The notes: generated by a model from the letters alone, not told the origin. A stretch of 64,000 nt of DNA from Candidatus Latescibacterota bacterium (GCA_965222605.1 OZ244960.1:1504001-1568000); one strand, 5' to 3'; shown: positions 1-64,000, counted from the stretch's first letter. Translations and numbers: made by a program.

Positions 1-51
1 CATGGGTAGGATTTGTTGAAGTTCTAAAATACTTCAGAAACAGGGAAAAGA

Positions 52-333
52 CTATTGAGACACGAATTTGTTTAGCGGGATGGCTTCGTCGATCAACATA
101 ATGGGAATCGCGTCCTGAATGGGATATAAAAAGATGCGATCTTCGCGCACCAGGCCCCCATCAATCGGCAGTTCAACTTTTTGTCCGCCTCGGTTTTTAA
201 CCTCGCCTTTTGCAATCGCGCTGTTGATGGTGTCAATCAGCGGTTGATCGGCTAATTTCACGGGCGTTTTGTTCTCTGGGCAAGCCAAAATATCGAGTAA
301 ATCCCGGTCAATCACGTTCTTTCCTTTCATCAA
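52..333 (-). CDS. Trm112/UPF0434 family protein
   Basis: LLDILACPENKTPV...YPIQDAIPIMLIDEA, typical of the Trm112-like family. Confidence 0.85.
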   Translation of the reverse strand: MMKGKNVIDRDLLDILACPENKTPVKLADQPLIDTINSAIAKGEVKNRGGQKVELPIDGGLVREDRIFLYPIQDAIPIMLIDEAIPLNKFVSQ

Positions 334-532
334 TCAAAAATTCGTGATCTGAAAATAGGCAACACGCGGGTCTCAAACAAGCGGTTTTTTATTTATTCTC
401 ACCATTAATCAGGGAAATTTGTCTATCGCATCACCGCTAAAGCGCTGTTTTTTGCATCAGTAAAATCCCGTCGGCTACTTTGTCCGATATCCGAAGATGT
501 GCCTGCTTTAGCGCGCGATGTTAGAATGCCCC

Positions 533-576
533 CCCGGTTGGCGGCGCGTTCACACGCGCTCACGGCCGGGTTTTTT
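533..576 (+). terminator. GC-rich hairpin with U-tract upstream of the PorV-like gene
   Basis: cccggttggcggcgcgt-tcac-acgcgctcacggccggg followed by tttttt. Confidence 0.45.
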
Positions 577-622
577 ACTTGTTTTGCAGGCTTTCCGGCC
601 AATTCTATAAAGGAGAGTTTCA

Positions 623-1687
623 ATGAAATACCGTTTTCTCGCCCTGTTCGCACTTGGTATTGGCCTGCTCAGCACCCCAGCTTATGCAACGCCAGAAAGC
701 CATGCTGCAGCCACTTTTTTATTGTTCGCACCATCGGCTCGCGCAGCGGGCATGGGCAATGCTTATGTCGCTATTGCCGATGACGCCAATGCTACGTACT
801 ACAACCCCGCCGCACTGGCCTCGTTACAAATTCACAGTCTCAGCACTACCCTGTACAAACCCGTTCCCCGACTGGCCACCGACATCTTTTCGTCATTCGG
901 GGCTTACACACACCCGTTTAGTGGCATTGGCAATCTGGGATATAGCCTCATTTACAGTTCTTTAGGCGAACAACAGCGTACCGATGAGGAGGGAAATCTT
1001 TTAGGCACATTTAAGAGCTACGGCATGGCCCTGGGTGTATCTTATGGCACGCATCTCTTCAAAAATCTGGCCCTGGGCATCACAGCTAAGTTCATCCATG
1101 AAAACCTCTCCGACATAGGCGCGGGTATTGAGCAAGGCAAAGGTACAGCGACTTCTTTTGCCGGAGACATAGGTCTCATGTGGGCAGCTACAGATCGGCT
1201 TAGCTTCGGTAGCGTATTGCGCAATGTTGGCCCAAACATGACTTTTATCGATGCCGACCAGGCAGATCCATTGCCACAAAATTTCGTTTTCGGCATTGCA
1301 TACAAAGTGTTCAAAAACAACTCGTCTTCCCTGATGCTCACCGCAGATGTTTACAAACCCCTCGCCTCTGATAATTTCTTCTCCTTTATTTCGGGCTGGA
1401 ACGACGACACCTTTGGCTGGAAGCCCAACCCGGGCGGCAATGGTTTTACGGAATTTGACGATATGGATTACCGCGTCGGTGCCGAATGGATGTACCATCT
1501 TTCTGAAGATTCGGCTTTTGCCCTGCGCAGTGGCTATTCCTATGACAAGGATGGCAAACGCAACTTTCCCACCTTTGGGCTGGGCTTGAAATACAACTGG
1601 GCAAATTTCGATATTTCGTATTTTGTGCCGACGGAAGATACGCCTGCCAGTAATACATTCCGCTTCACGGGTGGATTTATATTTTAA
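623..1687 (+). CDS. PorV/PorQ family outer-membrane beta-barrel protein (T9SS-associated type)
   Basis: Signal peptide; FLLFAPSARAAGMGNAYVAIADDANATYYNPAAL motif; DPLPQNF; C-terminal aromatic residue; SD aaggag. Confidence 0.85.
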   Translation: MKYRFLALFALGIGLLSTPAYATPESHAAATFLLFAPSARAAGMGNAYVAIADDANATYYNPAALASLQIHSLSTTLYKPVPRLATDIFSSFGAYTHPFSGIGNLGYSLIYSSLGEQQRTDEEGNLLGTFKSYGMALGVSYGTHLFKNLALGITAKFIHENLSDIGAGIEQGKGTATSFAGDIGLMWAATDRLSFGSVLRNVGPNMTFIDADQADPLPQNFVFGIAYKVFKNNSSSLMLTADVYKPLASDNFFSFISGWNDDTFGWKPNPGGNGFTEFDDMDYRVGAEWMYHLSEDSAFALRSGYSYDKDGKRNFPTFGLGLKYNWANFDISYFVPTEDTPASNTFRFTGGFIF

Positions 1688-1743
1688 TTCTCCAGGTTCA
1701 GCAACTGGCCCTCTTGCGATGAAGAACTATCCGTTGAAATACA

Positions 1744-3096
1744 ATGCTAAATCTCTTGAGATATAATGCTAAACCTCGTCTCCTCGCGCTCGGGACCGTC
1801 AGTTTGCTGAGCTTCATGCTCTTGATTTCGTCTCTTTTTTCGCAAAATAGTAGCCCCCCTTCTCCGGACTTTAATGGCAATGGTGTTGTCGATTTCCCCG
1901 ACTTCTTGCTCTTTGTCACCGCGTTCGGATCTCAAGCCGGTCAAGAGCAGTACGATGCGAAATACGATCTGGATGGCAATGGCGAGATTGCATTTGACGA
2001 TTTTCTGCTATTTGTCGGTAGCTTTGGCAAAGCGGTATCAACACCAACGACACCACCACCCAGCGATCCACGCCTGGCGCGGATTGAACTACCTGAAGGG
2101 TTCCACATTCGCGTGTACGCCGAAGGGGTAACTGGCGCTCGCTCGATGAGCCTCAGCCCAGACGGCACCCTATTTGTCGGCACCCGTCCCAGCGGCCGCG
2201 TGTACGCACTGCGCGACGAAGACGGCGACCACAAGGCAGAACGGGTCATCATCCTCGCCCGCGGCCTGAATAACCCCAATGGCGTCGCCTTCAAGAACGG
2301 CGACCTGTACGTAGCCGAAATCAGCCGCATCCTGCGCTATCGCAACATCGAAGCACAACTCGACAACCCGCCGCAGCCGGAGATCGTCAACAACGCTTTC
2401 CCCACAGATCGCCATCACGGCTGGAAATTCATCCGCTTTGGTCCCGACGGTTTGCTATACGTGCCGATCGGCGCGCCGTGCAACATCTGCGCTCGCGGCG
2501 ATCCGTACGCGTCGATAGGAAGATTGGACGCCAATGATACCTTCAGTATCATAGCGCGAGGCATTCGCAACACCGTCGGCTTCGATTGGCACCCAAAAAC
2601 GGGCCAATTGTGGTTCACGGACAATGGAAGAGACAGGATGGGCGACGATGTGCCCCCGGACGAACTGAACAGAGTAACCGCCGATGGACAGCACTTCGGC
2701 TATCCCTACTGCCATGGCACCAACATCGCCGATCCTGTATTCGGCAATCAGCGCAGTTGCAACGAGTTTATCGCGCCAGTCCAGAATCTCGGTCCGCATG
2801 TAGCGGCTCTGGGAATGCGCTTCTATACCGGCGACATGTTTCCCGAGAAATACCGCAATCAGATCTTCATCGCCGAACACGGATCCTGGAATCGCAGCAG
2901 CAAGATCGGCTACCGTGTCACTCTGGTGCGTCTAAATGACAACAAAGCGATCAGCTACGAGCCGTTCGCAAAAGGCTGGCTACAGGGAGAATCGAACTGG
3001 GGCAGGCCAGTCGATGTGCTCGTCATGCCCGATGGTTCCCTGCTGGTATCGGACGACCAGGCCGGCCTGATCTACCGCATCAGCTATTCTCACTGA
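1744..3096 (+). CDS. PQQ-dependent sugar/sorbosone dehydrogenase with N-terminal EF-hand/dockerin-like repeat
   Basis: HHGWKFIRFGPDGLLY, GAPCNIC, RGIRNTVGFDW, DNGRD, HGSWNR, GRPVDV; N-terminal DFNGNGVVDFPDF and DLDGNGEIAFDDF. Confidence 0.85.
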   Translation: MLNLLRYNAKPRLLALGTVSLLSFMLLISSLFSQNSSPPSPDFNGNGVVDFPDFLLFVTAFGSQAGQEQYDAKYDLDGNGEIAFDDFLLFVGSFGKAVSTPTTPPPSDPRLARIELPEGFHIRVYAEGVTGARSMSLSPDGTLFVGTRPSGRVYALRDEDGDHKAERVIILARGLNNPNGVAFKNGDLYVAEISRILRYRNIEAQLDNPPQPEIVNNAFPTDRHHGWKFIRFGPDGLLYVPIGAPCNICARGDPYASIGRLDANDTFSIIARGIRNTVGFDWHPKTGQLWFTDNGRDRMGDDVPPDELNRVTADGQHFGYPYCHGTNIADPVFGNQRSCNEFIAPVQNLGPHVAALGMRFYTGDMFPEKYRNQIFIAEHGSWNRSSKIGYRVTLVRLNDNKAISYEPFAKGWLQGESNWGRPVDVLVMPDGSLLVSDDQAGLIYRISYSH

Positions 3097-3105
3097 TCTC
3101 GCATT

Positions 3106-6100
3106 ATGAAACCGAACATACGCTTGACTATGACCCTTCTACACAGATGCGAGATACCCGAACAATTCAAAGCGCATACAGGAGTCTTTTGCTCAATCCT
3201 CCTGTGTCTTGTAGCCCTTTTTGTACAGCCCATTATGGCTGCCGACACCTATCGCGTCTTAGCCGTGCGCGTCTCTTTTCCTCCCGAAGACCCCGACAAC
3301 GAAACCACCAGTGGGAACGGCACATTCAATCTCAGTACAATCGAAAGTTCTGATCGCATCTATCCCTTTGACGCGCCCCCCCACGACCGCACCTATTTTG
3401 AAGCCCACCTGCAGGCACTTTCCAATTATTACCGCGACATATCCCGCGGTCAACTGACCATCGAATACGATGTCTATCCACAAGATCTCACCGCGAGTTA
3501 CGTCCTCAACACCCCCTTGATCGAATACGGCAATGGACGCACGAGGCGCGAAATAAATGAGCGCGTCACGCGGCTCTTTCGAGATGGCATTCGCGCCGCA
3601 GATGGCATTGATGGCGCAACCATAGACTTCTCAAAATACCGTGCTTTTGCAGTATTTCACGCGGGTCTCGGCGGAGAAGCAGGGCAAAAACTCAACGACA
3701 TACCCTCGGCCTTTATTTTTCAACGCGACCTCATCGAACTCGCCGACGGCGCGATTTCCGTCAACAACGGTAATTTTCAGGTCACATCGGGCATGCTATT
3801 GCCCGAAGCTATCAGCACAAATGGCCGGGGCGGTCTCAATGGTACGCTCGCCCGATTTTTTGCCTCGCAACTCGGCTTGCCCGGTCTTTCGGACTTTGAA
3901 AACGATCTGCCCGCAATTGGCGACTGGAGTTTGATGGATACGGGCGCCAACAATCAAATTGATGCCGCGCGCCTGGATCTTCAACCTCTCAGAAATGATC
4001 CCGAATCCACCAGCACAAATTTGATCGGATTTTTGCCCAGTCGCATGATCGCCTGGTCGCGCATGCAACTCGGCTGGATCGAACCACTTTTGATCACCCA
4101 CAACGACACCGTAGAAATCGCCAGTAGCGCGTCCGATCTTCCGCAGGCTATTCGCGTGCCCATCAGCACCACCGAATATTTTTTGATCGAAAACCGCTTC
4201 TCGCGCCTCAATATTGAAAATCGCATTCCGCAAATCGAATTTTCCACCCCTCATAATGTCTGGCTTTCCGCAGACGATTACGATGCGTTCATACCCGGCT
4301 CGGGCATTCTCATCTACCACATTGACGACGCCGTCATTCGGGCCAGCGACGAAAAAAAACACATCAACAGCCATCCCGATTACAAAATTGCACCTGCCCA
4401 ATATCGCCGCGGCATTGCCCTCGAAGAAGCCGATGGCCTGCAAGACATCGGCAATGTATCGGCCAGCCGCATCATTCAAGCTGGTATCATCTCATTAAGC
4501 AGTATTGAAGGCTCGCCAGAAGACGCCTTTTACGTGGGCAACAACACCGTATTTGGACCCGATACCTCGCCAAATACTCGCAGTAATTTGGGCTATGAAA
4601 GCGGCATAACCATCGAAGTGCTCAGTCCTCCCGGCGAAGTGATGGCAGTTGCAATCCGTTTTGCCAATCGGATAGATAACTGGCCGATTACAGACTTAAA
4701 TCCCACGCGAATAGCACCTCGCGTCATCGACCTCGATGGAGATGGAATCAAAGAAATACTACATAGTTCTGGCGCGTGGAAAATCGCGGGCACACCGCAC
4801 GGCACGGACGAGGTGTTTGCCACAACCCCTGCAATTGGCGACCTGGAAACAGGGGACGGATTCATCTACCATCGCGGAGAAACAACCCGCACGCACTGGC
4901 GTCCCGGTGGTACAATCCACGAAACCGTCGATATCACCCCCCCCATATTTCTCTCTTCAACACCCGTCATTGCAAAATTCCCCACAACGTATGTCGATAT
5001 CTGGGGATGGCGTGATGGGAAAATCGAATGGGGTAATTTTCTATCTGAAATCGCGGGCAGTATCACCCTGAACGACGGCATCCAATCACTCGCCGTGGGC
5101 AATATCGACAGCGATTCGGACAATGAACTCATCGCCATTACCAGCAGCGCTCAGATCCACCTCATTCACGGCACCGGCCAATCTACGCCACTCGCCACAT
5201 TCGCATCTCCCATCATCGGCGGCCCGGCAATAGGCGACCTCGACCGCGATGGCGATGATGACATTGCAGTCGTCACAACAGACGGTAGGCTCTCCATCCT
5301 CGACGCCAACGGCCTCGCCTTTGCGAGCGATCCCGTGCCCGGCGGCGCGCATTCATCCCCTGTTGTCGCCGACCTCGACCAGGACGGATTTGTCGAAGTC
5401 CTCTTTGGCGGCAACGGCAAACTCTATCTCTATCGCTTCAACGCCATCTTACAAACCGAAGGCGCAATCGCCTTCCCCATAAAAGACGATGCTGGCCCCA
5501 TCGAAGCACCGCCCATTCTCGCCGATATCAATAACGACGCATCTCCCGATATTTTCATAGGTACACGCGGTGGCCTCCTCTACTGCCTGACCGCCGAAGG
5601 ACATCCCCTACCGGGCTTTCCCCTGCTACTGCCCGGCCCCATTTTCTCATCACCGCTTATCGACGACCTTGACAACGACGGCACCCTGGAACTCATTATC
5701 TATACCGCCGACGGCAGCGCGCAACTCTTCCACATGGAAACAATTGACCCCTCTTATACCGGCAACAAAATTATCTGGGGGCAACGCGGTGGCGGACCGG
5801 GCAACGCGGGCAAATTGCTCCAACAGCCCGACGAAATCGCAATCCCAACAGAAACCTCGCTTTTACCCGCGGAGCGAGCATACCTTTACCCCAACCCGGT
5901 CCGCAATGGCGACAGAGCGCGCATTCGGTTTTTTTTATTAGAACCCGCCGAAATCAGTATGACCATTTACAATCCCCTCGGTGAAAGAGTCGCAGACCTC
6001 ACACACAACAATCCCATGCCCAACACCGACAACGAAATCGCGTGGGATGTAACCGATTATGCCAGCGGCCTCTATATTTGTCGCCTGCAAGCCAGCAACA

Positions 6101-6147
6101 GCACGCGCACAGAGGTGCAATTTATCAAAGCCGCGGTAATTAAGTAA
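3106..6147 (+). CDS. Secreted M6 (immune inhibitor A)-like domain with degenerate zinc motif, FG-GAP/VCBS repeats and T9SS type-A-like CTD
   Basis: VLAVRVSF, FHAG, WSLMDTG, EYFLIENR, GILIYHID; DLDxDG repeats; C-terminal YPNP...IYNPLGERV...WD...ASGLYICRL...K. Confidence 0.75.
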   Translation: MKPNIRLTMTLLHRCEIPEQFKAHTGVFCSILLCLVALFVQPIMAADTYRVLAVRVSFPPEDPDNETTSGNGTFNLSTIESSDRIYPFDAPPHDRTYFEAHLQALSNYYRDISRGQLTIEYDVYPQDLTASYVLNTPLIEYGNGRTRREINERVTRLFRDGIRAADGIDGATIDFSKYRAFAVFHAGLGGEAGQKLNDIPSAFIFQRDLIELADGAISVNNGNFQVTSGMLLPEAISTNGRGGLNGTLARFFASQLGLPGLSDFENDLPAIGDWSLMDTGANNQIDAARLDLQPLRNDPESTSTNLIGFLPSRMIAWSRMQLGWIEPLLITHNDTVEIASSASDLPQAIRVPISTTEYFLIENRFSRLNIENRIPQIEFSTPHNVWLSADDYDAFIPGSGILIYHIDDAVIRASDEKKHINSHPDYKIAPAQYRRGIALEEADGLQDIGNVSASRIIQAGIISLSSIEGSPEDAFYVGNNTVFGPDTSPNTRSNLGYESGITIEVLSPPGEVMAVAIRFANRIDNWPITDLNPTRIAPRVIDLDGDGIKEILHSSGAWKIAGTPHGTDEVFATTPAIGDLETGDGFIYHRGETTRTHWRPGGTIHETVDITPPIFLSSTPVIAKFPTTYVDIWGWRDGKIEWGNFLSEIAGSITLNDGIQSLAVGNIDSDSDNELIAITSSAQIHLIHGTGQSTPLATFASPIIGGPAIGDLDRDGDDDIAVVTTDGRLSILDANGLAFASDPVPGGAHSSPVVADLDQDGFVEVLFGGNGKLYLYRFNAILQTEGAIAFPIKDDAGPIEAPPILADINNDASPDIFIGTRGGLLYCLTAEGHPLPGFPLLLPGPIFSSPLIDDLDNDGTLELIIYTADGSAQLFHMETIDPSYTGNKIIWGQRGGGPGNAGKLLQQPDEIAIPTETSLLPAERAYLYPNPVRNGDRARIRFFLLEPAEISMTIYNPLGERVADLTHNNPMPNTDNEIAWDVTDYASGLYICRLQASNSTRTEVQFIKAAVIK

Positions 6148-6158
6148 CCACCAACACT

Positions 6159-9100
6159 ATGTCTCACAAATTCACACAAATAATTCTCATCCTCCTGATC
6201 CTGAGTACACAGGCTCTCGCGCAATTTGACGCCAATCATCCCGAACTGAACTGGCGCGTCATTGAAACCGAACACTTCAAAGTCTATTACCATCAGGGGC
6301 TGGAAAAATTGGCTCCGCGTGCTGCACAGGTCGCAGAAGATGCTTACGGCCCAGTCGCGTCCTTTTACAATTTTGAACCCAATAGCAAAGTCCGCATCAT
6401 CCTCAAAGACACCGAAGACTATGCCAATGGCGCGGCGTATTATTACCACAACACCATCGAAATCTGGGTCTCCAACCTCGACTTTGCACTGCGCGGCAGT
6501 ACAGATTGGCTCCCAAACGTGATAACGCACGAATTGACGCACATCATCTCGCTCCAAATCGCCCGCAAATCCTCGCGGCGCATCCCCGCCATCTTCGTCA
6601 ACTACCTGCAATATCAGGGCGAAGGCAAACGCGACGACATCCTCGCTGGTTATCCCAATGTCCTGGCCGCTTACGCCATTCCCGCCACCATCATTCCACC
6701 CTGGTTTGCCGAAGGCACGGCGCAATACATGGCACCGGGCGCACAACGCGACCGCTGGGACTCGCACCGCGATATGGTCTTGCGCCAGGCCACGCGCAAT
6801 GGAAGCCTGCTCACCCGCAATGAAATGTCCGTCTTTGGCGCCAAAACAGGTCTCGGATTTGAAAAAGTGTACGACCACGGCTATTCGCTTACCCTATTTA
6901 TTGTCGATACCTTTGGGCGCGACAAACTCCCCGAATTATATCGGCAAATGAAAGTCTGGTGGCGCACGGATTTTGGCGGCGCAATCCGCGCAACCCTGGG
7001 CATCTCTGCAAGCGAATTGCACACGCGCTGGGTCGCATCGCTCAAAAAACGCTATGCGGATCAAATCGCACAGATCGAAACAAACCCCGCACAGGGCGAC
7101 CTCATCCGCGAAGACGGCTACCTCAACCTGCACCCCCGCTGGTCGCCCGACGGCACAAAACTCGCCTACCTCTCCAATAAAGGGCGCGATTATGGGCGCA
7201 CGAGTTTGATGGTCTATACCCTCGCCGACAGCAGCGTGGAACTCGCCGCCCCCAGCGCAGTCACGGCCTTTGACTGGTCAACCGATAGCGAACAATTCCT
7301 CTACGCGCGCCACAGCCAGCCCAACAAATATGGCGGGCGGCAATGGGACCTCTACACCATAGATCCCAAAGCCGCAAAATCGAGCCTGTTTCAAAATGTC
7401 AAAACCGCCATTGGCCTCGCGCGTGCCACCTTCCCGGGTGAAACGAGCCTCAGCACTGGCTCGCGCGGCATTCACCCGGCCTATTCGCCAGACGGAACAG
7501 AAATTGCGTTTATCAAAAACGGCGGGGGCAGCACCAACCTCTGCATCCTCGACATCGCGGCAGACACCATTCGCTACCTCACATCCTTCGACGACGGCTC
7601 ACAGGTCGCCACTCCGCGCTGGTCGCCCGATGGATCGCAAATCGCATTCTCGCTCTACCGAAGCGGCACCTCGCGGGACATCGCCACCATTCCCGCAACA
7701 GGTGGCGACTACACAGTGCGCGTCGCCTCCCGAGAAACCGACCGCGACCCATGCTGGACACCCGATGGCTCATCCCTCGTATTTGCCTCTGACCACGACG
7801 GTATCTTCAACCTCTATCGCGCCAATCTATCTAACGGCGCAATAGACCGCCTCACTCGCGTGTACGGCGGCGCATTTCAACCCCATGTGCATCCAGATAG
7901 CAACCGCATCGCCTATGCCCACTACGGCAAAAAAGCCTACGAAATTCGCGTTATCTCTCAGCCATTAAATGAACCCGTGGAAGCCAATATCTTTCGGATT
8001 GAACCCTTTGCGCCCGTAACGCCCAAACCCGCAATAGCGAGCCGTCCATACAAAAATGAATTTGCAACCACCACCATACTTCCGCGTCTGGCAATCGACA
8101 GCGGCAAACTCAAACTCGGTGCCATAGCGGGATCCGACGACGTCTTGCGAAAACAAACCTTTTTTATCAGTGGACTGCTTGCCCACGATCTGGACATGGA
8201 TTTATACGCGCTTTACGAATACCGCAAAAAACGCCCCACCTTTTTCTTGGAAGCCTACCGTTTATCGCGCCACGTTGAAGAAGATGTAATCAGCCGCGAC
8301 GAAGACTTTCGCATCTACAACCGCACCTTCGCACTGACGGGCATTGAAATAGGTGGCAAATACACCCTGAGACGCGGCGGTATTATCGACGCTCGCCTCG
8401 TGTACAATCGCACGGGCGCGGTTCTGGATCAGGCGCGATTCAACGGCCTCAACCGCGATATAGTGGGCGCCACTACCCTCAACGGATTTGACCTCGCCCT
8501 CACCTATCGCCTCAATGCCATAGGCCGCTCGCGCGACTCGGAAATCAATCCCCGATCCGGACGCCGTCTCGCGCTGCGTTACGACCGTTATTTCAACTGG
8601 TTCATCAGCGGCTTTGAGGAAAATATCTCGCTGATTGTCGAAACCTATGATCGCTATTTCTACAACCAACTCTCCCTCGATTGGAACGAATTTATCCCGG
8701 TTGCCCCCGGGCGTAGTGCGCTGAGCTTCCGCTTTTTTGGCGGCGTAATCGACAGCGAAGTTGACGACGCCTTTGACTTCTTCCTCGGCGGCTTGCCCGG
8801 CATGAAAGGATATACCTTTTACAGCATGGAAGGTCGTCGCGCCCTGATGTTGCGGTCGGCGTATCGCTTTCCCATCTGGTCGCACATCGATCGACAAACC
8901 GGCCCGATCTACTCCGACCAACTCTACGGCGCATTCTTTGCCGGGATCGCACGCGCCTGGGATGGCACACCCGATGATGCAATACTCAAACGCGGCTGGA
9001 AACGCGAACTGGGCGCGCAATTGCGCTACGACGCCACCTCGTTTTATCTTTTTCCCACACGCGCCAGCCTCGACATAGCCTACGGTTTCGACCATGTGCC

Positions 9101-9200
9101 TTTGCAACGGGCTGGCGATCCACTTGAACGAAGTGGCTTAAAAGTTTATTTTACATTGTTATTTGGATTCGTTACGGATGTTGGGAAGGGCCACTTTTAG
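6159..9200 (+). CDS. Peptidase MA-like domain + TolB-like PD40 propeller + Omp85/BamA-like barrel protein
   Basis: Signal peptide; VITHELTHII and WFAEGTAQY; WSPDG repeats; LGGLPGMKGY barrel-loop motif; C-terminal F. Confidence 0.75.
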   Translation: MSHKFTQIILILLILSTQALAQFDANHPELNWRVIETEHFKVYYHQGLEKLAPRAAQVAEDAYGPVASFYNFEPNSKVRIILKDTEDYANGAAYYYHNTIEIWVSNLDFALRGSTDWLPNVITHELTHIISLQIARKSSRRIPAIFVNYLQYQGEGKRDDILAGYPNVLAAYAIPATIIPPWFAEGTAQYMAPGAQRDRWDSHRDMVLRQATRNGSLLTRNEMSVFGAKTGLGFEKVYDHGYSLTLFIVDTFGRDKLPELYRQMKVWWRTDFGGAIRATLGISASELHTRWVASLKKRYADQIAQIETNPAQGDLIREDGYLNLHPRWSPDGTKLAYLSNKGRDYGRTSLMVYTLADSSVELAAPSAVTAFDWSTDSEQFLYARHSQPNKYGGRQWDLYTIDPKAAKSSLFQNVKTAIGLARATFPGETSLSTGSRGIHPAYSPDGTEIAFIKNGGGSTNLCILDIAADTIRYLTSFDDGSQVATPRWSPDGSQIAFSLYRSGTSRDIATIPATGGDYTVRVASRETDRDPCWTPDGSSLVFASDHDGIFNLYRANLSNGAIDRLTRVYGGAFQPHVHPDSNRIAYAHYGKKAYEIRVISQPLNEPVEANIFRIEPFAPVTPKPAIASRPYKNEFATTTILPRLAIDSGKLKLGAIAGSDDVLRKQTFFISGLLAHDLDMDLYALYEYRKKRPTFFLEAYRLSRHVEEDVISRDEDFRIYNRTFALTGIEIGGKYTLRRGGIIDARLVYNRTGAVLDQARFNGLNRDIVGATTLNGFDLALTYRLNAIGRSRDSEINPRSGRRLALRYDRYFNWFISGFEENISLIVETYDRYFYNQLSLDWNEFIPVAPGRSALSFRFFGGVIDSEVDDAFDFFLGGLPGMKGYTFYSMEGRRALMLRSAYRFPIWSHIDRQTGPIYSDQLYGAFFAGIARAWDGTPDDAILKRGWKRELGAQLRYDATSFYLFPTRASLDIAYGFDHVPLQRAGDPLERSGLKVYFTLLFGFVTDVGKGHF

Positions 9201-9204
9201 CTAA

Positions 9205-10130
9205 GAAGCTGTTTTAAAACTATTGTGAGTGAAGAAAAGGGTTGAAAAAGCGTATTCATCTGTCCAAATTTAGGTTAGCAAATCACCCTAAAAAGAAAGG
9301 ACAAAGATGAATACGCAAAGGCAATATCCGACAAATGTCACCCAAGCGCAATGGCAACTGCTGATCCCCTTGCTGCCCAAACGCAAATGGCGAAAAGGAG
9401 GTCCCGGACGCCCTCCTGCCAATTTGCGCCAAGTGTTCAATGGCATCCTGTATCTGACGAAGACCGGCAGCCAATGGCGCATGCTACCCCATACCTTCGG
9501 CTGCTGGCAGACCGTGTATGGCTATTTCAATAAATGGCGCAAGCAAGGCATCTTTGAGCAGGTGCAACAGGCACTCACGCGGCGAGAAAGAAAACGGCAG
9601 GGACGTAAGCCTACCGCATCAGCAGGCTGCATTGACAGCCAAAGTGTCAAGACAGCAACACAAGGAAAATCAAAAGGTTATGATGCTGGCAAAAAGGTCA
9701 ATGGACGCAAACGCCATCTTCTCGTTGATACCCTCGGACTCGTCATCAGCACCTATGTCTCGCCTGCTGATCTCCAAGACCGTGATGGCTTAAAGAAGGT
9801 GCTCAATCAGTATTTTGACACGGGAGAGACACGCTTACGCAAGCTATGGGTTGATGGCGGCTATCGAGGTGAAGACCTCAAGAAATGGGTCGCTGCTAAG
9901 AAGCAGACGCATAAGATTGATCTTGAGGTTGTCACCCCAAAAGGCAAAGGCTTTCAACTCGTCAAACGCCGGTGGGTCGTCGAGCGCACCTTTGCTTGGT
10001 TATTTAATTTTCGCCGACTATCAAAGGATTATGAAGACTTGACCGACAGTAGTGAAGCCTTTATTTACATCGTTATGATTTACCTCTTAATCAACAGACT
10101 CGCTTAAGCGAGGGGTTTTAAAACAGCTTC
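9205..10130 (+). mobile_element. IS5-family insertion sequence (IS1031-like subgroup), 926 bp
   Basis: Perfect 16-bp terminal IRs gaagctgttttaaaac (9205-9220) and gttttaaaacagcttc (10115-10130); TAA target duplication at 9202-9204 and 10131-10133. Confidence 0.95.
9307..10107 (+). CDS. IS5 family transposase
   Basis: YPTNVTQAQW, KTGSQWRMLP, CIDSQSVK, GRKRHLLVDTLG, WVDGGY, RRWVVERTFAWL (DDE triad). Confidence 0.95.
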   Translation: MNTQRQYPTNVTQAQWQLLIPLLPKRKWRKGGPGRPPANLRQVFNGILYLTKTGSQWRMLPHTFGCWQTVYGYFNKWRKQGIFEQVQQALTRRERKRQGRKPTASAGCIDSQSVKTATQGKSKGYDAGKKVNGRKRHLLVDTLGLVISTYVSPADLQDRDGLKKVLNQYFDTGETRLRKLWVDGGYRGEDLKKWVAAKKQTHKIDLEVVTPKGKGFQLVKRRWVVERTFAWLFNFRRLSKDYEDLTDSSEAFIYIVMIYLLINRLA

Positions 10131-10145
10131 TAAAGGAATTTCCCC

Positions 10146-10817
10146 ATGCGAACATTCACACTCTGCACGCTTGTTTTCGCGCTAATATGCGGGCAGGCCA
10201 CCGCGGAAAAATCGCCTAAAACAGCCTTTTTTCTTTCATTGCTCGTACCGGGTTTGGGTGAATTATATGCCGGGGCTAAAATGCGCGCAGTCGGGTTTAT
10301 GGGCGCAGAAGCCCTCACCTGGACCGCCTATGTCTCATGGCGAGGCAAAGGCAATGATATTAAGGGAGAATTTCGAGCGTATGCCGATCGGCATTGGCAG
10401 GAAGCGCAGTACAGCGCCTGGCGGGAATGGAACAAAAGTCAGCCCGAACCGTATTACGAAACCCATGCCCTGCCCTCAAAAAGTGAAGACACGCAGCAGT
10501 ATTACGAACTCATTGGCAAATACCATCAGTTTGTCTATGGCTGGGACGATGTGACGGCTGACTTTTCCACCGATAACAAGAATGTGCCATCGTCCCGCAG
10601 GCAGGACTATGAAACCCGTCGCAACGACAGCAACAAATACCTCAAGCGCGCGTCACTTGCCACTGGCCTGGCCGTACTCAACCACATAGCAAGTGCCATA
10701 CACGCCTCGGCCTATACGCGCGCGCTCCAAAAACAGACCGGGCCGAGCTTGTGGATCGACATCACGCCGGTCGATAGCCATGGGCGGTCCATGATTGAAT
10801 TGAAAACGAGATTTTAA
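10146..10817 (+). CDS. DUF5683-like exported/membrane protein
   Basis: Signal peptide then KSPKTAFFLSLLVPGLGELYAG; QQYYELIGKY. Confidence 0.65.
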   Translation: MRTFTLCTLVFALICGQATAEKSPKTAFFLSLLVPGLGELYAGAKMRAVGFMGAEALTWTAYVSWRGKGNDIKGEFRAYADRHWQEAQYSAWREWNKSQPEPYYETHALPSKSEDTQQYYELIGKYHQFVYGWDDVTADFSTDNKNVPSSRRQDYETRRNDSNKYLKRASLATGLAVLNHIASAIHASAYTRALQKQTGPSLWIDITPVDSHGRSMIELKTRF

Positions 10818-10822
10818 GCATC

Positions 10823-11446
10823 ATGAAAACACCATCTCAAATCCTGATCGTCTGTGCCTGTTTGCTCGCGCCATCTGCCGCAATCGCACAAGAAGCGAAA
10901 TCACCCAAAAAAGCCGCCTTTTTATCGATTCTCTTACCCGGCCTGGGCGAGAGGTATGCGGGCGGACGAAAATCCGCGAAATTTTTCCTCTTCACCGAAG
11001 GCATGTTCTGGACGGGATTATTTGCATTTCAAAAACTCAACACCACGCGAGAAAACACCTTTCGCGCTTATGCCGCGGCACGCGCTGGCGCAGCCACGGA
11101 CAAAAAACCCAACTCCCATTACGACCACCTGTCCAGCTACAACAGCATCTACGACTACAACGCCCGACTGCTATATGTCGAAGGCACATCGGCCAACCCA
11201 CTGCCAGAAACACCTGAAAACTTTTGGGAGTGGGATTCGCCAACTTCCCGCGAACACTTCCGAGAACTGCGAAGCAAAGCCACCTGGGCACGCACACGCG
11301 GCTTTCTCTTTGTGGGCGCACTTATCTTCAACCGCTTTGCCAGCGCGTTAAATGCCGCCAACATCGCCACCAAAACCCGCCCCATTGCAACCGTCTCCCC
11401 CAATACCTCTGGGGACTTGCAGGTACAATTTCTGGTTCGGTTTTAA
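10823..11446 (+). CDS. DUF5683-like exported/membrane protein, paralog of the upstream gene
   Basis: KSPKKAAFLSILLPGLGERYAG; C-terminal RF like its neighbour. Confidence 0.65.
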   Translation: MKTPSQILIVCACLLAPSAAIAQEAKSPKKAAFLSILLPGLGERYAGGRKSAKFFLFTEGMFWTGLFAFQKLNTTRENTFRAYAAARAGAATDKKPNSHYDHLSSYNSIYDYNARLLYVEGTSANPLPETPENFWEWDSPTSREHFRELRSKATWARTRGFLFVGALIFNRFASALNAANIATKTRPIATVSPNTSGDLQVQFLVRF

Positions 11447-11448
11447 CA

Positions 11449-12975
11449 ATGTCTCCGCCAACAACTCCCAAACGCAATTTGCGTTGTATTTTTTTTACTA
11501 TTGCATGCTGCATTGCTCTTTCTTGCATCACAGCGCACGCCCAACCCATCCCCCAGAGCGGAACCCACCTGATACCACGCCATACCGCACCCTACCGCCC
11601 CGCAACCAAAATACCCTTCTCCACGCCTTTCCGTGTTGGCGATACACTCACGCTGCCCGCATACAGTTTTCAACTTGTTGGCGGCGGGAAATACCACACC
11701 ACAACAACCTGTCGCTATGTGGGCGACCACTGTTACATTTTTGTAGAAGATGACATGTGGAACACCCCGCGCGTAACACAATCGGGCATTGAATCCCTCG
11801 CACGCGCGTTTGATCATTCCACCGCACGCCATCCCGATCGCGGCATTTACGAGACAGTCACCGACCTCTTTGGCGATCCCCCGGATGTCGATGCCGATCC
11901 CCGCATACTCATCCTCGTACTCGACGTGCTCGACAGTCCAATCACAGGCATCACATTTGTCGGTTATATCGATACCGACAACGAATTCCCGCCCGTCTCG
12001 CGCGAAATCATTTATATTGACGCCCGTCCCCTCGACATTGACAGCAACCTCGCACGAGCCACACTCGCTCACGAATTTCAGCACCTGATCCACTGGAAAG
12101 CCGATCCCGACGAAGCCAAATGGCTCGACGAAGGGTGCTCGGAATACGCCGAACTCGCTTGTGGATACAAAGATACGACAGCAGCCGCGACCGAAAATTT
12201 TCTCTCGCTCGCGGCCAATACAGACCTCACCTATTGGGAAGATCAGTTTTTTGACTTTGATCAGGCATATCTCTATATGGCGTATTTCGCACAGCGCTAT
12301 GGCGACGGCGCACTCCGAAAACTCGTCGCAGACCCGGACAGCAGCATTGCGAGCATTGACAATATTCTTCAATTGCTCAACGCGCCCGAACGCTTCGCCC
12401 ACCTCTTTGGACAATGGGCCGCGGCCATGTACCTCGACGTCGAGGGCGACCTCGGCTATCGCGCCATTGACCTGCGCCCGGTAAAGCGCGAAGTCCTCAC
12501 CGTCCCGACCAACAATCTCACGCGACGCGCCACGCGCTGGGGCATAGACTATCTCGCTCTGGGCGAAACACCCGGCCTCGCCTTCACAATTAAATCCACA
12601 GGTGACAACGATCTCCTCGTCACACTCATCGCCGAAGGGGATACCCCCTTTGCTGCGCCGATCCCCGTTTCAGCCACACAGAGCAAACGCATTCACACAT
12701 CTGGCACTATTGCCAGAAGCCTCGCCATCACCTCCACATCTGGCACAGCAATCGGTTACACCCTCTCCGTATCTGAACTCGCGTCCGGTCCCGCAGCCGC
12801 AGACTTTGACGGCGACGGTGAAATAGGCTTCTCGGACTTCCTCGCCTTTGTCTCGGGCTTTGGCAAAACCGCAGGCGACGTTGGCTTCGACCCCACCTTT
12901 GACCTCGACGGCGACCTCCAGGTCGCGTTCTCGGACTTCCTCATTTTTGTCCAAAACTTCGGCGCAGACTTTTAG
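11449..12975 (+). CDS. Secreted HEXXH metallopeptidase (M30/hyicolysin-like) with C-terminal EF-hand/dockerin-like repeat
   Basis: Signal peptide; TLAHEFQHLIH, WLDEGCSEYA; DFDGDGEIGFSDF and DLDGDLQVAFSDF; start set at ATG 11449. Confidence 0.75.
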   Translation: MSPPTTPKRNLRCIFFTIACCIALSCITAHAQPIPQSGTHLIPRHTAPYRPATKIPFSTPFRVGDTLTLPAYSFQLVGGGKYHTTTTCRYVGDHCYIFVEDDMWNTPRVTQSGIESLARAFDHSTARHPDRGIYETVTDLFGDPPDVDADPRILILVLDVLDSPITGITFVGYIDTDNEFPPVSREIIYIDARPLDIDSNLARATLAHEFQHLIHWKADPDEAKWLDEGCSEYAELACGYKDTTAAATENFLSLAANTDLTYWEDQFFDFDQAYLYMAYFAQRYGDGALRKLVADPDSSIASIDNILQLLNAPERFAHLFGQWAAAMYLDVEGDLGYRAIDLRPVKREVLTVPTNNLTRRATRWGIDYLALGETPGLAFTIKSTGDNDLLVTLIAEGDTPFAAPIPVSATQSKRIHTSGTIARSLAITSTSGTAIGYTLSVSELASGPAAADFDGDGEIGFSDFLAFVSGFGKTAGDVGFDPTFDLDGDLQVAFSDFLIFVQNFGADF

Positions 12976-13001
12976 CAGTTAAAAAAACGAAAGGTACTCC
13001 C

Positions 13002-14594
13002 ATGCCAATTACTACCCTTATTCACTCAGGCAAGATCATCGACGGCACCGGCAACCCCTGGTTCTACGGCGATATCGCTCTGGAAAACGGCAAAATATCC
13101 GCCATCGAACCACCGGGGACCATCCCCCGCGATGGAATCGGCGAAATCGTCGATGCGGCCGGTCACATCGTCTGTCCCGGCTTTATCGACATACAGAGCC
13201 ACTCCATCGTCCCACTGATGCGCGACGGCCGATGCCTCTCCAAAATCACCCAGGGCATCACGACCGAAATCATGGGTGAAGCGTGGACACCAGCACCTGT
13301 TGGCGGCTCCAACACCCTCTCGCGATCTCTACCCAAAAACTGGCGGGAACGCGCGCGGAACTGGCATCGCTTCGGCAACTGGCTCGACGCCATGATCGAA
13401 GCCGGCGTCTCGCCCAACGTAGGATCCTTCCTGGGCGCGGGCACCCTGCGCTCGCTGGCAATGGGCATGCGAATGGGCGAGCCGACCCCCGACGAAATGA
13501 AAGATATGCACCGCATCATGGCCGAATCCATGGAAGACGGCGCCTTCGGTCCCTCCTACGCCCTCATCTACCCGCCGGACACATATACCAGCACAGACGA
13601 AATCGTCGAAATCTGCAAGACAGCGGCGCGGCACGGCGGTATCTACATCACCCACATCCGGTCCGAGGCCGACAAACTTCTCGAGGCCCTGGACGAAGCC
13701 ATCGAAATCGGACAGCGCGCCAACATCCCGGTCGAAATCTACCACCTCAAGGCCGTCGCCGAGCGCAACTACCCCAAAATACACCGGGTCATTGAGCGCG
13801 TGAACCAGGTACGCGCCGAGGGCCTCGACGTCACCGCCGATATGTATCCCTACCCCGCCAGCGGCACTGGCCTGGCCACTGTCCTGCCCACCTGGGTGGC
13901 TGCAGACGGCAAGTTCTTCGACAACCTGCGCGACCCCGACATTCGCGCAAAAATCGTCTCCGAAGTCAAAGGCGTCCGCGGCGAAATTCCCCGCCGCCCC
14001 GACCAGATCGCTCCAGTCGCGTTCACCAAACCCGAGAACCAACAGTACATCGGCAAGCGCCTCTCTGAGATTGCCGAGATGCGCGATCAGGACTGGGTAG
14101 AAGCCACCATCGACCTCCTGCTGTCGGAGAACCAGCGCATCTTCACCATCTACCACACCATGTCCGAAGACAACGTCCGCCTCCAACTCCAGCTCCCCTG
14201 GGTCAAGGTCTCCACAGATGCGGGCGGCGTCGATCCAGAATGGGCGGCTGCCGAGGGACCACTCCACCCGCGGTCGTACGGCACCTATCCCCGCGTCCTC
14301 GGCCGCTATGTCCGCGACGAAAAGCTCATGCCACTCGAAGAAGCCATCCTCAAAATGACCTCTTCAGTCGCCAATCGCCTCTCACTATGGGACCGCGGGC
14401 GTCTGCAGCCCGGCTGCTGGGCCGATGTCGTCGTCTTTGACCCCGACACCGTCGCCGACCACTCGACATTCGACGACACCCACCAACTCTCTATCGGCAT
14501 CCGCGACGTCTTCGTCAACGGCATCCGCGTCCTTGAAAATGGCGCACACACAGGTGCGACTCCAGGAATGTTCGTCAAAGGTCCGGGTGCGTAA
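13002..14594 (+). CDS. N-acyl-D-amino-acid deacylase (D-aminoacylase)
   Basis: IIDGTGNP, PGFIDIQSHS, HIRSE, IYHLK, DMYPY, HPRSYGTYPRVLGRYVR. Confidence 0.9.
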   Translation: MPITTLIHSGKIIDGTGNPWFYGDIALENGKISAIEPPGTIPRDGIGEIVDAAGHIVCPGFIDIQSHSIVPLMRDGRCLSKITQGITTEIMGEAWTPAPVGGSNTLSRSLPKNWRERARNWHRFGNWLDAMIEAGVSPNVGSFLGAGTLRSLAMGMRMGEPTPDEMKDMHRIMAESMEDGAFGPSYALIYPPDTYTSTDEIVEICKTAARHGGIYITHIRSEADKLLEALDEAIEIGQRANIPVEIYHLKAVAERNYPKIHRVIERVNQVRAEGLDVTADMYPYPASGTGLATVLPTWVAADGKFFDNLRDPDIRAKIVSEVKGVRGEIPRRPDQIAPVAFTKPENQQYIGKRLSEIAEMRDQDWVEATIDLLLSENQRIFTIYHTMSEDNVRLQLQLPWVKVSTDAGGVDPEWAAAEGPLHPRSYGTYPRVLGRYVRDEKLMPLEEAILKMTSSVANRLSLWDRGRLQPGCWADVVVFDPDTVADHSTFDDTHQLSIGIRDVFVNGIRVLENGAHTGATPGMFVKGPGA

Positions 14595-14635
14595 ACGGGA
14601 TCACAGCTCACTTAAACCCTTGTGAAAGACGACTA

Positions 14636-15781
14636 ATGACCGGAACAAAAAATACAGATCTGTTGCAGCGTGATTTCATCGACATGCTCAAGGCGACAGG
14701 TAGTTTGAAGAATAAGGCAATAGAACATGCCCTCCAATCGACACCAAGACATCTGTTTGTTGATCGAATCCATGCATTGGGAAAGCAGAAAGGCCTAATT
14801 GAAGTAGATCCGAGATGCCCCACCTCGAGCCAATTAGAGAGAATTTATTCCGACGAAGCTTTGCTCAGCCACATCAATCCACCAAGCTCGACATCGCAGC
14901 CTTCTCTCGTCGTTCACATGCTGGACGTTTTATCTGTTCGCGCAGGCCATCGCGTATTTGAAATTGGCGCAGGCACCGGATGGAACGCCGCTCTATTGGC
15001 CCATCTCGCAGGTCCTGACGGACATGTTGTAACGATGGATATTCAATCTGATGTCACTCGCAGGGCACGCCGTCACTTGAAGCGACAGGGCACAAAAAAT
15101 GTTAGTGTAATAACGGGTGATGCATCAAAAGGCTATGCGAAAGAAGTGCCTTTTGATCGGCTGATCACTACGGTTACGTGTCCAACCTTATTCCCTGCCT
15201 GGTGGGAGCAACTATCGCCCAAAGGCGTAATGGTATTGACGTTGAATGACTTCCCAGGTGAGAGCCAGTGCCTCATGTTGAAGTTACAAAAGCGAAAAGA
15301 TCATCTCAGTGGGAAGGTAATTTCTCTTCCTGGATTTATGGTGTTCACAGGCAGACATGGAATAACCCTTCAGTGGGGTCAGGCTCAGAAATTAGTCGAA
15401 GAATTTGCCGGAAAACGACCAGCCGCCAAAGAGCGCGCTTCCTGGGCGGATATTCTAGACGGAAGGGGAAGCTGGACTTTACGGAGGGATCTGGCGTTCT
15501 TTGCTCAACTTCAAGGATTAACCGTAATACCTATGCAGAATGCTTTTGTACTCACCACTCATAACAGATCGAATATCTGTATCATACACGAAAATCACAT
15601 AACTGCATACGGAGGAAGGGAGTGTTTCGACAAACTCAAAGAAGCGCAAACAAAATGGCTGCGTTCAGGTTCACCATCCCGCCAGGACTACTGCGTAGAA
15701 GTATGGCCGAGTACCGTCCATCAAAAAAATAGCTGGCAGCTACGCCACAAAGACGTAACCTTTATTTTTACCCTAAAATGA
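14636..15781 (+). CDS. Protein-L-isoaspartate O-methyltransferase-like SAM-dependent methyltransferase with C-terminal extension
   Basis: PRHLFV, IYSDEAL, SSTSQPSLV, EIGAGTGWNAALLA. Confidence 0.8.
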   Translation: MTGTKNTDLLQRDFIDMLKATGSLKNKAIEHALQSTPRHLFVDRIHALGKQKGLIEVDPRCPTSSQLERIYSDEALLSHINPPSSTSQPSLVVHMLDVLSVRAGHRVFEIGAGTGWNAALLAHLAGPDGHVVTMDIQSDVTRRARRHLKRQGTKNVSVITGDASKGYAKEVPFDRLITTVTCPTLFPAWWEQLSPKGVMVLTLNDFPGESQCLMLKLQKRKDHLSGKVISLPGFMVFTGRHGITLQWGQAQKLVEEFAGKRPAAKERASWADILDGRGSWTLRRDLAFFAQLQGLTVIPMQNAFVLTTHNRSNICIIHENHITAYGGRECFDKLKEAQTKWLRSGSPSRQDYCVEVWPSTVHQKNSWQLRHKDVTFIFTLK

Positions 15782-15804
15782 CATGGACGCAGACAGACCA
15801 AAAC

Positions 15805-16722
15805 CTATGTGATCACACCGCGCTTGCGAAGCATATCATCCACCTTATCATCGCCTGTCGCTTTGTCGGCAAAGTTGAACTCCGATTCCGCATTGAGCAG
15901 CAACTCAATCACCCCGGCGTAATCGGCATCTGGAACGGGATGATTTGCCAGAAAATACATCGTTGAACCAAGTGCCGTACCACCAAAATCATTTTTCAGC
16001 GCAACAGAAGCCCCGTCCCCCAGAAGCATCTCGACCGTATCTCTCCGACCGCGTTGTGATGCCAACACCAACCCCGTATTATTTGCCCCACCCTTTGCGT
16101 CTATATCCACGCCACGTTTGAGAAGACATTCTGCCACCTCGGTATGTCCATACTTGCAAGCGCACCAAAATGCTTCTTCCAACTCTCTGCTGGATATACC
16201 TCCCTTATCGACGAATCTCTCGACCAGTTCAAGCTCTCCCAAACCAGCAGCGATTTCGACATTCATGATCCGTGCACCGCATTCAAGAAGAGCCTGAACC
16301 GACTCGGGATACTCAAAACCAAGCGCGAGCCTCAAAGGTTCACCATCTCCCATTATTCCATCTACTCTGGCACCTGCATTGACGAATACTCTCACAAGCT
16401 CAGCGGCAACCCCTGATTTATGTGGATGAAAACTGGTCACCAACGACACAAGAGGTGTAGTCCCCGACTTCCCATCCAGAAAAGTAGCATCTATTTCGGC
16501 ACCGGCATCAATGAGTATATTTGCGACATCGACAGCATTAGCCGGTGTACTCTGCCGTTCATCTTCCACACCATTTGCCGCCACATAGTGGATCAACATC
16601 GCTCTATGCGCTCTGGATGATCGCATGCGAATCAGATCAGGTTCCTGCTTAAGTAGCGATTTAAGCGTCTCCGTATCGCCGGAAATCACGGCATCAACTG
16701 CTTCCTCAAATTCCTTAGCCAT
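15805..16722 (-). CDS. Ankyrin repeat protein
   Basis: Repeats such as AFWCACKYGHTEVAECLLKRGVDID and GLVLASQRGRRDTVEMLL. Confidence 0.85.
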   Translation of the reverse strand: MAKEFEEAVDAVISGDTETLKSLLKQEPDLIRMRSSRAHRAMLIHYVAANGVEDERQSTPANAVDVANILIDAGAEIDATFLDGKSGTTPLVSLVTSFHPHKSGVAAELVRVFVNAGARVDGIMGDGEPLRLALGFEYPESVQALLECGARIMNVEIAAGLGELELVERFVDKGGISSRELEEAFWCACKYGHTEVAECLLKRGVDIDAKGGANNTGLVLASQRGRRDTVEMLLGDGASVALKNDFGGTALGSTMYFLANHPVPDADYAGVIELLLNAESEFNFADKATGDDKVDDMLRKRGVIT

Positions 16723-16825
16723 CTTTATTAACCCTTTTTAGACGTCCAACGGTTAGAATTGCAAAATCGGTCGAGGTTTGCGATATTATGCAATATGTCT
16801 GATCAATGTATAAAGGGAATTCAAA

Positions 16826-17026
16826 ATGAAATTCGACCGTATAACCTTTGATCCCAAAATCATGGGGGGACGCGCGTGTATCCGCGGCATGCGCGTAACG
16901 GTTTCTCTTTTGGTCAATTTGGTTGCAAATCGCCTATCAACAGAAGAAATTCTTGAAGCTTATCCCTATCTTGAAGCCGAAGATATTCAACAAGCACTGC
17001 AATACGCTGTGCAAAAAACCTTATAA
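16826..17026 (+). CDS. DUF433 family antitoxin-like protein
   Basis: RITFDPKIMGGRACIRGMRVTV...EEILEAYPYLEAEDIQQAL. Confidence 0.9.
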   Translation: MKFDRITFDPKIMGGRACIRGMRVTVSLLVNLVANRLSTEEILEAYPYLEAEDIQQALQYAVQKTL

Positions 17027-17038
17027 TACGGTGAACCT

Positions 17039-17272
17039 ATGAAAACAATTCAAATGGAAATTGACGAGGATCTATTGGCCGAAGTTGAACGTGCGATCAG
17101 AGAAAGCGGTACAACCCGATCTGAATTTATTTGCAATTCACTCAGATTGGTACTCAGAGATTCGCTCATACCGGCGTTAGAAAAAAAACATCGAGAGGGA
17201 TATAAAAAACACCCCGTGACAGAAGGTGAATTTGACGTCTGGGAAACAGAACAAGTTTGGGGTGATCAATGA
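17039..17272 (+). CDS. Ribbon-helix-helix (CopG) antitoxin
   Basis: MKTIQMEIDEDLLAEVE...TRSEFI; overlaps the MazF-type gene by ATGA. Confidence 0.85.
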   Translation: MKTIQMEIDEDLLAEVERAIRESGTTRSEFICNSLRLVLRDSLIPALEKKHREGYKKHPVTEGEFDVWETEQVWGDQ

Positions 17273-17592
17273 ATCGAGGAGATGTTTACTGGTACACATT
17301 TAAGCAACCAGACAAACGCCGTCCAGTACTAATCCTCACCCGCACCTCTGCTATATCTCACCTTACATCTATTACCGTAGCACCACTTACCACAGCGATT
17401 CGCGGCATTCCCACAGAGGTCATCTTGACTCCTGACGATGGAGTAGAAACAGCCTGTGCAGTGAATCTCGACAATCTTCAGACCATTTCCAAAAGCAACA
17501 TCGGTGCTTTCATCACTCGTCTGCCTACTGCAAAGATGCACGAAGTTCGTCTTGCTATTTCTTTTGCGTTAGGATTTGATGCTCTGACGTAG
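17269..17592 (+). CDS. mazF: PemK/MazF family toxin
   Basis: MNRGDVYW...DKRRPVLIL...VAPLTT...NLDNLQTI. Confidence 0.9.
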   Translation: MNRGDVYWYTFKQPDKRRPVLILTRTSAISHLTSITVAPLTTAIRGIPTEVILTPDDGVETACAVNLDNLQTISKSNIGAFITRLPTAKMHEVRLAISFALGFDALT

Positions 17593-17597
17593 ATTAT

Positions 17598-18272
17598 TCA
17601 CACCCCTTCATCCCTCACCACTTCCCCATCGAGCAGATGCACAATGCGTTTGCTATAGCCCGCCCACTTTTCAGAATGCGTCACCTGCACAATCGTTGTC
17701 CCTCCTTCGTGCAACCTGGTGAACAAATTCATCACATGTTCGCCCTGCGTCGAATTTAAGTTTCCAGTAGGTTCATCAGCCAGGATCACGCGCGGTTTAA
17801 TCACAACGGCGCGCGCAACACCTACGCGCTGTTGTTCGCCGCCAGACAATTGGTGGGGAAACAAATCCTTCTTTTCCACCAGATCAAACTCATCCAGCAT
17901 CGTATTCACCATCTCCTCGCGTTCATCGCTCTTCACCTTTTTGTATAACAAAGGCGTCTCGATATTTCCGTACACGGTCAGTTCGTCAATCAAATGATAG
18001 CTCTGAAACACAAAGCCGATATTGTTTTTGTGACAATCCGACCGCTCGCGCTCGCGCATCTTATGCACGGCTTTGCCATCAAACAAGTATTCCCCTCTAT
18101 TCGCCGAATCCAGCATACCCATAATGTGCAACAAAGTGGATTTACCAGATCCAGAAGGCCCCATAATGGACACAAACTCCTCGGACGAAATCTCCAGATC
18201 AATCCCCTGCAACACAACCGTTCGAATAAAACGCGACGAATACCACTTTTGAATACCCGACATCTTAATCAT
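17598..18272 (-). CDS. ABC transporter ATP-binding protein (MacB/LolD-like)
   Basis: GPSGSGKST, GFVFQSYHL, LSGGEQQRV, LADEPTGNL, VTH; SD aggagg before ATG 18272. Confidence 0.9.
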   Translation of the reverse strand: MIKMSGIQKWYSSRFIRTVVLQGIDLEISSEEFVSIMGPSGSGKSTLLHIMGMLDSANRGEYLFDGKAVHKMRERERSDCHKNNIGFVFQSYHLIDELTVYGNIETPLLYKKVKSDEREEMVNTMLDEFDLVEKKDLFPHQLSGGEQQRVGVARAVVIKPRVILADEPTGNLNSTQGEHVMNLFTRLHEGGTTIVQVTHSEKWAGYSKRIVHLLDGEVVRDEGV

Positions 18273-18331
18273 CTCGCACCTCCTCGATAAGCTAATTCTG
18301 AACAACGGATCAAATTGTAACTCCCATCCTA

Positions 18332-18347
18332 TGCAATATTCGTGCCA
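18332..18347 (-). promoter_or_regulatory. Sigma-54 (-24/-12) promoter
   Basis: Minus strand TGGCACGAATATTGCA matches the TGGCACGN4TTGCW consensus, 60 bp upstream of the ABC ATPase start. Confidence 0.8.
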
Positions 18348-18411
18348 AAATATATATTTTATTATTTTTCAGCATGTTATCACAAAATGGCTAAATTCCA
18401 CAACGCCACAA

Positions 18412-18450
18412 GTGTCCGGTATTGATACACAGGTGTCCGAAAATGAACAC
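18412..18450. promoter_or_regulatory. Tandem imperfect palindromes, putative enhancer-binding-protein sites
   Basis: gtgtccggtattgatacac and gtgtccgaaaatgaacac, about 65-100 bp upstream of the sigma-54 site. Confidence 0.55.
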
Positions 18451-18491
18451 TTAAAACCAAATTTTTAACCGATTACTCAGACGAAAATTCA

Positions 18492-19397
18492 CTATACCTT
18501 CACCTTCAACGCACCCGGAACAACCTCAATCTTCGCGGGAATCTCACACACGGGTTCGCCATCGGCAAAAATCCACAAAGGATCATCGGACTCAATCCGC
18601 AAAGCCCTGGTCTGCACAACACGCACAGCAGAATGACCAATATGTGCGCCGGAATACGCGCTCAAAAACATCCGCAAAACCGTCCAGCGCGAAACATCTG
18701 CCACAATGCACACATCCAGCATCCCATCATCAACAATGGCATCAGGTGCAATTTTAATCCCACTCCCATAAAAAGGCGCATTCGCCGTTGCCACCAGCAA
18801 AATACGCCCTTCAAAAACGCCAAAATCTCCTCGCAGACACACAAAAGGAGATCGATATCCAAATAGTGTTCGCAAAACTGTCAGCCCGTATGACACCGTT
18901 CCCCCCGCCTCCAAAGCCCGTGTGAGAATGTGCATTGAACCAGTCCCCTGATTCCGCATCCTTTGCGCCACCGCCGTATCGAAACCCAAACTCGCAACAG
19001 TCACAAAAAATCGGTCGCCCACTTTCCCCAGATCAATCGCGCGATCCACCCCATGCACCAGCGTATTGACCACATCCTTCACATCTCTGGGCAACCCCAA
19101 TGCCCGCGCCAAATCATTCCCGCGACCACAGGGCACAATCCCCAAAACCGCATCTGAATTTGCGAGACCATTGACCACTTCATGAACCGTCCCATCCCCC
19201 CCACACGCAGCAACCTGTCGCGCACCCCGCGCCAACACTTCTCGCGCTATCCGCTCGCAATCGCCCGGCGCCTCCGACACCATCAAATCGGAATTTACAC
19301 CGCGCTCGCGCAACAAATCCGCAACCCGCTCACCCACGCGCCTTGCACGACCGCGTCCCGAAACGGGATTTGCAATAATTGTCCAGTGATTTGACAT
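18492..19397 (-). CDS. Diacylglycerol kinase family lipid kinase (YegS/DgkB/BmrU)
   Basis: IANPVSGRG, GGDGTVHEVVNG, PCGRGNDLARALG, ANAPFYGSG, DDGMLD, FADGE. Confidence 0.9.
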   Translation of the reverse strand: MSNHWTIIANPVSGRGRARRVGERVADLLRERGVNSDLMVSEAPGDCERIAREVLARGARQVAACGGDGTVHEVVNGLANSDAVLGIVPCGRGNDLARALGLPRDVKDVVNTLVHGVDRAIDLGKVGDRFFVTVASLGFDTAVAQRMRNQGTGSMHILTRALEAGGTVSYGLTVLRTLFGYRSPFVCLRGDFGVFEGRILLVATANAPFYGSGIKIAPDAIVDDGMLDVCIVADVSRWTVLRMFLSAYSGAHIGHSAVRVVQTRALRIESDDPLWIFADGEPVCEIPAKIEVVPGALKVKV

Positions 19398-19492
19398 AAG
19401 CTCAAAAAGAAAACTCACCTCTCTATGAGATGAGTCAATAAATAATGCATCTAAATGGTTCTCCTCATCGGGAAATTCTTCGCAGAGAGAAC

Positions 19493-20647
19493 CTAAAAAA
19501 GACCATACTCTTGCTTCAATCTTTGAATCCGATTAAAGGATTCGCAAATGCGTTCTTCTTCAACAACGCCATCTGCTACTGCCTGTACAATGGCATTTTT
19601 TACATCGTACACCTGTTCAATATTGTATTCCCCAATCTGGTTGGCGAGCAAGATCATATCAACACCTGCTTTTATAGCTTCAACAGCCGCCTCTGCCAAC
19701 CCATACGCTTCAACAATCGCCCCCATTTGCATATCATCGGAAATAATGACCCCATCAAAACCCATCTCATTCCTGAGGATCTTCGTCATAATATCATGCG
19801 ACAAAGTTGCCGGTCTTCCACTTTTATCGAGCTCCCGATTGACAATATGCGCGGTAATAATCGGATCGTCATAGCCTTTTTGGATAAATTTTTGATACGG
19901 CAAAAGCTCTTTTACACGTTGGTATGTCTCCGTGACATCGGTAACACCGAGATGTGTATCGCCCGCCGCACTTCCGTGTCCGGGAAAGTGTTTCAGAGTC
20001 GGTATCACCTGCCGCGCTCGGTGTGCGTTGACAAACGCATTGGCATGCGCTACCACAGCCCTCGGCACATCGCTAAATGACCGTTCTATCGCGCCAATAG
20101 CCGGACTTTTGGGATCTATATTTACATCGACAACCGGAGCAAAATTCCAGTTAATCCCCATATCTTTCAATTCGCGTGCAAGTGCGCCTGCCACTCTTTT
20201 TGTCCTACCTGAGGACTTCCTGCCGAGTTTTTGAGCAGAAGGCACAGATACAGCAAATCCATACTCCTTTTTTAGTCGATTGACATACCCACCTTCTGCG
20301 TCAACCGCGATAAAATAGGGCACGGTTGCGACAGCCTGAAGCGCTGAGGTCAATGCGCGAAGTTGCCGCGGGGACGTGATATTCCGCACCACCTCACCTT
20401 TGCTCGGCAGATCGTAGTCAAAAAGCACCACCCCACCGGGTTGAATATCCCGCAGTATCGCCGCGATATCCCCATCTAAAACATCACCGCGAAAACCGAT
20501 CATCAGCATCTGCCCCACTGCTTCCTCTAACGCGGGGAAGTCAGGGTGAAGCTTATGAGACCGCGTCATTGGCTCCAAAAAATTCTCTTTGAACGCAAAC
20601 GTCGCGCCTTCGCCCTCCTGAATCGGAATTTCAAAATCAGCGGGCAT
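19493..20647 (-). CDS. GH3 beta-N-acetylhexosaminidase (NagZ-like)
   Basis: AVDAEGG, NFAPVVD, ERSFS, KHFPGHG, DTH, ISDDMQM; start overlaps the SDR stop (TGATG). Confidence 0.85.
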   Translation of the reverse strand: MPADFEIPIQEGEGATFAFKENFLEPMTRSHKLHPDFPALEEAVGQMLMIGFRGDVLDGDIAAILRDIQPGGVVLFDYDLPSKGEVVRNITSPRQLRALTSALQAVATVPYFIAVDAEGGYVNRLKKEYGFAVSVPSAQKLGRKSSGRTKRVAGALARELKDMGINWNFAPVVDVNIDPKSPAIGAIERSFSDVPRAVVAHANAFVNAHRARQVIPTLKHFPGHGSAAGDTHLGVTDVTETYQRVKELLPYQKFIQKGYDDPIITAHIVNRELDKSGRPATLSHDIMTKILRNEMGFDGVIISDDMQMGAIVEAYGLAEAAVEAIKAGVDMILLANQIGEYNIEQVYDVKNAIVQAVADGVVEEERICESFNRIQRLKQEYGLF

Positions 20648-21477
20648 CACACCATATCCTCCAACCCCTGATCCCTCATCTTCCTCTTCACCAGCCACTC
20701 GACAATTTTGGGATGAATCAATTGAAGCCAGGGCAATGCGCGGTGATGCCGGGGAAGCACCAATTCGCGCTTCTGTTTTCGCATCGCTTTCAAAATTGCC
20801 ATGCAACAATATGTAAGAGAAATCGACTCTTTGTTGTGCCGCTGTGAGGAATCGCCCAATGCTTCACCATCTTTCCCAAAGGCGTGCTGTCTCAAATTCG
20901 TCCCCTCAAGCCAATGCGGCAATACCGTCAACACATGCACCTCTTCCACTTCCAGACGCAGAGCGTTTAGAAAACCCAGCACCGCGTGCTTTGACGCCCC
21001 ATATCCCGTATGCAAAGGCACGCCAAATTTCCCCTGCACAGAGGCAATACCTACGATCATACCCTTCGAAACTTTCAAATGTGGCAATGCCGCATGCACA
21101 CAATAAACCAGACCGAGATAATTGGTCTCCATCAGCTTGCGAAACATCCCCAAATCTTCTACCTCGTCAAACCGCGCCCACATACTGATCCCGGCATTGG
21201 CAATCAAATAATCTATGCGGTCAAATGCTGCAATCGTCGCCTCAATCAATTGCTCGCAATCTTCGATCCGTGTAACATCCCCCACCACTGTCACCACCTG
21301 TGCGCCCAACCCCCGACACTGCTCAGCCGTCTCGCCTAACTTTTCCTCTCGCCGAGCAAACAATGCCAGATGTGCGCCCTGTTTCGCCAATTCCAGAGCC
21401 AATGCAGCCCCAAGCCCCGAAGACGCGCCTGTAATAATCGCTACCTTATCGCAAAACATTGCGCCATTCAAAATCAA
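20647..21477 (-). CDS. Short-chain dehydrogenase/reductase, DHRS7/DHRS7B-like (candidate acyl/alkyl-DHAP reductase)
   Basis: TGASSGLG, NAGIS, METNYLG, ASVQGK, YGASKHA; the SDR call is secure, the substrate is inferred. Confidence 0.8.
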   Translation of the reverse strand: MILNGAMFCDKVAIITGASSGLGAALALELAKQGAHLALFARREEKLGETAEQCRGLGAQVVTVVGDVTRIEDCEQLIEATIAAFDRIDYLIANAGISMWARFDEVEDLGMFRKLMETNYLGLVYCVHAALPHLKVSKGMIVGIASVQGKFGVPLHTGYGASKHAVLGFLNALRLEVEEVHVLTVLPHWLEGTNLRQHAFGKDGEALGDSSQRHNKESISLTYCCMAILKAMRKQKRELVLPRHHRALPWLQLIHPKIVEWLVKRKMRDQGLEDMV

Positions 21478-21513
21478 TAATTCCTCTCTATTTAGCTATA
21501 TTGAGGAGGTCTG

Positions 21514-21816
21514 TTAAATGAATCCATCCCGTACAGCCTGGCTTTCAAGTGCTCGTTCGAAACTAACGAGGCGGCGAATGAGACTGTTGTAGCGGGAGTG
21601 CGTATCTCCAGGATATATGGCACCAAGAGCCTTATAGAGCGCGAGTTCCGGCTGGTCTGGCAACGCCACCTGGGGAACCTCCAAACCAGCCGCACGCAGA
21701 CGTGTCGCACCAATGGCGACGAGCAAGGCTTCGACCGTCATCTCACCGCGCTGCAACGCTTCAATGCCCGACATTACGAGATCTGCACCGGGCAAATTTT
21801 GGGGGACTCTATTCAT
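21514..21816 (-). CDS. Hypothetical protein, partner of the DUF6036-like nucleotidyltransferase
   Basis: ATGA overlap with the upstream gene; EALLVAIGATRL...HSRYNSLIRRLVSFERAL. Confidence 0.7.
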   Translation of the reverse strand: MNRVPQNLPGADLVMSGIEALQRGEMTVEALLVAIGATRLRAAGLEVPQVALPDQPELALYKALGAIYPGDTHSRYNSLIRRLVSFERALESQAVRDGFI

Positions 21817-22346
21817 TGCTCCTCCATCGCGTTCACCGCATTCTGCACCTTCTCGCGGAAACACGCAGCATCAATCGCGGGATAACGCACCAAACCAGGC
21901 TCAATCGCGTCAAAGAGCGCGATCAGGCGCATCGGCTCAATCAACTGTTCCCGGTGCATCGCCTCGACATCGCGCAGGTCCTGTTCATGCCCGCGCTCAA
22001 TCTTCGCGAGTGCCTGCGCGTAGAAGTCATAATGAAAAAAATCGACCGCCCCGTATCGAGCGATGAACGCGCTCCGCTCTTGCCAGTTGGGAAGGGGAGG
22101 AATAAAATCATCGGGAGCCGCCAACTCGACATTTATGTTTAAGATATTCTTAGCGCGAGCGATCGCATCAAAAACACCGATGGGTTCCGGATCGAGCTTG
22201 AGATCGACATCTACAGTGGTCGCTCGCCAGCCCAGCAGCACCGCTGAACTCCCTCCAACGAGATAAATTCGGCCTTCGCCTCGTGCCTCTGCACCGAGAC
22301 GCCTCATGAGTTCCTGCACCTTCAGGGCATCGGTCGTTTCTCGCAT
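21813..22346 (-). CDS. DUF6036-like nucleotidyltransferase
   Basis: IYLVGGSSAVLLGWRATTVDVD, QALAKIERGHEQDLRD. Confidence 0.8.
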   Translation of the reverse strand: MRETTDALKVQELMRRLGAEARGEGRIYLVGGSSAVLLGWRATTVDVDLKLDPEPIGVFDAIARAKNILNINVELAAPDDFIPPLPNWQERSAFIARYGAVDFFHYDFYAQALAKIERGHEQDLRDVEAMHREQLIEPMRLIALFDAIEPGLVRYPAIDAACFREKVQNAVNAMEEQ

Positions 22347-22374
22347 GGTATTGGCGTTCCTCTCACTGTCATTT

Positions 22375-24207
22375 TCAATCCCCAAACGCGCCATTGCCAA
22401 TGGCAAAAATATTATTTGGATCCATAGCCTTTTTCATTTGCCGCAGCACTGCAATGCTATTTTCGCTTTGAATCTGAGACAAAAATCCACTGCGGAGCTT
22501 GCCCACGCCGTGATGGTGCGACAAAGACCCGCCGTGGTCTAAAATCTCCTGCCGCAACTGGTGCTCAATCTTGTGATAAACGCCAACCGCATCCTCAAGC
22601 CCCTGTGCGCAAAAACCCATGGTAAAATAAATGCACACACCCGTGTGATAGGTCTGTGTCACGCGATAGGCCAGAAAGGGTTTGCCCGGCACGCTGTATT
22701 CTTCACACAAAGCAATTAGCTTCTTTTCCACCGCACCAATAACATCGTGAATATTAGTCCACGGCACAGAAGTTTCAAATGTCTCGCCCAAAATGTGAAA
22801 CTGAGTAAAAAAATCGCGAATATACGCAATCCCAAACGTCAGCATATACCCCCGCTCGCCACGGCTCGCCCCGCCCGAAATACCGCCGTACTTCTTCACC
22901 AAACGAAAAATCGTCTTTGCCTGCTGCCTGACCTCGTCTTTTGTCCCTTCCATCACAATCGTACAAGCCACCATCTGCTCTGGATCAAAACCCTTGACCT
23001 TAAACAAAAAAAATCGCTGAATACCTTGCTGGAGCTTCTCGAACCCTTTCGCCTCGGGCTTCAGCGCCTGCCCAAGATGAAATTCCGTATTGTTCACCAG
23101 CCGAATACTCGCCGGAATTTGCCCCGTCTGCCGAAGTGCCTTTAAGTAATCTACACCCCGTTCAAATGACGGAAACACCAGCGAGCCAAACGCCTGTGCT
23201 TCGGGCTGTTTGTGAATCTTCATAGTCGCCCGGGTAATAATCCCCAAATTGCCCTCACTACCAAACAAAAACGACCTGGGCTGCACACCTGTCGAATTGC
23301 GCGGCGTCGCATGGTGAGTCTCCACCTCCCCCGTTGGCGTCACCAGCGTGGCCTCTATCACAATATCCTCAATATTGCCATACCGATTCTTTTTCATACC
23401 ACTGGCATTGGTCGCAATCCATCCCCCCAGAGTTGAAAACTCCAAACTATCTGGATCGTGTCCCGACGTGTACCCCCGCTCATTCAGCGCAATCTCCAAT
23501 TGCTTACCCGAAATACCCGCTTGCACACACGCTTGAAAATTCTCTTCATCCACCTGTACAATGCGATTCATGCGACGCATATCCACCGACGCGACCATTC
23601 GCGTCTCTAAAGTCGGAATTGCGAGCGCACCGCTCACATTCGTCCCGCCGCCATAGGGCACCAGCACCACATTGTGATCATTTGCAAGTTGGACAATAGC
23701 CTGAATATCCGCGTCTTCCTCCGGGAACAACACCACATCCACCAGGCGTTCGGGAGGTCGATGGTACGAAATTTGATAAACCTCATCCACACTCAACTGC
23801 CCGTGACTATGCACCAGACGCTCTATGTCCTCCTGAGAAACGCCATCTTCATCGAGTGCCTCGCGCACCGCCCTCAAAAATTCATCATTTGCCACGGGTT
23901 TGGGCAAATCGCGGTGCTCGACCTCCTGCCCCATATCTTCGAGCCTGATCGGCAAATCAAGCACCTTTTCGACAAAAGGCAAAAAATACGGCATCCGATA
24001 GCCACACAACGGATATCGCGTTCCCGTCACCTGCACAGTCCTGTCATCGTCAAACTCAAACCGCGTATCCTTATACCCCCACTTGTGTGCAAACCGCTCG
24101 CCTTCTGTCCCCTCAGAAAAACGGTCTTTACTGGCAAAAGCGCGACGCCCTCGAACGAGCAAAAATACCAGCACCAATAAAAAAGCGACAACCATCAGTT
24201 CATTCAT
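22375..24207 (-). CDS. Alkyl-dihydroxyacetone-phosphate synthase (AGPS-like, FAD-linked) with N-terminal membrane anchor
   Basis: GHDPDSLEFSTLGGWIATNASGMKKNRYGNIED, GSEGNLGI, PASIRLVNN, LTFGIAYIRD, GETFETSVPW, RVTQTY, GGSLSHHHGVGKLR, all recalled as matching metazoan AGPS. Confidence 0.88.
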   Translation of the reverse strand: MNELMVVAFLLVLVFLLVRGRRAFASKDRFSEGTEGERFAHKWGYKDTRFEFDDDRTVQVTGTRYPLCGYRMPYFLPFVEKVLDLPIRLEDMGQEVEHRDLPKPVANDEFLRAVREALDEDGVSQEDIERLVHSHGQLSVDEVYQISYHRPPERLVDVVLFPEEDADIQAIVQLANDHNVVLVPYGGGTNVSGALAIPTLETRMVASVDMRRMNRIVQVDEENFQACVQAGISGKQLEIALNERGYTSGHDPDSLEFSTLGGWIATNASGMKKNRYGNIEDIVIEATLVTPTGEVETHHATPRNSTGVQPRSFLFGSEGNLGIITRATMKIHKQPEAQAFGSLVFPSFERGVDYLKALRQTGQIPASIRLVNNTEFHLGQALKPEAKGFEKLQQGIQRFFLFKVKGFDPEQMVACTIVMEGTKDEVRQQAKTIFRLVKKYGGISGGASRGERGYMLTFGIAYIRDFFTQFHILGETFETSVPWTNIHDVIGAVEKKLIALCEEYSVPGKPFLAYRVTQTYHTGVCIYFTMGFCAQGLEDAVGVYHKIEHQLRQEILDHGGSLSHHHGVGKLRSGFLSQIQSENSIAVLRQMKKAMDPNNIFAIGNGAFGD

Positions 24208-24228
24208 CACATACCTCACAAAATGTTT

Positions 24229-26175
24229 TCAAGACTCTTCCGGATTCAACAACGTCGCAATATGCACCGCTTGAAACAGCGCGGCAGCCTCGGACTGAAT
24301 CCGCAGCGACCGTCTTTTGGGCAACAGGGTCGTCTCCCCCAGCATCGGCGGCGAAACCCACACATCAACTTGCCCCGGATTGATATTGATATTGCCCTTT
24401 GGACACTTGGGCCACAGCGCGTGAAGCCCGCGGTACGCAATCGGCACAATCACCACATCCTGGGGCAATTGTGCAAACACTCCGTGTTGAAGCGGAAATT
24501 GCTGAACTGCAAAAGCCGCCGTCGTCGCCATGGGATAAATAACGCCCGGACGCTCTGTCAATGCCTGTGCCACGCGCTGTGTCGTATGGCCCGCAGCATG
24601 GGATCGCTCGAGCATCACATAGCCATCGACATTTTCCAGAATCTGATCAAATACCTCAGACGTCATCCCAAACTGCGTAATCTGTTTCGACCCAATTTTA
24701 ATACCCGAGCGCGCCAGCCCAGTACGCGCCAGAATCACACAAGGTTCGGGTCTTTCCCATCCCATCGCGTCCAAAAATTCTCGAGACTGCAAAACCTTGT
24801 ACAAAACGGGATGGTCAAACAAACTCTGATGCGTCGGCAAAAAAATAAGACGCCGATCTTCCGCATCGGCTCCCAAATCTCGTACAATGGCTTCAAAATG
24901 GGGATCGATATAAACATCAACGCTAATATCAAAAATATCCAGCGTGCGACGTCCCCAATCGAGCCAGGTGCGCCATCCGGCTTCGCGGCGACGGATGGGA
25001 TCGGCTTCTTTTTCCAACAATTTCTTTTTTTGACGTCCCACCTTGAGCGAAGTCCCCATCCACCGGGCAAAACGCATTCCTCGCTGCAACTTCGAAAATT
25101 GCCCCCGACGTCCGACATTGGGATATTCCAAAAATCGTCCTCGCGCCGTATCTGCGAGCAAAGCGGGAATTTCTATACGCGAAACTTTTTGTCCAACACG
25201 ATCGATTTGCGCGTTCACATCGCATATCAGCTTAACTGACAAATCAATCATATCCCGCGTCAAATAACTATACTCCTGCCCATACCAATACAGCCTGGGA
25301 CGCAACTTGGTGGGATCCTCCTGATGCGCGTGCAAAAATTCAATCAACAACGCCTTGATGTGCAACACATCATCATCTATCCCATCCAGACCCACATCGC
25401 TCACCTCGCGCAACCGCGCCAAAGCCACTTCCGCATCCACAATAACCTTCCACACCGACACACCAAACCAGCCAAAATTTGTCAAATAATTATACCGCGT
25501 TGACAGCAACCCCCCCGCAGCGATCAAATTGAGCGTGCGCTGTGCCACATCTTGCAGCAAATCGCGCAAAGATCCCTCAATCCGCTCGCCATCTCGTTCA
25601 CAACTGTACTCCTCGGCCCAGTGTGCGTCCTCATCCACCGCCACATTGCCAAGAGCCTCTGCAACGGCGCGGGCGTGCGACATCGGCACCTGTGTAATAT
25701 GCACCTGAGCCAGTGCCTCTTCCACGGCTTCGGGCGCGTGTAACTCCGCCTGTGCCAGAGCCTTCAAATACAGAGACTGATACAACTTCAAAAAATCTTT
25801 CGCATCCCCGCGCCCTCGTTCGACAAATTGTCGCCTGAGTTGCAAATAAATTCGGCTGCCCGTGTGATATTGCGGAAGCAACTCCGAAAAAGGCCGATAC
25901 GCCTCGTCCAAACGCTCATTGCGAACCTCGGGCAGGCCCCGAAAAATCGCATCCACAAGCTGCGCGCGAAATTGCAGTGCCTCCATATCCATCGCCCCGC
26001 TCTGACTTTTGGGCCAGATCAGCGCATCTGGATCGAACTCGTCAAAATAGCCATCGTGACGCACGGCTTCGAGCATAAGCTGAACCGATTGGTCATAAAT
26101 AGCCAACATCTGCTCCAGATCGTCGAGCAGTGTTTCGTGCAATGGACGAGTATCTGATTTATCGCGTGTAGTCAT
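24229..26175 (-). CDS. Large PlsC-fold acyltransferase with an ~400-aa unknown N-terminal region (candidate DHAP acyltransferase)
   Basis: IFLPTHQSLFDHP (HxxxxD), IYPMATT (divergent motif III), VVIVPIAYRG; lies between FAR and AGPS. Confidence 0.65.
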   Translation of the reverse strand: MTTRDKSDTRPLHETLLDDLEQMLAIYDQSVQLMLEAVRHDGYFDEFDPDALIWPKSQSGAMDMEALQFRAQLVDAIFRGLPEVRNERLDEAYRPFSELLPQYHTGSRIYLQLRRQFVERGRGDAKDFLKLYQSLYLKALAQAELHAPEAVEEALAQVHITQVPMSHARAVAEALGNVAVDEDAHWAEEYSCERDGERIEGSLRDLLQDVAQRTLNLIAAGGLLSTRYNYLTNFGWFGVSVWKVIVDAEVALARLREVSDVGLDGIDDDVLHIKALLIEFLHAHQEDPTKLRPRLYWYGQEYSYLTRDMIDLSVKLICDVNAQIDRVGQKVSRIEIPALLADTARGRFLEYPNVGRRGQFSKLQRGMRFARWMGTSLKVGRQKKKLLEKEADPIRRREAGWRTWLDWGRRTLDIFDISVDVYIDPHFEAIVRDLGADAEDRRLIFLPTHQSLFDHPVLYKVLQSREFLDAMGWERPEPCVILARTGLARSGIKIGSKQITQFGMTSEVFDQILENVDGYVMLERSHAAGHTTQRVAQALTERPGVIYPMATTAAFAVQQFPLQHGVFAQLPQDVVIVPIAYRGLHALWPKCPKGNININPGQVDVWVSPPMLGETTLLPKRRSLRIQSEAAALFQAVHIATLLNPEES

Positions 26176-26194
26176 GAGAGTTACTCAAAAAAGA

Positions 26195-27799
26195 CTAAAC
26201 ACCTGTCTTTAGCACATGGCGTTGCAAACCGGGAATATGAATATCTTTTACGTAAACGGGCCAATCTATGCGCGAAACATCACAATTAAAAATTTCTTTA
26301 TCTTCTGCATCCATGCTGTCAAATAGCCGATTCATATTGTCATTTTGAAACACGCAATCCAGAGAAATATAAGAGCCGTAAATATCGGTAAGCGACAGCG
26401 TATTTTCCAGCGTCGCATTCAAAATCGATAAATGGCGTTTGCGTTTTGAAACATTGCCCATCGGCACCCAATCCAGTGCCCATTGCAAAATTTTGAGTGG
26501 CAATAGATACTTATAGCGCAACTTTCGACGGAATTGTGACAGCGTCGGATAGGTCCACGGCGTCACTGCAATGGGTTTGCCATTGCGATCGCGCATTGGA
26601 TTGTTCACAAAATACTCATACACATACTGGACGAACTCACCCACCGTCACCGGGTTCTTTGCACTTGTTGTCACATGATAAACCTTCAAATCGGCATTTT
26701 TACGGATGGTAGGCAAAACACCGATAATCACATTGATAATAATATCCACGGGAATAACGTCTAAAACCGCTTCTGGACGCGCTGGAAAATCCGTCAAACG
26801 CCCCTTGCCGTAGTGTACAATAAGTGGGTCGGCCACTTTTAGTCCCTCCAGCCAGCCAGGCTCTGGATCGGACAAACTGCTCTCAATAATAGAAGGACGC
26901 ACGATCACGGTAGGCAAATCACCTCGGATCTTGGCAATCATCTGCTCACCCATGGCTTTGGTAAAAGAATAACTGTCGTGCCAGCCCAACTCTCGCCCGC
27001 GCTTTATGCCGCGCGCGACCATTTGTTCCCGCACCCAGCGCTGGCGCAAAGCCTCCAACTGATGTTCCCGTCGATGCGCTGTAACGCGCTTGCCACGATC
27101 CTGTCGGTCGAGCAACCGCGTAAATTCCGCAAATCGCTCGGGGCTTCGCGACGCCGCCTCTACTTCGCGGCTATACGCCAAAATATCTTCAACCTCCGAA
27201 TCCAGACTATAATCGGGCGCGCGACCATTTCCCATCTGTTGTGCCACCGTTTGATCGGGCACGGGCGCGTTTTCAGAAATGACCCTCTTTTGCCGCCCAT
27301 TGACATAAGCCGTTGAAACATGCACGAGCACAGCATCTCGACACGCTTTGGCAAATTCGACAACGCGCTTGGCCCCAAGTGTATTTTGCGCCAAAGCCAG
27401 ATCCAGTGGTGCGTCAAAAACCACATTGGCCGCGCTGTTAATCACAACATCGACTTCACGGGTCAACCGCGCATATGTCTCGGCATCCATGCCGAGGTGA
27501 TCTTGTGTCAAATCGCTCGGCACGGCAATGACTTTTTCGCGCATCACAGCATCAAAACGATCCCCGAGTTCTGCGCGCAATCGCGCAAAAGCACCAGATT
27601 GCAAAATCTCCTTTTGCAGTCGGTCTTCGGCACTAATGGGCTTGCCCCCTCCCCGCCTTTGAGGTCGCACCATAAGATAAATGCGCCCAACATCTGGCAC
27701 CTGACAAAGGATTTTTCCCACCAATCCCTTGGCCAGAAAACCAGTTGCACCCGTAACAAAAAGAACCTTGTGGTTCAAAAATGGAATAACAACACTCAT
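26195..27799 (-). CDS. Alcohol-forming fatty acyl-CoA reductase (FAR, male-sterility family)
   Basis: VTGATGFLAK, INSAANV, HVSTAYV, YSFTKAMGE, IVRPSIIES, PEPGW, DVIPVD; C-terminal Sterile-like domain (IDWPVY...HIPGL). Confidence 0.9.
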   Translation of the reverse strand: MSVVIPFLNHKVLFVTGATGFLAKGLVGKILCQVPDVGRIYLMVRPQRRGGGKPISAEDRLQKEILQSGAFARLRAELGDRFDAVMREKVIAVPSDLTQDHLGMDAETYARLTREVDVVINSAANVVFDAPLDLALAQNTLGAKRVVEFAKACRDAVLVHVSTAYVNGRQKRVISENAPVPDQTVAQQMGNGRAPDYSLDSEVEDILAYSREVEAASRSPERFAEFTRLLDRQDRGKRVTAHRREHQLEALRQRWVREQMVARGIKRGRELGWHDSYSFTKAMGEQMIAKIRGDLPTVIVRPSIIESSLSDPEPGWLEGLKVADPLIVHYGKGRLTDFPARPEAVLDVIPVDIIINVIIGVLPTIRKNADLKVYHVTTSAKNPVTVGEFVQYVYEYFVNNPMRDRNGKPIAVTPWTYPTLSQFRRKLRYKYLLPLKILQWALDWVPMGNVSKRKRHLSILNATLENTLSLTDIYGSYISLDCVFQNDNMNRLFDSMDAEDKEIFNCDVSRIDWPVYVKDIHIPGLQRHVLKTGV

Positions 27800-27868
27800 A
27801 AAAAGACCCCGGCGTCCAAAAAAATTAAAACGCAACAGCGCGAAAAAGTATCTCCTCAAAGTGCCCTA

Positions 27869-27897
27869 ATTAAAGACGTACATTGGACTTGTGTCAA
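27869..27897 (-). promoter_or_regulatory. Sigma-70 promoter for the FAR-acyltransferase-AGPS operon
   Basis: Minus strand TTGACA-17 bp-TTTAAT. Confidence 0.65.
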
Positions 27898-27945
27898 CCT
27901 CTTTCTCAGGCAGTTCACAAGCGCAAATCCTTATCAAAAATGAGG

Positions 27946-27974
27946 TTGACAAAAAAAAGGCCAACTCCTATCTT
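27946..27974 (+). promoter_or_regulatory. Sigma-70 promoter for the ndk-fab operon
   Basis: TTGACA-17 bp-TATCTT. Confidence 0.65.
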
Positions 27975-28025
27975 GTCCATCTTCAGGCCGGTATAAGCCG
28001 TATTTCTCCACACGGAGTTTTATGC

Positions 28026-28424
28026 ATGGAATGCACCCTGCTCATCGTCAAACCCGACGCTGTTGCACAAAATGTAATCGGTGAAATCATTCGCCGTCTC
28101 GAAGAAAAAAAATTTCGGATTGTAGATCTGAAAATGGTTCGCCTCACGCGCAAACAGGCCGCCGAGTTTTATGCAGTACATCGCCAACGGCCTTTTTACA
28201 ACGACCTGCTCGATTTTATGACCTCTGGCCCCTGTGTGCCCATGGCACTCAAACGAGACAACGCCGTCGCATTTTTGCGCGAAGCCATTGGCAGCACCAA
28301 TCCCGAAGAAGCCGCAGAAGGCACCATTCGCAAAGACTTTTCAACCGATATTCAAAACAATGCCGTACACGCCTCAGATTCACTGGAAAACGCGGCCAAA
28401 GAAGTGGCTTTCTTTTTTGAGTAA
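28026..28424 (+). CDS. ndk: Nucleoside diphosphate kinase
   Basis: TLLIVKPDAV, FYAVH, FMTSGP, GTIR, NAVHASDS. Confidence 0.95.
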   Translation: MECTLLIVKPDAVAQNVIGEIIRRLEEKKFRIVDLKMVRLTRKQAAEFYAVHRQRPFYNDLLDFMTSGPCVPMALKRDNAVAFLREAIGSTNPEEAAEGTIRKDFSTDIQNNAVHASDSLENAAKEVAFFFE

Positions 28425-28440
28425 AGCGGTCAACTACCTT

Positions 28441-28956
28441 ATGAAAATAGACCTGAGAGATATACGGGAAGGCGAAACCGAATTCGCGTTTGAAGAAACG
28501 CCAGCCGACCTGCACATTACCGAAGAAGACACCCAATTTGCAGGTGCCATAAACACCCGTCTCGTCGTGTACAAATTTGGCGACTCGCTCTCGGCCAAAG
28601 GTCAAACCACCTGTCTCGTGCGCCCCGAATGCGCGCGGTGCCTGGAATCCATCGAATTTCCCATGGCAGTCTCATACACATTCGTTTTTCAAAAAGGTCG
28701 TCCCGACCAGATGAACGATGACGATGACGAAACGCTGATCTGGCTCAATGAAGAACCCGGCGAAATAGACCTGGGCAATCACGTAAAAGATTATATTTTG
28801 CTCGAACTACCCATGATTCCAACTTGCGCTGCATTGCCTTCTGGCCCTTGTGAACGCTATGAGCAAGACCCCCACGAATTGCTGGAATACACGCGCGAAA
28901 AGAGCACTGACCCGCGTTGGGATGCTCTCCGCGCACTCAAAGAAAGCGAACAGTAA
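28441..28956 (+). CDS. yceD: YceD/DUF177 family protein
   Basis: CARCLE, ILLELPM, DPRWDAL; precedes rpmF. Confidence 0.9.
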
Positions 28957-28985
28957 ACGGAGCATTAATCAAAAAGGAATACCCT

Positions 28986-29168
28986 ATGGCAAACCCCAAA
29001 CGAAAAAGTTCACGTTCTCGCACAGGTAAACGCCGTGCCAATTGGAAGCTGCGTCAACCCACCTTTAACGAGTGCCCCAACTGCGGGCAACAAAAAATAC
29101 CCCATCGGGTCTGTGGAAATTGCGGTTATTACAATGGGCGCGAAGTGGTTGAAACCGATGGCTTTTAA
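28986..29168 (+). CDS. rpmF: 50S ribosomal protein L32
   Basis: [17 protein letters not shown]...CPNCG...[11 protein letters not shown]. Confidence 0.95.
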
Positions 29169-29213
29169 TTTGGGTCTAATGTCGCGCAGACTTTGAGGAG
29201 CAGAGTAATTATC

Positions 29214-30206
29214 ATGTATCCCCTTACAGCCACCATCAGCGGGATTGGGCACTATGTTCCAGAACAAAAGCTGACCAATACCGACCTCGAAAAAATGGTC
29301 GATACATCCGACGAGTGGATCACATCCCGCACCGGCATCAAAGAACGCCGCATCCTCGACAAAGGATTGGGCACCTCTTTTATGGCCCTAAAATCTCTGG
29401 AATCTATTCTGCACAACAAAGGGCTCAATGCCAGAGATCTCGACCTGATCATCGTTGCGACCATCACGCCCGACATGGTATTTCCGGCAACAGCCTGTCT
29501 GGTACAGGACCAAATTGGCGCCACAAATGCCTGGGCTTTCGATCTATCGGCAGCCTGTAGCGGTTTTCTATATGCCCTGATAGTGGGGGGGCAATTTATT
29601 GAAACGGGCGCACACAAACGCGTAGCCGTCATTGGGGCAGACACAATGAGCAGCATCACAGACTACACCGATCGCGATACCTGTGTGCTCTTTGGCGATG
29701 GCGCGGGCGCAGTTTTACTCGAACCCGGCGAACCCGGTTTGGGGCTTAAAGACTTTATCCTCTATTCTGATGGCAACGGCGTAAAATATCTGCGGCAACC
29801 CGCTGGCGGCAGTCTGCATCCGGCCTCTCGTGAAACCGTTGATAAGAAAATGCACTATATTTATCAAGATGGCCGCGAAGTTTTCAAATTTGCAGTTCCC
29901 AAAATGGCCGAAGTTTCCGCTCAAATTCTGGAACGCAACGGCCTTGTTGGTGAAGACATCGCGCTTTTTGTGCCGCATCAGGCCAACAAGCGCATCATCG
30001 ACGCATGTGTTAAACGCACAGATATACCCAAAGACCGCGTCGTGGTCAATATCGACCGCTATGCCAACACCTCGGCTGCCACCATTCCCATTGGCCTGTC
30101 TGAAGCGGCCGAACAGGGCCGCCTCAATCGCGGTGACAATGTGCTGCTCGCCAGTGCGGGTGCGGGATATACCTGGGGCAGTACTCTGCTAACCTGGGCT
30201 TATTAG
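29214..30206 (+). CDS. fabH: 3-oxoacyl-ACP synthase III
   Basis: DTSDEWI, AACSGF, LFGDGAGA, PHQAN, YANTSAA. Confidence 0.95.
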   Translation: MYPLTATISGIGHYVPEQKLTNTDLEKMVDTSDEWITSRTGIKERRILDKGLGTSFMALKSLESILHNKGLNARDLDLIIVATITPDMVFPATACLVQDQIGATNAWAFDLSAACSGFLYALIVGGQFIETGAHKRVAVIGADTMSSITDYTDRDTCVLFGDGAGAVLLEPGEPGLGLKDFILYSDGNGVKYLRQPAGGSLHPASRETVDKKMHYIYQDGREVFKFAVPKMAEVSAQILERNGLVGEDIALFVPHQANKRIIDACVKRTDIPKDRVVVNIDRYANTSAATIPIGLSEAAEQGRLNRGDNVLLASAGAGYTWGSTLLTWAY

Positions 30207-31124
30207 ATGAATAAAAAAGCGTTTCTATTTCCAGGACAAGGCTCCCAATTTGTTGGCATGGGTCACGACCTGTACAGAAGCGCACCAGAAGCACACAAAA
30301 TTTTTGATCTCGTCGATGATGTGCTCGACATAGACATCAAATCATTCTGCTTCAACGGTCCTGCCGAGTCACTCAAACAAACCGCAGTCACACAACCGGC
30401 AATTTTTGCCCACAGCATTGCCGCCCTTGAAGTAATCAAAAGCCGGGGACTGCACCCCGACCTCGTGGCAGGACACAGCGTCGGAGAACTCGCCGCGCTC
30501 GTTGCGGCAGGTGTTATGCGCGTTGAAGACGGCTTTCGGGTCGTCAGTGTTCGCGGGCATGCCATGCAAGTCGCGGGAAAAATTCGACCAGGCTCCATGG
30601 CCGCAGTACTCGGTCTCAGCGACGACGTGATGATTCAGCTTTGCAAAGACCTCAGTTCTTCGGGTCATGTCACAACAGCCAATTTCAATTGCCCGGGGCA
30701 AGTGGTCCTATCTGGCGAGGAAAGCGCCGTTGAAAAAGCACTCGAAAAAGCCAAAGCACTGGGAGCCAAACGCGCCGTGCTCTTGCCCGTGGGCGGCGCA
30801 TTTCACTCGGCCTTGATGCAACCAGCCATAACAGCACTGACAGATATACTCGACGATGTGCCATTTGCTCGGGCGCAAATCCCCGTGATTCCCAATGTCA
30901 CGGCTGAACCCACATGCGATCCCGTTCTGCTCAAAGACCTGTTGATTGAGCAGGTTATTTCACCCGTTCGCTGGACCGAATCCATGCAACGGCTCATAGC
31001 AGAAGGCATAACCGAGGCCCTCGAAGTGGGGCCAGGCAATGTGCTCAAGGGCCTCATGCGCCGAATTGACCGAAATATTTCAGTCCGCGAAGCTGGCACA
31101 TTGGAAGCTATTGAACAACTTTAG
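30207..31124 (+). CDS. fabD: Malonyl-CoA:ACP transacylase
   Basis: FPGQGSQ, TQPAI, GHSVGE, GAFHS, EVGPG. Confidence 0.95.
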   Translation: MNKKAFLFPGQGSQFVGMGHDLYRSAPEAHKIFDLVDDVLDIDIKSFCFNGPAESLKQTAVTQPAIFAHSIAALEVIKSRGLHPDLVAGHSVGELAALVAAGVMRVEDGFRVVSVRGHAMQVAGKIRPGSMAAVLGLSDDVMIQLCKDLSSSGHVTTANFNCPGQVVLSGEESAVEKALEKAKALGAKRAVLLPVGGAFHSALMQPAITALTDILDDVPFARAQIPVIPNVTAEPTCDPVLLKDLLIEQVISPVRWTESMQRLIAEGITEALEVGPGNVLKGLMRRIDRNISVREAGTLEAIEQL

Positions 31125-31146
31125 AGCCTTTAACTGACAATTACTC

Positions 31147-31893
31147 ATGAACCGACTCACAGGTAAAACAGCTCTCGTAACAGGCGGATCTCGCGGCATT
31201 GGCGAGGCCATTGCCCTGCGCCTTGCGCGCGAAGGGGCCAACGTCGCAGTATGTGCCAGCCAAAGCACAGAAGCCGCAGAAGCCGTGGCCGAAAAAATCC
31301 GCGCACAAGGCCGAGAGGCCATAGCACAACAAACCGATGTATCCAATGCCGAATCGGTTGAAGCCCTTGTCAAGACCGCCCTCGGCACCTGGGGCAAAAT
31401 TGATATACTCGTCAACAATGCGGGTATCGCCCGCGACAATTTGTTGATGCGTATGAAAGAAGACGAGTGGGATGCTGTCCTTGACGTCAATCTCAAAGGT
31501 GCGTACCATTGTATCAAAGCTGTTACCCGTCCCATGATGAAAGCGCGAACCGGTCGTATCATCAACGTCTCATCGGTCGTGGGTCTCATGGGCAATGCCG
31601 GGCAGATCAATTACGCCGCGTCCAAATCGGGCCTTATTGGCTTGACCAAATCGGTAGCCAGAGAATTAGCCAGCCGCAATATTACGGCCAACGCCATTGC
31701 GCCCGGATTTATTCCAACGGACATGACCGCCAAACTCAACCCTAAAATACAAGAACAATTAATCGCTCAGATTCCACTGGGCAAACTCGGCAGCCCCGAA
31801 GATGTCGCCGCTGCCGCAGCCTTTCTCGCTTCTGACGACGCAGCCTATATTACCGGACAGGTTCTCGTTGTCGATGGCGGAATGGTGATGTAA
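31147..31893 (+). CDS. fabG: 3-oxoacyl-ACP reductase
   Basis: TGGSRGIG, NNAGIARD, NYAASK, PGFI. Confidence 0.95.
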   Translation: MNRLTGKTALVTGGSRGIGEAIALRLAREGANVAVCASQSTEAAEAVAEKIRAQGREAIAQQTDVSNAESVEALVKTALGTWGKIDILVNNAGIARDNLLMRMKEDEWDAVLDVNLKGAYHCIKAVTRPMMKARTGRIINVSSVVGLMGNAGQINYAASKSGLIGLTKSVARELASRNITANAIAPGFIPTDMTAKLNPKIQEQLIAQIPLGKLGSPEDVAAAAAFLASDDAAYITGQVLVVDGGMVM

Positions 31894-31924
31894 ATAATCA
31901 CTACACACTACACAGGAGGCTCAC

Positions 31925-32164
31925 ATGACCGATGACATTCAACAAAAAGTTACCGACCTGATCGTTGACCAACTCGGCGTCGATGCCGACAGCGTCAATG
32001 CCGACGCCCATTTTATTGACGATCTGGGTGCAGACTCGCTCGACACAGTCGAACTGGTCATGGCTTTTGAAGAAGAATTTGACATGGAAATCTCCGACGA
32101 AGACGCCGAGAAGCTCGAAACAGTTGGCGATGCCATCGCATACATAGACGAACGTCTGGATTAA
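31925..32164 (+). CDS. acpP: Acyl carrier protein
   Basis: [20 protein letters not shown]. Confidence 0.97.
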
Positions 32165-32249
32165 CTCGGAAACTGGAGGCTGGAGATAGACCCTCGATCC
32201 ATTACCAATGGGTGTAGGAACAACTCTCAAGTCTCCAGGAGGTCATTTA

Positions 32250-33500
32250 GTGAACAGACAACGCAGGGTGGTCATCACCGGCATGGGCGCACTTGCCCCC
32301 AATGGCAATACCACAAAAAGCTATTGGGAAGCATTGTGCAACGGACAAACAGGTGTTGGCCCCATAACAAAATTTGACGCCACCGATTTCCGCGTGCAAT
32401 TTGCCGCCGAAGTCAAAAACTTTGATCCAGAGCACTTTGGCATTGACCGTCGAAGCCAGCGGCGCATAGATCTTTTCGCGCAATACGCCATTGCATCGTC
32501 TGTTCAGGCCGTCGAACATGCAGGTCTCGACATCAGTGCCAAACAAGCCGAACGCATCGGGGTTGTATTTGGCTCGGGCATTGGAGGTATCAAAACCTTT
32601 GAAGACCAGCACGATGCCTACCGCAAAGGTGGTCCACGGCGCATCAGCCCGCTTTTTGTGCCCATGATGATCCCCGATATGTCCTCGGGTCAAGTATCCA
32701 TCCATCTCGGTGCCAAAGGCCCCAATTATACCATCGTCACAGCCTGCGCCTCGGCAGCCCATGCCATTGGCAATGCAGCCCGCGAAATTTGGGACGACGA
32801 AGCCGATGTCATGATCACAGGGGGAGCCGAAGCCGCCATTACCCCAATGTCAGTCGGTGGATTTGCCTCGGCGCGAACGCTTTCAACGCGCAACGACGCC
32901 CCAACGCAAGCCAGCCGCCCTTTTGATGCAGACCGAGATGGATTTGTAATTGGCGAAGGTGCCGGCGGGCTTATTCTGGAAGAACTCGAACACGCAACAC
33001 GACGGGGGGCGACTATTTATGCCGAAGTGGTCGGTACGGGATATACCGGCGATGCCTACCACATTACCGATATGGCACCTAACGGCGAGGGAGGTGCCCG
33101 CGCCCTGTGCCGTGCCATGCGACAGGCGCAGATCAATCCAGAAGACGTATCTTATATCAACGCACACGGCACATCAACACCTGTGGGCGATCTGGGAGAA
33201 ACAGCCGCCATCAAATCCGTATTTGGCGACTATGCCAAAAAACTCGCTGTCAGTTCCACAAAATCCATGACCGGACATCTTCTGGGCGCTTCGGGTGCGA
33301 TTGAAACCATCGCAGCAACCCTATCAGTTTACCACAATGTAATACCGCCTACGATCAACTATGAAACACCCGATCCAGAATGCGACCTCGATTACGTGCC
33401 CAACGAAGCCCGGGAAATACCCGTTGAAATAGCCATCAGCAACTCCTTTGGCTTTGGCGGTCACAACGCAGTCCTCATCCTGCGTAAGTTTCGCAACTAA
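32250..33500 (+). CDS. fabF: 3-oxoacyl-ACP synthase II
   Basis: RRVVITGMG, TACAS, NAHGTST, GHLLGA, SNSFGFGGHN; GTG start after aggagg. Confidence 0.95.
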   Translation: MNRQRRVVITGMGALAPNGNTTKSYWEALCNGQTGVGPITKFDATDFRVQFAAEVKNFDPEHFGIDRRSQRRIDLFAQYAIASSVQAVEHAGLDISAKQAERIGVVFGSGIGGIKTFEDQHDAYRKGGPRRISPLFVPMMIPDMSSGQVSIHLGAKGPNYTIVTACASAAHAIGNAAREIWDDEADVMITGGAEAAITPMSVGGFASARTLSTRNDAPTQASRPFDADRDGFVIGEGAGGLILEELEHATRRGATIYAEVVGTGYTGDAYHITDMAPNGEGGARALCRAMRQAQINPEDVSYINAHGTSTPVGDLGETAAIKSVFGDYAKKLAVSSTKSMTGHLLGASGAIETIAATLSVYHNVIPPTINYETPDPECDLDYVPNEAREIPVEIAISNSFGFGGHNAVLILRKFRN

Positions 33501-33511
33501 CGAGACCATAT

Positions 33512-34288
33512 ATGTTACGCGAATTGAGAGGGGGCGGTCTTATCCGACTCGGAACCGTCTTACAAACGATCAAACGCTGGTCCGTAGGCAGCAGAGCGCG
33601 TTCTCAAGAAGAGCTTCAACGCAAACTCGGTTATACCTTTTCCAATACTGCTTTGCTCGAACAAGCACTCAAACACCGGTCTTATGTTTACGTCACTCAG
33701 GAAGGCAGTATTGCTTCTAATGAACGCCTGGAATTTTTGGGCGATGCCGTGCTCGATCTCATTGTGACAGAATATCTCTACAATCGGTTTAAAAACAAAA
33801 GAGAAGGTGAACTCACGCAGATCAAGTCTCTGCTCGTCAGCAAGGTGGTCTTGGCCGAAAAAGGTCGCAACATCCGACTCGGAGAATATCTCTATTTGAG
33901 CAAAGAAGAAATCTCATCTGGCGGGCGCCAACGCACCTCGATCATCGGCGATGCTTTTGAAGCGCTCTTAGGTGCGATTTACCTCGATGGCGGGCTTGAA
34001 GCTGCCCGCTTATTTGTCGAACGCACAATTCTAACCAATGTTGACGAAATCCTCTCCGATGGCAACTATCTCAACTTCAAAAGCCTGCTTCTCGAACACA
34101 CGCAGAGTACAGGCAAGGGCCATCCGCGATATCAGCCCATATCCGAGGAAGGTCCAGATCACCGAAAAATTTTCTTTATTGAAGTAACCCTTCAGGGCGA
34201 TCGATTGGGCGAAGGACAGGGACGCAGCAAAAAAGAAGCCCAACAGATGGCCGCAAAAGACGCGCTCAGACATTTGGGCCTACACTAA
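33512..34288 (+). CDS. rnc: Ribonuclease III
   Basis: NERLEFLGDAVL, DAFEALLGAIYLD, dsRBD with GRSKKEAQQMAA. Confidence 0.95.
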   Translation: MLRELRGGGLIRLGTVLQTIKRWSVGSRARSQEELQRKLGYTFSNTALLEQALKHRSYVYVTQEGSIASNERLEFLGDAVLDLIVTEYLYNRFKNKREGELTQIKSLLVSKVVLAEKGRNIRLGEYLYLSKEEISSGGRQRTSIIGDAFEALLGAIYLDGGLEAARLFVERTILTNVDEILSDGNYLNFKSLLLEHTQSTGKGHPRYQPISEEGPDHRKIFFIEVTLQGDRLGEGQGRSKKEAQQMAAKDALRHLGLH

Positions 34289-34290
34289 CC

Positions 34291-35130
34291 GTGACAAAAT
34301 GCAATCCACCCACATGGCGTTTCCTGAATACCCAACAGGGAAACGCCTTTTTTAATATGGCAGTAGATGAAGCCCTCGTGCGCTCGATCGCAACAGGTGC
34401 TCGGCCTGCCTTTCGCGTTTACGGGTGGCAACCGCCCGCGGTCTCCTTTGGGTATGCACAGCGCATCAGTCGCGAAGTCGATGCCCAAAAAGTTCGCGAG
34501 CGCGGTATCGACATTGTCCGCCGTCCCACCGGTGGACGCGCTGTCTTGCACTGGAACGAACTGACCTACAGCGTTGTCTGCCCTGCCGACAATCCCGTGA
34601 TGGGGGGCAATATCAACGAAGCCTACCGCAAAATCAGCGAGGGCCTTTTGGCGGGTATTCGCGCGCTTGGTGTTGATGCAACCTTTGAATCCCGCCGCCA
34701 AACACAGCCCTCGCCGCGCGGCAAAGAACTCACCTCGCCCTGTTTTACCAGCACGGCGCAATACGAAGTCACATTCAAAGGGCGCAAACTCATCGGCAGC
34801 GCGCAACAGCGCATCGGCACAATGCTCTTGCAGCACGGATCACTCCTGCTCGGCCCAGAGCACAAACAAATCGCCGATCTTCTGCCCAGCGACAAACCTG
34901 GCCTGAAAGAGCGTTTTGCACGAGAACTCAACCGCCACACTACCTCGCTCTCTGAAGCTCTCACATACCCCATCGATTTCGACACGGCGGCCACATCCAT
35001 CCGGCAAGGTATTCAAAACACCTTTAACATCCAACTTGTTGAAGCTACACTCAGCAAAACCGAAATCGCCGAAACCCAACGCCTCATCGCCGAGAAATAC
35101 GCAACCCATGAATGGAACGACAAATATTGA
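34291..35130 (+). CDS. Lipoate-protein ligase / octanoyltransferase (LipM-like)
   Basis: NMAVDEAL, VRRPTGGRAVLH, GRKLIGSAQ, LQHGS. Confidence 0.9.
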   Translation: MTKCNPPTWRFLNTQQGNAFFNMAVDEALVRSIATGARPAFRVYGWQPPAVSFGYAQRISREVDAQKVRERGIDIVRRPTGGRAVLHWNELTYSVVCPADNPVMGGNINEAYRKISEGLLAGIRALGVDATFESRRQTQPSPRGKELTSPCFTSTAQYEVTFKGRKLIGSAQQRIGTMLLQHGSLLLGPEHKQIADLLPSDKPGLKERFARELNRHTTSLSEALTYPIDFDTAATSIRQGIQNTFNIQLVEATLSKTEIAETQRLIAEKYATHEWNDKY

Positions 35131-35536
35131 CTCTTCAAAGACCTGGACCTCACATCCCTTGCGCGAAGAGCCTTTGGCAAAATCTGTTTTACTCGTACTC
35201 ATTATCCTGAGCGTCGCGCTTATTGTCGGCATGAGCTTTCAGAGCATCACCTTCGCCTTTCTTTCACTCGTATTGCTCACCGCGGCGATGTCCCGTTATT
35301 TTTTTACAACGCGCTATGTTCTCGACAATCGAGGTTTTACCATTTCACATATCGGTACGCGCAAGTACCTGTGGACAAATTTTCGCCGCGCTACAATCCA
35401 TCCCGACGGCATCTTCTTAAGCCCTTTTGCCAAACCGCACCGCCTCGACACCTTTCGCGGTCAATTCCTGCGCTCGAAAAAACCCCCTGAGATATACCAT
35501 GTCGTCCAAAAACACATCAATATTGACCCGACTTAA
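35108..35536 (+). CDS. Hypothetical membrane protein
   Basis: Two hydrophobic segments, LSPFAKPHRLDTFRG; overlaps both neighbours. Confidence 0.65.
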   Translation: MNGTTNIDSSKTWTSHPLREEPLAKSVLLVLIILSVALIVGMSFQSITFAFLSLVLLTAAMSRYFFTTRYVLDNRGFTISHIGTRKYLWTNFRRATIHPDGIFLSPFAKPHRLDTFRGQFLRSKKPPEIYHVVQKHINIDPT

Positions 35537-35852
35537 GAATTATTGCGCCCATGCCTTTGCCGTCTCCCCGCCTGAAAGCGCCATCACTGAAGACGATGAA
35601 ATTCTCGCCGAAAAAACCGCCGCCTTCATCGTGAGGCGCAGACTCACAGCACCAGCTATTATGTTACTTGAAACCGGGCGACCCTTTAACTATATTGGCA
35701 GCCAACTTTTGACTTTCTTATCGCCCTTCGTATCTATCATCTTTTCCTCAACAACTGAGTTTGATCGCTTCACGCGCTTTCTCGAAAAGCGAGAAAGCAT
35801 TCCCTGCCTCATTCGCCACATTGAAACCCTGGAAAACAAAAGCCATGGATAA
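35499..35852 (+). CDS. Hypothetical protein
   Basis: IVRRRLTAPAIMLLETGRPFNYIGSQ; stop overlaps the start of the GlmL-like gene. Confidence 0.7.
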   Translation: MSSKNTSILTRLKNYCAHAFAVSPPESAITEDDEILAEKTAAFIVRRRLTAPAIMLLETGRPFNYIGSQLLTFLSPFVSIIFSSTTEFDRFTRFLEKRESIPCLIRHIETLENKSHG

Positions 35853-37632
35853 ACTCGATGTCGTCATCGCTACCGATTGCGGCAGCACCACGACCAAAGC
35901 CATCCTGATTGAAAAAAAGGACGATGTCTATCGCCAGACCTATCGGGGCGAAGCACCAACCACGGTTGAAGCCCCCTATGAAGACGTCACGCGCGGCGTT
36001 CTCAATGCTATTCAAGAAGTCGAAGAACTCTCAGGCAGGCAAATTCTCGATGGCGAAACCATCATCACACCCGCAGAAGACCATCGCGGAGTTGACATCT
36101 ACATTTCTACCAGCAGCGCAGGCGGCGGCCTGCAAATGATGGTTGGCGGCGTCATCCAGACCATGACCGGCGAAAGCGCGCAGCGTTGCGCGCTCGGCGC
36201 AGGTGCCATTGTCATGGACATCCTCGCATCCAACGATGGGCGGCTTCCCCACGAAAAAATCGAACGCATTCGCCAGTTGCGTCCCGATATGGTTCTCCTT
36301 TCGGGCGGCACAGATGGCGGCACCATTTCGCACGTCGTCGAACTGGCTGAATTTATCTCGGCAGCCGACCCCAAACCGCGATTTGGCTCGGGATATCAAC
36401 TCCCCGTCATTTATGCCGGAAACAAAGATGCCGCGCAGGAAATCGAACGCACCCTGGGCGACAAAACAGCCCTCACCATCTCGGAAAATATCCGCCCCAC
36501 GCTCGAGGCAGAAAACCTCGGTCCCGCCCGCCACGTAATCCACGACCTCTTTCTCGAACACGTCATGGCGCAAGCACCGGGCTATCGAAAACTCATCTCC
36601 TGGACAGGGGCGCCCATCATGCCCACGCCCGGCGCGGTTGGCCTCATGATGCAAACCGTATCCAAACAACAAAATATCAATGTCGTGGGCGTTGACATAG
36701 GCGGCGCCACCACCGACGTATTCAGCGTCTTTGAAGATATTTTCAACCGCACGGTATCGGCCAACCTCGGCATGTCCTACAGCGTATCCAACGTACTCGC
36801 CGAAGCGGGCCTCGACGATGTCATGCGCTGGGTACCTTTCAAAATCGACGAAGCCGACCTGCGCGACCGCATCAAAAACAAAATGATCCGACCCACCACA
36901 ATTCCGCAAATGCTCGAAGAACTTCAGGTCGAACAGGCCATTGCCCGCGAAGCCCTCCGTCTGGCCTTTGTACAGCACCGCGCACTCGCCGTAGGTCTCA
37001 AAGGCATACAGGCCGAACGCACCCTGTCCGATGTATTTGACCAATCCGCAGGCGGCGAAAGCCTCATCAAAATGCGCGACCTCGACCTCCTCGTCGGAAG
37101 CGGCGGCGTTTTATCTCACGCCCCGCGTCGAATGCAAACGGCCGCCATGCTCATCGACGCCTTCCAGCCCGAAGGCATCACGCGCCTGGCCGTTGACAGC
37201 ATCTTTATGATGCCACACCTCGGCGTGCTCTCATCGGTCAACGAAATTGCCGCCACACAGGTTTTTGAACGCGACTGCCTCATTTACCTCGGCACGTGTA
37301 TCGCGCCCATCGCCCAGGGCAAACAGAGCGCATCCTGTACGCAATACGAAATTGACCTTCCCAGCGGAACCCAATCGGGCACCCTGAATATTGGCGACTT
37401 TCTGCACTTCCCGCTCGAATCCGATGAGGAAGCACACCTCATTTTACAACCCGAGCGCAACACAGACGCAGGTGCCGGAGCGGGCCGAGAACTGAACACC
37501 ACAGTCAATGGGGGCACCGTCGGGCTGATCCTCGACGGACGCGGTCGCCCCATTGTATTTGCCGAAAATCGATCCGAACGCGCCGATCAAATAAGCCGGT
37601 GGAGCGAGGTTCTCGATCTCTATCCCCGGTAA
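35845..37632 (+). CDS. GlmL (glutamate mutase L)-like ASKHA ATPase
   Basis: ATDCGSTTTK, SSAGGGL, SGGTDGG, YAGN, MPTPGAV, VDIGGATTDVFS, GSGGVLSHAP. Confidence 0.8.
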   Translation: MDKLDVVIATDCGSTTTKAILIEKKDDVYRQTYRGEAPTTVEAPYEDVTRGVLNAIQEVEELSGRQILDGETIITPAEDHRGVDIYISTSSAGGGLQMMVGGVIQTMTGESAQRCALGAGAIVMDILASNDGRLPHEKIERIRQLRPDMVLLSGGTDGGTISHVVELAEFISAADPKPRFGSGYQLPVIYAGNKDAAQEIERTLGDKTALTISENIRPTLEAENLGPARHVIHDLFLEHVMAQAPGYRKLISWTGAPIMPTPGAVGLMMQTVSKQQNINVVGVDIGGATTDVFSVFEDIFNRTVSANLGMSYSVSNVLAEAGLDDVMRWVPFKIDEADLRDRIKNKMIRPTTIPQMLEELQVEQAIAREALRLAFVQHRALAVGLKGIQAERTLSDVFDQSAGGESLIKMRDLDLLVGSGGVLSHAPRRMQTAAMLIDAFQPEGITRLAVDSIFMMPHLGVLSSVNEIAATQVFERDCLIYLGTCIAPIAQGKQSASCTQYEIDLPSGTQSGTLNIGDFLHFPLESDEEAHLILQPERNTDAGAGAGRELNTTVNGGTVGLILDGRGRPIVFAENRSERADQISRWSEVLDLYPR

Positions 37633-37736
37633 GTGAAAGAGCAAGGCAATGATCTTCGGAAATATTTGATTTATTTTTCTTGTAAAGTAGCCCTCGCATT
37701 GTATATTCCGTTACCCGTAACCCCAGGTATTACTCT

Positions 37737-38855
37737 ATGGCACACGCATATACACCCGGCCTCCGCGTTACCCCACAGACCCTTCTTCAACGCCAGCGCC
37801 AACTTCCTCTCAAAGGTGAGGTCGTCGTTTCACAAGGCGATAGCGTGACGCGCGATCAGGTCGTTGCCCACACGCACCTGCCCGGCAACGTCACTACCCT
37901 CAACCTCGTCAACATCTTGAGCTGCACACCGGAAGAACTGCCCAATTACATGCTCAAACGCGAAGGCGACCCCGTCGAAGCCGGTGAACCCATTGCCGAA
38001 ACCCGCCCCTTCATCAAATGGTTCAAAACCACCGTTAAAGCACCCATCAGTGGCACCCTCGAAAACATCTCCAAAATCACCGGGCAAGTCATCTTTCGCG
38101 CGCCCCCGCGCCCCGTTCAGGTCCAGGCATACATAGATGGCAACATAGTTGAAATTCTGCCTGAAGAAGGCGTCATTGTCGAAACCACAGGCGCTTTTAT
38201 ACAGGGTATCTTTGGCATAGGCGGTGAGACCTGGGGACCTCTGCACGTCATCTCCAAAGAGCCAGAGCAAATTTTAACCCCCGATCAAATCGACGACTCG
38301 TGCACGGGTAAAATCGTCGTAGGCGGCAATTTGCTCACCCTCGATGTAATCGACAAAGCGCGGGAAAGCGACGCCGTTGGCATCATTGGAGGCGGTATCC
38401 GCGATTCCGATTTGCGCGAGTTGCTCGGTTACGACCTCGGCGTAGCCATCACCGGCACCGAGAATATTGGCCTCACCGTCATTGTCACCGAAGGCTTTGG
38501 CTCCATCGCAATGGCGAGCAAAACCTTTGACATCCTGAGTGAAAACAATGGTAAAGAAGCCTCGATCTCTGGAGCCACCCAAATTCGCGCTGGCGTTTTG
38601 CGTCCCGAAATCATCATTCCAGCATCCAACATCGGCGAGCAAGTCCAAGAATCCGATCATCCTGGCCTCGTCGAAGGGGCACTCTTGCGCGTGATTCGCG
38701 CACCCTATTTTGGTCATGTGGGCAAAGTCACTGCCCTACCATCCGAATTGCAAACAGTCGAATCCGAAACCCATGTGCGCGTACTCGAAGTCGAATTTGA
38801 CAATGGTGACCGCGCCATTGTCCCGCGCGCCAACGTCGAACTCATCGAAGAGTAA
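37737..38855 (+). CDS. Conserved hypothetical protein with barrel-sandwich (biotinyl/lipoyl-like) hybrid motifs and a C-terminal KOW-like segment
   Basis: GEVVVSQGDSV, EGDPVEAGEPIAET...KAPISG, IQGIFGIGGE, TEGFG, GATQIRAGVLRPE, VPRANVE. Confidence 0.7.
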   Translation: MAHAYTPGLRVTPQTLLQRQRQLPLKGEVVVSQGDSVTRDQVVAHTHLPGNVTTLNLVNILSCTPEELPNYMLKREGDPVEAGEPIAETRPFIKWFKTTVKAPISGTLENISKITGQVIFRAPPRPVQVQAYIDGNIVEILPEEGVIVETTGAFIQGIFGIGGETWGPLHVISKEPEQILTPDQIDDSCTGKIVVGGNLLTLDVIDKARESDAVGIIGGGIRDSDLRELLGYDLGVAITGTENIGLTVIVTEGFGSIAMASKTFDILSENNGKEASISGATQIRAGVLRPEIIIPASNIGEQVQESDHPGLVEGALLRVIRAPYFGHVGKVTALPSELQTVESETHVRVLEVEFDNGDRAIVPRANVELIEE

Positions 38856-38877
38856 ACGACCCATCGGGAGATTGCGT

Positions 38878-40077
38878 ATGAGATATTGTTCAATCTGCAT
38901 CATACTGGTGCTTTGCGCGGCACAGGTGTACGCACAACAACCCACCGGTGTCAAAGCCGGAGACACCCCCAACGACTCGGGAGGCAGCATCACCGTCACT
39001 TGGGTCCCCCCAGAAATCTCCGAGGGAATCAAATACACAATTTTAATCAGCGAATCTGAAACAGGTCCTTTTCATTCTGCCAAGATCAACGCGGGTGATT
39101 TGCAATCCAGTGATCCAGCCACCTTTGGGCATGGCGAAGAAACATTCCACAAGTTCTTTGCCAGAATCGCCAAATATGTTGATCCCGCCGACTCATCTAA
39201 AAAAATCGCCATAGAAAATGGTAAAACCTATTATGTACAGGTGATATCCATCTCCCCCTCTGGCGAATCATTTCCCTCTGCAGTCGCAAGCGCAGAAGCA
39301 TATGAAAATCTCTTCAACACGACAAAAACCAACAACTTCGTTCTCGGCACGATCTTCTCTCTCATCATTTTAGGCAGCATTTTTCTCGCGCAAAAACGCG
39401 AACTCTTCATCCGGCGCATCGCTGGCCTTGAAGCCCTCGACGAAGCCCTCGGCCGCGCCACGGAAATGGGCAAGCCCGTGCTCTTTGCACACGGATTGGC
39501 GTCTATGGGCAGTGTTTCTACTATTGCGGCAATCAATGTTCTCTCTCGCGTGGCGCACCGTACAGCCGAATTTAATACCGAATTGCGCGTGGCCAACAAT
39601 GACCCCGTAGTGATGGCCGTGAGTCAAGAGGTCGTCAAAGAATCTTATCTCAACGCCGGTCGTCCCGATGCCTACTCAGAAGACTCGGTCTTTATGGTCG
39701 CCACCGAGCAATTCAGTTATGCCGCAGCACTTGACGGCATGATGGTGCGCGACAGACCAGCCACCAACATCATGATGGGTTACTTCTACGCCGAATCTCT
39801 ACTTTTAGCAGAAACCGGCGCATCCATAGGCGCAATCCAAATCGCAGGCACTGACTCCTATACCCAATTGCCCTTTTTCATTACCACCTGCGACTATACG
39901 CTCATGGGCGAAGAACTCTATGCAGCGAGTGCGTATCTCGCCCGAGAACCCAAATTGCTGGGCAGCCTCAAAGGGCAGGACATCGGCAAAGCAGTGCTCT
40001 TAATCGTCATAATTTTTGGCACGCTTCTCGCAACCCTCGGAAATCAAACACTCACGCATATTTTTACCGCATATTAG
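38878..40077 (+). CDS. Fibronectin-III-like exported domain + DUF6754-like membrane domain protein
   Basis: Signal peptide, DTPNDSGGSITVTW; IRRIAGLEALDEALGRATEMGKP, AESLLLAE, QLPFF, DYTLMGEELYAASAYL. Confidence 0.75.
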   Translation: MRYCSICIILVLCAAQVYAQQPTGVKAGDTPNDSGGSITVTWVPPEISEGIKYTILISESETGPFHSAKINAGDLQSSDPATFGHGEETFHKFFARIAKYVDPADSSKKIAIENGKTYYVQVISISPSGESFPSAVASAEAYENLFNTTKTNNFVLGTIFSLIILGSIFLAQKRELFIRRIAGLEALDEALGRATEMGKPVLFAHGLASMGSVSTIAAINVLSRVAHRTAEFNTELRVANNDPVVMAVSQEVVKESYLNAGRPDAYSEDSVFMVATEQFSYAAALDGMMVRDRPATNIMMGYFYAESLLLAETGASIGAIQIAGTDSYTQLPFFITTCDYTLMGEELYAASAYLAREPKLLGSLKGQDIGKAVLLIVIIFGTLLATLGNQTLTHIFTAY

Positions 40078-40091
40078 CAGGGGATTCTTTT

Positions 40092-40751
40092 ATGCTTTTT
40101 TTAAGACGGACATTTCCGCTGATCATCGCCTTTGTAACGGGTATGATTGGCATTCTCGTTTTCTATATCCCACACAGCGGTGCTCAAAGTCTCGAACAAG
40201 AATTGACAAAATGGGATCGCATTGTCGCGGCCTTTGCCATGGTGTTGGGGATTTACAGCTTGATGCGCTTGCACTGGAACCGCGTGCGACGGCAGCAAGC
40301 CGCCTGGGGATATAGTTTTCTCGTTTTTGCCGGTTTCGCAGTCATGTTTATTTTAGCCATCTACAACGATGGGCAAGGCCCCCACAAACCCCAGGTAATA
40401 GATTCGGGTCCTTTTGTGTGGATGTTTGATAATGTACAGGTACCTGCCGATGCCACCATGTTCTCCATTCTCGCTTTTTTTATCGCCTCGGCGGCCTACC
40501 GCACCTTTCGCGCACGCACACCCGAAGCGGCAATCCTGCTCATAGCCGCCATCATCGTGATGATCGGTCGCATACCCATTGGTGCCCTCATTTCCGATTG
40601 GGTGCCATGGCTTTCCCAATGGCTCATGGCCGTGCCCAACCTGGCAGCCAAACGCGGCATTTTGCTCGGCGTCAGTCTTGGCGCTGTCGCCACAGCATTG
40701 CGCATCATCTTTGGCATCGAACGATCCTATCTCGGCGGAGGTGAAGAATGA
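40092..40751 (+). CDS. Conserved polytopic membrane protein
   Basis: About 6 TM segments; ATMFSILAFFIASAAYRTFR, LRIIFGIERSY. Confidence 0.75.
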   Translation: MLFLRRTFPLIIAFVTGMIGILVFYIPHSGAQSLEQELTKWDRIVAAFAMVLGIYSLMRLHWNRVRRQQAAWGYSFLVFAGFAVMFILAIYNDGQGPHKPQVIDSGPFVWMFDNVQVPADATMFSILAFFIASAAYRTFRARTPEAAILLIAAIIVMIGRIPIGALISDWVPWLSQWLMAVPNLAAKRGILLGVSLGAVATALRIIFGIERSYLGGGEE

Positions 40752-41578
40752 AAGGGCTTTTGCTCAATATCGACCGCCGCATCATCTTCGTTTTTGTCGC
40801 GCTCGGCGTCATCATTCCCGCGCTCACTTCCTTTAACCTGCCTATCAATCCCACTCCAAATGTGCAATCTATATACGACACAATTGAAGAAGTGGGAGCA
40901 AAAAACGGTAGCATCCTCATCTCCTTTGATTACGGTCCTGGATCCTTTCCCGAAGTACAGCCCATGGCCCTTGCAGTTTTGCGCCACTGTTTCAAGCGCA
41001 ATGTCAAAGTAGTGGGCATGTGCCTTTGGCCCCAGGCGGTGGGGCTGGCCCAACAAGCCCTCGATACAGCCTCAAAGGAACTGGGGGCAGAATATGGCAG
41101 CGACTATGTCTTTCTCGGATTTAAAACGGGATATCACTCGCTGGTTATCAACATGGGCCACGACTTCCACGGCACTTTCCCACAAGATTTACATGGCAAC
41201 AACACCACCGAATTACCTGTCACAAAAAATATAAATGGATTGGCAAACTTCGACTACGTGCTCTGCCTGGCAGCGGGCAACACGCCAGATGGTATCTGGA
41301 TACCCTACGGACAAGAACGCTACAAATTTAAATTTGGCCTCGGATGCACGGCTGTTATGGCACCCGATCAATTTCCCTACTTACAGTCGGGTCAAATGAA
41401 CGGCATGATGGGAGGATTGGCCGGTGCCGCCGAATATGAAACCCTCGTGCAAGCTTCCGGTACTGCTACTGAAGGCATGCGCCCCCAATCTGTTGTGCAT
41501 CTCATTATCATCGCCTTCATCATCCTGGGCAATGTGATGTACTTCCTCTATGGTCGGCAGAAAGGAGGGGCGCAATGA
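40748..41578 (+). CDS. Conserved membrane-anchored protein
   Basis: IDRRIIF N-terminal TM, YGSDYVFLG, PYLQSGQ, GLAGAAEYE, C-terminal TM. Confidence 0.75.
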   Translation: MKGLLLNIDRRIIFVFVALGVIIPALTSFNLPINPTPNVQSIYDTIEEVGAKNGSILISFDYGPGSFPEVQPMALAVLRHCFKRNVKVVGMCLWPQAVGLAQQALDTASKELGAEYGSDYVFLGFKTGYHSLVINMGHDFHGTFPQDLHGNNTTELPVTKNINGLANFDYVLCLAAGNTPDGIWIPYGQERYKFKFGLGCTAVMAPDQFPYLQSGQMNGMMGGLAGAAEYETLVQASGTATEGMRPQSVVHLIIIAFIILGNVMYFLYGRQKGGAQ

Positions 41579-42306
41579 GCCGCGATCAGATACTTTTTAT
41601 TGCCTTCTTGCTCGTCTTTGTCGCCATCAATATTTACCTTTTCGGCTCAAGTAGCCTATCCGTGGATTGGACCGGCTTTGGCACGTTTATCGCCGCTGGC
41701 ATTACCCTATCGCTTTACAGCTTTCTCTATAAAGACAATCCCCTCTTCAAATTTGCTGAAAACCTCTATGTAGGTGTAGCAGCAGCATACTCGCTCACCC
41801 AGGTTTGGTACACCGTTCTTTTGGCTGATGTCGTAAATCCCCTCTCCGAACTCAACGGGGAAAGCCTGAGCAATTTGTGGCTCATCGTGCCCACATTGCT
41901 CGGCCTCTTTATGCTCACCCAACTCTCCTCGGCGAAATTTAGCTGGCTCAGCCGAATTGCATTCGCATTTGTGGTCGGCCTGGGTTCGGGACTGGCTATT
42001 CCACGCGTCATTGCGGCCAATGTTTTGGCCCAACTGGAACCGACTATGCGACCTATAACAGCTACCTGGGAGGGATTCGATCTGCTTATTATTCTGGTCG
42101 GCGTGGTTACGGTACTCGTGTATTTCTTTTTCTCTGTCGAACACACCGGTCCCGTAGGTGTGGCGTCCAAAATTGGTATCTGGTTCCTCATGATCTCGTT
42201 TGGCGCGTCATTTGGCTACACCATCATGGCACGTCTTTCACTGCTAATCGGGCGCGTCGGGTTCTTGCTCGAAGACTGGCTCGTGCTCCCATTGCCTTAT
42301 TTTTAA
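41575..42306 (+). CDS. Conserved polytopic membrane protein
   Basis: YSFLYKDNPLFKFAENLYVG, FLMISFGASFGYTIMARLSLLIGR. Confidence 0.75.
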   Translation: MSRDQILFIAFLLVFVAINIYLFGSSSLSVDWTGFGTFIAAGITLSLYSFLYKDNPLFKFAENLYVGVAAAYSLTQVWYTVLLADVVNPLSELNGESLSNLWLIVPTLLGLFMLTQLSSAKFSWLSRIAFAFVVGLGSGLAIPRVIAANVLAQLEPTMRPITATWEGFDLLIILVGVVTVLVYFFFSVEHTGPVGVASKIGIWFLMISFGASFGYTIMARLSLLIGRVGFLLEDWLVLPLPYF

Positions 42307-42407
42307 CTTGGCGAGCAGTTGGGACTGGGGGCTACTGACCGCTGACCGCTCATTTGAAAAAAACCGGGAACGTTCAACCCTTATAGAAGTCCAAAGAAAA
42401 ATCGTAC

Positions 42408-43370
42408 ATGCCCAATTCCGTGCTGACAGTTGACAATCTCCAAACGCATTTTCATACAGACAGCGGAACAGCGAGGGCGGTAGATGGCGTATCATTCACG
42501 CTCAACAAGGGCGAAACCTATGGCCTTGTTGGTGAATCGGGGTGCGGGAAAAGTGTCTCTTCGCTGTCAATCATGCGATTGGTACCTCATCCTGGTCGCA
42601 TTGAAGGTGGGCATATTTTTTTTGAAAACCGAGACCTGGTATCCCTGTCAGATACCGAAATGCGCGACATACGCGGCAATGACATCGCCATGATCTTCCA
42701 AGAACCCATGACCAGTCTCAACCCGGTTTACACCTGTGGGTTCCAAATTGATGAAGCCGTAAGGCGGCACCAGGGATTAGAAAAAAAAGACGCGCGCAAA
42801 AAAACAGTTGAAATGCTTCACCTTGTGGGCCTTCCAGATCCCGAGCAACGCGCAAACGAATACCCGCACCAATTATCTGGCGGCCAACGCCAGCGCGTGA
42901 TGATCGCCATGGCCCTCTCGTGCAACCCCAAAGTGTTGATTGCCGACGAACCCACAACAGCACTCGACGTCACCATTCAAGCGCAAATCCTGGACCTATT
43001 GCGCGATTTGCAACAACAACTCGGCATGGCCGTCCTGCTCATCACACACGATTTGGGTGTTATTGCCGAGGCCGCCGATCATGTCGCGGTTATGTACGCA
43101 GGCAAAATTGTAGAAACCGGTCCAGCAGACGCGATCTTTCACAATCCCAAACACCCCTACACACAGGGGTTACTCGCATCAGTACCCCGTCTGGATATCG
43201 CGAACAATCGCCTCAAAACCATTCCGGGCACGGTACCCGAAGCCACGCAATTCCCATCGGGATGTCGATTTGCAGATCGATGCGAAAAGGTCGATTCAAT
43301 TTGCAGAGAAACCATCCCACAACTGCAAACAATTAACGGCGATCACCAGGCCGCGTGTTGGATGGCGTGA
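42408..43370 (+). CDS. Oligopeptide/dipeptide ABC transporter ATP-binding protein (OppD/DppD-like)
   Basis: [44 protein letters not shown]-terminal Cys cluster. Confidence 0.92.
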
Positions 43371-43392
43371 GAGGTGAACATACTATTGATCC

Positions 43393-44343
43393 ATGCTTCT
43401 TAAAGTTCAAAATCTAAAAAAATACTACCCCATTTCTCAGGGACTTTGGGGACGCGACGCCGGGCATGTCAAAGCAGTAGATGACGTGAGTTTCGATATC
43501 TCTCCCGGCGAAACCCTCGGCCTGGTCGGCGAATCCGGATGCGGAAAAACCACAACCGGACGTGCTATTTTGCGCCTTATTGATGCGACATCAGGCACCG
43601 TGCGATTCAAAAATACCGACATTCTCTCCCTGGGAAAAAAGCAACTCCGCGCACTGCGCCGGCACATGCAAATCATCTTTCAGGACCCCTACGGATCGCT
43701 AAACCCCCGCCTCACCATCGGCGGCATCCTCTCGGAACCCCTGAAAATCCACGGCGACAAAACAAAAGATCGAGTCGCCGACCTGCTCAACACAGTGGGC
43801 TTATCTCCCGATGTCGCGCGCCGCTATCCCCATGAATTTTCCGGCGGACAGCGACAGCGCATTGGCATTGCACGCGCATTGGCCGTAAAACCGCAATTCA
43901 TTGTCGCGGATGAACCCGTGTCTGCACTCGACGTATCGATTCAGGCACAAATTGTAAACTTGCTCCAGGATTTACAGGCTCAGTTTGGCCTCGCCTATCT
44001 CTTTATCGCACACGACTTGAGCGTGGTCAAACACATCTCCAACCGCGTGGCAGTCATGTACCTGGGCAAAATTGTCGAACTGGCCGAAAGCCAGGAACTC
44101 TACGACAATCCGCAACATCCCTATACGCGCGCATTGCTTTCGTCAATTCCCGTGCCCGACCCGCGCATCAGAGGATCGCGCACCATTTTAACAGGTGATG
44201 TGCCCAGCCCGGTCAACATCCCTTCGGGCTGTGCATTTCATCCGCGCTGTCCCGAAGCAACGCCGGACTGCGCCCACCACAAACCAGCACTCTTAGACAT
44301 AGAACCCGGCCACAGCGTGGCCTGTATCTTGCGACACAATTAA
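43393..44343 (+). CDS. Oligopeptide/dipeptide ABC transporter ATP-binding protein (OppF/DppF-like)
   Basis: [47 protein letters not shown]. Confidence 0.92.
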
Positions 44344-44397
44344 TACGCCGGCGCCGAACCTGCGTACCTAACCACCCATTATTTTAAGGAGTCATAA

Positions 44398-47300
44398 GTG
44401 AAGGTCTTAAGAATATTAACGTTGCTGTGTCTCATCGGCCTCATATCCCACACCGCTCAGGCACAGCCCCCCTCTTTAGGCCCTGCCAAAGCCATTGGGG
44501 TTGACCTGGCCAATACCCTGCTGAACCGTCCGTCTCCCGATCAAAAAAGCTACACCTATTGGAAACCCGAAACAGCCGACGGCTTTTTCCCATCGCTTTT
44601 GGGACTGCGTACGGCTGGCGCTCAAATGATCCGCACCAGATATTTCAATATCTACTTCTCTACTGCCGAAAAAACCGCTCGTCACATTGCCGATTTCTGC
44701 GATGAAATTCTATCGAATCTCATGCGCCATTACCCCACCTTTGTCGATCGCATTGCACCCATCCACGTCGTCGTTGACGATCAAGCGGATTATTTGGGCA
44801 ATGCCTTTGCTGTGTACAGCGCCAATTACATCCACTTTTGGACCAATCCCATCGACTGGGAAATCCGCGGCACCAGCGACTGGGTACGCAATGTTTTTGT
44901 CCACGAACTCACCCACATCGTAACATTGAAAGCCGCCTATAAGGGCCTGCCATTCCAAATTGGCATCATCAACGCCTCTCGCGCCAATGAAAATCCCGAT
45001 TTCAGCTTTACACTCGGCCTGTATCACCTCGCCGTCAGTTCGGGTTTTGCCGAAGGCATCGCACAATACGAAGCCTCCCAATACGGCGACGACCGCTGGG
45101 ACACACACCGCGATATGCTCCTGCGCATGGCCGCGCTCGAAAATGATCTGCTCTCCCTACCCAGCATGGGGCAACTCGGCGGCAAGGGCAATTATCACGG
45201 CGAAATGGTCTATAATCAGGGATTTGCCATGCTCAACTACATTGGCGAACGCTTTGGACCCAATGTTGTCAGGCAAATTTTTGAACACAGACCCATTATC
45301 AACTTCAACTCCTCACTCAAAAAAGCCACAGGCGTATCGGCCAAACAACTCTATCGCGACTGGAAAACGCAGATTGGAGAACAATACAGCGCGGTTCAAA
45401 GCGACATCCAGGAAGCCGGCGAACGCGAAGGCGAATTGATCGTCGATAGGGGCAATTTGGACTATCACCCGGTCTATTCCCCGCAAGGCGATAAGCTGGG
45501 CTTTATCTCCAACGACGACAGCGACTATTTCATCACCGAACTCAAAGTGATGGACCTGACCACAAAAAAAATTAAAAAAATAGCCGACCGCGTCGATAAT
45601 CGCTTTGTCTGGACAGCCAGCGGCGACAGCCTGATGTACATCAAAGCCGTAGGTGCGCGTTGGGACATCTTCACGTATGACCTAAAAACCAAAAAAGAAA
45701 GCCGTGTCACCGTGGGATTGCGCGGCAAAGACCCCACCCTCTCACCCGATAGCAAACAAATCGCCTTTGTAACCATGAGAGACGGCACAGCCAACATCGG
45801 CCTTGTAAATATCGACGGTACCGATGTGCGATACCTCACACATAACAACGACGCCACACAGTATTTTGGCCCAAAATGGTCGCCCGATGGCAAACACCTG
45901 CTCTTCAGCGTATTCCGCACGGGCGAAGACCGCGACATTGCCATCATCGACGTGGATGCCACAACCTGGAAAAAGAAAGAGGGCAGGCGTTCGCTAAAAA
46001 AAGAAGAAGTTGACACACAACTCGACAGCCTCCAGCAAGCAAAGGCCGACAGCCTTAAAGCATTCCCCGACAGCCTCGCCTATGCCAACAATGCCAACTT
46101 CAAAGCCATCGTACACTCCACAGCCGACGAACGCGATCCCGTCTGGCTACCCGATGGCAGCGGATTTGTCTTCAGTTCAGACCGCACGGGCATCTTCAAC
46201 CTCTACACCCACGACATGGCGACCGGCGAACAAAAGCAACTGACCAATGTTGTGGGCGGCGCGTTTTTGCCCACTATTTCTCCAGATGCACAGGATGTGA
46301 TCTACGTGGGGTATCACGCAGCGAACTACAACCTCTATAGCATACCCCTGTCCGAAGCCATTGCCGTTGATCCCCCCGAAAGTGTTGAGCGAGACTATGC
46401 CGAGATTTATACCGGCAAATCCATCACCGACCTTCACGACATCGGGCGGTATTCCACGCGCCTCGTCTCTTACGGGATCACCCCCATCGCATTGCTGGGG
46501 CCCACATTTATCGGCAACCGATTCGGCCTGGATCAAATCAGCGCGGGTGTTCAATGGGCCTGGGGCGATCTGCTCGGCAACGACGTCTTTGTATCCACCG
46601 CCCTGATCGGCAAAAACTTCAAACGACAACAAGACTTCAACTCGGAATTTGCCTTCTTTTACCAGAACAGCCTCACCCCCATTCTATCTGAACAAAGCGC
46701 GTATGTCCCCCGCATTTTCTTTGGAGGCAGCAGGCAAACCATCAACAGCATCGTGGATTTGGGTACTGTCCAGGTCGTGCGCGATACACTCAGCGGCACA
46801 CTGATCACCCAAAACGACGAGGGGCAACAGGTTCTGATTCCCAATGTTACGCAGCACTTAGACCTCACGGTTACAGAAGAAGACGATTTTAAGGATGTAT
46901 TCTCCGACTTTACGATAGGCGCCGAAATGGGGGCAGGCCGCGGACACTATTTCAGCCTGGCTTATGGCTACCGCAAGTATTCTGAGAACCTGCACGCCGT
47001 CCAGGTCCTCCACGACAGCTCTCGCGTCTTTCAGACCAATTTGGGGACCGGTGATATTGAAGACATCACCGATCAGATCCCCGGTCCGGGCTATGCATCG
47101 CAAGAAACCATTCTCGACGACTTTCTCTATAAAGAACTCGATTTCTTCAAAAGTAACGAATGGATGGCCGGTTGGAGCTACATCACCCTCAAACCCGCAA
47201 CGGACCTCTACATCAACCCATCGGGCGGGCGCGCATTGTCCTTCCGCTATCGGCGCATCAATGCAACCGTGATAGATTCACTGGCCCGCACGCCAGATCT

Positions 47301-47973
47301 GAATGCGGATTTTACCCCAGACCCCATCGGCGAAGACCTATCACCCGCATTTTTCCGAGGCGATAAAGTCAATGTGGGATACAACGAATACATCGCCTCC
47401 CTCAACGAATTTATCCCGCTCGTCGGCCGCTCAACACTCGCCCTACAGGTCTTTGGAGCCTACAAAGACAGCTATGTCAAAGAAGTACAACAAGAAGGCG
47501 GCACATTCGAAGGCGTATTCTATTATCCCCTGCGCTATTATCTCGGTGGTCTGGGCACCTTGCGCGGCTATCCATATTTCACAATCTCAGGCGGCAAAGC
47601 CCTCTTTGGTCGGACTACGCTAACCCTGCCCATCTTTAAGCACATCGGCGCGGAACTGCCGCCCATCTTTTTCGACAAAGTTTACGCCTCGCTCTTCTTT
47701 GAGTTTGGAGGCACATCCAATGCCGCCAGCATCGGCGATATTTTTGACGTAAATGAAGAAGTACACAGTGGGCGATGGGACAAATTCAAAAACTCTTTCC
47801 TATTCGACTACGGCGCCGAAATCCGATTCCAGATATTTTCATATTACCGCTTACCCATGTTCGGCTATTTCATCGTCGCCCGTCCCACCAAACTCGAAGT
47901 CCCAGCCCGCAATGCCCCTGACATCATCGAAGAGGTAAGTGGGATGCGATTCTATTTTGGCCTGTCATTGTAA
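44398..47973 (+). CDS. Peptidase MA-like domain + TolB-like propeller + Omp85-like barrel protein (paralog of 6159..9200)
   Basis: Signal peptide; VFVHELTHIV, FAEGIAQY, RWDTHRDM; PD40 repeats; LGGLGTLRGY; C-terminal FYFGLSL. Confidence 0.75.
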   Translation: MKVLRILTLLCLIGLISHTAQAQPPSLGPAKAIGVDLANTLLNRPSPDQKSYTYWKPETADGFFPSLLGLRTAGAQMIRTRYFNIYFSTAEKTARHIADFCDEILSNLMRHYPTFVDRIAPIHVVVDDQADYLGNAFAVYSANYIHFWTNPIDWEIRGTSDWVRNVFVHELTHIVTLKAAYKGLPFQIGIINASRANENPDFSFTLGLYHLAVSSGFAEGIAQYEASQYGDDRWDTHRDMLLRMAALENDLLSLPSMGQLGGKGNYHGEMVYNQGFAMLNYIGERFGPNVVRQIFEHRPIINFNSSLKKATGVSAKQLYRDWKTQIGEQYSAVQSDIQEAGEREGELIVDRGNLDYHPVYSPQGDKLGFISNDDSDYFITELKVMDLTTKKIKKIADRVDNRFVWTASGDSLMYIKAVGARWDIFTYDLKTKKESRVTVGLRGKDPTLSPDSKQIAFVTMRDGTANIGLVNIDGTDVRYLTHNNDATQYFGPKWSPDGKHLLFSVFRTGEDRDIAIIDVDATTWKKKEGRRSLKKEEVDTQLDSLQQAKADSLKAFPDSLAYANNANFKAIVHSTADERDPVWLPDGSGFVFSSDRTGIFNLYTHDMATGEQKQLTNVVGGAFLPTISPDAQDVIYVGYHAANYNLYSIPLSEAIAVDPPESVERDYAEIYTGKSITDLHDIGRYSTRLVSYGITPIALLGPTFIGNRFGLDQISAGVQWAWGDLLGNDVFVSTALIGKNFKRQQDFNSEFAFFYQNSLTPILSEQSAYVPRIFFGGSRQTINSIVDLGTVQVVRDTLSGTLITQNDEGQQVLIPNVTQHLDLTVTEEDDFKDVFSDFTIGAEMGAGRGHYFSLAYGYRKYSENLHAVQVLHDSSRVFQTNLGTGDIEDITDQIPGPGYASQETILDDFLYKELDFFKSNEWMAGWSYITLKPATDLYINPSGGRALSFRYRRINATVIDSLARTPDLNADFTPDPIGEDLSPAFFRGDKVNVGYNEYIASLNEFIPLVGRSTLALQVFGAYKDSYVKEVQQEGGTFEGVFYYPLRYYLGGLGTLRGYPYFTISGGKALFGRTTLTLPIFKHIGAELPPIFFDKVYASLFFEFGGTSNAASIGDIFDVNEEVHSGRWDKFKNSFLFDYGAEIRFQIFSYYRLPMFGYFIVARPTKLEVPARNAPDIIEEVSGMRFYFGLSL

Positions 47974-47997
47974 AGCCACCTGTCTTACTCGCAATCC

Positions 47998-48032
47998 AGT
48001 GCTCCGCCTGTGTTATAAGGCGGGGCACTTTT
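47998..48032 (+). terminator. Rho-independent terminator-like hairpin
   Basis: agtgctccgcct-gtgttata-aggcggggcact followed by ttt. Confidence 0.55.
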
Positions 48033-48048
48033 CGCTATTTTAACGCTT

Positions 48049-48915
48049 ATGTTGCAACTCATCCACGCGATGCGCCCGCGCGAATGGGTCAAAAATGTCT
48101 TTGTGCTGGCCGCACTCGTTTTTACCAAACGCATTTTTGAACCCGACGACCTCCTGCAAGGCAGCCTGGCCTTTCTCTGTTTTTGCCTCATATCTGGCGC
48201 AGCGTATCTTTTTAACGACATTCGAGACAGGGAAAACGACCGCCAGCATCCCCTGAAACGCCATCGCCCGATAGCCTCGGGTGCGTTGCGTATCTCCGTC
48301 GCCGCCATCGCAGCTGTCCTCCTCGCCCTGAGCGCTCTGATCGGGGGATTTTATGTGCATCCCCATTTTGGCCTCGTTCTTCTGATCTATGCAGTACTGA
48401 ACATCGCCTATACGCTGTACCTGAAACACATCGTCATCCTCGATGTCATGATCATTGCCGCGGGATTTCTTCTGCGCGCCATCGGCGGTGCAGTGGCGAT
48501 TCAGGTCGCCATCTCCTCCTGGTTCATCCTCTGTACCATGCTACTGGCTCTTTTTCTTGGCTTTGCCAAACGCCGGCATGAAATCGCCCTGCTCGAAGGA
48601 GATGCCAGCACCCACCGCCGCATCCTCGAAGAATATTCCCCACAATTTCTCGACCAGATGATCGCCATCGTCACAGCCGGCGCACTGGTATCATACGCGC
48701 TTTATACCATGTCGCCCGAAGTCATTGAAAAACTCGGCACCAAATACCTCAACCTCACCATACCCTTTGTGGTCTATGGTATGCTGCGCTACCTCTATCT
48801 CATCTACAAAAAAGATGGAGGCGGCAATCCCACCTCCACCGTATTGGGTGATTTCCCTCTTCTGACCGCTTGCGCGCTGTGGTTGCTAACTTTGGGTGTA
48901 ATACTCTACGTTTGA
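48049..48915 (+). CDS. UbiA-family prenyltransferase (decaprenyl-phosphate phosphoribosyltransferase-like)
   Basis: RPREWVKN, YLFNDIRDRENDRQHPLKRHRPIASG, LGFAKRRHE, YGMLRY. Confidence 0.85.
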   Translation: MLQLIHAMRPREWVKNVFVLAALVFTKRIFEPDDLLQGSLAFLCFCLISGAAYLFNDIRDRENDRQHPLKRHRPIASGALRISVAAIAAVLLALSALIGGFYVHPHFGLVLLIYAVLNIAYTLYLKHIVILDVMIIAAGFLLRAIGGAVAIQVAISSWFILCTMLLALFLGFAKRRHEIALLEGDASTHRRILEEYSPQFLDQMIAIVTAGALVSYALYTMSPEVIEKLGTKYLNLTIPFVVYGMLRYLYLIYKKDGGGNPTSTVLGDFPLLTACALWLLTLGVILYV

Positions 48916-49039
48916 TCGCACTTGAGAAAGTCGGGAAAAGGATTTCCCTCCTACTCGATGACGCGATACGCAGATCAGAAAAATGACGCCATTGGAGCGG
49001 CATCCTTGCCGCAATCACAACTCGGGTTATCGCATACAA

Positions 49040-49086
49040 CCGATGACTGGCCTGGACATCAGCCAGTTCATCGGCTTTTGTTTTTT
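49040..49086 (+). terminator. Rho-independent terminator
   Basis: ccgatgactggc...gccagttcatcgg followed by cttttgtttttt. Confidence 0.6.
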
Positions 49087-49178
49087 ACCCCCTGCACGCG
49101 GGCATTGTGAAAAGACCTGGTATTTTGTATTTTCAATTCGCTGATCGTTTTTAATCTCTTCACACAAGGAGTTCCCGA

Positions 49179-50747
49179 ATGGCAGAGCGACCAAATATCT
49201 TGCTGATTATGAACGACGATATGGGCTATTCTGATATTGGATGTTACGGAGGTGAGATCCACACGCCAAATTTAGATCGACTTGCTGCCAATGGGTTGCG
49301 ACTCACCCAATTTTACAACACAGCGCGGTGCTGTCCCACGCGGGCATCGTTGCTCACGGGATTGCATCCTCACCAGGCCAGTGTAGGGCACATGATGGAT
49401 GACCGGGAATACGAAGGTTATCGGGGCGATCTAAACTTTAGAAGCGTAACCATTGCCGAAGTGCTCAAAACAGTGGGATATGCGACCTATATGAGTGGCA
49501 AATGGCATATCACGCGGCATACAGATGCGGATGGCCCCAAACACAGTTGGCCCTGTCAGCGCGGATTTGATCGCTTTTTTGGCATCATTACCGGTGCCGC
49601 CAATTATTGGAAGCCGCAAACACTCACGCGGGACAACGAGCAAATTACAGTGGATGAATTTCCAGAAGATTTCTTTTTCACCGATGCCATCAGCGATCAG
49701 GCGGCGGATTATATCCGCGAACACGTGCAGGCAAACGGGGATCAGCCATTCTTTTTATACACCGCATATACCGCACCCCATTGGCCCTTGCACGCGCATG
49801 ATGAAGATATTGCAAAATACAAAGGTCGATTTGCCGGGGGATGGGATCAACTGCGCGAAGAGCGTTTGGCGCGCATGCGCGAAATGGGCATATTGAAACC
49901 CGAATGGGGATTGAGCGACCGCGACCCCTCTCAGGTGCCCTGGGAAGAAGCCGATCACAAGGCGTGGCAGCAGCGGCGCATGGAGGTTTATGCCGCGCAG
50001 GTTGACCGCATGGACCAGGGAATTGGGCGCATCGTCCAATCCCTCGAAGAGACCGGGCAACTGGACAACACCCTGATCGTATTTTTGGCTGACAATGGGG
50101 GATGTGCCGAAGAACTGGGAGGTAGCATGCGACGCAGCGCAATTGCACCGCCCACCACGCGCGATGGTCGCCCAGTCCAACGCGGCAACGACCCAAACAC
50201 AATGCCGGGTGACGAAACCACGTATCAAAGCTACGGCGTACCCTGGGCTAACGTATCCAACACGCCATTTCGCCTGTACAAACACTGGGTTCACGAAGGC
50301 GGCATTTCAACGCCCTTTATCGTACATTGGCCCGATCGCGTAACAGACGGCGGCGCATTGCGCGAGCAACCCGGCCAGCTTACCGATGTCATGGCAACCT
50401 GTCTCGATGTAGCGGGCGCCGAGTATCCCGAGACCTATAATGGACACTATATTTTGTCGCTGGAAGGCACGTCGCTAACGCCGATCTTTGACAACCGGGA
50501 CAACGGCAAAGAATATCTAATCTGGGAACACGAAGGCAATGGCGCGGTTCGCAAGGGAAAATGGAAACTGGTAAAGCGCTACCCGGGCGATTGGGAGCTA
50601 TACGATATTGAAGCCGACAGATCGGAACTCGACGATCTGGCAAATGAAAATCCCGATGTAGTATCCGAACTCGCGGCAATTTACGACGCCTGGGCAGAGC
50701 GTTGTGGGATAGAACCCTGGGATAATATCCTCGCAAAGCGCGGGTAA
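49179..50747 (+). CDS. Arylsulfatase (Cys-type, formylglycine-dependent)
   Basis: PNILLIMNDDMG, CCPTRASLLTG, GKWH, APHWPL, DNG. Confidence 0.92.
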   Translation: MAERPNILLIMNDDMGYSDIGCYGGEIHTPNLDRLAANGLRLTQFYNTARCCPTRASLLTGLHPHQASVGHMMDDREYEGYRGDLNFRSVTIAEVLKTVGYATYMSGKWHITRHTDADGPKHSWPCQRGFDRFFGIITGAANYWKPQTLTRDNEQITVDEFPEDFFFTDAISDQAADYIREHVQANGDQPFFLYTAYTAPHWPLHAHDEDIAKYKGRFAGGWDQLREERLARMREMGILKPEWGLSDRDPSQVPWEEADHKAWQQRRMEVYAAQVDRMDQGIGRIVQSLEETGQLDNTLIVFLADNGGCAEELGGSMRRSAIAPPTTRDGRPVQRGNDPNTMPGDETTYQSYGVPWANVSNTPFRLYKHWVHEGGISTPFIVHWPDRVTDGGALREQPGQLTDVMATCLDVAGAEYPETYNGHYILSLEGTSLTPIFDNRDNGKEYLIWEHEGNGAVRKGKWKLVKRYPGDWELYDIEADRSELDDLANENPDVVSELAAIYDAWAERCGIEPWDNILAKRG

Positions 50748-50769
50748 GTACCGCTAAAAGGAAAAAATC

Positions 50770-51519
50770 ATGACACCAACAGATATCACAGATGAAATGC
50801 TGGCAACATACCGACGCGATGGCGTGATAAAAATTTCGCAGATTATCTCGCCGGATGAAGTGGCGAAATTCCGTCAGGCATCGCTGGATATACTGGAGGC
50901 AATGCCAAAGGATCCAAACCGGCCATTTAATCAAAAAGTGAATGTATGGCGGGAAGACGAAGTATTGAGAGAATTGACGCAACACCCGAACGTCGCCGCA
51001 GTCGCAGAGAAAATTGCGGGTGTGCGTTTGCGGATCTGGCACGATCACATTTTGGCAAAAATGCCAGAACTCGAGGTGCCAACGGCATTCCATCAAGACC
51101 TGGTGAAATGGCCCTATAATCGCAATTCCAATGCCCTATCGGCGTGGGTCGCGCTACAGGATACACCTGTAGAGATGGGGTGTATGTCATTTGTACAGGG
51201 ATCGCACGAAATGAAAGATGTGCCGAACATGGCGACAAATAATCAAGAGGCATGGCGGGAATTCGCGCCAGAAATTGCGTGGCGTACCCGAGTAACGCAT
51301 CCGCTTCAGGCGGGGGATTGTACATTTCACCACGGAATGACATTTCACACCGCGGGGCCAAATCAAACCGATGATTGGCGGGTGGGATACGTGATTATTT
51401 TTATCGATGCGGCAGCGAAATACACTGGGAAAAAGCATGTAGTCACAGATCCCCTGAGGCTGGCCCCCAATACATTGCCACCAGATAATTATTTTCCACC
51501 CGTAGTTTATGGAGGCTAA
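50770..51519 (+). CDS. Phytanoyl-CoA dioxygenase (PhyH) family 2OG-Fe(II) oxygenase
   Basis: FHQD, WVAL, GCMSFVQGSH, GDCTFHHGMTFH, N...R. Confidence 0.88.
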   Translation: MTPTDITDEMLATYRRDGVIKISQIISPDEVAKFRQASLDILEAMPKDPNRPFNQKVNVWREDEVLRELTQHPNVAAVAEKIAGVRLRIWHDHILAKMPELEVPTAFHQDLVKWPYNRNSNALSAWVALQDTPVEMGCMSFVQGSHEMKDVPNMATNNQEAWREFAPEIAWRTRVTHPLQAGDCTFHHGMTFHTAGPNQTDDWRVGYVIIFIDAAAKYTGKKHVVTDPLRLAPNTLPPDNYFPPVVYGG

Positions 51520-51524
51520 AAAGA

Positions 51525-52949
51525 ATGAGCACCCCCAATATAATTTTAATGATGTGCGACGACCTGGGATATGGCGATGTGGGATTTAACGGAAATGAAG
51601 TGATTAAAACCCCAAATTTGGATCGGCTGGCGAACAATGGGATCCGATTCAAGCGATTTTATGCGGGAGGACCAGTGTGTTCCCCCACGCGGGGGACGTG
51701 TTTGACCGGACGACATTATTTTCGATATGGCGTAACACACGCCAATCGCGGGCACTTACCCGCACAGGAAATAACATTGGCGCGGATGTTGAAATCCTTC
51801 GGCTATGCGACCGGACATTTCGGCAAATGGCATCTGGGAACGCTGGACCCAAATTTTTCGGGCAAGCCCGGTCGCAATCCAGCGCGCAATTACGCCCCGC
51901 CGTGGGAGCGAGATTACGATGCATCTTTTGCCACGGAGTACGCAGTTCCCACATGGGATCCAACCCTGGACATCAATCAAAAGACCGGAAAGCGTTTGGA
52001 CCAACCCTGGGCATCTCCGTATTACGAAAATGGAAAACTGGCAACGGAAAATCTGTCGGGATGCGATTCCCGGGTATTGATGGATCGCGCAATTCCATTC
52101 ATTGAACAGGCTGTTGAAAATGGCGAACAGTTCCTTACGACAATCTGGTTCCACGCGCCGCATACCCCGGTCGTTGCCGGTCCAGAGTATCGGGCGATGT
52201 ACGCCGAATACAGCGAAGATGAGCAACACTATTACGGCTGTATCACCGCGATAGACGATCAGGTAGGGCGATTATATCATACTCTGGAAGCATGGGGCGT
52301 AGCCGATAACACGATGATCTGGTTCTGTTCGGACAACGGGCCAGAAGGCCGCACGGGTCAAGATGGTCGTAACCGGGGATCAACAGGTGGCTTGCGCGGG
52401 CGAAAACGGTCTCTATTTGACGGCGGCGTGGGCGTACCCGCGCTATTGCACTGGCCGAATCATGCAGGCCCCGGGCGCGTGGTGGAAATGCCGTGCAGCA
52501 CACTGGATTACTTCCCAACAATCGCCGAGGTCATGGGATATGAAATGCCCGATGATCGACCAATTGACGGAATCAGTCTGCTACCGGTGATTGAAGGAAA
52601 TATGACAGAACGTCCCGTCCCCATCCCATATCGGTTCATCAGCCCAAAAGCCGCGATGTTTGACGCCCCAACCATCTCAATGATCGACAATCGGTATAAA
52701 TGTTTGACCAACCTATCGGGCAATGGCAGCGAAGATTTGTGTTTTGATATGATTGAAGATCGCGCAGAAACGACAAATTTGGCGAATGAGCAACGCGAGC
52801 GGATGGGGCAAACGCGCGAGACCCTGCGCCAATGGCTCCGCTCCTGCGAGGCCAGCCACAACGGTGGGGATTACGACGAGGCTTATGAACCGGTTGCGCC
52901 ATTTGAAGAAGTCTCCGGAGATTGGCCCTCAAGAAGAAATAGAAATTAG
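51525..52949 (+). CDS. Sulfatase (Cys-type)
   Basis: PNIILMMCDDLG, CSPTRGTCLTG, GKWHLG, HAPH, SDNG. Confidence 0.92.
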   Translation: MSTPNIILMMCDDLGYGDVGFNGNEVIKTPNLDRLANNGIRFKRFYAGGPVCSPTRGTCLTGRHYFRYGVTHANRGHLPAQEITLARMLKSFGYATGHFGKWHLGTLDPNFSGKPGRNPARNYAPPWERDYDASFATEYAVPTWDPTLDINQKTGKRLDQPWASPYYENGKLATENLSGCDSRVLMDRAIPFIEQAVENGEQFLTTIWFHAPHTPVVAGPEYRAMYAEYSEDEQHYYGCITAIDDQVGRLYHTLEAWGVADNTMIWFCSDNGPEGRTGQDGRNRGSTGGLRGRKRSLFDGGVGVPALLHWPNHAGPGRVVEMPCSTLDYFPTIAEVMGYEMPDDRPIDGISLLPVIEGNMTERPVPIPYRFISPKAAMFDAPTISMIDNRYKCLTNLSGNGSEDLCFDMIEDRAETTNLANEQRERMGQTRETLRQWLRSCEASHNGGDYDEAYEPVAPFEEVSGDWPSRRNRN

Positions 52950-52958
52950 AGGTAGCGA

Positions 52959-54197
52959 ATGGCAACTCAATTTGGCGATGAACGCGATTGGTTTTTGGAA
53001 AAGCGATTTGGTCTATTTGTGCATTGGGGAATTTACGCGATCCCCGGATGGCAAGAACAGCACCAGTGGCGCGGACGTATGCCCGCAAATGAATACGTAA
53101 AATTGGCCGAGCAGTGGAATCCCACAAACTTCAATCCCGATGCGTGGTTAGATCTCGCAGAAGAAGCCGGGATGCAATACATCATCGTCACGACCAAACA
53201 CCACGATGGATTTTGCTTGTGGGACACATCACATACGGCATTTAACACAATGAATACGCCGTACGGAAAAGACCTGATGGCAATGCTCGCCGATGCGTGT
53301 CACAAGCGCGATTTCCCACTGGGCTTTTATTATTCAATTGCCGACTGGCACCACCCCAATTACCCCAATCAGGGACGGCATCACGAACTGCCTCAACCCA
53401 AGCCGGGAGATGATCCCGATTTGATAAAATATCTGAAATTTCTGAAGGCGCAGGTGTGGGAGTTGTGTACGCATTACGGAAAATTGCACGCATTCTGGTG
53501 GGATATGAATGTGGATGAACTCTTCGATCCATCCGTCAACACGATGATTCGGTCGCTACAACCTGCGGCAGTAATCAACAATCGGGGATTTGATCCCGGT
53601 GATTTTGGCACGCCCGAGCGCGATTACGAACAAGGCATAGATACCCAGCAGTCATTTGATCGGCTGACCGAAGCGTGTCAATCCGTGGGAAGCGAAAGCT
53701 GGGGCTATCGGGTAGATGAGGATTATTATACAGATCGCCATTTGATACGGAGCATCGATCGGTATCTCGCGCGCGACGCAAACTATTTGCTCAACGTAGG
53801 CCCCAAATCCGACGGAACGATTCCAGAGACAGCGCAGCTCATTTTGAAGCGCATTGGAAAATGGTATCGCGCAGTAGAAGAAGCGGTTAAAGACGTAGAA
53901 CCCGCGTCGCACTTAACGCGCAATCGCGATATATTATTGATGCGCCGAGACAATGTGATTTATGTACATCTGGTAAACGATCCGCGAACAAGCGGCGTAA
54001 AACTCGACCCAATTGCAATCGCACCAGAGAAAGCGACATTGCTAAACACAGGTGAACCTGTGGATTTCACAGTGGATTTGGTGCCGACCAATCACATAGA
54101 GCACAAACCCTATTTGCGGTTGCAAAACCTGCCAGTGAATGAACTAACCAACACCGTAATGGTAGTAAAACTCGAATTTGACAGAGCACCTGAGTAG
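52959..54197 (+). CDS. Alpha-L-fucosidase (GH29)
   Basis: FGLFVHWG, TTKHHDGFCLW, YYSIADW, WWD nucleophile, INNR, LLNVGP. Confidence 0.9.
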   Translation: MATQFGDERDWFLEKRFGLFVHWGIYAIPGWQEQHQWRGRMPANEYVKLAEQWNPTNFNPDAWLDLAEEAGMQYIIVTTKHHDGFCLWDTSHTAFNTMNTPYGKDLMAMLADACHKRDFPLGFYYSIADWHHPNYPNQGRHHELPQPKPGDDPDLIKYLKFLKAQVWELCTHYGKLHAFWWDMNVDELFDPSVNTMIRSLQPAAVINNRGFDPGDFGTPERDYEQGIDTQQSFDRLTEACQSVGSESWGYRVDEDYYTDRHLIRSIDRYLARDANYLLNVGPKSDGTIPETAQLILKRIGKWYRAVEEAVKDVEPASHLTRNRDILLMRRDNVIYVHLVNDPRTSGVKLDPIAIAPEKATLLNTGEPVDFTVDLVPTNHIEHKPYLRLQNLPVNELTNTVMVVKLEFDRAPE

Positions 54198-54238
54198 AAC
54201 GATCCGCAACTGAAGATTTGAAAGGTTTAAGGAAAATC

Positions 54239-54964
54239 ATGTTTGAAGAAATCCGAAATAAAAACGGTGAAAAACTGGATTATGCTTTTCCCTGTGGAAA
54301 TCCCGAAAGCAAACACATCGTCGTCTTAGGCCATGGCGTAACCGGCAACAAAGACAGGCCATTTTTAGTCGCGCTATCACAGGCATTGGAAGCCGAAGGA
54401 TTCAATGTTCTGCGCTTCTCTTTTGCTGGCAATGGGGACTCAGAAGGTCGGTTTGAGGATGCGACCATAACAAAAGAAGTAGATGATCTGGGTTCAGTCC
54501 TGGACGCATTAGACGGATATACAATCTGTTACGCCGGGCACAGTATGGGAGGTGCCGTAGGCGTATTGCGGGCGGGCACAGATGCGCGCATTCAGCATCT
54601 CATCTCTCTGGCGGGCATGGTAGATACAAAGGGATTTGCACAGCGCGAGTTTGGAGATGTCACCCCCGACAAAGGCAACATGTGGGACGACCCGGATTGC
54701 CCGCTATCCAGCGCGTATATGGACGACTTAACGGCGATTGACACTGTCGTAAATCGCGCATCTCAAATCTCGGTTCCATGGTTACTCGTACACGGCACAG
54801 AGGACGACGTGGTGCCCATTGAGGATTCTCAGGTGATCTTTGAGCGAGCCAACGAACCAAAAGAACTGGTCATCCTGAACAGGGCAGATCACGTATTCAG
54901 CGATGACGCAACACCCGCCATGATTCAGACCGTTATCAATTGGATTGCGAAACAGGAGTACTAA
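54239..54964 (+). CDS. Alpha/beta-fold hydrolase
   Basis: HG, GNGDSEG, GHSMGG, HGTEDDVV, ADH. Confidence 0.88.
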   Translation: MFEEIRNKNGEKLDYAFPCGNPESKHIVVLGHGVTGNKDRPFLVALSQALEAEGFNVLRFSFAGNGDSEGRFEDATITKEVDDLGSVLDALDGYTICYAGHSMGGAVGVLRAGTDARIQHLISLAGMVDTKGFAQREFGDVTPDKGNMWDDPDCPLSSAYMDDLTAIDTVVNRASQISVPWLLVHGTEDDVVPIEDSQVIFERANEPKELVILNRADHVFSDDATPAMIQTVINWIAKQEY

Positions 54965-56001
54965 TGTCTTCTAAAACATACCGAGCCGCGGTAATTGGTC
55001 TGGGGATGATCGGCGGTGCTGATCAGGTTTCAGGTGATGTATTGGGTCAGCGCGTGGACAGTATGGATGGCACGCATACCTTTGCGTATCAGAACCATCC
55101 GCGTATCGACCTCGTGGCCGGTGCAAGCCGCGACCAGGGGCGACGCGAGCGCTTTGAAACACGCACGGGTGCTATAACTTATGAGAGTTGGCGTACAATG
55201 ATCGCCAACGAAGCACTCGATATTGTCAGTGTAGCGACCTATACTCCTACCCACGCGGAAATTGCCATAGCCTGTGCCGAACACGGAATTCCCGTCATCT
55301 ATTGCGAAAAACCCGCGGCAACCACGGTGGTAGATGCCCAGCACATGCTCGAGGCTCAAAAGCACGGGTTATTGGTCTTTAACCATCAACGAAGATTTGA
55401 TCCCAATTACCGCCGACTTCGTGCGCTAATTGCCGATGGAGAACTGGGCACGCTTATTTCCGCTACCCTTCAATGGCCGACGGGGCGATTGGGCAATGTG
55501 GGGACACATGTAATTGACGCGCTCTTAATGCTTACCGGGCATCGCGTCCAATCGGTTTCTGCAACGCTTGATCTGGCGGGAAAGCCAGATTGCCGCGGCG
55601 AGACATTTCGCGATCCGGGCGGTTCGGGTGTGATGCGTATGGACGGCGGGCTGATGGTGACAGTGAGCGCACCCGATTATTCCGCAGCACCACCGCGAAT
55701 GGAAATTAACGGGCATAAAGGACGAGCAATTATTGAGGCAAAAGGCGTCACACTTGAATACTGGACTGGTGAGACAGAACAATGGCCGCCTCATGAAGAT
55801 GGCGTTTCGGGAATGGATCGCGCCGTATCGGAAATCGTAGCCTATCTGGATGATCGCGCGCCATTTCCCTACAATGCCGAAGAAGCCATTCATACACTCG
55901 AAGCCATTGTCGCTTTCCACGCTTCTCATAAACAGAACGCAGCCTGGGTTGATCTCCCCTTGTCGGGAAGCGACCGCGAGATTGTCGTGCTAAGCGGATA
56001 A
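54964..56001 (+). CDS. Gfo/Idh/MocA oxidoreductase
   Basis: IGLGMIG, YCEKP, NHQRRF, GTHVID. Confidence 0.88.
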   Translation: MSSKTYRAAVIGLGMIGGADQVSGDVLGQRVDSMDGTHTFAYQNHPRIDLVAGASRDQGRRERFETRTGAITYESWRTMIANEALDIVSVATYTPTHAEIAIACAEHGIPVIYCEKPAATTVVDAQHMLEAQKHGLLVFNHQRRFDPNYRRLRALIADGELGTLISATLQWPTGRLGNVGTHVIDALLMLTGHRVQSVSATLDLAGKPDCRGETFRDPGGSGVMRMDGGLMVTVSAPDYSAAPPRMEINGHKGRAIIEAKGVTLEYWTGETEQWPPHEDGVSGMDRAVSEIVAYLDDRAPFPYNAEEAIHTLEAIVAFHASHKQNAAWVDLPLSGSDREIVVLSG

Positions 56002-56013
56002 TGAAAGGAATCT

Positions 56014-57195
56014 ATGCCGACCATTGGAACACCGCTTTCACCAACTGCGACCAGAGTACTTATGTGTGGCTCTGGCGAATTGGGAAAAGAAGTTGTAATT
56101 GAACTACAGCGCTATGGCATTGAGGTAATTGCCGTAGATCGCTATGCCAATGCGCCCGCAATGCAGGTAGCGCATCGGTCGCATGTAATCACCATGCTGG
56201 ATGGGGATGCCCTGCGCGAAGTCATAGAAAAAGAACAACCCGACTTAATCGTGCCCGAAATTGAGGCAATCGCCACAGACACACTCATCGAATTGGAAAA
56301 AGAAGGATTCACAGTAATCCCAACAGCCAGAGCAGCCCGACTGACAATGAACCGCGAGGGCATTCGCAGATTGGCCGCCGAGGAACTGGGATTAAAAACA
56401 TCGCCTTACCGATTTGCGTCGAATTTAGAAGAATACCGCGCAGCAGTCCGAGAAATCGGCGTACCGTGTGTAATCAAACCAATCATGAGTTCATCGGGCA
56501 AAGGGCAAAGCACCGTCAAAAACATGGCCGACGCTGAAAAATCGTGGACCTATGCACAAGAAGGTGCGCGAGGGGGTGCAGATGCAGTCATCGTGGAAGG
56601 CTTTGTGGATTTTGACTACGAAATTACACTATTGACCCTGCGCCACGAAGGAGGCACGAGTTTTTGCGCGCCAATAGGACATCGACAGGTAGATGGCGAC
56701 TATCACGAATCCTGGCAGCCACAGCCAATGAGCGAGGCGGCACTTGCAGAATCACAACGGATGGGCAAGGCCATCACCGACGCGCTGGGTGGACGCGGCA
56801 TTTTTGGAGTGGAGCTATTTGTAAAAGGCGACGACATCTACTTCAGCGAAGTATCACCTCGCCCACATGACACGGGCATGGTAACCATGATATCGCAAGA
56901 CCTGTCTGAATTTGCCCTGCATGCGCGGGCAATTTTGGGATTGCCAGTTCCAAATATCAAAAACCACGGCCCGGCAGCTTCGTATGTCATCCTGGTGGAA
57001 GGGCATTCGCAACAAGTGAAATACGGCAACCTGGGCGCATCACTCACCGCACCGGATACACAGATCCGCTTATTTGGCAAACCCGAGGTACAGGGAGAAC
57101 GGCGAATGGGAGTCGTCCTTGCGAGAGGCGCGTCACTACAAGAAGCACGCAAAAAGGCAAAAGCGGGGGCAAAGGCGGTCAGTATCGCGCTTTGA
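56014..57195 (+). CDS. purT: Formate-dependent phosphoribosylglycinamide formyltransferase
   Basis: [56 protein letters not shown]. Confidence 0.95.
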
Positions 57196-57549
57196 GAGAC
57201 TCTTTTGGTTTTTCCAGATGGAAAGTAAGAAGCAATCACAGGTGGGAGAGGTCCGAAGATGTAAGATACCTTAATCTGCGTGAACGGCACTTTTTTTAAA
57301 CATCTATGGAAAACTGTTCACAGTATTGCAAAGGGAAGTATAGAGATAATCCAACCACATTAAAAAATGAACACTGGGACAAATTTTGAATGTTAGGACA
57401 AACTTTTGGGGTTGCAACGTCAGAGCAATAGTATTATTCTTTAATTTTGGAAAATTACCAGTAGATTCAAGTCAATCATTGACGTTACGGAATTTATTAT
57501 ATTATCTTTAGACGTGCTTAATTGATTCCAAAATTCCAAGGAGGTTACT

Positions 57550-58056
57550 ATGTTCGGAAATATTCAAGGTGTAATAGCACTACTTATCATGGCAAGGTTG
57601 GCATCGTGTGGTGCTGATGGCTGTTCCGTTGGAAAGGTGGTAACTCCAGAGACAACTGGGAAAAATGGAAACTCATCGCTTGTAAGCGAAAACAGGGCAC
57701 AGGCTATTATGAACGTTACTGTGCGACAAGGTAACACGCCCGTAAGCGGTATAAGAATAGAGTTTTCGCGTTCTATTGTAGGGCAGGCCGCAAATTATGA
57801 ATGGTCTGCGACCACTGATGAAAATGGTCACGCGCGAATAGAGATTGCGCCGGGCAAAAATGTGTCAGCTTATTATCTTGCAAGAGCTATTCAGAACGGT
57901 AGCCAGATTGGTTCATGGTCAAGTATTTTAATTAAAGAGGGTTACGAAGTAATGTTCGACTTGCCTATCGGTGGTGAGGCACAGATCACGAGTTCATCCA
58001 TCCTGCCGAATCCAAACATTACTGTTAGAGGGGAGAATATACTTTTAACTGAATAA
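57550..58056 (+). CDS. Low-GC exported protein with carboxypeptidase-regulatory-like domain, possibly truncated
   Basis: SD aggagg; PVSGIRIEFSRS...WSATTDENGHARIEI. Confidence 0.5.
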   Translation: MFGNIQGVIALLIMARLASCGADGCSVGKVVTPETTGKNGNSSLVSENRAQAIMNVTVRQGNTPVSGIRIEFSRSIVGQAANYEWSATTDENGHARIEIAPGKNVSAYYLARAIQNGSQIGSWSSILIKEGYEVMFDLPIGGEAQITSSSILPNPNITVRGENILLTE

Positions 58057-58217
58057 CTCTTATTCGCTATTCGCAATCAATAATCCTCTAAAACCGACTG
58101 TTAAAAAAGTCTGGCGTCTTAGGAGATTTTTTAAGTAATATATGGGATGATCCAGATCGTCTTTTGCCCATAGCTTATGTTGGAAAACTGCCGCGTTTAT
58201 TGCGCGGCAGTTTTTGT

Positions 58218-59423
58218 TTAAGACAGAATCAGTTCGGCAACAGCGTCTTCATTAAGAGTAATACCGAGACCGGGTTTTTCTGTGAAAGTAATATGCCCGT
58301 TTTCAAGCGACAAAGGTTCTACAAGAAGGCAGTTGCCAAAAGGACCGCGCGCAAAACCGCTGGGACATTCAGAGATAAAGCAATTGGGGGTAGCAGCGCC
58401 AACATGCAGACCCGCCATAAGGTGAATAGGAGTACTGGTACTCACATGGGACGCCCATGACACGCCAAAAACATCGGCTAATTGTGCGATACGCAAAGTT
58501 TCAGAAATACCCCCAGCCCGGCAGACATCGGGAAGAACGAGATCGCACTCTTTATTCAGCAAACGATCTCGCACAACATAGCGGTTGCAATCTGTCTCCC
58601 CCACAGCGACTCGAATAGAAGTCGATTGGGTCAGCTGTCGATACCCCTGATGGTCTTCGGGAAGCAGTGCATCTTCAAACCATTCTACATTGCCGAGATC
58701 CTCAAGCAACCGGACAAAGCGGAGGGCGTCTTTAATATCGTACCCGCCATGCGCGTCAACCAGAAGCCTGCCGCGATCTCCAACAGCGCGGGACATCTCG
58801 CGGACAACGTGCATTTGTTCGTCTATCGTCCCGCGACCACAGGACGTTTTCACAACAGAAAAACCATCGTCCAAAACCTTTCCAATCCCCTCGCAACGAG
58901 ATTCAACAGTCTGGCCCGGCGTACCCGACGAATACACGGGAATTTGCAAGCGGTAAGGACCGCCAAGCAAACAATAGATAGGTTCGTTGTAGTATTTGCC
59001 GCGTATATCCCAAAGTGCGATATCGACCCCCGCAATCGCCTCCAGCGTAAACCCCTGCGTATGGGAGCGCAGGCGCATCGTCGAAAACATGCGTTCCCAC
59101 AAAACGTCCTGTGAGCGCGGGTCCTCCCCGATGAGAACAGGGCTTAACAGATCTTCTACAATCGTTTTGACAACGCGAGGCGCAGCCGGGGCGTGGGCTT
59201 CGCCAATGCCCTCAATACCGTTATCTGTACGCACGCGAACAAGCGCTGTCGATCGCCCCGAGGGATAGACACACAGGTGTCGCGTATCGGCTCTGCCGGA
59301 AAAGACCTGTGTGGATTGGGGCGCGACTTGCGGAAATTTTAATCCAACGGTATCTTCATATCGCGTCGCACCCTGCTGGTGAGCGGTAGAGAGAATATCG
59401 CAGGTAATAGCCGTGATTTTCAT
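58218..59423 (-). CDS. Mandelate racemase/muconate lactonizing enzyme family (enolase superfamily)
   Basis: TDNGIEGIGE, DIALWDIRGK, VDAH, WFED, VGE, GGISE, PGLG. Confidence 0.9.
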   Translation of the reverse strand: MKITAITCDILSTAHQQGATRYEDTVGLKFPQVAPQSTQVFSGRADTRHLCVYPSGRSTALVRVRTDNGIEGIGEAHAPAAPRVVKTIVEDLLSPVLIGEDPRSQDVLWERMFSTMRLRSHTQGFTLEAIAGVDIALWDIRGKYYNEPIYCLLGGPYRLQIPVYSSGTPGQTVESRCEGIGKVLDDGFSVVKTSCGRGTIDEQMHVVREMSRAVGDRGRLLVDAHGGYDIKDALRFVRLLEDLGNVEWFEDALLPEDHQGYRQLTQSTSIRVAVGETDCNRYVVRDRLLNKECDLVLPDVCRAGGISETLRIAQLADVFGVSWASHVSTSTPIHLMAGLHVGAATPNCFISECPSGFARGPFGNCLLVEPLSLENGHITFTEKPGLGITLNEDAVAELILS

Positions 59424-59526
59424 TTGTGCCTCTTGGGGTGTGTTGTAAAAAAATACGGATAGATATGAAAATAGGGTGGAAACTTGCTATTTGCAAATTT
59501 CTATCAACACTGTGTAAGAGGATTTG

Positions 59527-59871
59527 ATGAATACGATTGAAGCCCATATTGACCGAGCCACCATCCAGGCCATAACGCGACTGATTGTCGAACGCTTTGA
59601 TCCGGAGCTAATCATTCTCTTCGGCAGCCATGCACGCGGAGAGGCTAACGAGCACAGCGATTTGGATCTGCTGGTCGTGATGCATGCAGATACAGGACGA
59701 CGCCAGCACGGCAATCCTATTCGTCGAGCAATTGCCGAGCATTTCGTGTTGCCCGTTGATGTAATTATTCGCTCTCCTCAAGTCTTTGCCGAACAGCGCA
59801 ACAATCCATACTCCATGATTCACAAGGTGCTGGAAGAAGGAGAAGTAGTATATGAACGGCGAGTCGCCTGA
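59527..59871 (+). CDS. Minimal nucleotidyltransferase (MNT antitoxin)
   Basis: ILFGSHARGEANEHSDLDLLVV, PVDVI, EGEVVYE. Confidence 0.9.
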   Translation: MNTIEAHIDRATIQAITRLIVERFDPELIILFGSHARGEANEHSDLDLLVVMHADTGRRQHGNPIRRAIAEHFVLPVDVIIRSPQVFAEQRNNPYSMIHKVLEEGEVVYERRVA

Positions 59872-60697
59872 ACAGGATTGGTTTGAGAAGGCAGATCAAG
59901 ATGGAGAATGTAAAGTGAATATAAGAAGACCAGAAAAGGAGGAATGCTTAGAACTGCGGAAAAGATTGCAAAAGGCAAGATATCAGGTCTTGGAAGACGG
60001 AGAAAACTGGTTAGGAATAGCGCAGGCAATTGAGGCAGTGGGAAATGCAATAACGAAAAACGAGAAAAAGGTCGGAACAGGACTGAGAAATGTGGAGGCA
60101 GAACTTCAACAATTTGTAAAAAAATGTCACCCAACAACAGGCCAAGGACAATATGAGGCAGAAGAGGGGCCCTTTGAGAGCACATTTGAAAACCTCTTGG
60201 AAGAGGTAAGAAAAGCGAGAAACGACGAGGCACACACGGGAGTGACAGCACGGGCAGCAGCGAGAATAGCAGTCGTAGTAGGAATCTATCTGGAGGACAC
60301 CCTGATGGCAGCAAGCGGTGCAGAGAAGGACGTGAAAGCATATATACAAGAAGAGGTAGTACGAACCTACAAATGGCAGAGGCTGGGAGAGTGCAGGCGA
60401 CTGATGCTGACACATTCTTTCTCATACCTACCCCTAAAAATAGAAAATGAATGGAAAATGTTAGCAGACGCGGACTTAGCAGAATATTTGGCGAACACAG
60501 GATGGAAGGGACGGAAGGAGACAGTAGAAGATGCAATAGCCAAAGTAGCCAATAAACTGAAAATAAAAAAAGCAGCCATAGTGGAACTAAACGACAGCAA
60601 AAAAAAAGCTCTAAACAAAATGGAAGGAAAAGCAGCAGTTGTTATAAATAAAGAAAGAGACCTCGTGGGTATCATAACCCCATTTGACTTGCTTTAG
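59852..60697 (+). CDS. CBS-domain-like protein, in frame behind a HEPN-like N-terminal remnant
   Basis: First ~17 codons MNGESPEQDWFEKADQD resemble a HEPN start; then LMLTHSFSYLP and LVGIITPFDLL; alternative GTG start at 59915. Confidence 0.6.
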   Translation: MNGESPEQDWFEKADQDGECKVNIRRPEKEECLELRKRLQKARYQVLEDGENWLGIAQAIEAVGNAITKNEKKVGTGLRNVEAELQQFVKKCHPTTGQGQYEAEEGPFESTFENLLEEVRKARNDEAHTGVTARAAARIAVVVGIYLEDTLMAASGAEKDVKAYIQEEVVRTYKWQRLGECRRLMLTHSFSYLPLKIENEWKMLADADLAEYLANTGWKGRKETVEDAIAKVANKLKIKKAAIVELNDSKKKALNKMEGKAAVVINKERDLVGIITPFDLL

Positions 60698-60834
60698 AGG
60701 AGGCACGCAGAAGCAGCAGGGGACGGGGATTCATTTTACAAACAACTTGCTCAATATCGCTTGCAAATTCGGTAAATTGGTTTCTAATCCCTAATCAACA
60801 AACTTACAAGAAAATTTTTAACAGGAGGCAAACA

Positions 60835-62196
60835 GTGGTTCATCAATCACATTTATTAAACGACGAGGCGATATTGCATTTTATTGCGCGGGGATATTGC
60901 GTAATCAAAACAAATGTCGCGCCGCATATCCACGCACAAATTTTGGCAGATGCAAAAAAGGCGACAGCAGAGGGAAACCCGGGCAATGACATATTGCACG
61001 CCGCACCGGGCTTGCGCGAAATTTTTGACGACGAAGCAATGGTCGGCGCACTATCGAGTCTCCTCGGCGATTCCTATGTCATGCACTGCCACAGACATTG
61101 CCATCGCAATCCCGCGGGCACAGAAGGCCGAACATTTCATCAGGACGGTTCAACGCGCCGATTTGCCGGCTGGAGCCGACCGTGGCGGCGGCACCATCGC
61201 CCGCGAACCGTAATGGCGATTTGTTATCCGCACCAAACACCGATTGAAATGGGGCCCACTGGCGTAATCCCCGGAACGCAATATTACAGTGCGAAACCAA
61301 AAAATGAGTTCGATTACGAGTTCCCATTTGCGGTTGTCGATCCCGGCGATGTCTTACTCGTACATTTTGATTTATTTCATCGGGTATCCAGCAATACGAG
61401 TGACCGTGACCGGTATATGATGAAATTTTTATTCAAACGCACCGAAGAGCCAACAGCCCCGAGTTGGCATGCCGCATCGGAATTTGACCCCGATTTCGAC
61501 ACCCTTGCACACCGGATAGAACCCGACCATCCATCCGACGTATTACTGCGCCATCCCCACGTATGGGAATTTATGTGGCGCTGGATGCGCGGTGAACCCC
61601 TGCCCGAATGGGGGGATGACGCGCCCGTCTCTATAGACGATATGATGCACGAATTGAACAGCGACGATCCAGGTGTCGTGCTAAATGCGACATACTCGCT
61701 GGGACGATTGGGCAAACGCGCAGTACCCGCATTGATGGATATATTACTGGGGCCAGATGAAGCACTTCGAGAGCGGGTTCCCGCAGCACTATCAGCAGCA
61801 GGTGGGCACGCCGTAGATGCGCTCGTCCATACATTAACACACTCTGACGACTGGGTGCGCGCAACCGCTGCAGATACCCTGGGCGATATTGGTCTGCCGG
61901 CTCTTGACGCGCTACCCGCTATTCGCAACGCACTTTCAGACCGCGACGACTGGGTGCGCCACAATGCCACGCGCGCATTGACCATCTGGAGCAAAGCTGC
62001 TGAAATCGCCCGCAATGATTTGCTCACAGCACTAAAAGACCAGGAGCCTTTTGTCGGCTTCAACGCGCTAACTGCTCTGGAACACATGAACTGTGTTGAC
62101 GATACACAGGTACTGCCATTGTTAAAAACAATGCAAAACCACGAGCACAGCCGATTGCGCTACCATGTGAACGAAATGCTACAGCGCGTCGCCTGA
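60835..62196 (+). CDS. PhyH-family dioxygenase fused to HEAT repeats
   Basis: FHQD, MGPTGVIPGTQ, HFDLFHR, RYMMKF; WVRATAADTLGDIG and WVRHNATRAL repeats. Confidence 0.8.
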   Translation: MVHQSHLLNDEAILHFIARGYCVIKTNVAPHIHAQILADAKKATAEGNPGNDILHAAPGLREIFDDEAMVGALSSLLGDSYVMHCHRHCHRNPAGTEGRTFHQDGSTRRFAGWSRPWRRHHRPRTVMAICYPHQTPIEMGPTGVIPGTQYYSAKPKNEFDYEFPFAVVDPGDVLLVHFDLFHRVSSNTSDRDRYMMKFLFKRTEEPTAPSWHAASEFDPDFDTLAHRIEPDHPSDVLLRHPHVWEFMWRWMRGEPLPEWGDDAPVSIDDMMHELNSDDPGVVLNATYSLGRLGKRAVPALMDILLGPDEALRERVPAALSAAGGHAVDALVHTLTHSDDWVRATAADTLGDIGLPALDALPAIRNALSDRDDWVRHNATRALTIWSKAAEIARNDLLTALKDQEPFVGFNALTALEHMNCVDDTQVLPLLKTMQNHEHSRLRYHVNEMLQRVA

Positions 62197-62216
62197 CCGA
62201 ATGTTGAGGAGGTATA

Positions 62217-63044
62217 ATGTATTCCAAACGCGAGCAGTTAATTCAAGATGGATTCTGTGTATTTGAAAATGTGCTCACCCCCGAGATGGTTGAGCGCACA
62301 AACGAGGCATCCAATCGCCTGTTAGACGCGCAAGATGCCGAATACTTTGAAGCACAGAAATCCACGGGAAGTTTGATCAGCATTTACCAGGACGACTTTT
62401 TTGCCGAACTGGTCACCTGGCCAAAAGCACTCAATGCTCTGCGAGAGATGGGCTTTGACCAACCTACTTTCTCATCCGGTTTTGTAATTAGCAAACCCCC
62501 ACACAGCCCACCCCTATTCTGGCATCAGGATTGGTGGGGATGGAATGATCCCGTGAGCTACGAGCCCCTACCACAACAGGTGTTTTTAATGTATTATCTC
62601 GTAGATACCTCGCGTGAAAACGGATGTCTGAGATTAATCGAAGGCTCGCACTTAAAACGACATCCCCTGCACGACCTCGCCCCCGAAGCACATACCGAAG
62701 ATTTGCGGCGCGTATCCGACCCAGACCATCCGGCCTATCAGTCGTATCCCGACGAGCGAGATGTTCCCGTGCGCGCTGGCGATCTGGTCATCGGTGATTC
62801 GCGGTTATTGCACAGTGCACGCGCCAACAAAACGGATCAGCGGCGGACAGTGATCACACTATGGTATCACCCGATATATAACGAACTGCCCGAAGCCATG
62901 CGCGCCCGCCTGGCGAACCGACACCCGATTCCAGATCACTGGTCTGAAGACGCGGCGCAAAAAATCGCGCCATTGATGCCCATTTACGAAGGCGAAGGCG
63001 AAGAACTCGAATGGAACCGCATTCCCGGACCTGCATTGGTGTGA
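62217..63044 (+). CDS. PhyH-family dioxygenase
   Basis: WHQD, ENGCLRLIEGSH, GDLVIGDSRLLH, RRTVITLWY. Confidence 0.88.
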   Translation: MYSKREQLIQDGFCVFENVLTPEMVERTNEASNRLLDAQDAEYFEAQKSTGSLISIYQDDFFAELVTWPKALNALREMGFDQPTFSSGFVISKPPHSPPLFWHQDWWGWNDPVSYEPLPQQVFLMYYLVDTSRENGCLRLIEGSHLKRHPLHDLAPEAHTEDLRRVSDPDHPAYQSYPDERDVPVRAGDLVIGDSRLLHSARANKTDQRRTVITLWYHPIYNELPEAMRARLANRHPIPDHWSEDAAQKIAPLMPIYEGEGEELEWNRIPGPALV

Positions 63045-63064
63045 TAGGAAGAAAAGACAAAAAC

Positions 63065-64000
63065 ATGAAAATCGCCGTTCTCATCTCCGGTGGTGTCGAT
63101 AGTTCAGTGGCTTTGAACATATTAAAAAATGAAGGCCACGACCTGACGGCATTTTACCTAAAAGTATGGCTCGAAGACGAACTCACTTTTTTGGGGGAGT
63201 GTCCCTGGGAAACAGACCTGAAGTTTGTCCGATCCGTATGCGATCAACTCGATGTACCACTACAAGTAATCTCCCTGCAATCGGAATATCTCGAGCGCGT
63301 GGTATCTTATGCACTCGACGAATTGCGCGACGGACGCACACCCAGTCCAGATATATTTTGCAATCAGCGGATCAAATTCGGCGCATTCTTTGACCACATA
63401 GACAGCAGTTATGAAAAAGTGGCAACCGGACACTACGCACAGATTTCACAGCGCAACGGGACTTTTCATCTAAAACGCGCACCCGACCCCGTCAAAGATC
63501 AGACCTACTTTTTATCCGGCATGTATCAATCACAAGTCGCGCGGGCATTATTTCCCATCGGCAACATGATGAAACGCGAAGTGCGCCAACTGGCACGGGA
63601 TTTTGACCTGCCAAATCAAGCGCGAAAAGACAGCCAGGGAATATGCTTTTTGGGCAAAATCAGATATCCGGATTTTATCGCATTTCACCTGGGCGAAAAA
63701 AAAGGCGATATTATCGACCGAGAAACCGGACAAATTCTGGGACCCCATCGGGGCTACTATTATTACACAATTGGACAGCGGTATGGCCTGGGATTGAGCG
63801 GAGGACCCTGGTACGTCATAAAAAAAGATATCGAGCGCAATATCATCTTTGTATCCCACGCCACGAGACACAAAAATACATCGCGGAACCAATTTGTCGT
63901 GACAAATCCCAATTGGATTGCAGAACCACCTGAAAAAACTGCCCTGCAATTAAAACTGCGCCACGGCCCAGAATTGATCAACTGTGAAATCGAAGCAATG
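63065..64000 (+). CDS. mnmA: tRNA 2-thiouridylase MnmA, truncated at the window end
   Basis: Hand translation from ATG 63065: MKIAVLISGGVDSSVA, TPSPDIFCNQRIKFG, ATGHYA, KDQTYFL, KDSQGICF, YTIGQR; absent from the ORF track because it runs off the end. Confidence 0.93.
   Translation, partial: MKIAVLISGGVDSSVALNILKNEGHDLTAFYLKVWLEDELTFLGECPWETDLKFVRSVCDQLDVPLQVISLQSEYLERVVSYALDELRDGRTPSPDIFCNQRIKFGAFFDHIDSSYEKVATGHYAQISQRNGTFHLKRAPDPVKDQTYFLSGMYQSQVARALFPIGNMMKREVRQLARDFDLPNQARKDSQGICFLGKIRYPDFIAFHLGEKKGDIIDRETGQILGPHRGYYYYTIGQRYGLGLSGGPWYVIKKDIERNIIFVSHATRHKNTSRNQFVVTNPNWIAEPPEKTALQLKLRHGPELINCEIEAM

Follow-up and report, generated by a model that had tools for sequence, protein, structure and literature searches.

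The 64,000-nt stretch of Latescibacterota DNA analysed here (the window) carries a gene cluster for a fatty acyl-CoA reductase (FAR), a 648-aa acyltransferase (AT), an alkyl-DHAP synthase (AGPS) and a classical SDR. Predicted from these genes, the cluster probably encodes a bacterial route to 1-O-alkyl glycerolipids via acyl-DHAP and alkyl-DHAP. The central point, which is absent from the initial annotation of the window, is that the clade harboring these genes is devoid of GpsA, PlsX and PlsY and that the cluster is located beside a fab operon without plsX. Since the enzymes with which bacteria usually initiate membrane-lipid synthesis are missing from this clade, the cluster may represent its main membrane-lipid route, and possibly its only de novo route to phosphatidate.

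Organization and conservation of the gene cluster

The open reading frames of the initial annotation were all recovered at their positions, in a single run on the minus strand. FAR (534 aa, 26195-27799) belongs to a reading frame that extends from 26195 to 27859, with a likely ATG start at 27799 (MSVV...TGATGFLAK). It is followed after 19 nt by AT (24229-26175) and after a further 9 nt by AGPS (614 aa, 22375-24219). Two genes, a DUF6036 nucleotidyltransferase (21813-22406; PF19502, 4.4e-07) and a 116-aa ORF without family match (21514-21864), are inserted between AGPS and SDR (20647-21477). The run is completed by a GH3/NagZ-like glycosidase (longest ORF 19493-20809) and a YegS/BmrU-family lipid kinase (18492-19418). 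A promoter-like site could be read on the minus strand, with the start of FAR about 70 nt further downstream (27869-27897; TTGACA at 27897-27892, 17 nt, TTTAAT at 27874-27869), within the divergent region of about 230 bp that is common with ndk. It agrees with the consensus at 11 of 12 positions and was missed by our promoter scan because the latter accepts only A as the second base of the -10 hexamer. The region as a whole is only mildly enriched in promoter-like sites (18 versus 11.3 in shuffled sequences, sd 3.3), and the proposed near-consensus sigma-70 promoter is therefore retained as a plausible candidate.

The comparison of 51 AT loci showed that FAR is located directly upstream of AT in 31 of them, that AGPS then follows in 25 of these 31 and that SDR follows AGPS in 22 of these 25. 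The linkage of all four genes reaches loci with an AT identity of only about 50%. AGPS and SDR are adjacent even where AT is unlinked, as exemplified by the genomes G128 and G098. The SDR orthologue adjoins AGPS in all four loci examined from other orders (these two as well as G167 and G106) and, by coordinates, in others too. One example of the missing link between AT and the AGPS-SDR pair is family f4, which shares the class of the window but belongs to another order. The conserved gene pairs FAR-AT and AGPS-SDR are joined into one cluster within the order of the window, and the synteny check in related genomes documents the co-conservation of FAR, AT, AGPS and SDR. Within the phylum sample of 168 genomes, AT is present in 132, FAR in 131, AGPS in 124 and SDR in 119 genomes, nearly all of which belong to the families f1 to f4.

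The cluster is divergently oriented to the ndk-yceD-rpmF-fabH-fabD-fabG operon (27891-31893, plus strand). This arrangement recurs in 26 of the 31 FAR-AT loci, and the fab synteny is kept down to about 50% AT identity. In the window, 24 nt separate rpmF from the start of fabH, and plsX is therefore missing where it would usually be located; it adjoins fabH in G010, a genome of the same phylum.

The genes downstream of AGPS differ in their conservation. Among 16 close loci in which AGPS and SDR are present, eight contain both inserted genes, one the small gene alone and seven neither, and the pair occurs in none of six distant loci. This variable presence confirms the proposed insertion; SDR sits directly after AGPS wherever the two genes are absent, and the DUF6036 pair represents passengers in the cluster. 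The GH3 gene (PF00933, 3.8e-67; NF003740, 193.7 bits, under the 207-bit cut-off) is indeed present, but its retention in close relatives only (13 of 16 close and none of six distant loci) fits poorly with its inclusion in the operon. It is probably a passenger and not a pathway member. Its longest ORF overlaps SDR, and the true start is therefore probably located later. The kinase surpasses the cut-off of TIGR00147 (177.7 versus 118.65 bits) and contains the DAGK_cat and YegS_C domains, which corroborates its assignment to the DAG-kinase family. It directly follows SDR in three further loci (L023, L028 and L031) and is found near FAR-AT in G008 and G037.

Family identities of the encoded enzymes

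The FAD enzyme comprises the domains FAD_binding_4 and FAD-oxidase_C, and among solved structures it is most closely related to guinea-pig AGPS (4bby; 6.1e-151, 507 bits). The alignment covers 561 positions (residues 46-606 on 95-653) and takes in the N-terminal extension; all five AGPS-like peptide strings of the initial annotation are present in its query lines. Dictyostelium 2uuu is matched with 2.5e-89, whereas D-lactate dehydrogenase reaches only 2.2e-25, which rules out the candidate assignment to the GlcD/D-lactate dehydrogenase type. The protein is identical at the aligned guinea-pig residues R419, T568, Y578 and H615-617 (pasiRl, rvTqty, ciYf and slsHHHgvgk; positions counted from alignment coordinates), which we take, following the structural literature, to be catalytic. 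Judged by its sequence, it is a genuine AGPS homologue.

FAR contains both domains expected of a fatty acyl-CoA reductase, namely PF07993 (NAD_binding_4; 8.7e-65, profile positions 1-258 of 258) as Rossmann part and a C-terminal Sterile domain (PF03015, 6e-15). It matches the solved FAR 7eoz with 6.2e-91 and carries TGATGFLAK, corresponding to the TGxTGFLxK motif. Both the domains and the motif conform to the predicted build of a eukaryote-type, FAR1-like reductase. The SDR is a classical one (adh_short, 2.2e-47; NF004825, 293.9 bits versus a cut-off of 215 bits). Its nearest solved relatives, clavulanate dehydrogenase (9e-30) and 11-beta-HSD1 (4e-24), are generic, as are its atlas clusters, and it is the conserved adjacency to AGPS that supports a candidate role as acyl/alkyl-DHAP reductase.

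The HxxxxD motif that had been noticed in AT (PTHQSLFDH) is real and conserved among 28 homologues, with an invariant H449 and a D454 that is retained in at least 90%. According to the predicted model (pLDDT 83, pTM 0.87), about 410 aa at the N-terminus would form a helical domain, followed by a C-terminal GPAT/PlsC-fold domain with the motif. Residues 361-644 of the model align with T. maritima PlsC (Z 16.5, rmsd 3.1, 220 aligned), human GPAT1 (Z 12.4) and squash GPAT (Z 11.9), and Foldseek retrieved PlsC with 1.5e-4. At the sequence level, PF01553 scores 13.1 bits (E 0.087) and stays below its 23-bit cut-off, there is no NCBIfam match, and no solved relative is detectable. A family profile search of 1.84 billion representative proteins returned 64 matches, about seven of them full length, all of which belong to its own small family; it reached neither GNPAT, PlsB, PlsC or a larger family nor any eukaryotic relative. 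None of 120 AT homologues among the matches listed has a precomputed Pfam domain, and a search for fused or longer relatives, which is weak evidence, found none. Given the sub-threshold domain score and the outcome of the profile search, AT was rejected as a recognisable GNPAT homologue. It instead represents a separate, unnamed acyltransferase family with a GPAT/PlsC-like catalytic fold.

Glycerolipid synthesis in a clade without GpsA, PlsX and PlsY

In the 168 genomes, AT, FAR, AGPS and SDR occur in a clade of the phylum that lacks GpsA, PlsX and PlsY. None of the other 131 genomes in f1 to f4 has GpsA (0 of 30, 22, 3 and 76), and it is likewise missing in the single f8 genome and the genome of the window. 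The distributions of PlsY and AT are complementary, with PlsY in one of 132 genomes with AT versus 28 of 36 genomes without it. The genome of the window is a single closed contig of 6.34 Mb with a completeness of 98.7%, and the only glycerolipid genes of this kind found in it are those for PlsC, CdsA and GlpK (TIGR01311, 664.6 bits versus a cut-off of 590.35 bits). Its sole PF01553 protein is the 222-aa PlsC encoded after cmk, which leaves AT as the only candidate with a GPAT fold found for acyl-DHAP synthesis.

The pathway predicted from these genes would start with the reduction of a fatty acyl thioester to the fatty alcohol by FAR, while AT, the proposed sn-1 DHAP (or DHAP/G3P) acyltransferase, would acylate dihydroxyacetone phosphate (DHAP). 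AGPS would replace the acyl moiety by the fatty alcohol, which establishes the ether bond, and SDR would reduce the 2-keto group to yield 1-O-alkyl-sn-glycerol-3-phosphate, and probably also convert acyl-DHAP to 1-acyl-glycerol-3-phosphate. The single PlsC and CdsA of the genome could carry the product onward to phospholipids, and a lipid that has lost its phosphate, for example, alkyl- or diacylglycerol, is probably phosphorylated again by the YegS-type kinase. We infer every substrate and product, and this applies especially to DHAP as the molecule acylated by AT; the specificity of AT has to be read from the context, i.e., the neighbors FAR, AGPS and SDR and the absence of GpsA, because no sequence kinship of AT to GNPAT or to the acyltransferase domain of FARAT is detectable. 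The original proposal that all steps to 1-O-alkyl-glycerol-3-phosphate are encoded thus stands for a true AGPS, FAR and a co-conserved SDR, but not for AT as a detectable GNPAT homologue.

A more far-reaching scenario, which we advance tentatively and regard as slightly less probable than its opposite, is that the clade of f1 to f4 and f8 (132 of 168 genomes) dropped the standard bacterial start, in which GpsA is followed by PlsX/PlsY. All its glycerolipids would be synthesized via the acyl-DHAP route, with the new AT family acylating DHAP and the reductase providing 1-acyl- or, after AGPS, 1-O-alkyl-glycerol-3-phosphate. If true, ether lipids would serve these bacteria as housekeeping membrane lipids, and the bacteria would be strong candidates for the origin of sponge monoalkyl glycerol ethers.

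Alternatively, AT could be a general G3P acyltransferase that replaces PlsB/PlsY, with G3P formed from glycerol by GlpK or obtained from the environment or host. AGPS would then receive acyl-DHAP only as a side product of AT or from another enzyme, and the ether branch would be an accessory to an otherwise ordinary G3P route. E. coli PlsB as well as yeast Gat1 and Gat2 are GPATs that accept both G3P and DHAP, the modelled fold of AT matches G3P and LPA acyltransferases, and the genome of the window encodes a bona fide GlpK. AT moreover tracks the absence of PlsY and not the presence of AGPS: it is found in G008, G037, G039 and genus g28, which have no orthologue of AGPS or SDR. In G008 and G037, where AGPS has only GlcD-like matches of 26-32% identity, AT adjoins FAR and must therefore be independent of AGPS; the reductase, if needed, would be a different protein there. 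A reductase gene is nevertheless located near AT in both cluster variants (SDR in one, a Zn-ADH in G008 and G037), in agreement with a keto intermediate. The absence of GpsA throughout f1 to f4, the f8 genome and the genome of the window leaves de novo G3P without a known source, and the record titles of the clade cover lake, groundwater and marine MAGs and hence extend beyond symbionts. We consider this explanation unlikely.

The retention of the FAR-AT pair in the two AGPS-free genomes and the large unexplained helical domain of AT might also reflect a neutral-lipid module, in which AT esterifies the fatty alcohol delivered by FAR to a wax ester or a comparable storage lipid without relation to the glycerol backbone, and AGPS-SDR is a separate neighboring module. 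This is very improbable: AT has the fold and the HX4D motif of a glycerolipid acyltransferase, which presumably differ from the wax synthase/DGAT type. Such a module would leave the clade without any candidate for sn-1 acylation despite PlsC and CdsA, and explain neither the complementarity with PlsY, PlsX and GpsA nor the placement beside the fab operon. Finally, the high similarity of AGPS to its animal counterpart, the eukaryote-type Sterile domain of FAR, a nearby ankyrin-repeat gene and cluster relatives in sponge-labelled runs could be taken as signs of a recent horizontal gain from a eukaryotic host, e.g., a sponge, or of host contamination, with little bearing on the lipids of the bacterium. 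Such an origin is scarcely credible and already contradicted by the present data. The genes are embedded in the single contig with bacterial genes on both sides, the identity of AGPS drops stepwise from 96% to about 60% with decreasing kinship across its 124 genomes, the fab synteny persists down to an AT identity of about 50%, and the AT profile search found no eukaryotic relatives. The supposed sponge link is supported insofar as relatives of the cluster are present in runs that carry the labels sponge metagenome and coral metagenome. The signal from RNA libraries represents assembled contigs, and contigs of this kind cannot prove transcription.

Comparison with known ether-lipid and phospholipid routes

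The proposed acyl-DHAP/alkyl-DHAP pathway is not without precedent. Two sources describe an operon with AGPS, FAR-AT and a reductase in Myxococcus xanthus, to which the review among them attributes a minor share of the ether lipids (PMC9131029, PMC13012113), and agps matches in Latescibacterota sponge MAGs are reported in a 2026 preprint (10.64898/2026.06.23.733905). The novelty initially claimed is limited by these reports, but no prior description of the AT family or of the loss of the canonical lipid start in Latescibacterota was found in the literature searched. That the lineage is non-myxobacterial is in accordance with the closest records, which are labelled Latescibacterota or Latescibacteria. 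As far as the myxobacterial operon is documented in these sources, AGPS occurs in both clusters together with an acyltransferase, a FAR activity and a gene of the NAD(P) reductase type, and either cluster mirrors the initial peroxisomal steps of ether-lipid synthesis in animals. FAR and AT are fused in Myxococcus (FARAT), whereas they are separate ORFs in the window, whose AT belongs to a different, unnamed family without detectable relationship to GNPAT. The window is further distinguished by the order FAR-AT-AGPS-SDR, the classical SDR as reductase, the attached lipid kinase and the absence of the canonical GpsA/PlsX/PlsY route in its clade. A search for PEDS1/CarF, conducted without positive control, found none.

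The pathway of animals (FAR1, GNPAT, AGPS, DHRS7B/PexRAP) comprises the same four predicted steps, likewise encoded by separate genes, with a strongly similar AGPS and a FAR of the same two-domain build. GNPAT and AT are analogous and not demonstrable homologues, and the bacterial genes are clustered beside a fab operon and operate without organelles. Most f4 genomes lack a free FAR and contain a fusion of FAR, AMP-binding and acyltransferase domains. These proteins of about 1400 aa, also present in G031 (f13), resemble ElbD of the Myxococcus elbA-E genes in combining FAR (NAD_binding_4 and Sterile), AMP-binding, sometimes PP-binding, and PF01553. The fusion is missing from the genome of the window, where the best match of the G128 protein is the free FAR, and separate FAR and AT genes together with AGPS stand in place of the single multidomain protein of the ElbD type. 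Like the canonical start via GpsA and PlsX/PlsY or PlsB, AT and SDR are proposed to hand a 1-substituted glycerol-3-phosphate to PlsC, but the acceptor would be DHAP and the reduction would take place after the acylation. There is no homology between AT and PlsY, nor is AT recognisable as PlsB, and if the proposed route is true, AT would represent a third, independent solution of sn-1 acylation beside these two enzymes.

A FAR-AT-AGPS-SDR cluster adjacent to the fab operon

The genome under study is assembled into one contig of 6.34 Mb with a completeness of 98.7%, and the cluster comprises eight minus-strand ORFs between 27799 and 18492. The run starts with a fatty acyl-CoA reductase (FAR; 26195-27799), which matches NAD_binding_4 (8.7e-65), Sterile (6e-15) and the solved FAR 7eoz (6.2e-91). 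It is separated by 19 nt from an HX4D acyltransferase of 648 aa (AT; 24229-26175) that lacks a family match below 1e-3 and reaches 13.1 bits with PF01553 (cut-off 23), and a 614-aa FAD enzyme (22375-24219) follows after another 9 nt. A DUF6036 nucleotidyltransferase and a 116-aa ORF (21514-22406) are located between the latter and a classical short-chain dehydrogenase (SDR; 20647-21477), and a GH3/NagZ-like protein lies between the SDR and a YegS-family lipid kinase (TIGR00147 above cut-off), which ends the run at 18492. The near-consensus promoter proposed in the initial annotation corresponds to a TTGACA-17-TTTAAT site that precedes the FAR start by about 70 nt, but it is absent from the listing of a consensus scan. 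RNA families were not detected in the window in an Rfam search. A terminator-like hairpin of 10 pairs with a subsequent T-rich tail (19412-19436, minus strand) occurs between the end of GH3 and the beginning of the kinase gene; sites of this kind are not enriched in the region (15 versus 14.0 in shuffles). Two genes past the lipid kinase, an ankyrin-repeat protein of 305 aa is encoded (15805-16722, minus strand; Ank_2, 5e-17), whose orthologue was found in most close loci; ankyrin-repeat proteins are common in sponge symbionts.

The best solved relative of the FAD enzyme is the alkyl-DHAP synthase (AGPS) of the guinea pig (6.1e-151, 507 bits, residues 46-606 on 95-653), followed by the AGPS of Dictyostelium (2.5e-89), with D-lactate dehydrogenase and glycolate oxidase at 1e-25 or weaker. 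The residues aligned to R419, T568, Y578 and H615-617, which we take to be the catalytic positions of AGPS, are all identical, and each of the five peptide strings from which the enzyme had initially been recognized recurs in the guinea-pig AGPS alignment. The ranking of solved relatives gives no grouping with GlcD or D-lactate dehydrogenases, and the FAD enzyme is, judged by its sequence, an AGPS homologue. AGPS homologues abound in metagenomes, where 5046 of 8000 scored clusters match at E <=1e-30, with named homologues in the scored set from Latescibacterota and Poribacteria.

Divergently from FAR, the genes ndk, yceD, rpmF, fabH, fabD and fabG are encoded on the plus strand (27891-31893). 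The fabH gene begins only 24 nt past rpmF, thus indicating that plsX is missing from its usual slot; in G010, a genome of the same phylum, plsX adjoins the fabH orthologue. The window contains a classical fab operon minus plsX that is abutted by the FAR-AT-AGPS-SDR cluster. Downstream of fabG, an ORF of 79 aa (31925-32164, plus strand) and one of 430 aa (32208-33500, plus strand) look like acpP and fabF by size and position.

Parts of the cluster stretch are contained in 20 public runs from nine studies. Contigs of four RNA libraries (three studies), of which one bears the label sponge metagenome and another coral metagenome, span the greater part of 18400-28000 at 92-99% identity, with uncovered bins carrying no meaning, and a single contig of 6.8 kb extends from GH3 to AT (19511-26117). 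Close relatives hence occur in those samples; assembled contigs document presence only, not transcription, strand, starts or levels.

Conservation and phyletic distribution of the cluster

Our comparison of gene order in 51 loci encoding AT relatives showed FAR directly upstream of AT in 31 loci and AT alone in 20. AGPS is the next gene after AT in 25 of the 31 FAR-AT loci, 22 of these 25 continue with the SDR (two of the three exceptions stop at a contig edge), and the arrangement next to the fab operon is kept in 26 of the 31. The full order is conserved down to about 50% AT identity (loci L022, L023, L027, L028, L029 and L031), and the kinase directly follows the SDR in three of six distant loci. 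Thirteen of the 16 close loci encode GH3, which all six distant loci lack. The DUF6036 gene and the 116-aa ORF occur together in eight of the 16 close loci, with the small ORF alone in one and neither in seven, and are missing from all six distant loci. This distribution is indicative of a mobile insertion between AGPS and the SDR; the pair resembles a small mobile two-gene module and is possibly toxin-antitoxin-like. A conserved partner common to the unlinked AT genes of L034, L043 and L048 was not found.

The closest carriers, whose AT identities reach 96%, are metagenome-assembled genomes (MAGs) with the label Latescibacterota or Latescibacteria, and more distant ones are labelled Gemmatimonadetes, Handelsmanbacteria, Eisenbacteria and Planctomycetota. 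The submitters' labels are unreliable, because at least two such loci, L040 (genome G151) and L043 (G113), belong by their coordinates to the window's own GTDB phylum. Among 168 sampled genomes of this phylum, AT (E <=1e-30) is present in 132, FAR (E <=1e-60) in 131, AGPS (E <=1e-100) in 124 and the SDR orthologue (E <=1e-60) in 119, totals that include the window's genome, which is excluded from the following family counts. AT was detected in families f1 (30/30), f2 (22/22), f3 (3/3), f4 (74/76), f8 (1/1) and f14 (1/5), and FAR in f1 (30/30), f2 (22/22), f3 (3/3), f4 (72/76), f8 (1/1), f13 (1/1) and f14 (1/5). The corresponding numbers for AGPS are 28/30, 22/22, 1/3, 71/76 and 0/1 in f1, f2, f3, f4 and f8, with one occurrence elsewhere, and those for the SDR 28/30, 22/22, 0/3, 68/76 and 0/1, with none elsewhere.

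The SDR also immediately follows AGPS in f4, where AT is located megabases away; one example is G128 with AGPS at 986175-987971, the SDR at 987988-988776 and AT at 5.19 Mb. In most f4 genomes, the FAR match is part of a ~1400-aa protein with an ElbD-like build, judged by its predicted domains: FAR (NAD_binding_4 and Sterile), AMP-binding, PF01553 and, in some cases, PP-binding. Examples are encoded in L061 (1097-5317, minus strand) and L063 (3507-7856, plus strand), and such proteins occur in most f4 genomes and in G031, the f13 genome. The latter (96% complete) has a 1449-aa ElbD-like fusion and no match for PlsY, PlsX, GpsA, AT or AGPS; it may represent another lineage with a non-canonical start of lipid synthesis.

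Five genomes (G008, G037, G039, G150 and G153) harbor AT without AGPS and exhibit merely GlcD-like matches of 26-32% identity. Two of them, G008 (L059, 6060-17000) and G037 (L060, 2531-12717), represent different families and share a cluster of FAR, AT, a HAD hydrolase, a Zn-dependent dehydrogenase and a LarA-like protein, followed by the lipid kinase and preceded in G037 by an acyl-CoA synthetase; both lack GpsA, PlsY, AGPS and the SDR orthologue.

Canonical initiation enzymes and the AT family

Profile searches of the window's genome retrieved no PlsY (PF02660), PlsX (PF02504) or GpsA (PF07479), and the same searches were positive in 8, 9 and 10 of 14 control genomes, respectively. The PlsY, GpsA and PlsX ORFs of G010 likewise had no tblastn match at E <=1e-3 in the window's genome, and adjoining G010 genes did match it. 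CdsA and GlpK are present, and the sole PF01553 protein found in a search of this genome is a 222-aa PlsC encoded after cmk. An archaeal-type glycerol-1-phosphate dehydrogenase was sought with PF13685, which proved too generic (five matches; 13 of 14 controls positive); the five matches of the Fe-ADH family are lactaldehyde-reductase-like Fe-ADHs and AroB, and, with 56 bits for NF002022 (cut-off 413), none of the five is taken to be such an enzyme. The vinyl-ether desaturase PEDS1/CarF (PF10520) was found neither in the window's genome nor in any of 53 genomes of its order; as the controls were negative too, this result does not establish its absence.

The same pattern extends over the clade. 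PlsY and GpsA are both absent from f1 (0/30), f2 (0/22), f3 (0/3), f4 (0/76) and f8 (0/1), and PlsX exceeds its cut-off in none of these genomes (0/30, 0/22, 0/3 and 0/1 in f1, f2, f3 and f8) apart from one of the 76 in f4 (G145). The counts for f5, f6, f7, f9, f10, f11, f12 and f14 are 3/3, 3/3, 1/1, 2/2, 10/13, 1/1, 4/6 and 5/5 for PlsY, 3/3, 3/3, 1/1, 2/2, 11/13, 1/1, 3/6 and 5/5 for GpsA, and 2/3, 3/3, 1/1, 2/2, 13/13, 1/1, 6/6 and 5/5 for PlsX, which is found in 34 genomes of the phylum in total. PlsY is thus present in one of 132 AT-bearing genomes (G034) versus 28 of 36 AT-less ones, and all three enzymes are absent from the AT-bearing genomes save for the isolated cases G034 and G145; since AT-bearing genomes are kin, the pattern probably reflects one or two events rather than 132 independent observations. 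Seven genomes were reached via the loci L025, L028, L030, L031, L032, L040 and L043, five of which were searched per family: PlsY is lacking in four of five, with one weak match (6e-16), and GpsA in all five. G034 (f14) is the sole genome with FAR-AT-AGPS (contig C112, 9-5438) plus PlsY, GpsA and PlsX; the MAG is 89% complete and the contig that carries the cluster is short, so that a transfer or a binning error may account for this case.

The AlphaFold model of AT, a single-copy protein, was based on 28 homologues and is of high confidence (pLDDT 83, pTM 0.87). Residues 361-644 resemble PlsC of T. maritima (Z 16.5; Foldseek 1.5e-4), human GPAT1 (Z 12.4) and squash GPAT (Z 11.9), and the first ~410 residues form long helices with merely unspecific helical-bundle matches (Z <=10). 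The motif PTHQSLFDH contributes H449, which is invariant in the 28-homologue alignment, and D454. A HMMER profile search of 1.84 billion representatives retrieved 64 proteins, about seven of full length and the others fragments, and no GNPAT, FARAT, PlsB or PlsC family; a word-indexed search yielded 171 clusters. None of 120 homologues among the matches listed has a precomputed Pfam domain, and all given names but one are "hypothetical protein". Fused FARAT-like forms were not found in a search for longer relatives, which is weak evidence. Atlas look-ups added no function for either protein: AT retrieved just a Latescibacterota cluster of its own plus short acyltransferases of generic type, and the SDR only generic SDR clusters. 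Its place in the cluster and its likely function make AT a probable analogue of GNPAT, and a GNPAT homology is not demonstrable from its sequence.

Proposed pathway and comparison with known systems

To our knowledge, the textbook view is that bacterial phosphatidate synthesis always begins with GpsA-made glycerol-3-phosphate that is acylated by PlsB or PlsX/PlsY. The reading best supported by the observed family identities, linkage and distributions is that the cluster encodes a bacterial acyl-DHAP/alkyl-DHAP pathway, for which we infer all substrates. FAR would produce the fatty alcohol and AT acyl-DHAP, AGPS would form the ether bond and the SDR would reduce the keto group, with PlsC and CdsA providing the continuation to phospholipids. 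A bolder reading is that the cluster represents the clade's sole de novo route to phosphatidate. It is supported by the joint loss of GpsA, PlsX and PlsY, the single copy of AT, the presence of just one other glycerolipid acyltransferase and the proximity to the fab operon.

The sole-route reading is weakened by the presence of GlpK, through which glycerol could still supply glycerol-3-phosphate, and by those AT-bearing genomes that lack AGPS and the SDR orthologue. A less likely alternative is that AT acylates glycerol-3-phosphate, and an improbable one is that FAR and AT constitute a module for neutral lipids. A host-derived transfer or contamination is contradicted by the phylum-wide distribution and synteny. 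If these inferences hold, AT would add a family to the enzymes of the initial acylation, a bacterium could rely mainly on the acyl-DHAP pathway, and the 1-O-alkyl glycerol lipids that are abundant in sponges and sediments would have a concrete and testable source in bacteria.

Open papers and preprints, considered without supplements, yielded no account of the AT family and none, for Latescibacterota, of a FAR-AT-AGPS-SDR cluster or a GpsA/PlsX/PlsY loss. The elements for which we saw no precedent in this literature are the substitute acyltransferase family, the tight AGPS-SDR and FAR-AT pairs that meet beside a fab operon without plsX, and the lack of canonical initiation enzymes throughout the clade. 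The accessible part of a preprint (10.64898/2026.06.23.733905) reports agps and "standalone elbD" matches in sponge MAGs of Latescibacterota, Poribacteria and Acidobacteriota, with no occurrence of the term GNPAT; its Supplementary Table 2 may list some of these genes, as may Datasets S2-S10 of PMC13012113, which include 361 sequences of a collapsed bacterial clade. Neither Latescibacterota nor Poribacteria occurs in the accessible text of the latter.

The gene run noted in the initial annotation is confirmed and the pathway proposed for it there is largely borne out, although a system of this kind is already known from Myxococcus. According to the accessible parts of PMC9131029 and PMC13012113, the M. 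xanthus operon comprises an AGPS that is ~42% identical to human AGPS (MXAN_1676), a fused FAR-GNPAT-like protein (MXAN_1675) and a member of the NAD epimerase family (MXAN_1674), and the eukaryotic FARAT is argued in the accessible text of PMC13012113 to stem from Myxococcota. The phylum studied here is a second bacterial one, and its AGPS strongly resembles that of animals. In contrast to the fused protein of M. xanthus, FAR and AT are encoded by separate genes in the window, and a second bacterial phylum with split FAR and AT would, if the proposed pathway holds, bear on the myxobacterial origin recently suggested for eukaryotic FAR/GNPAT.
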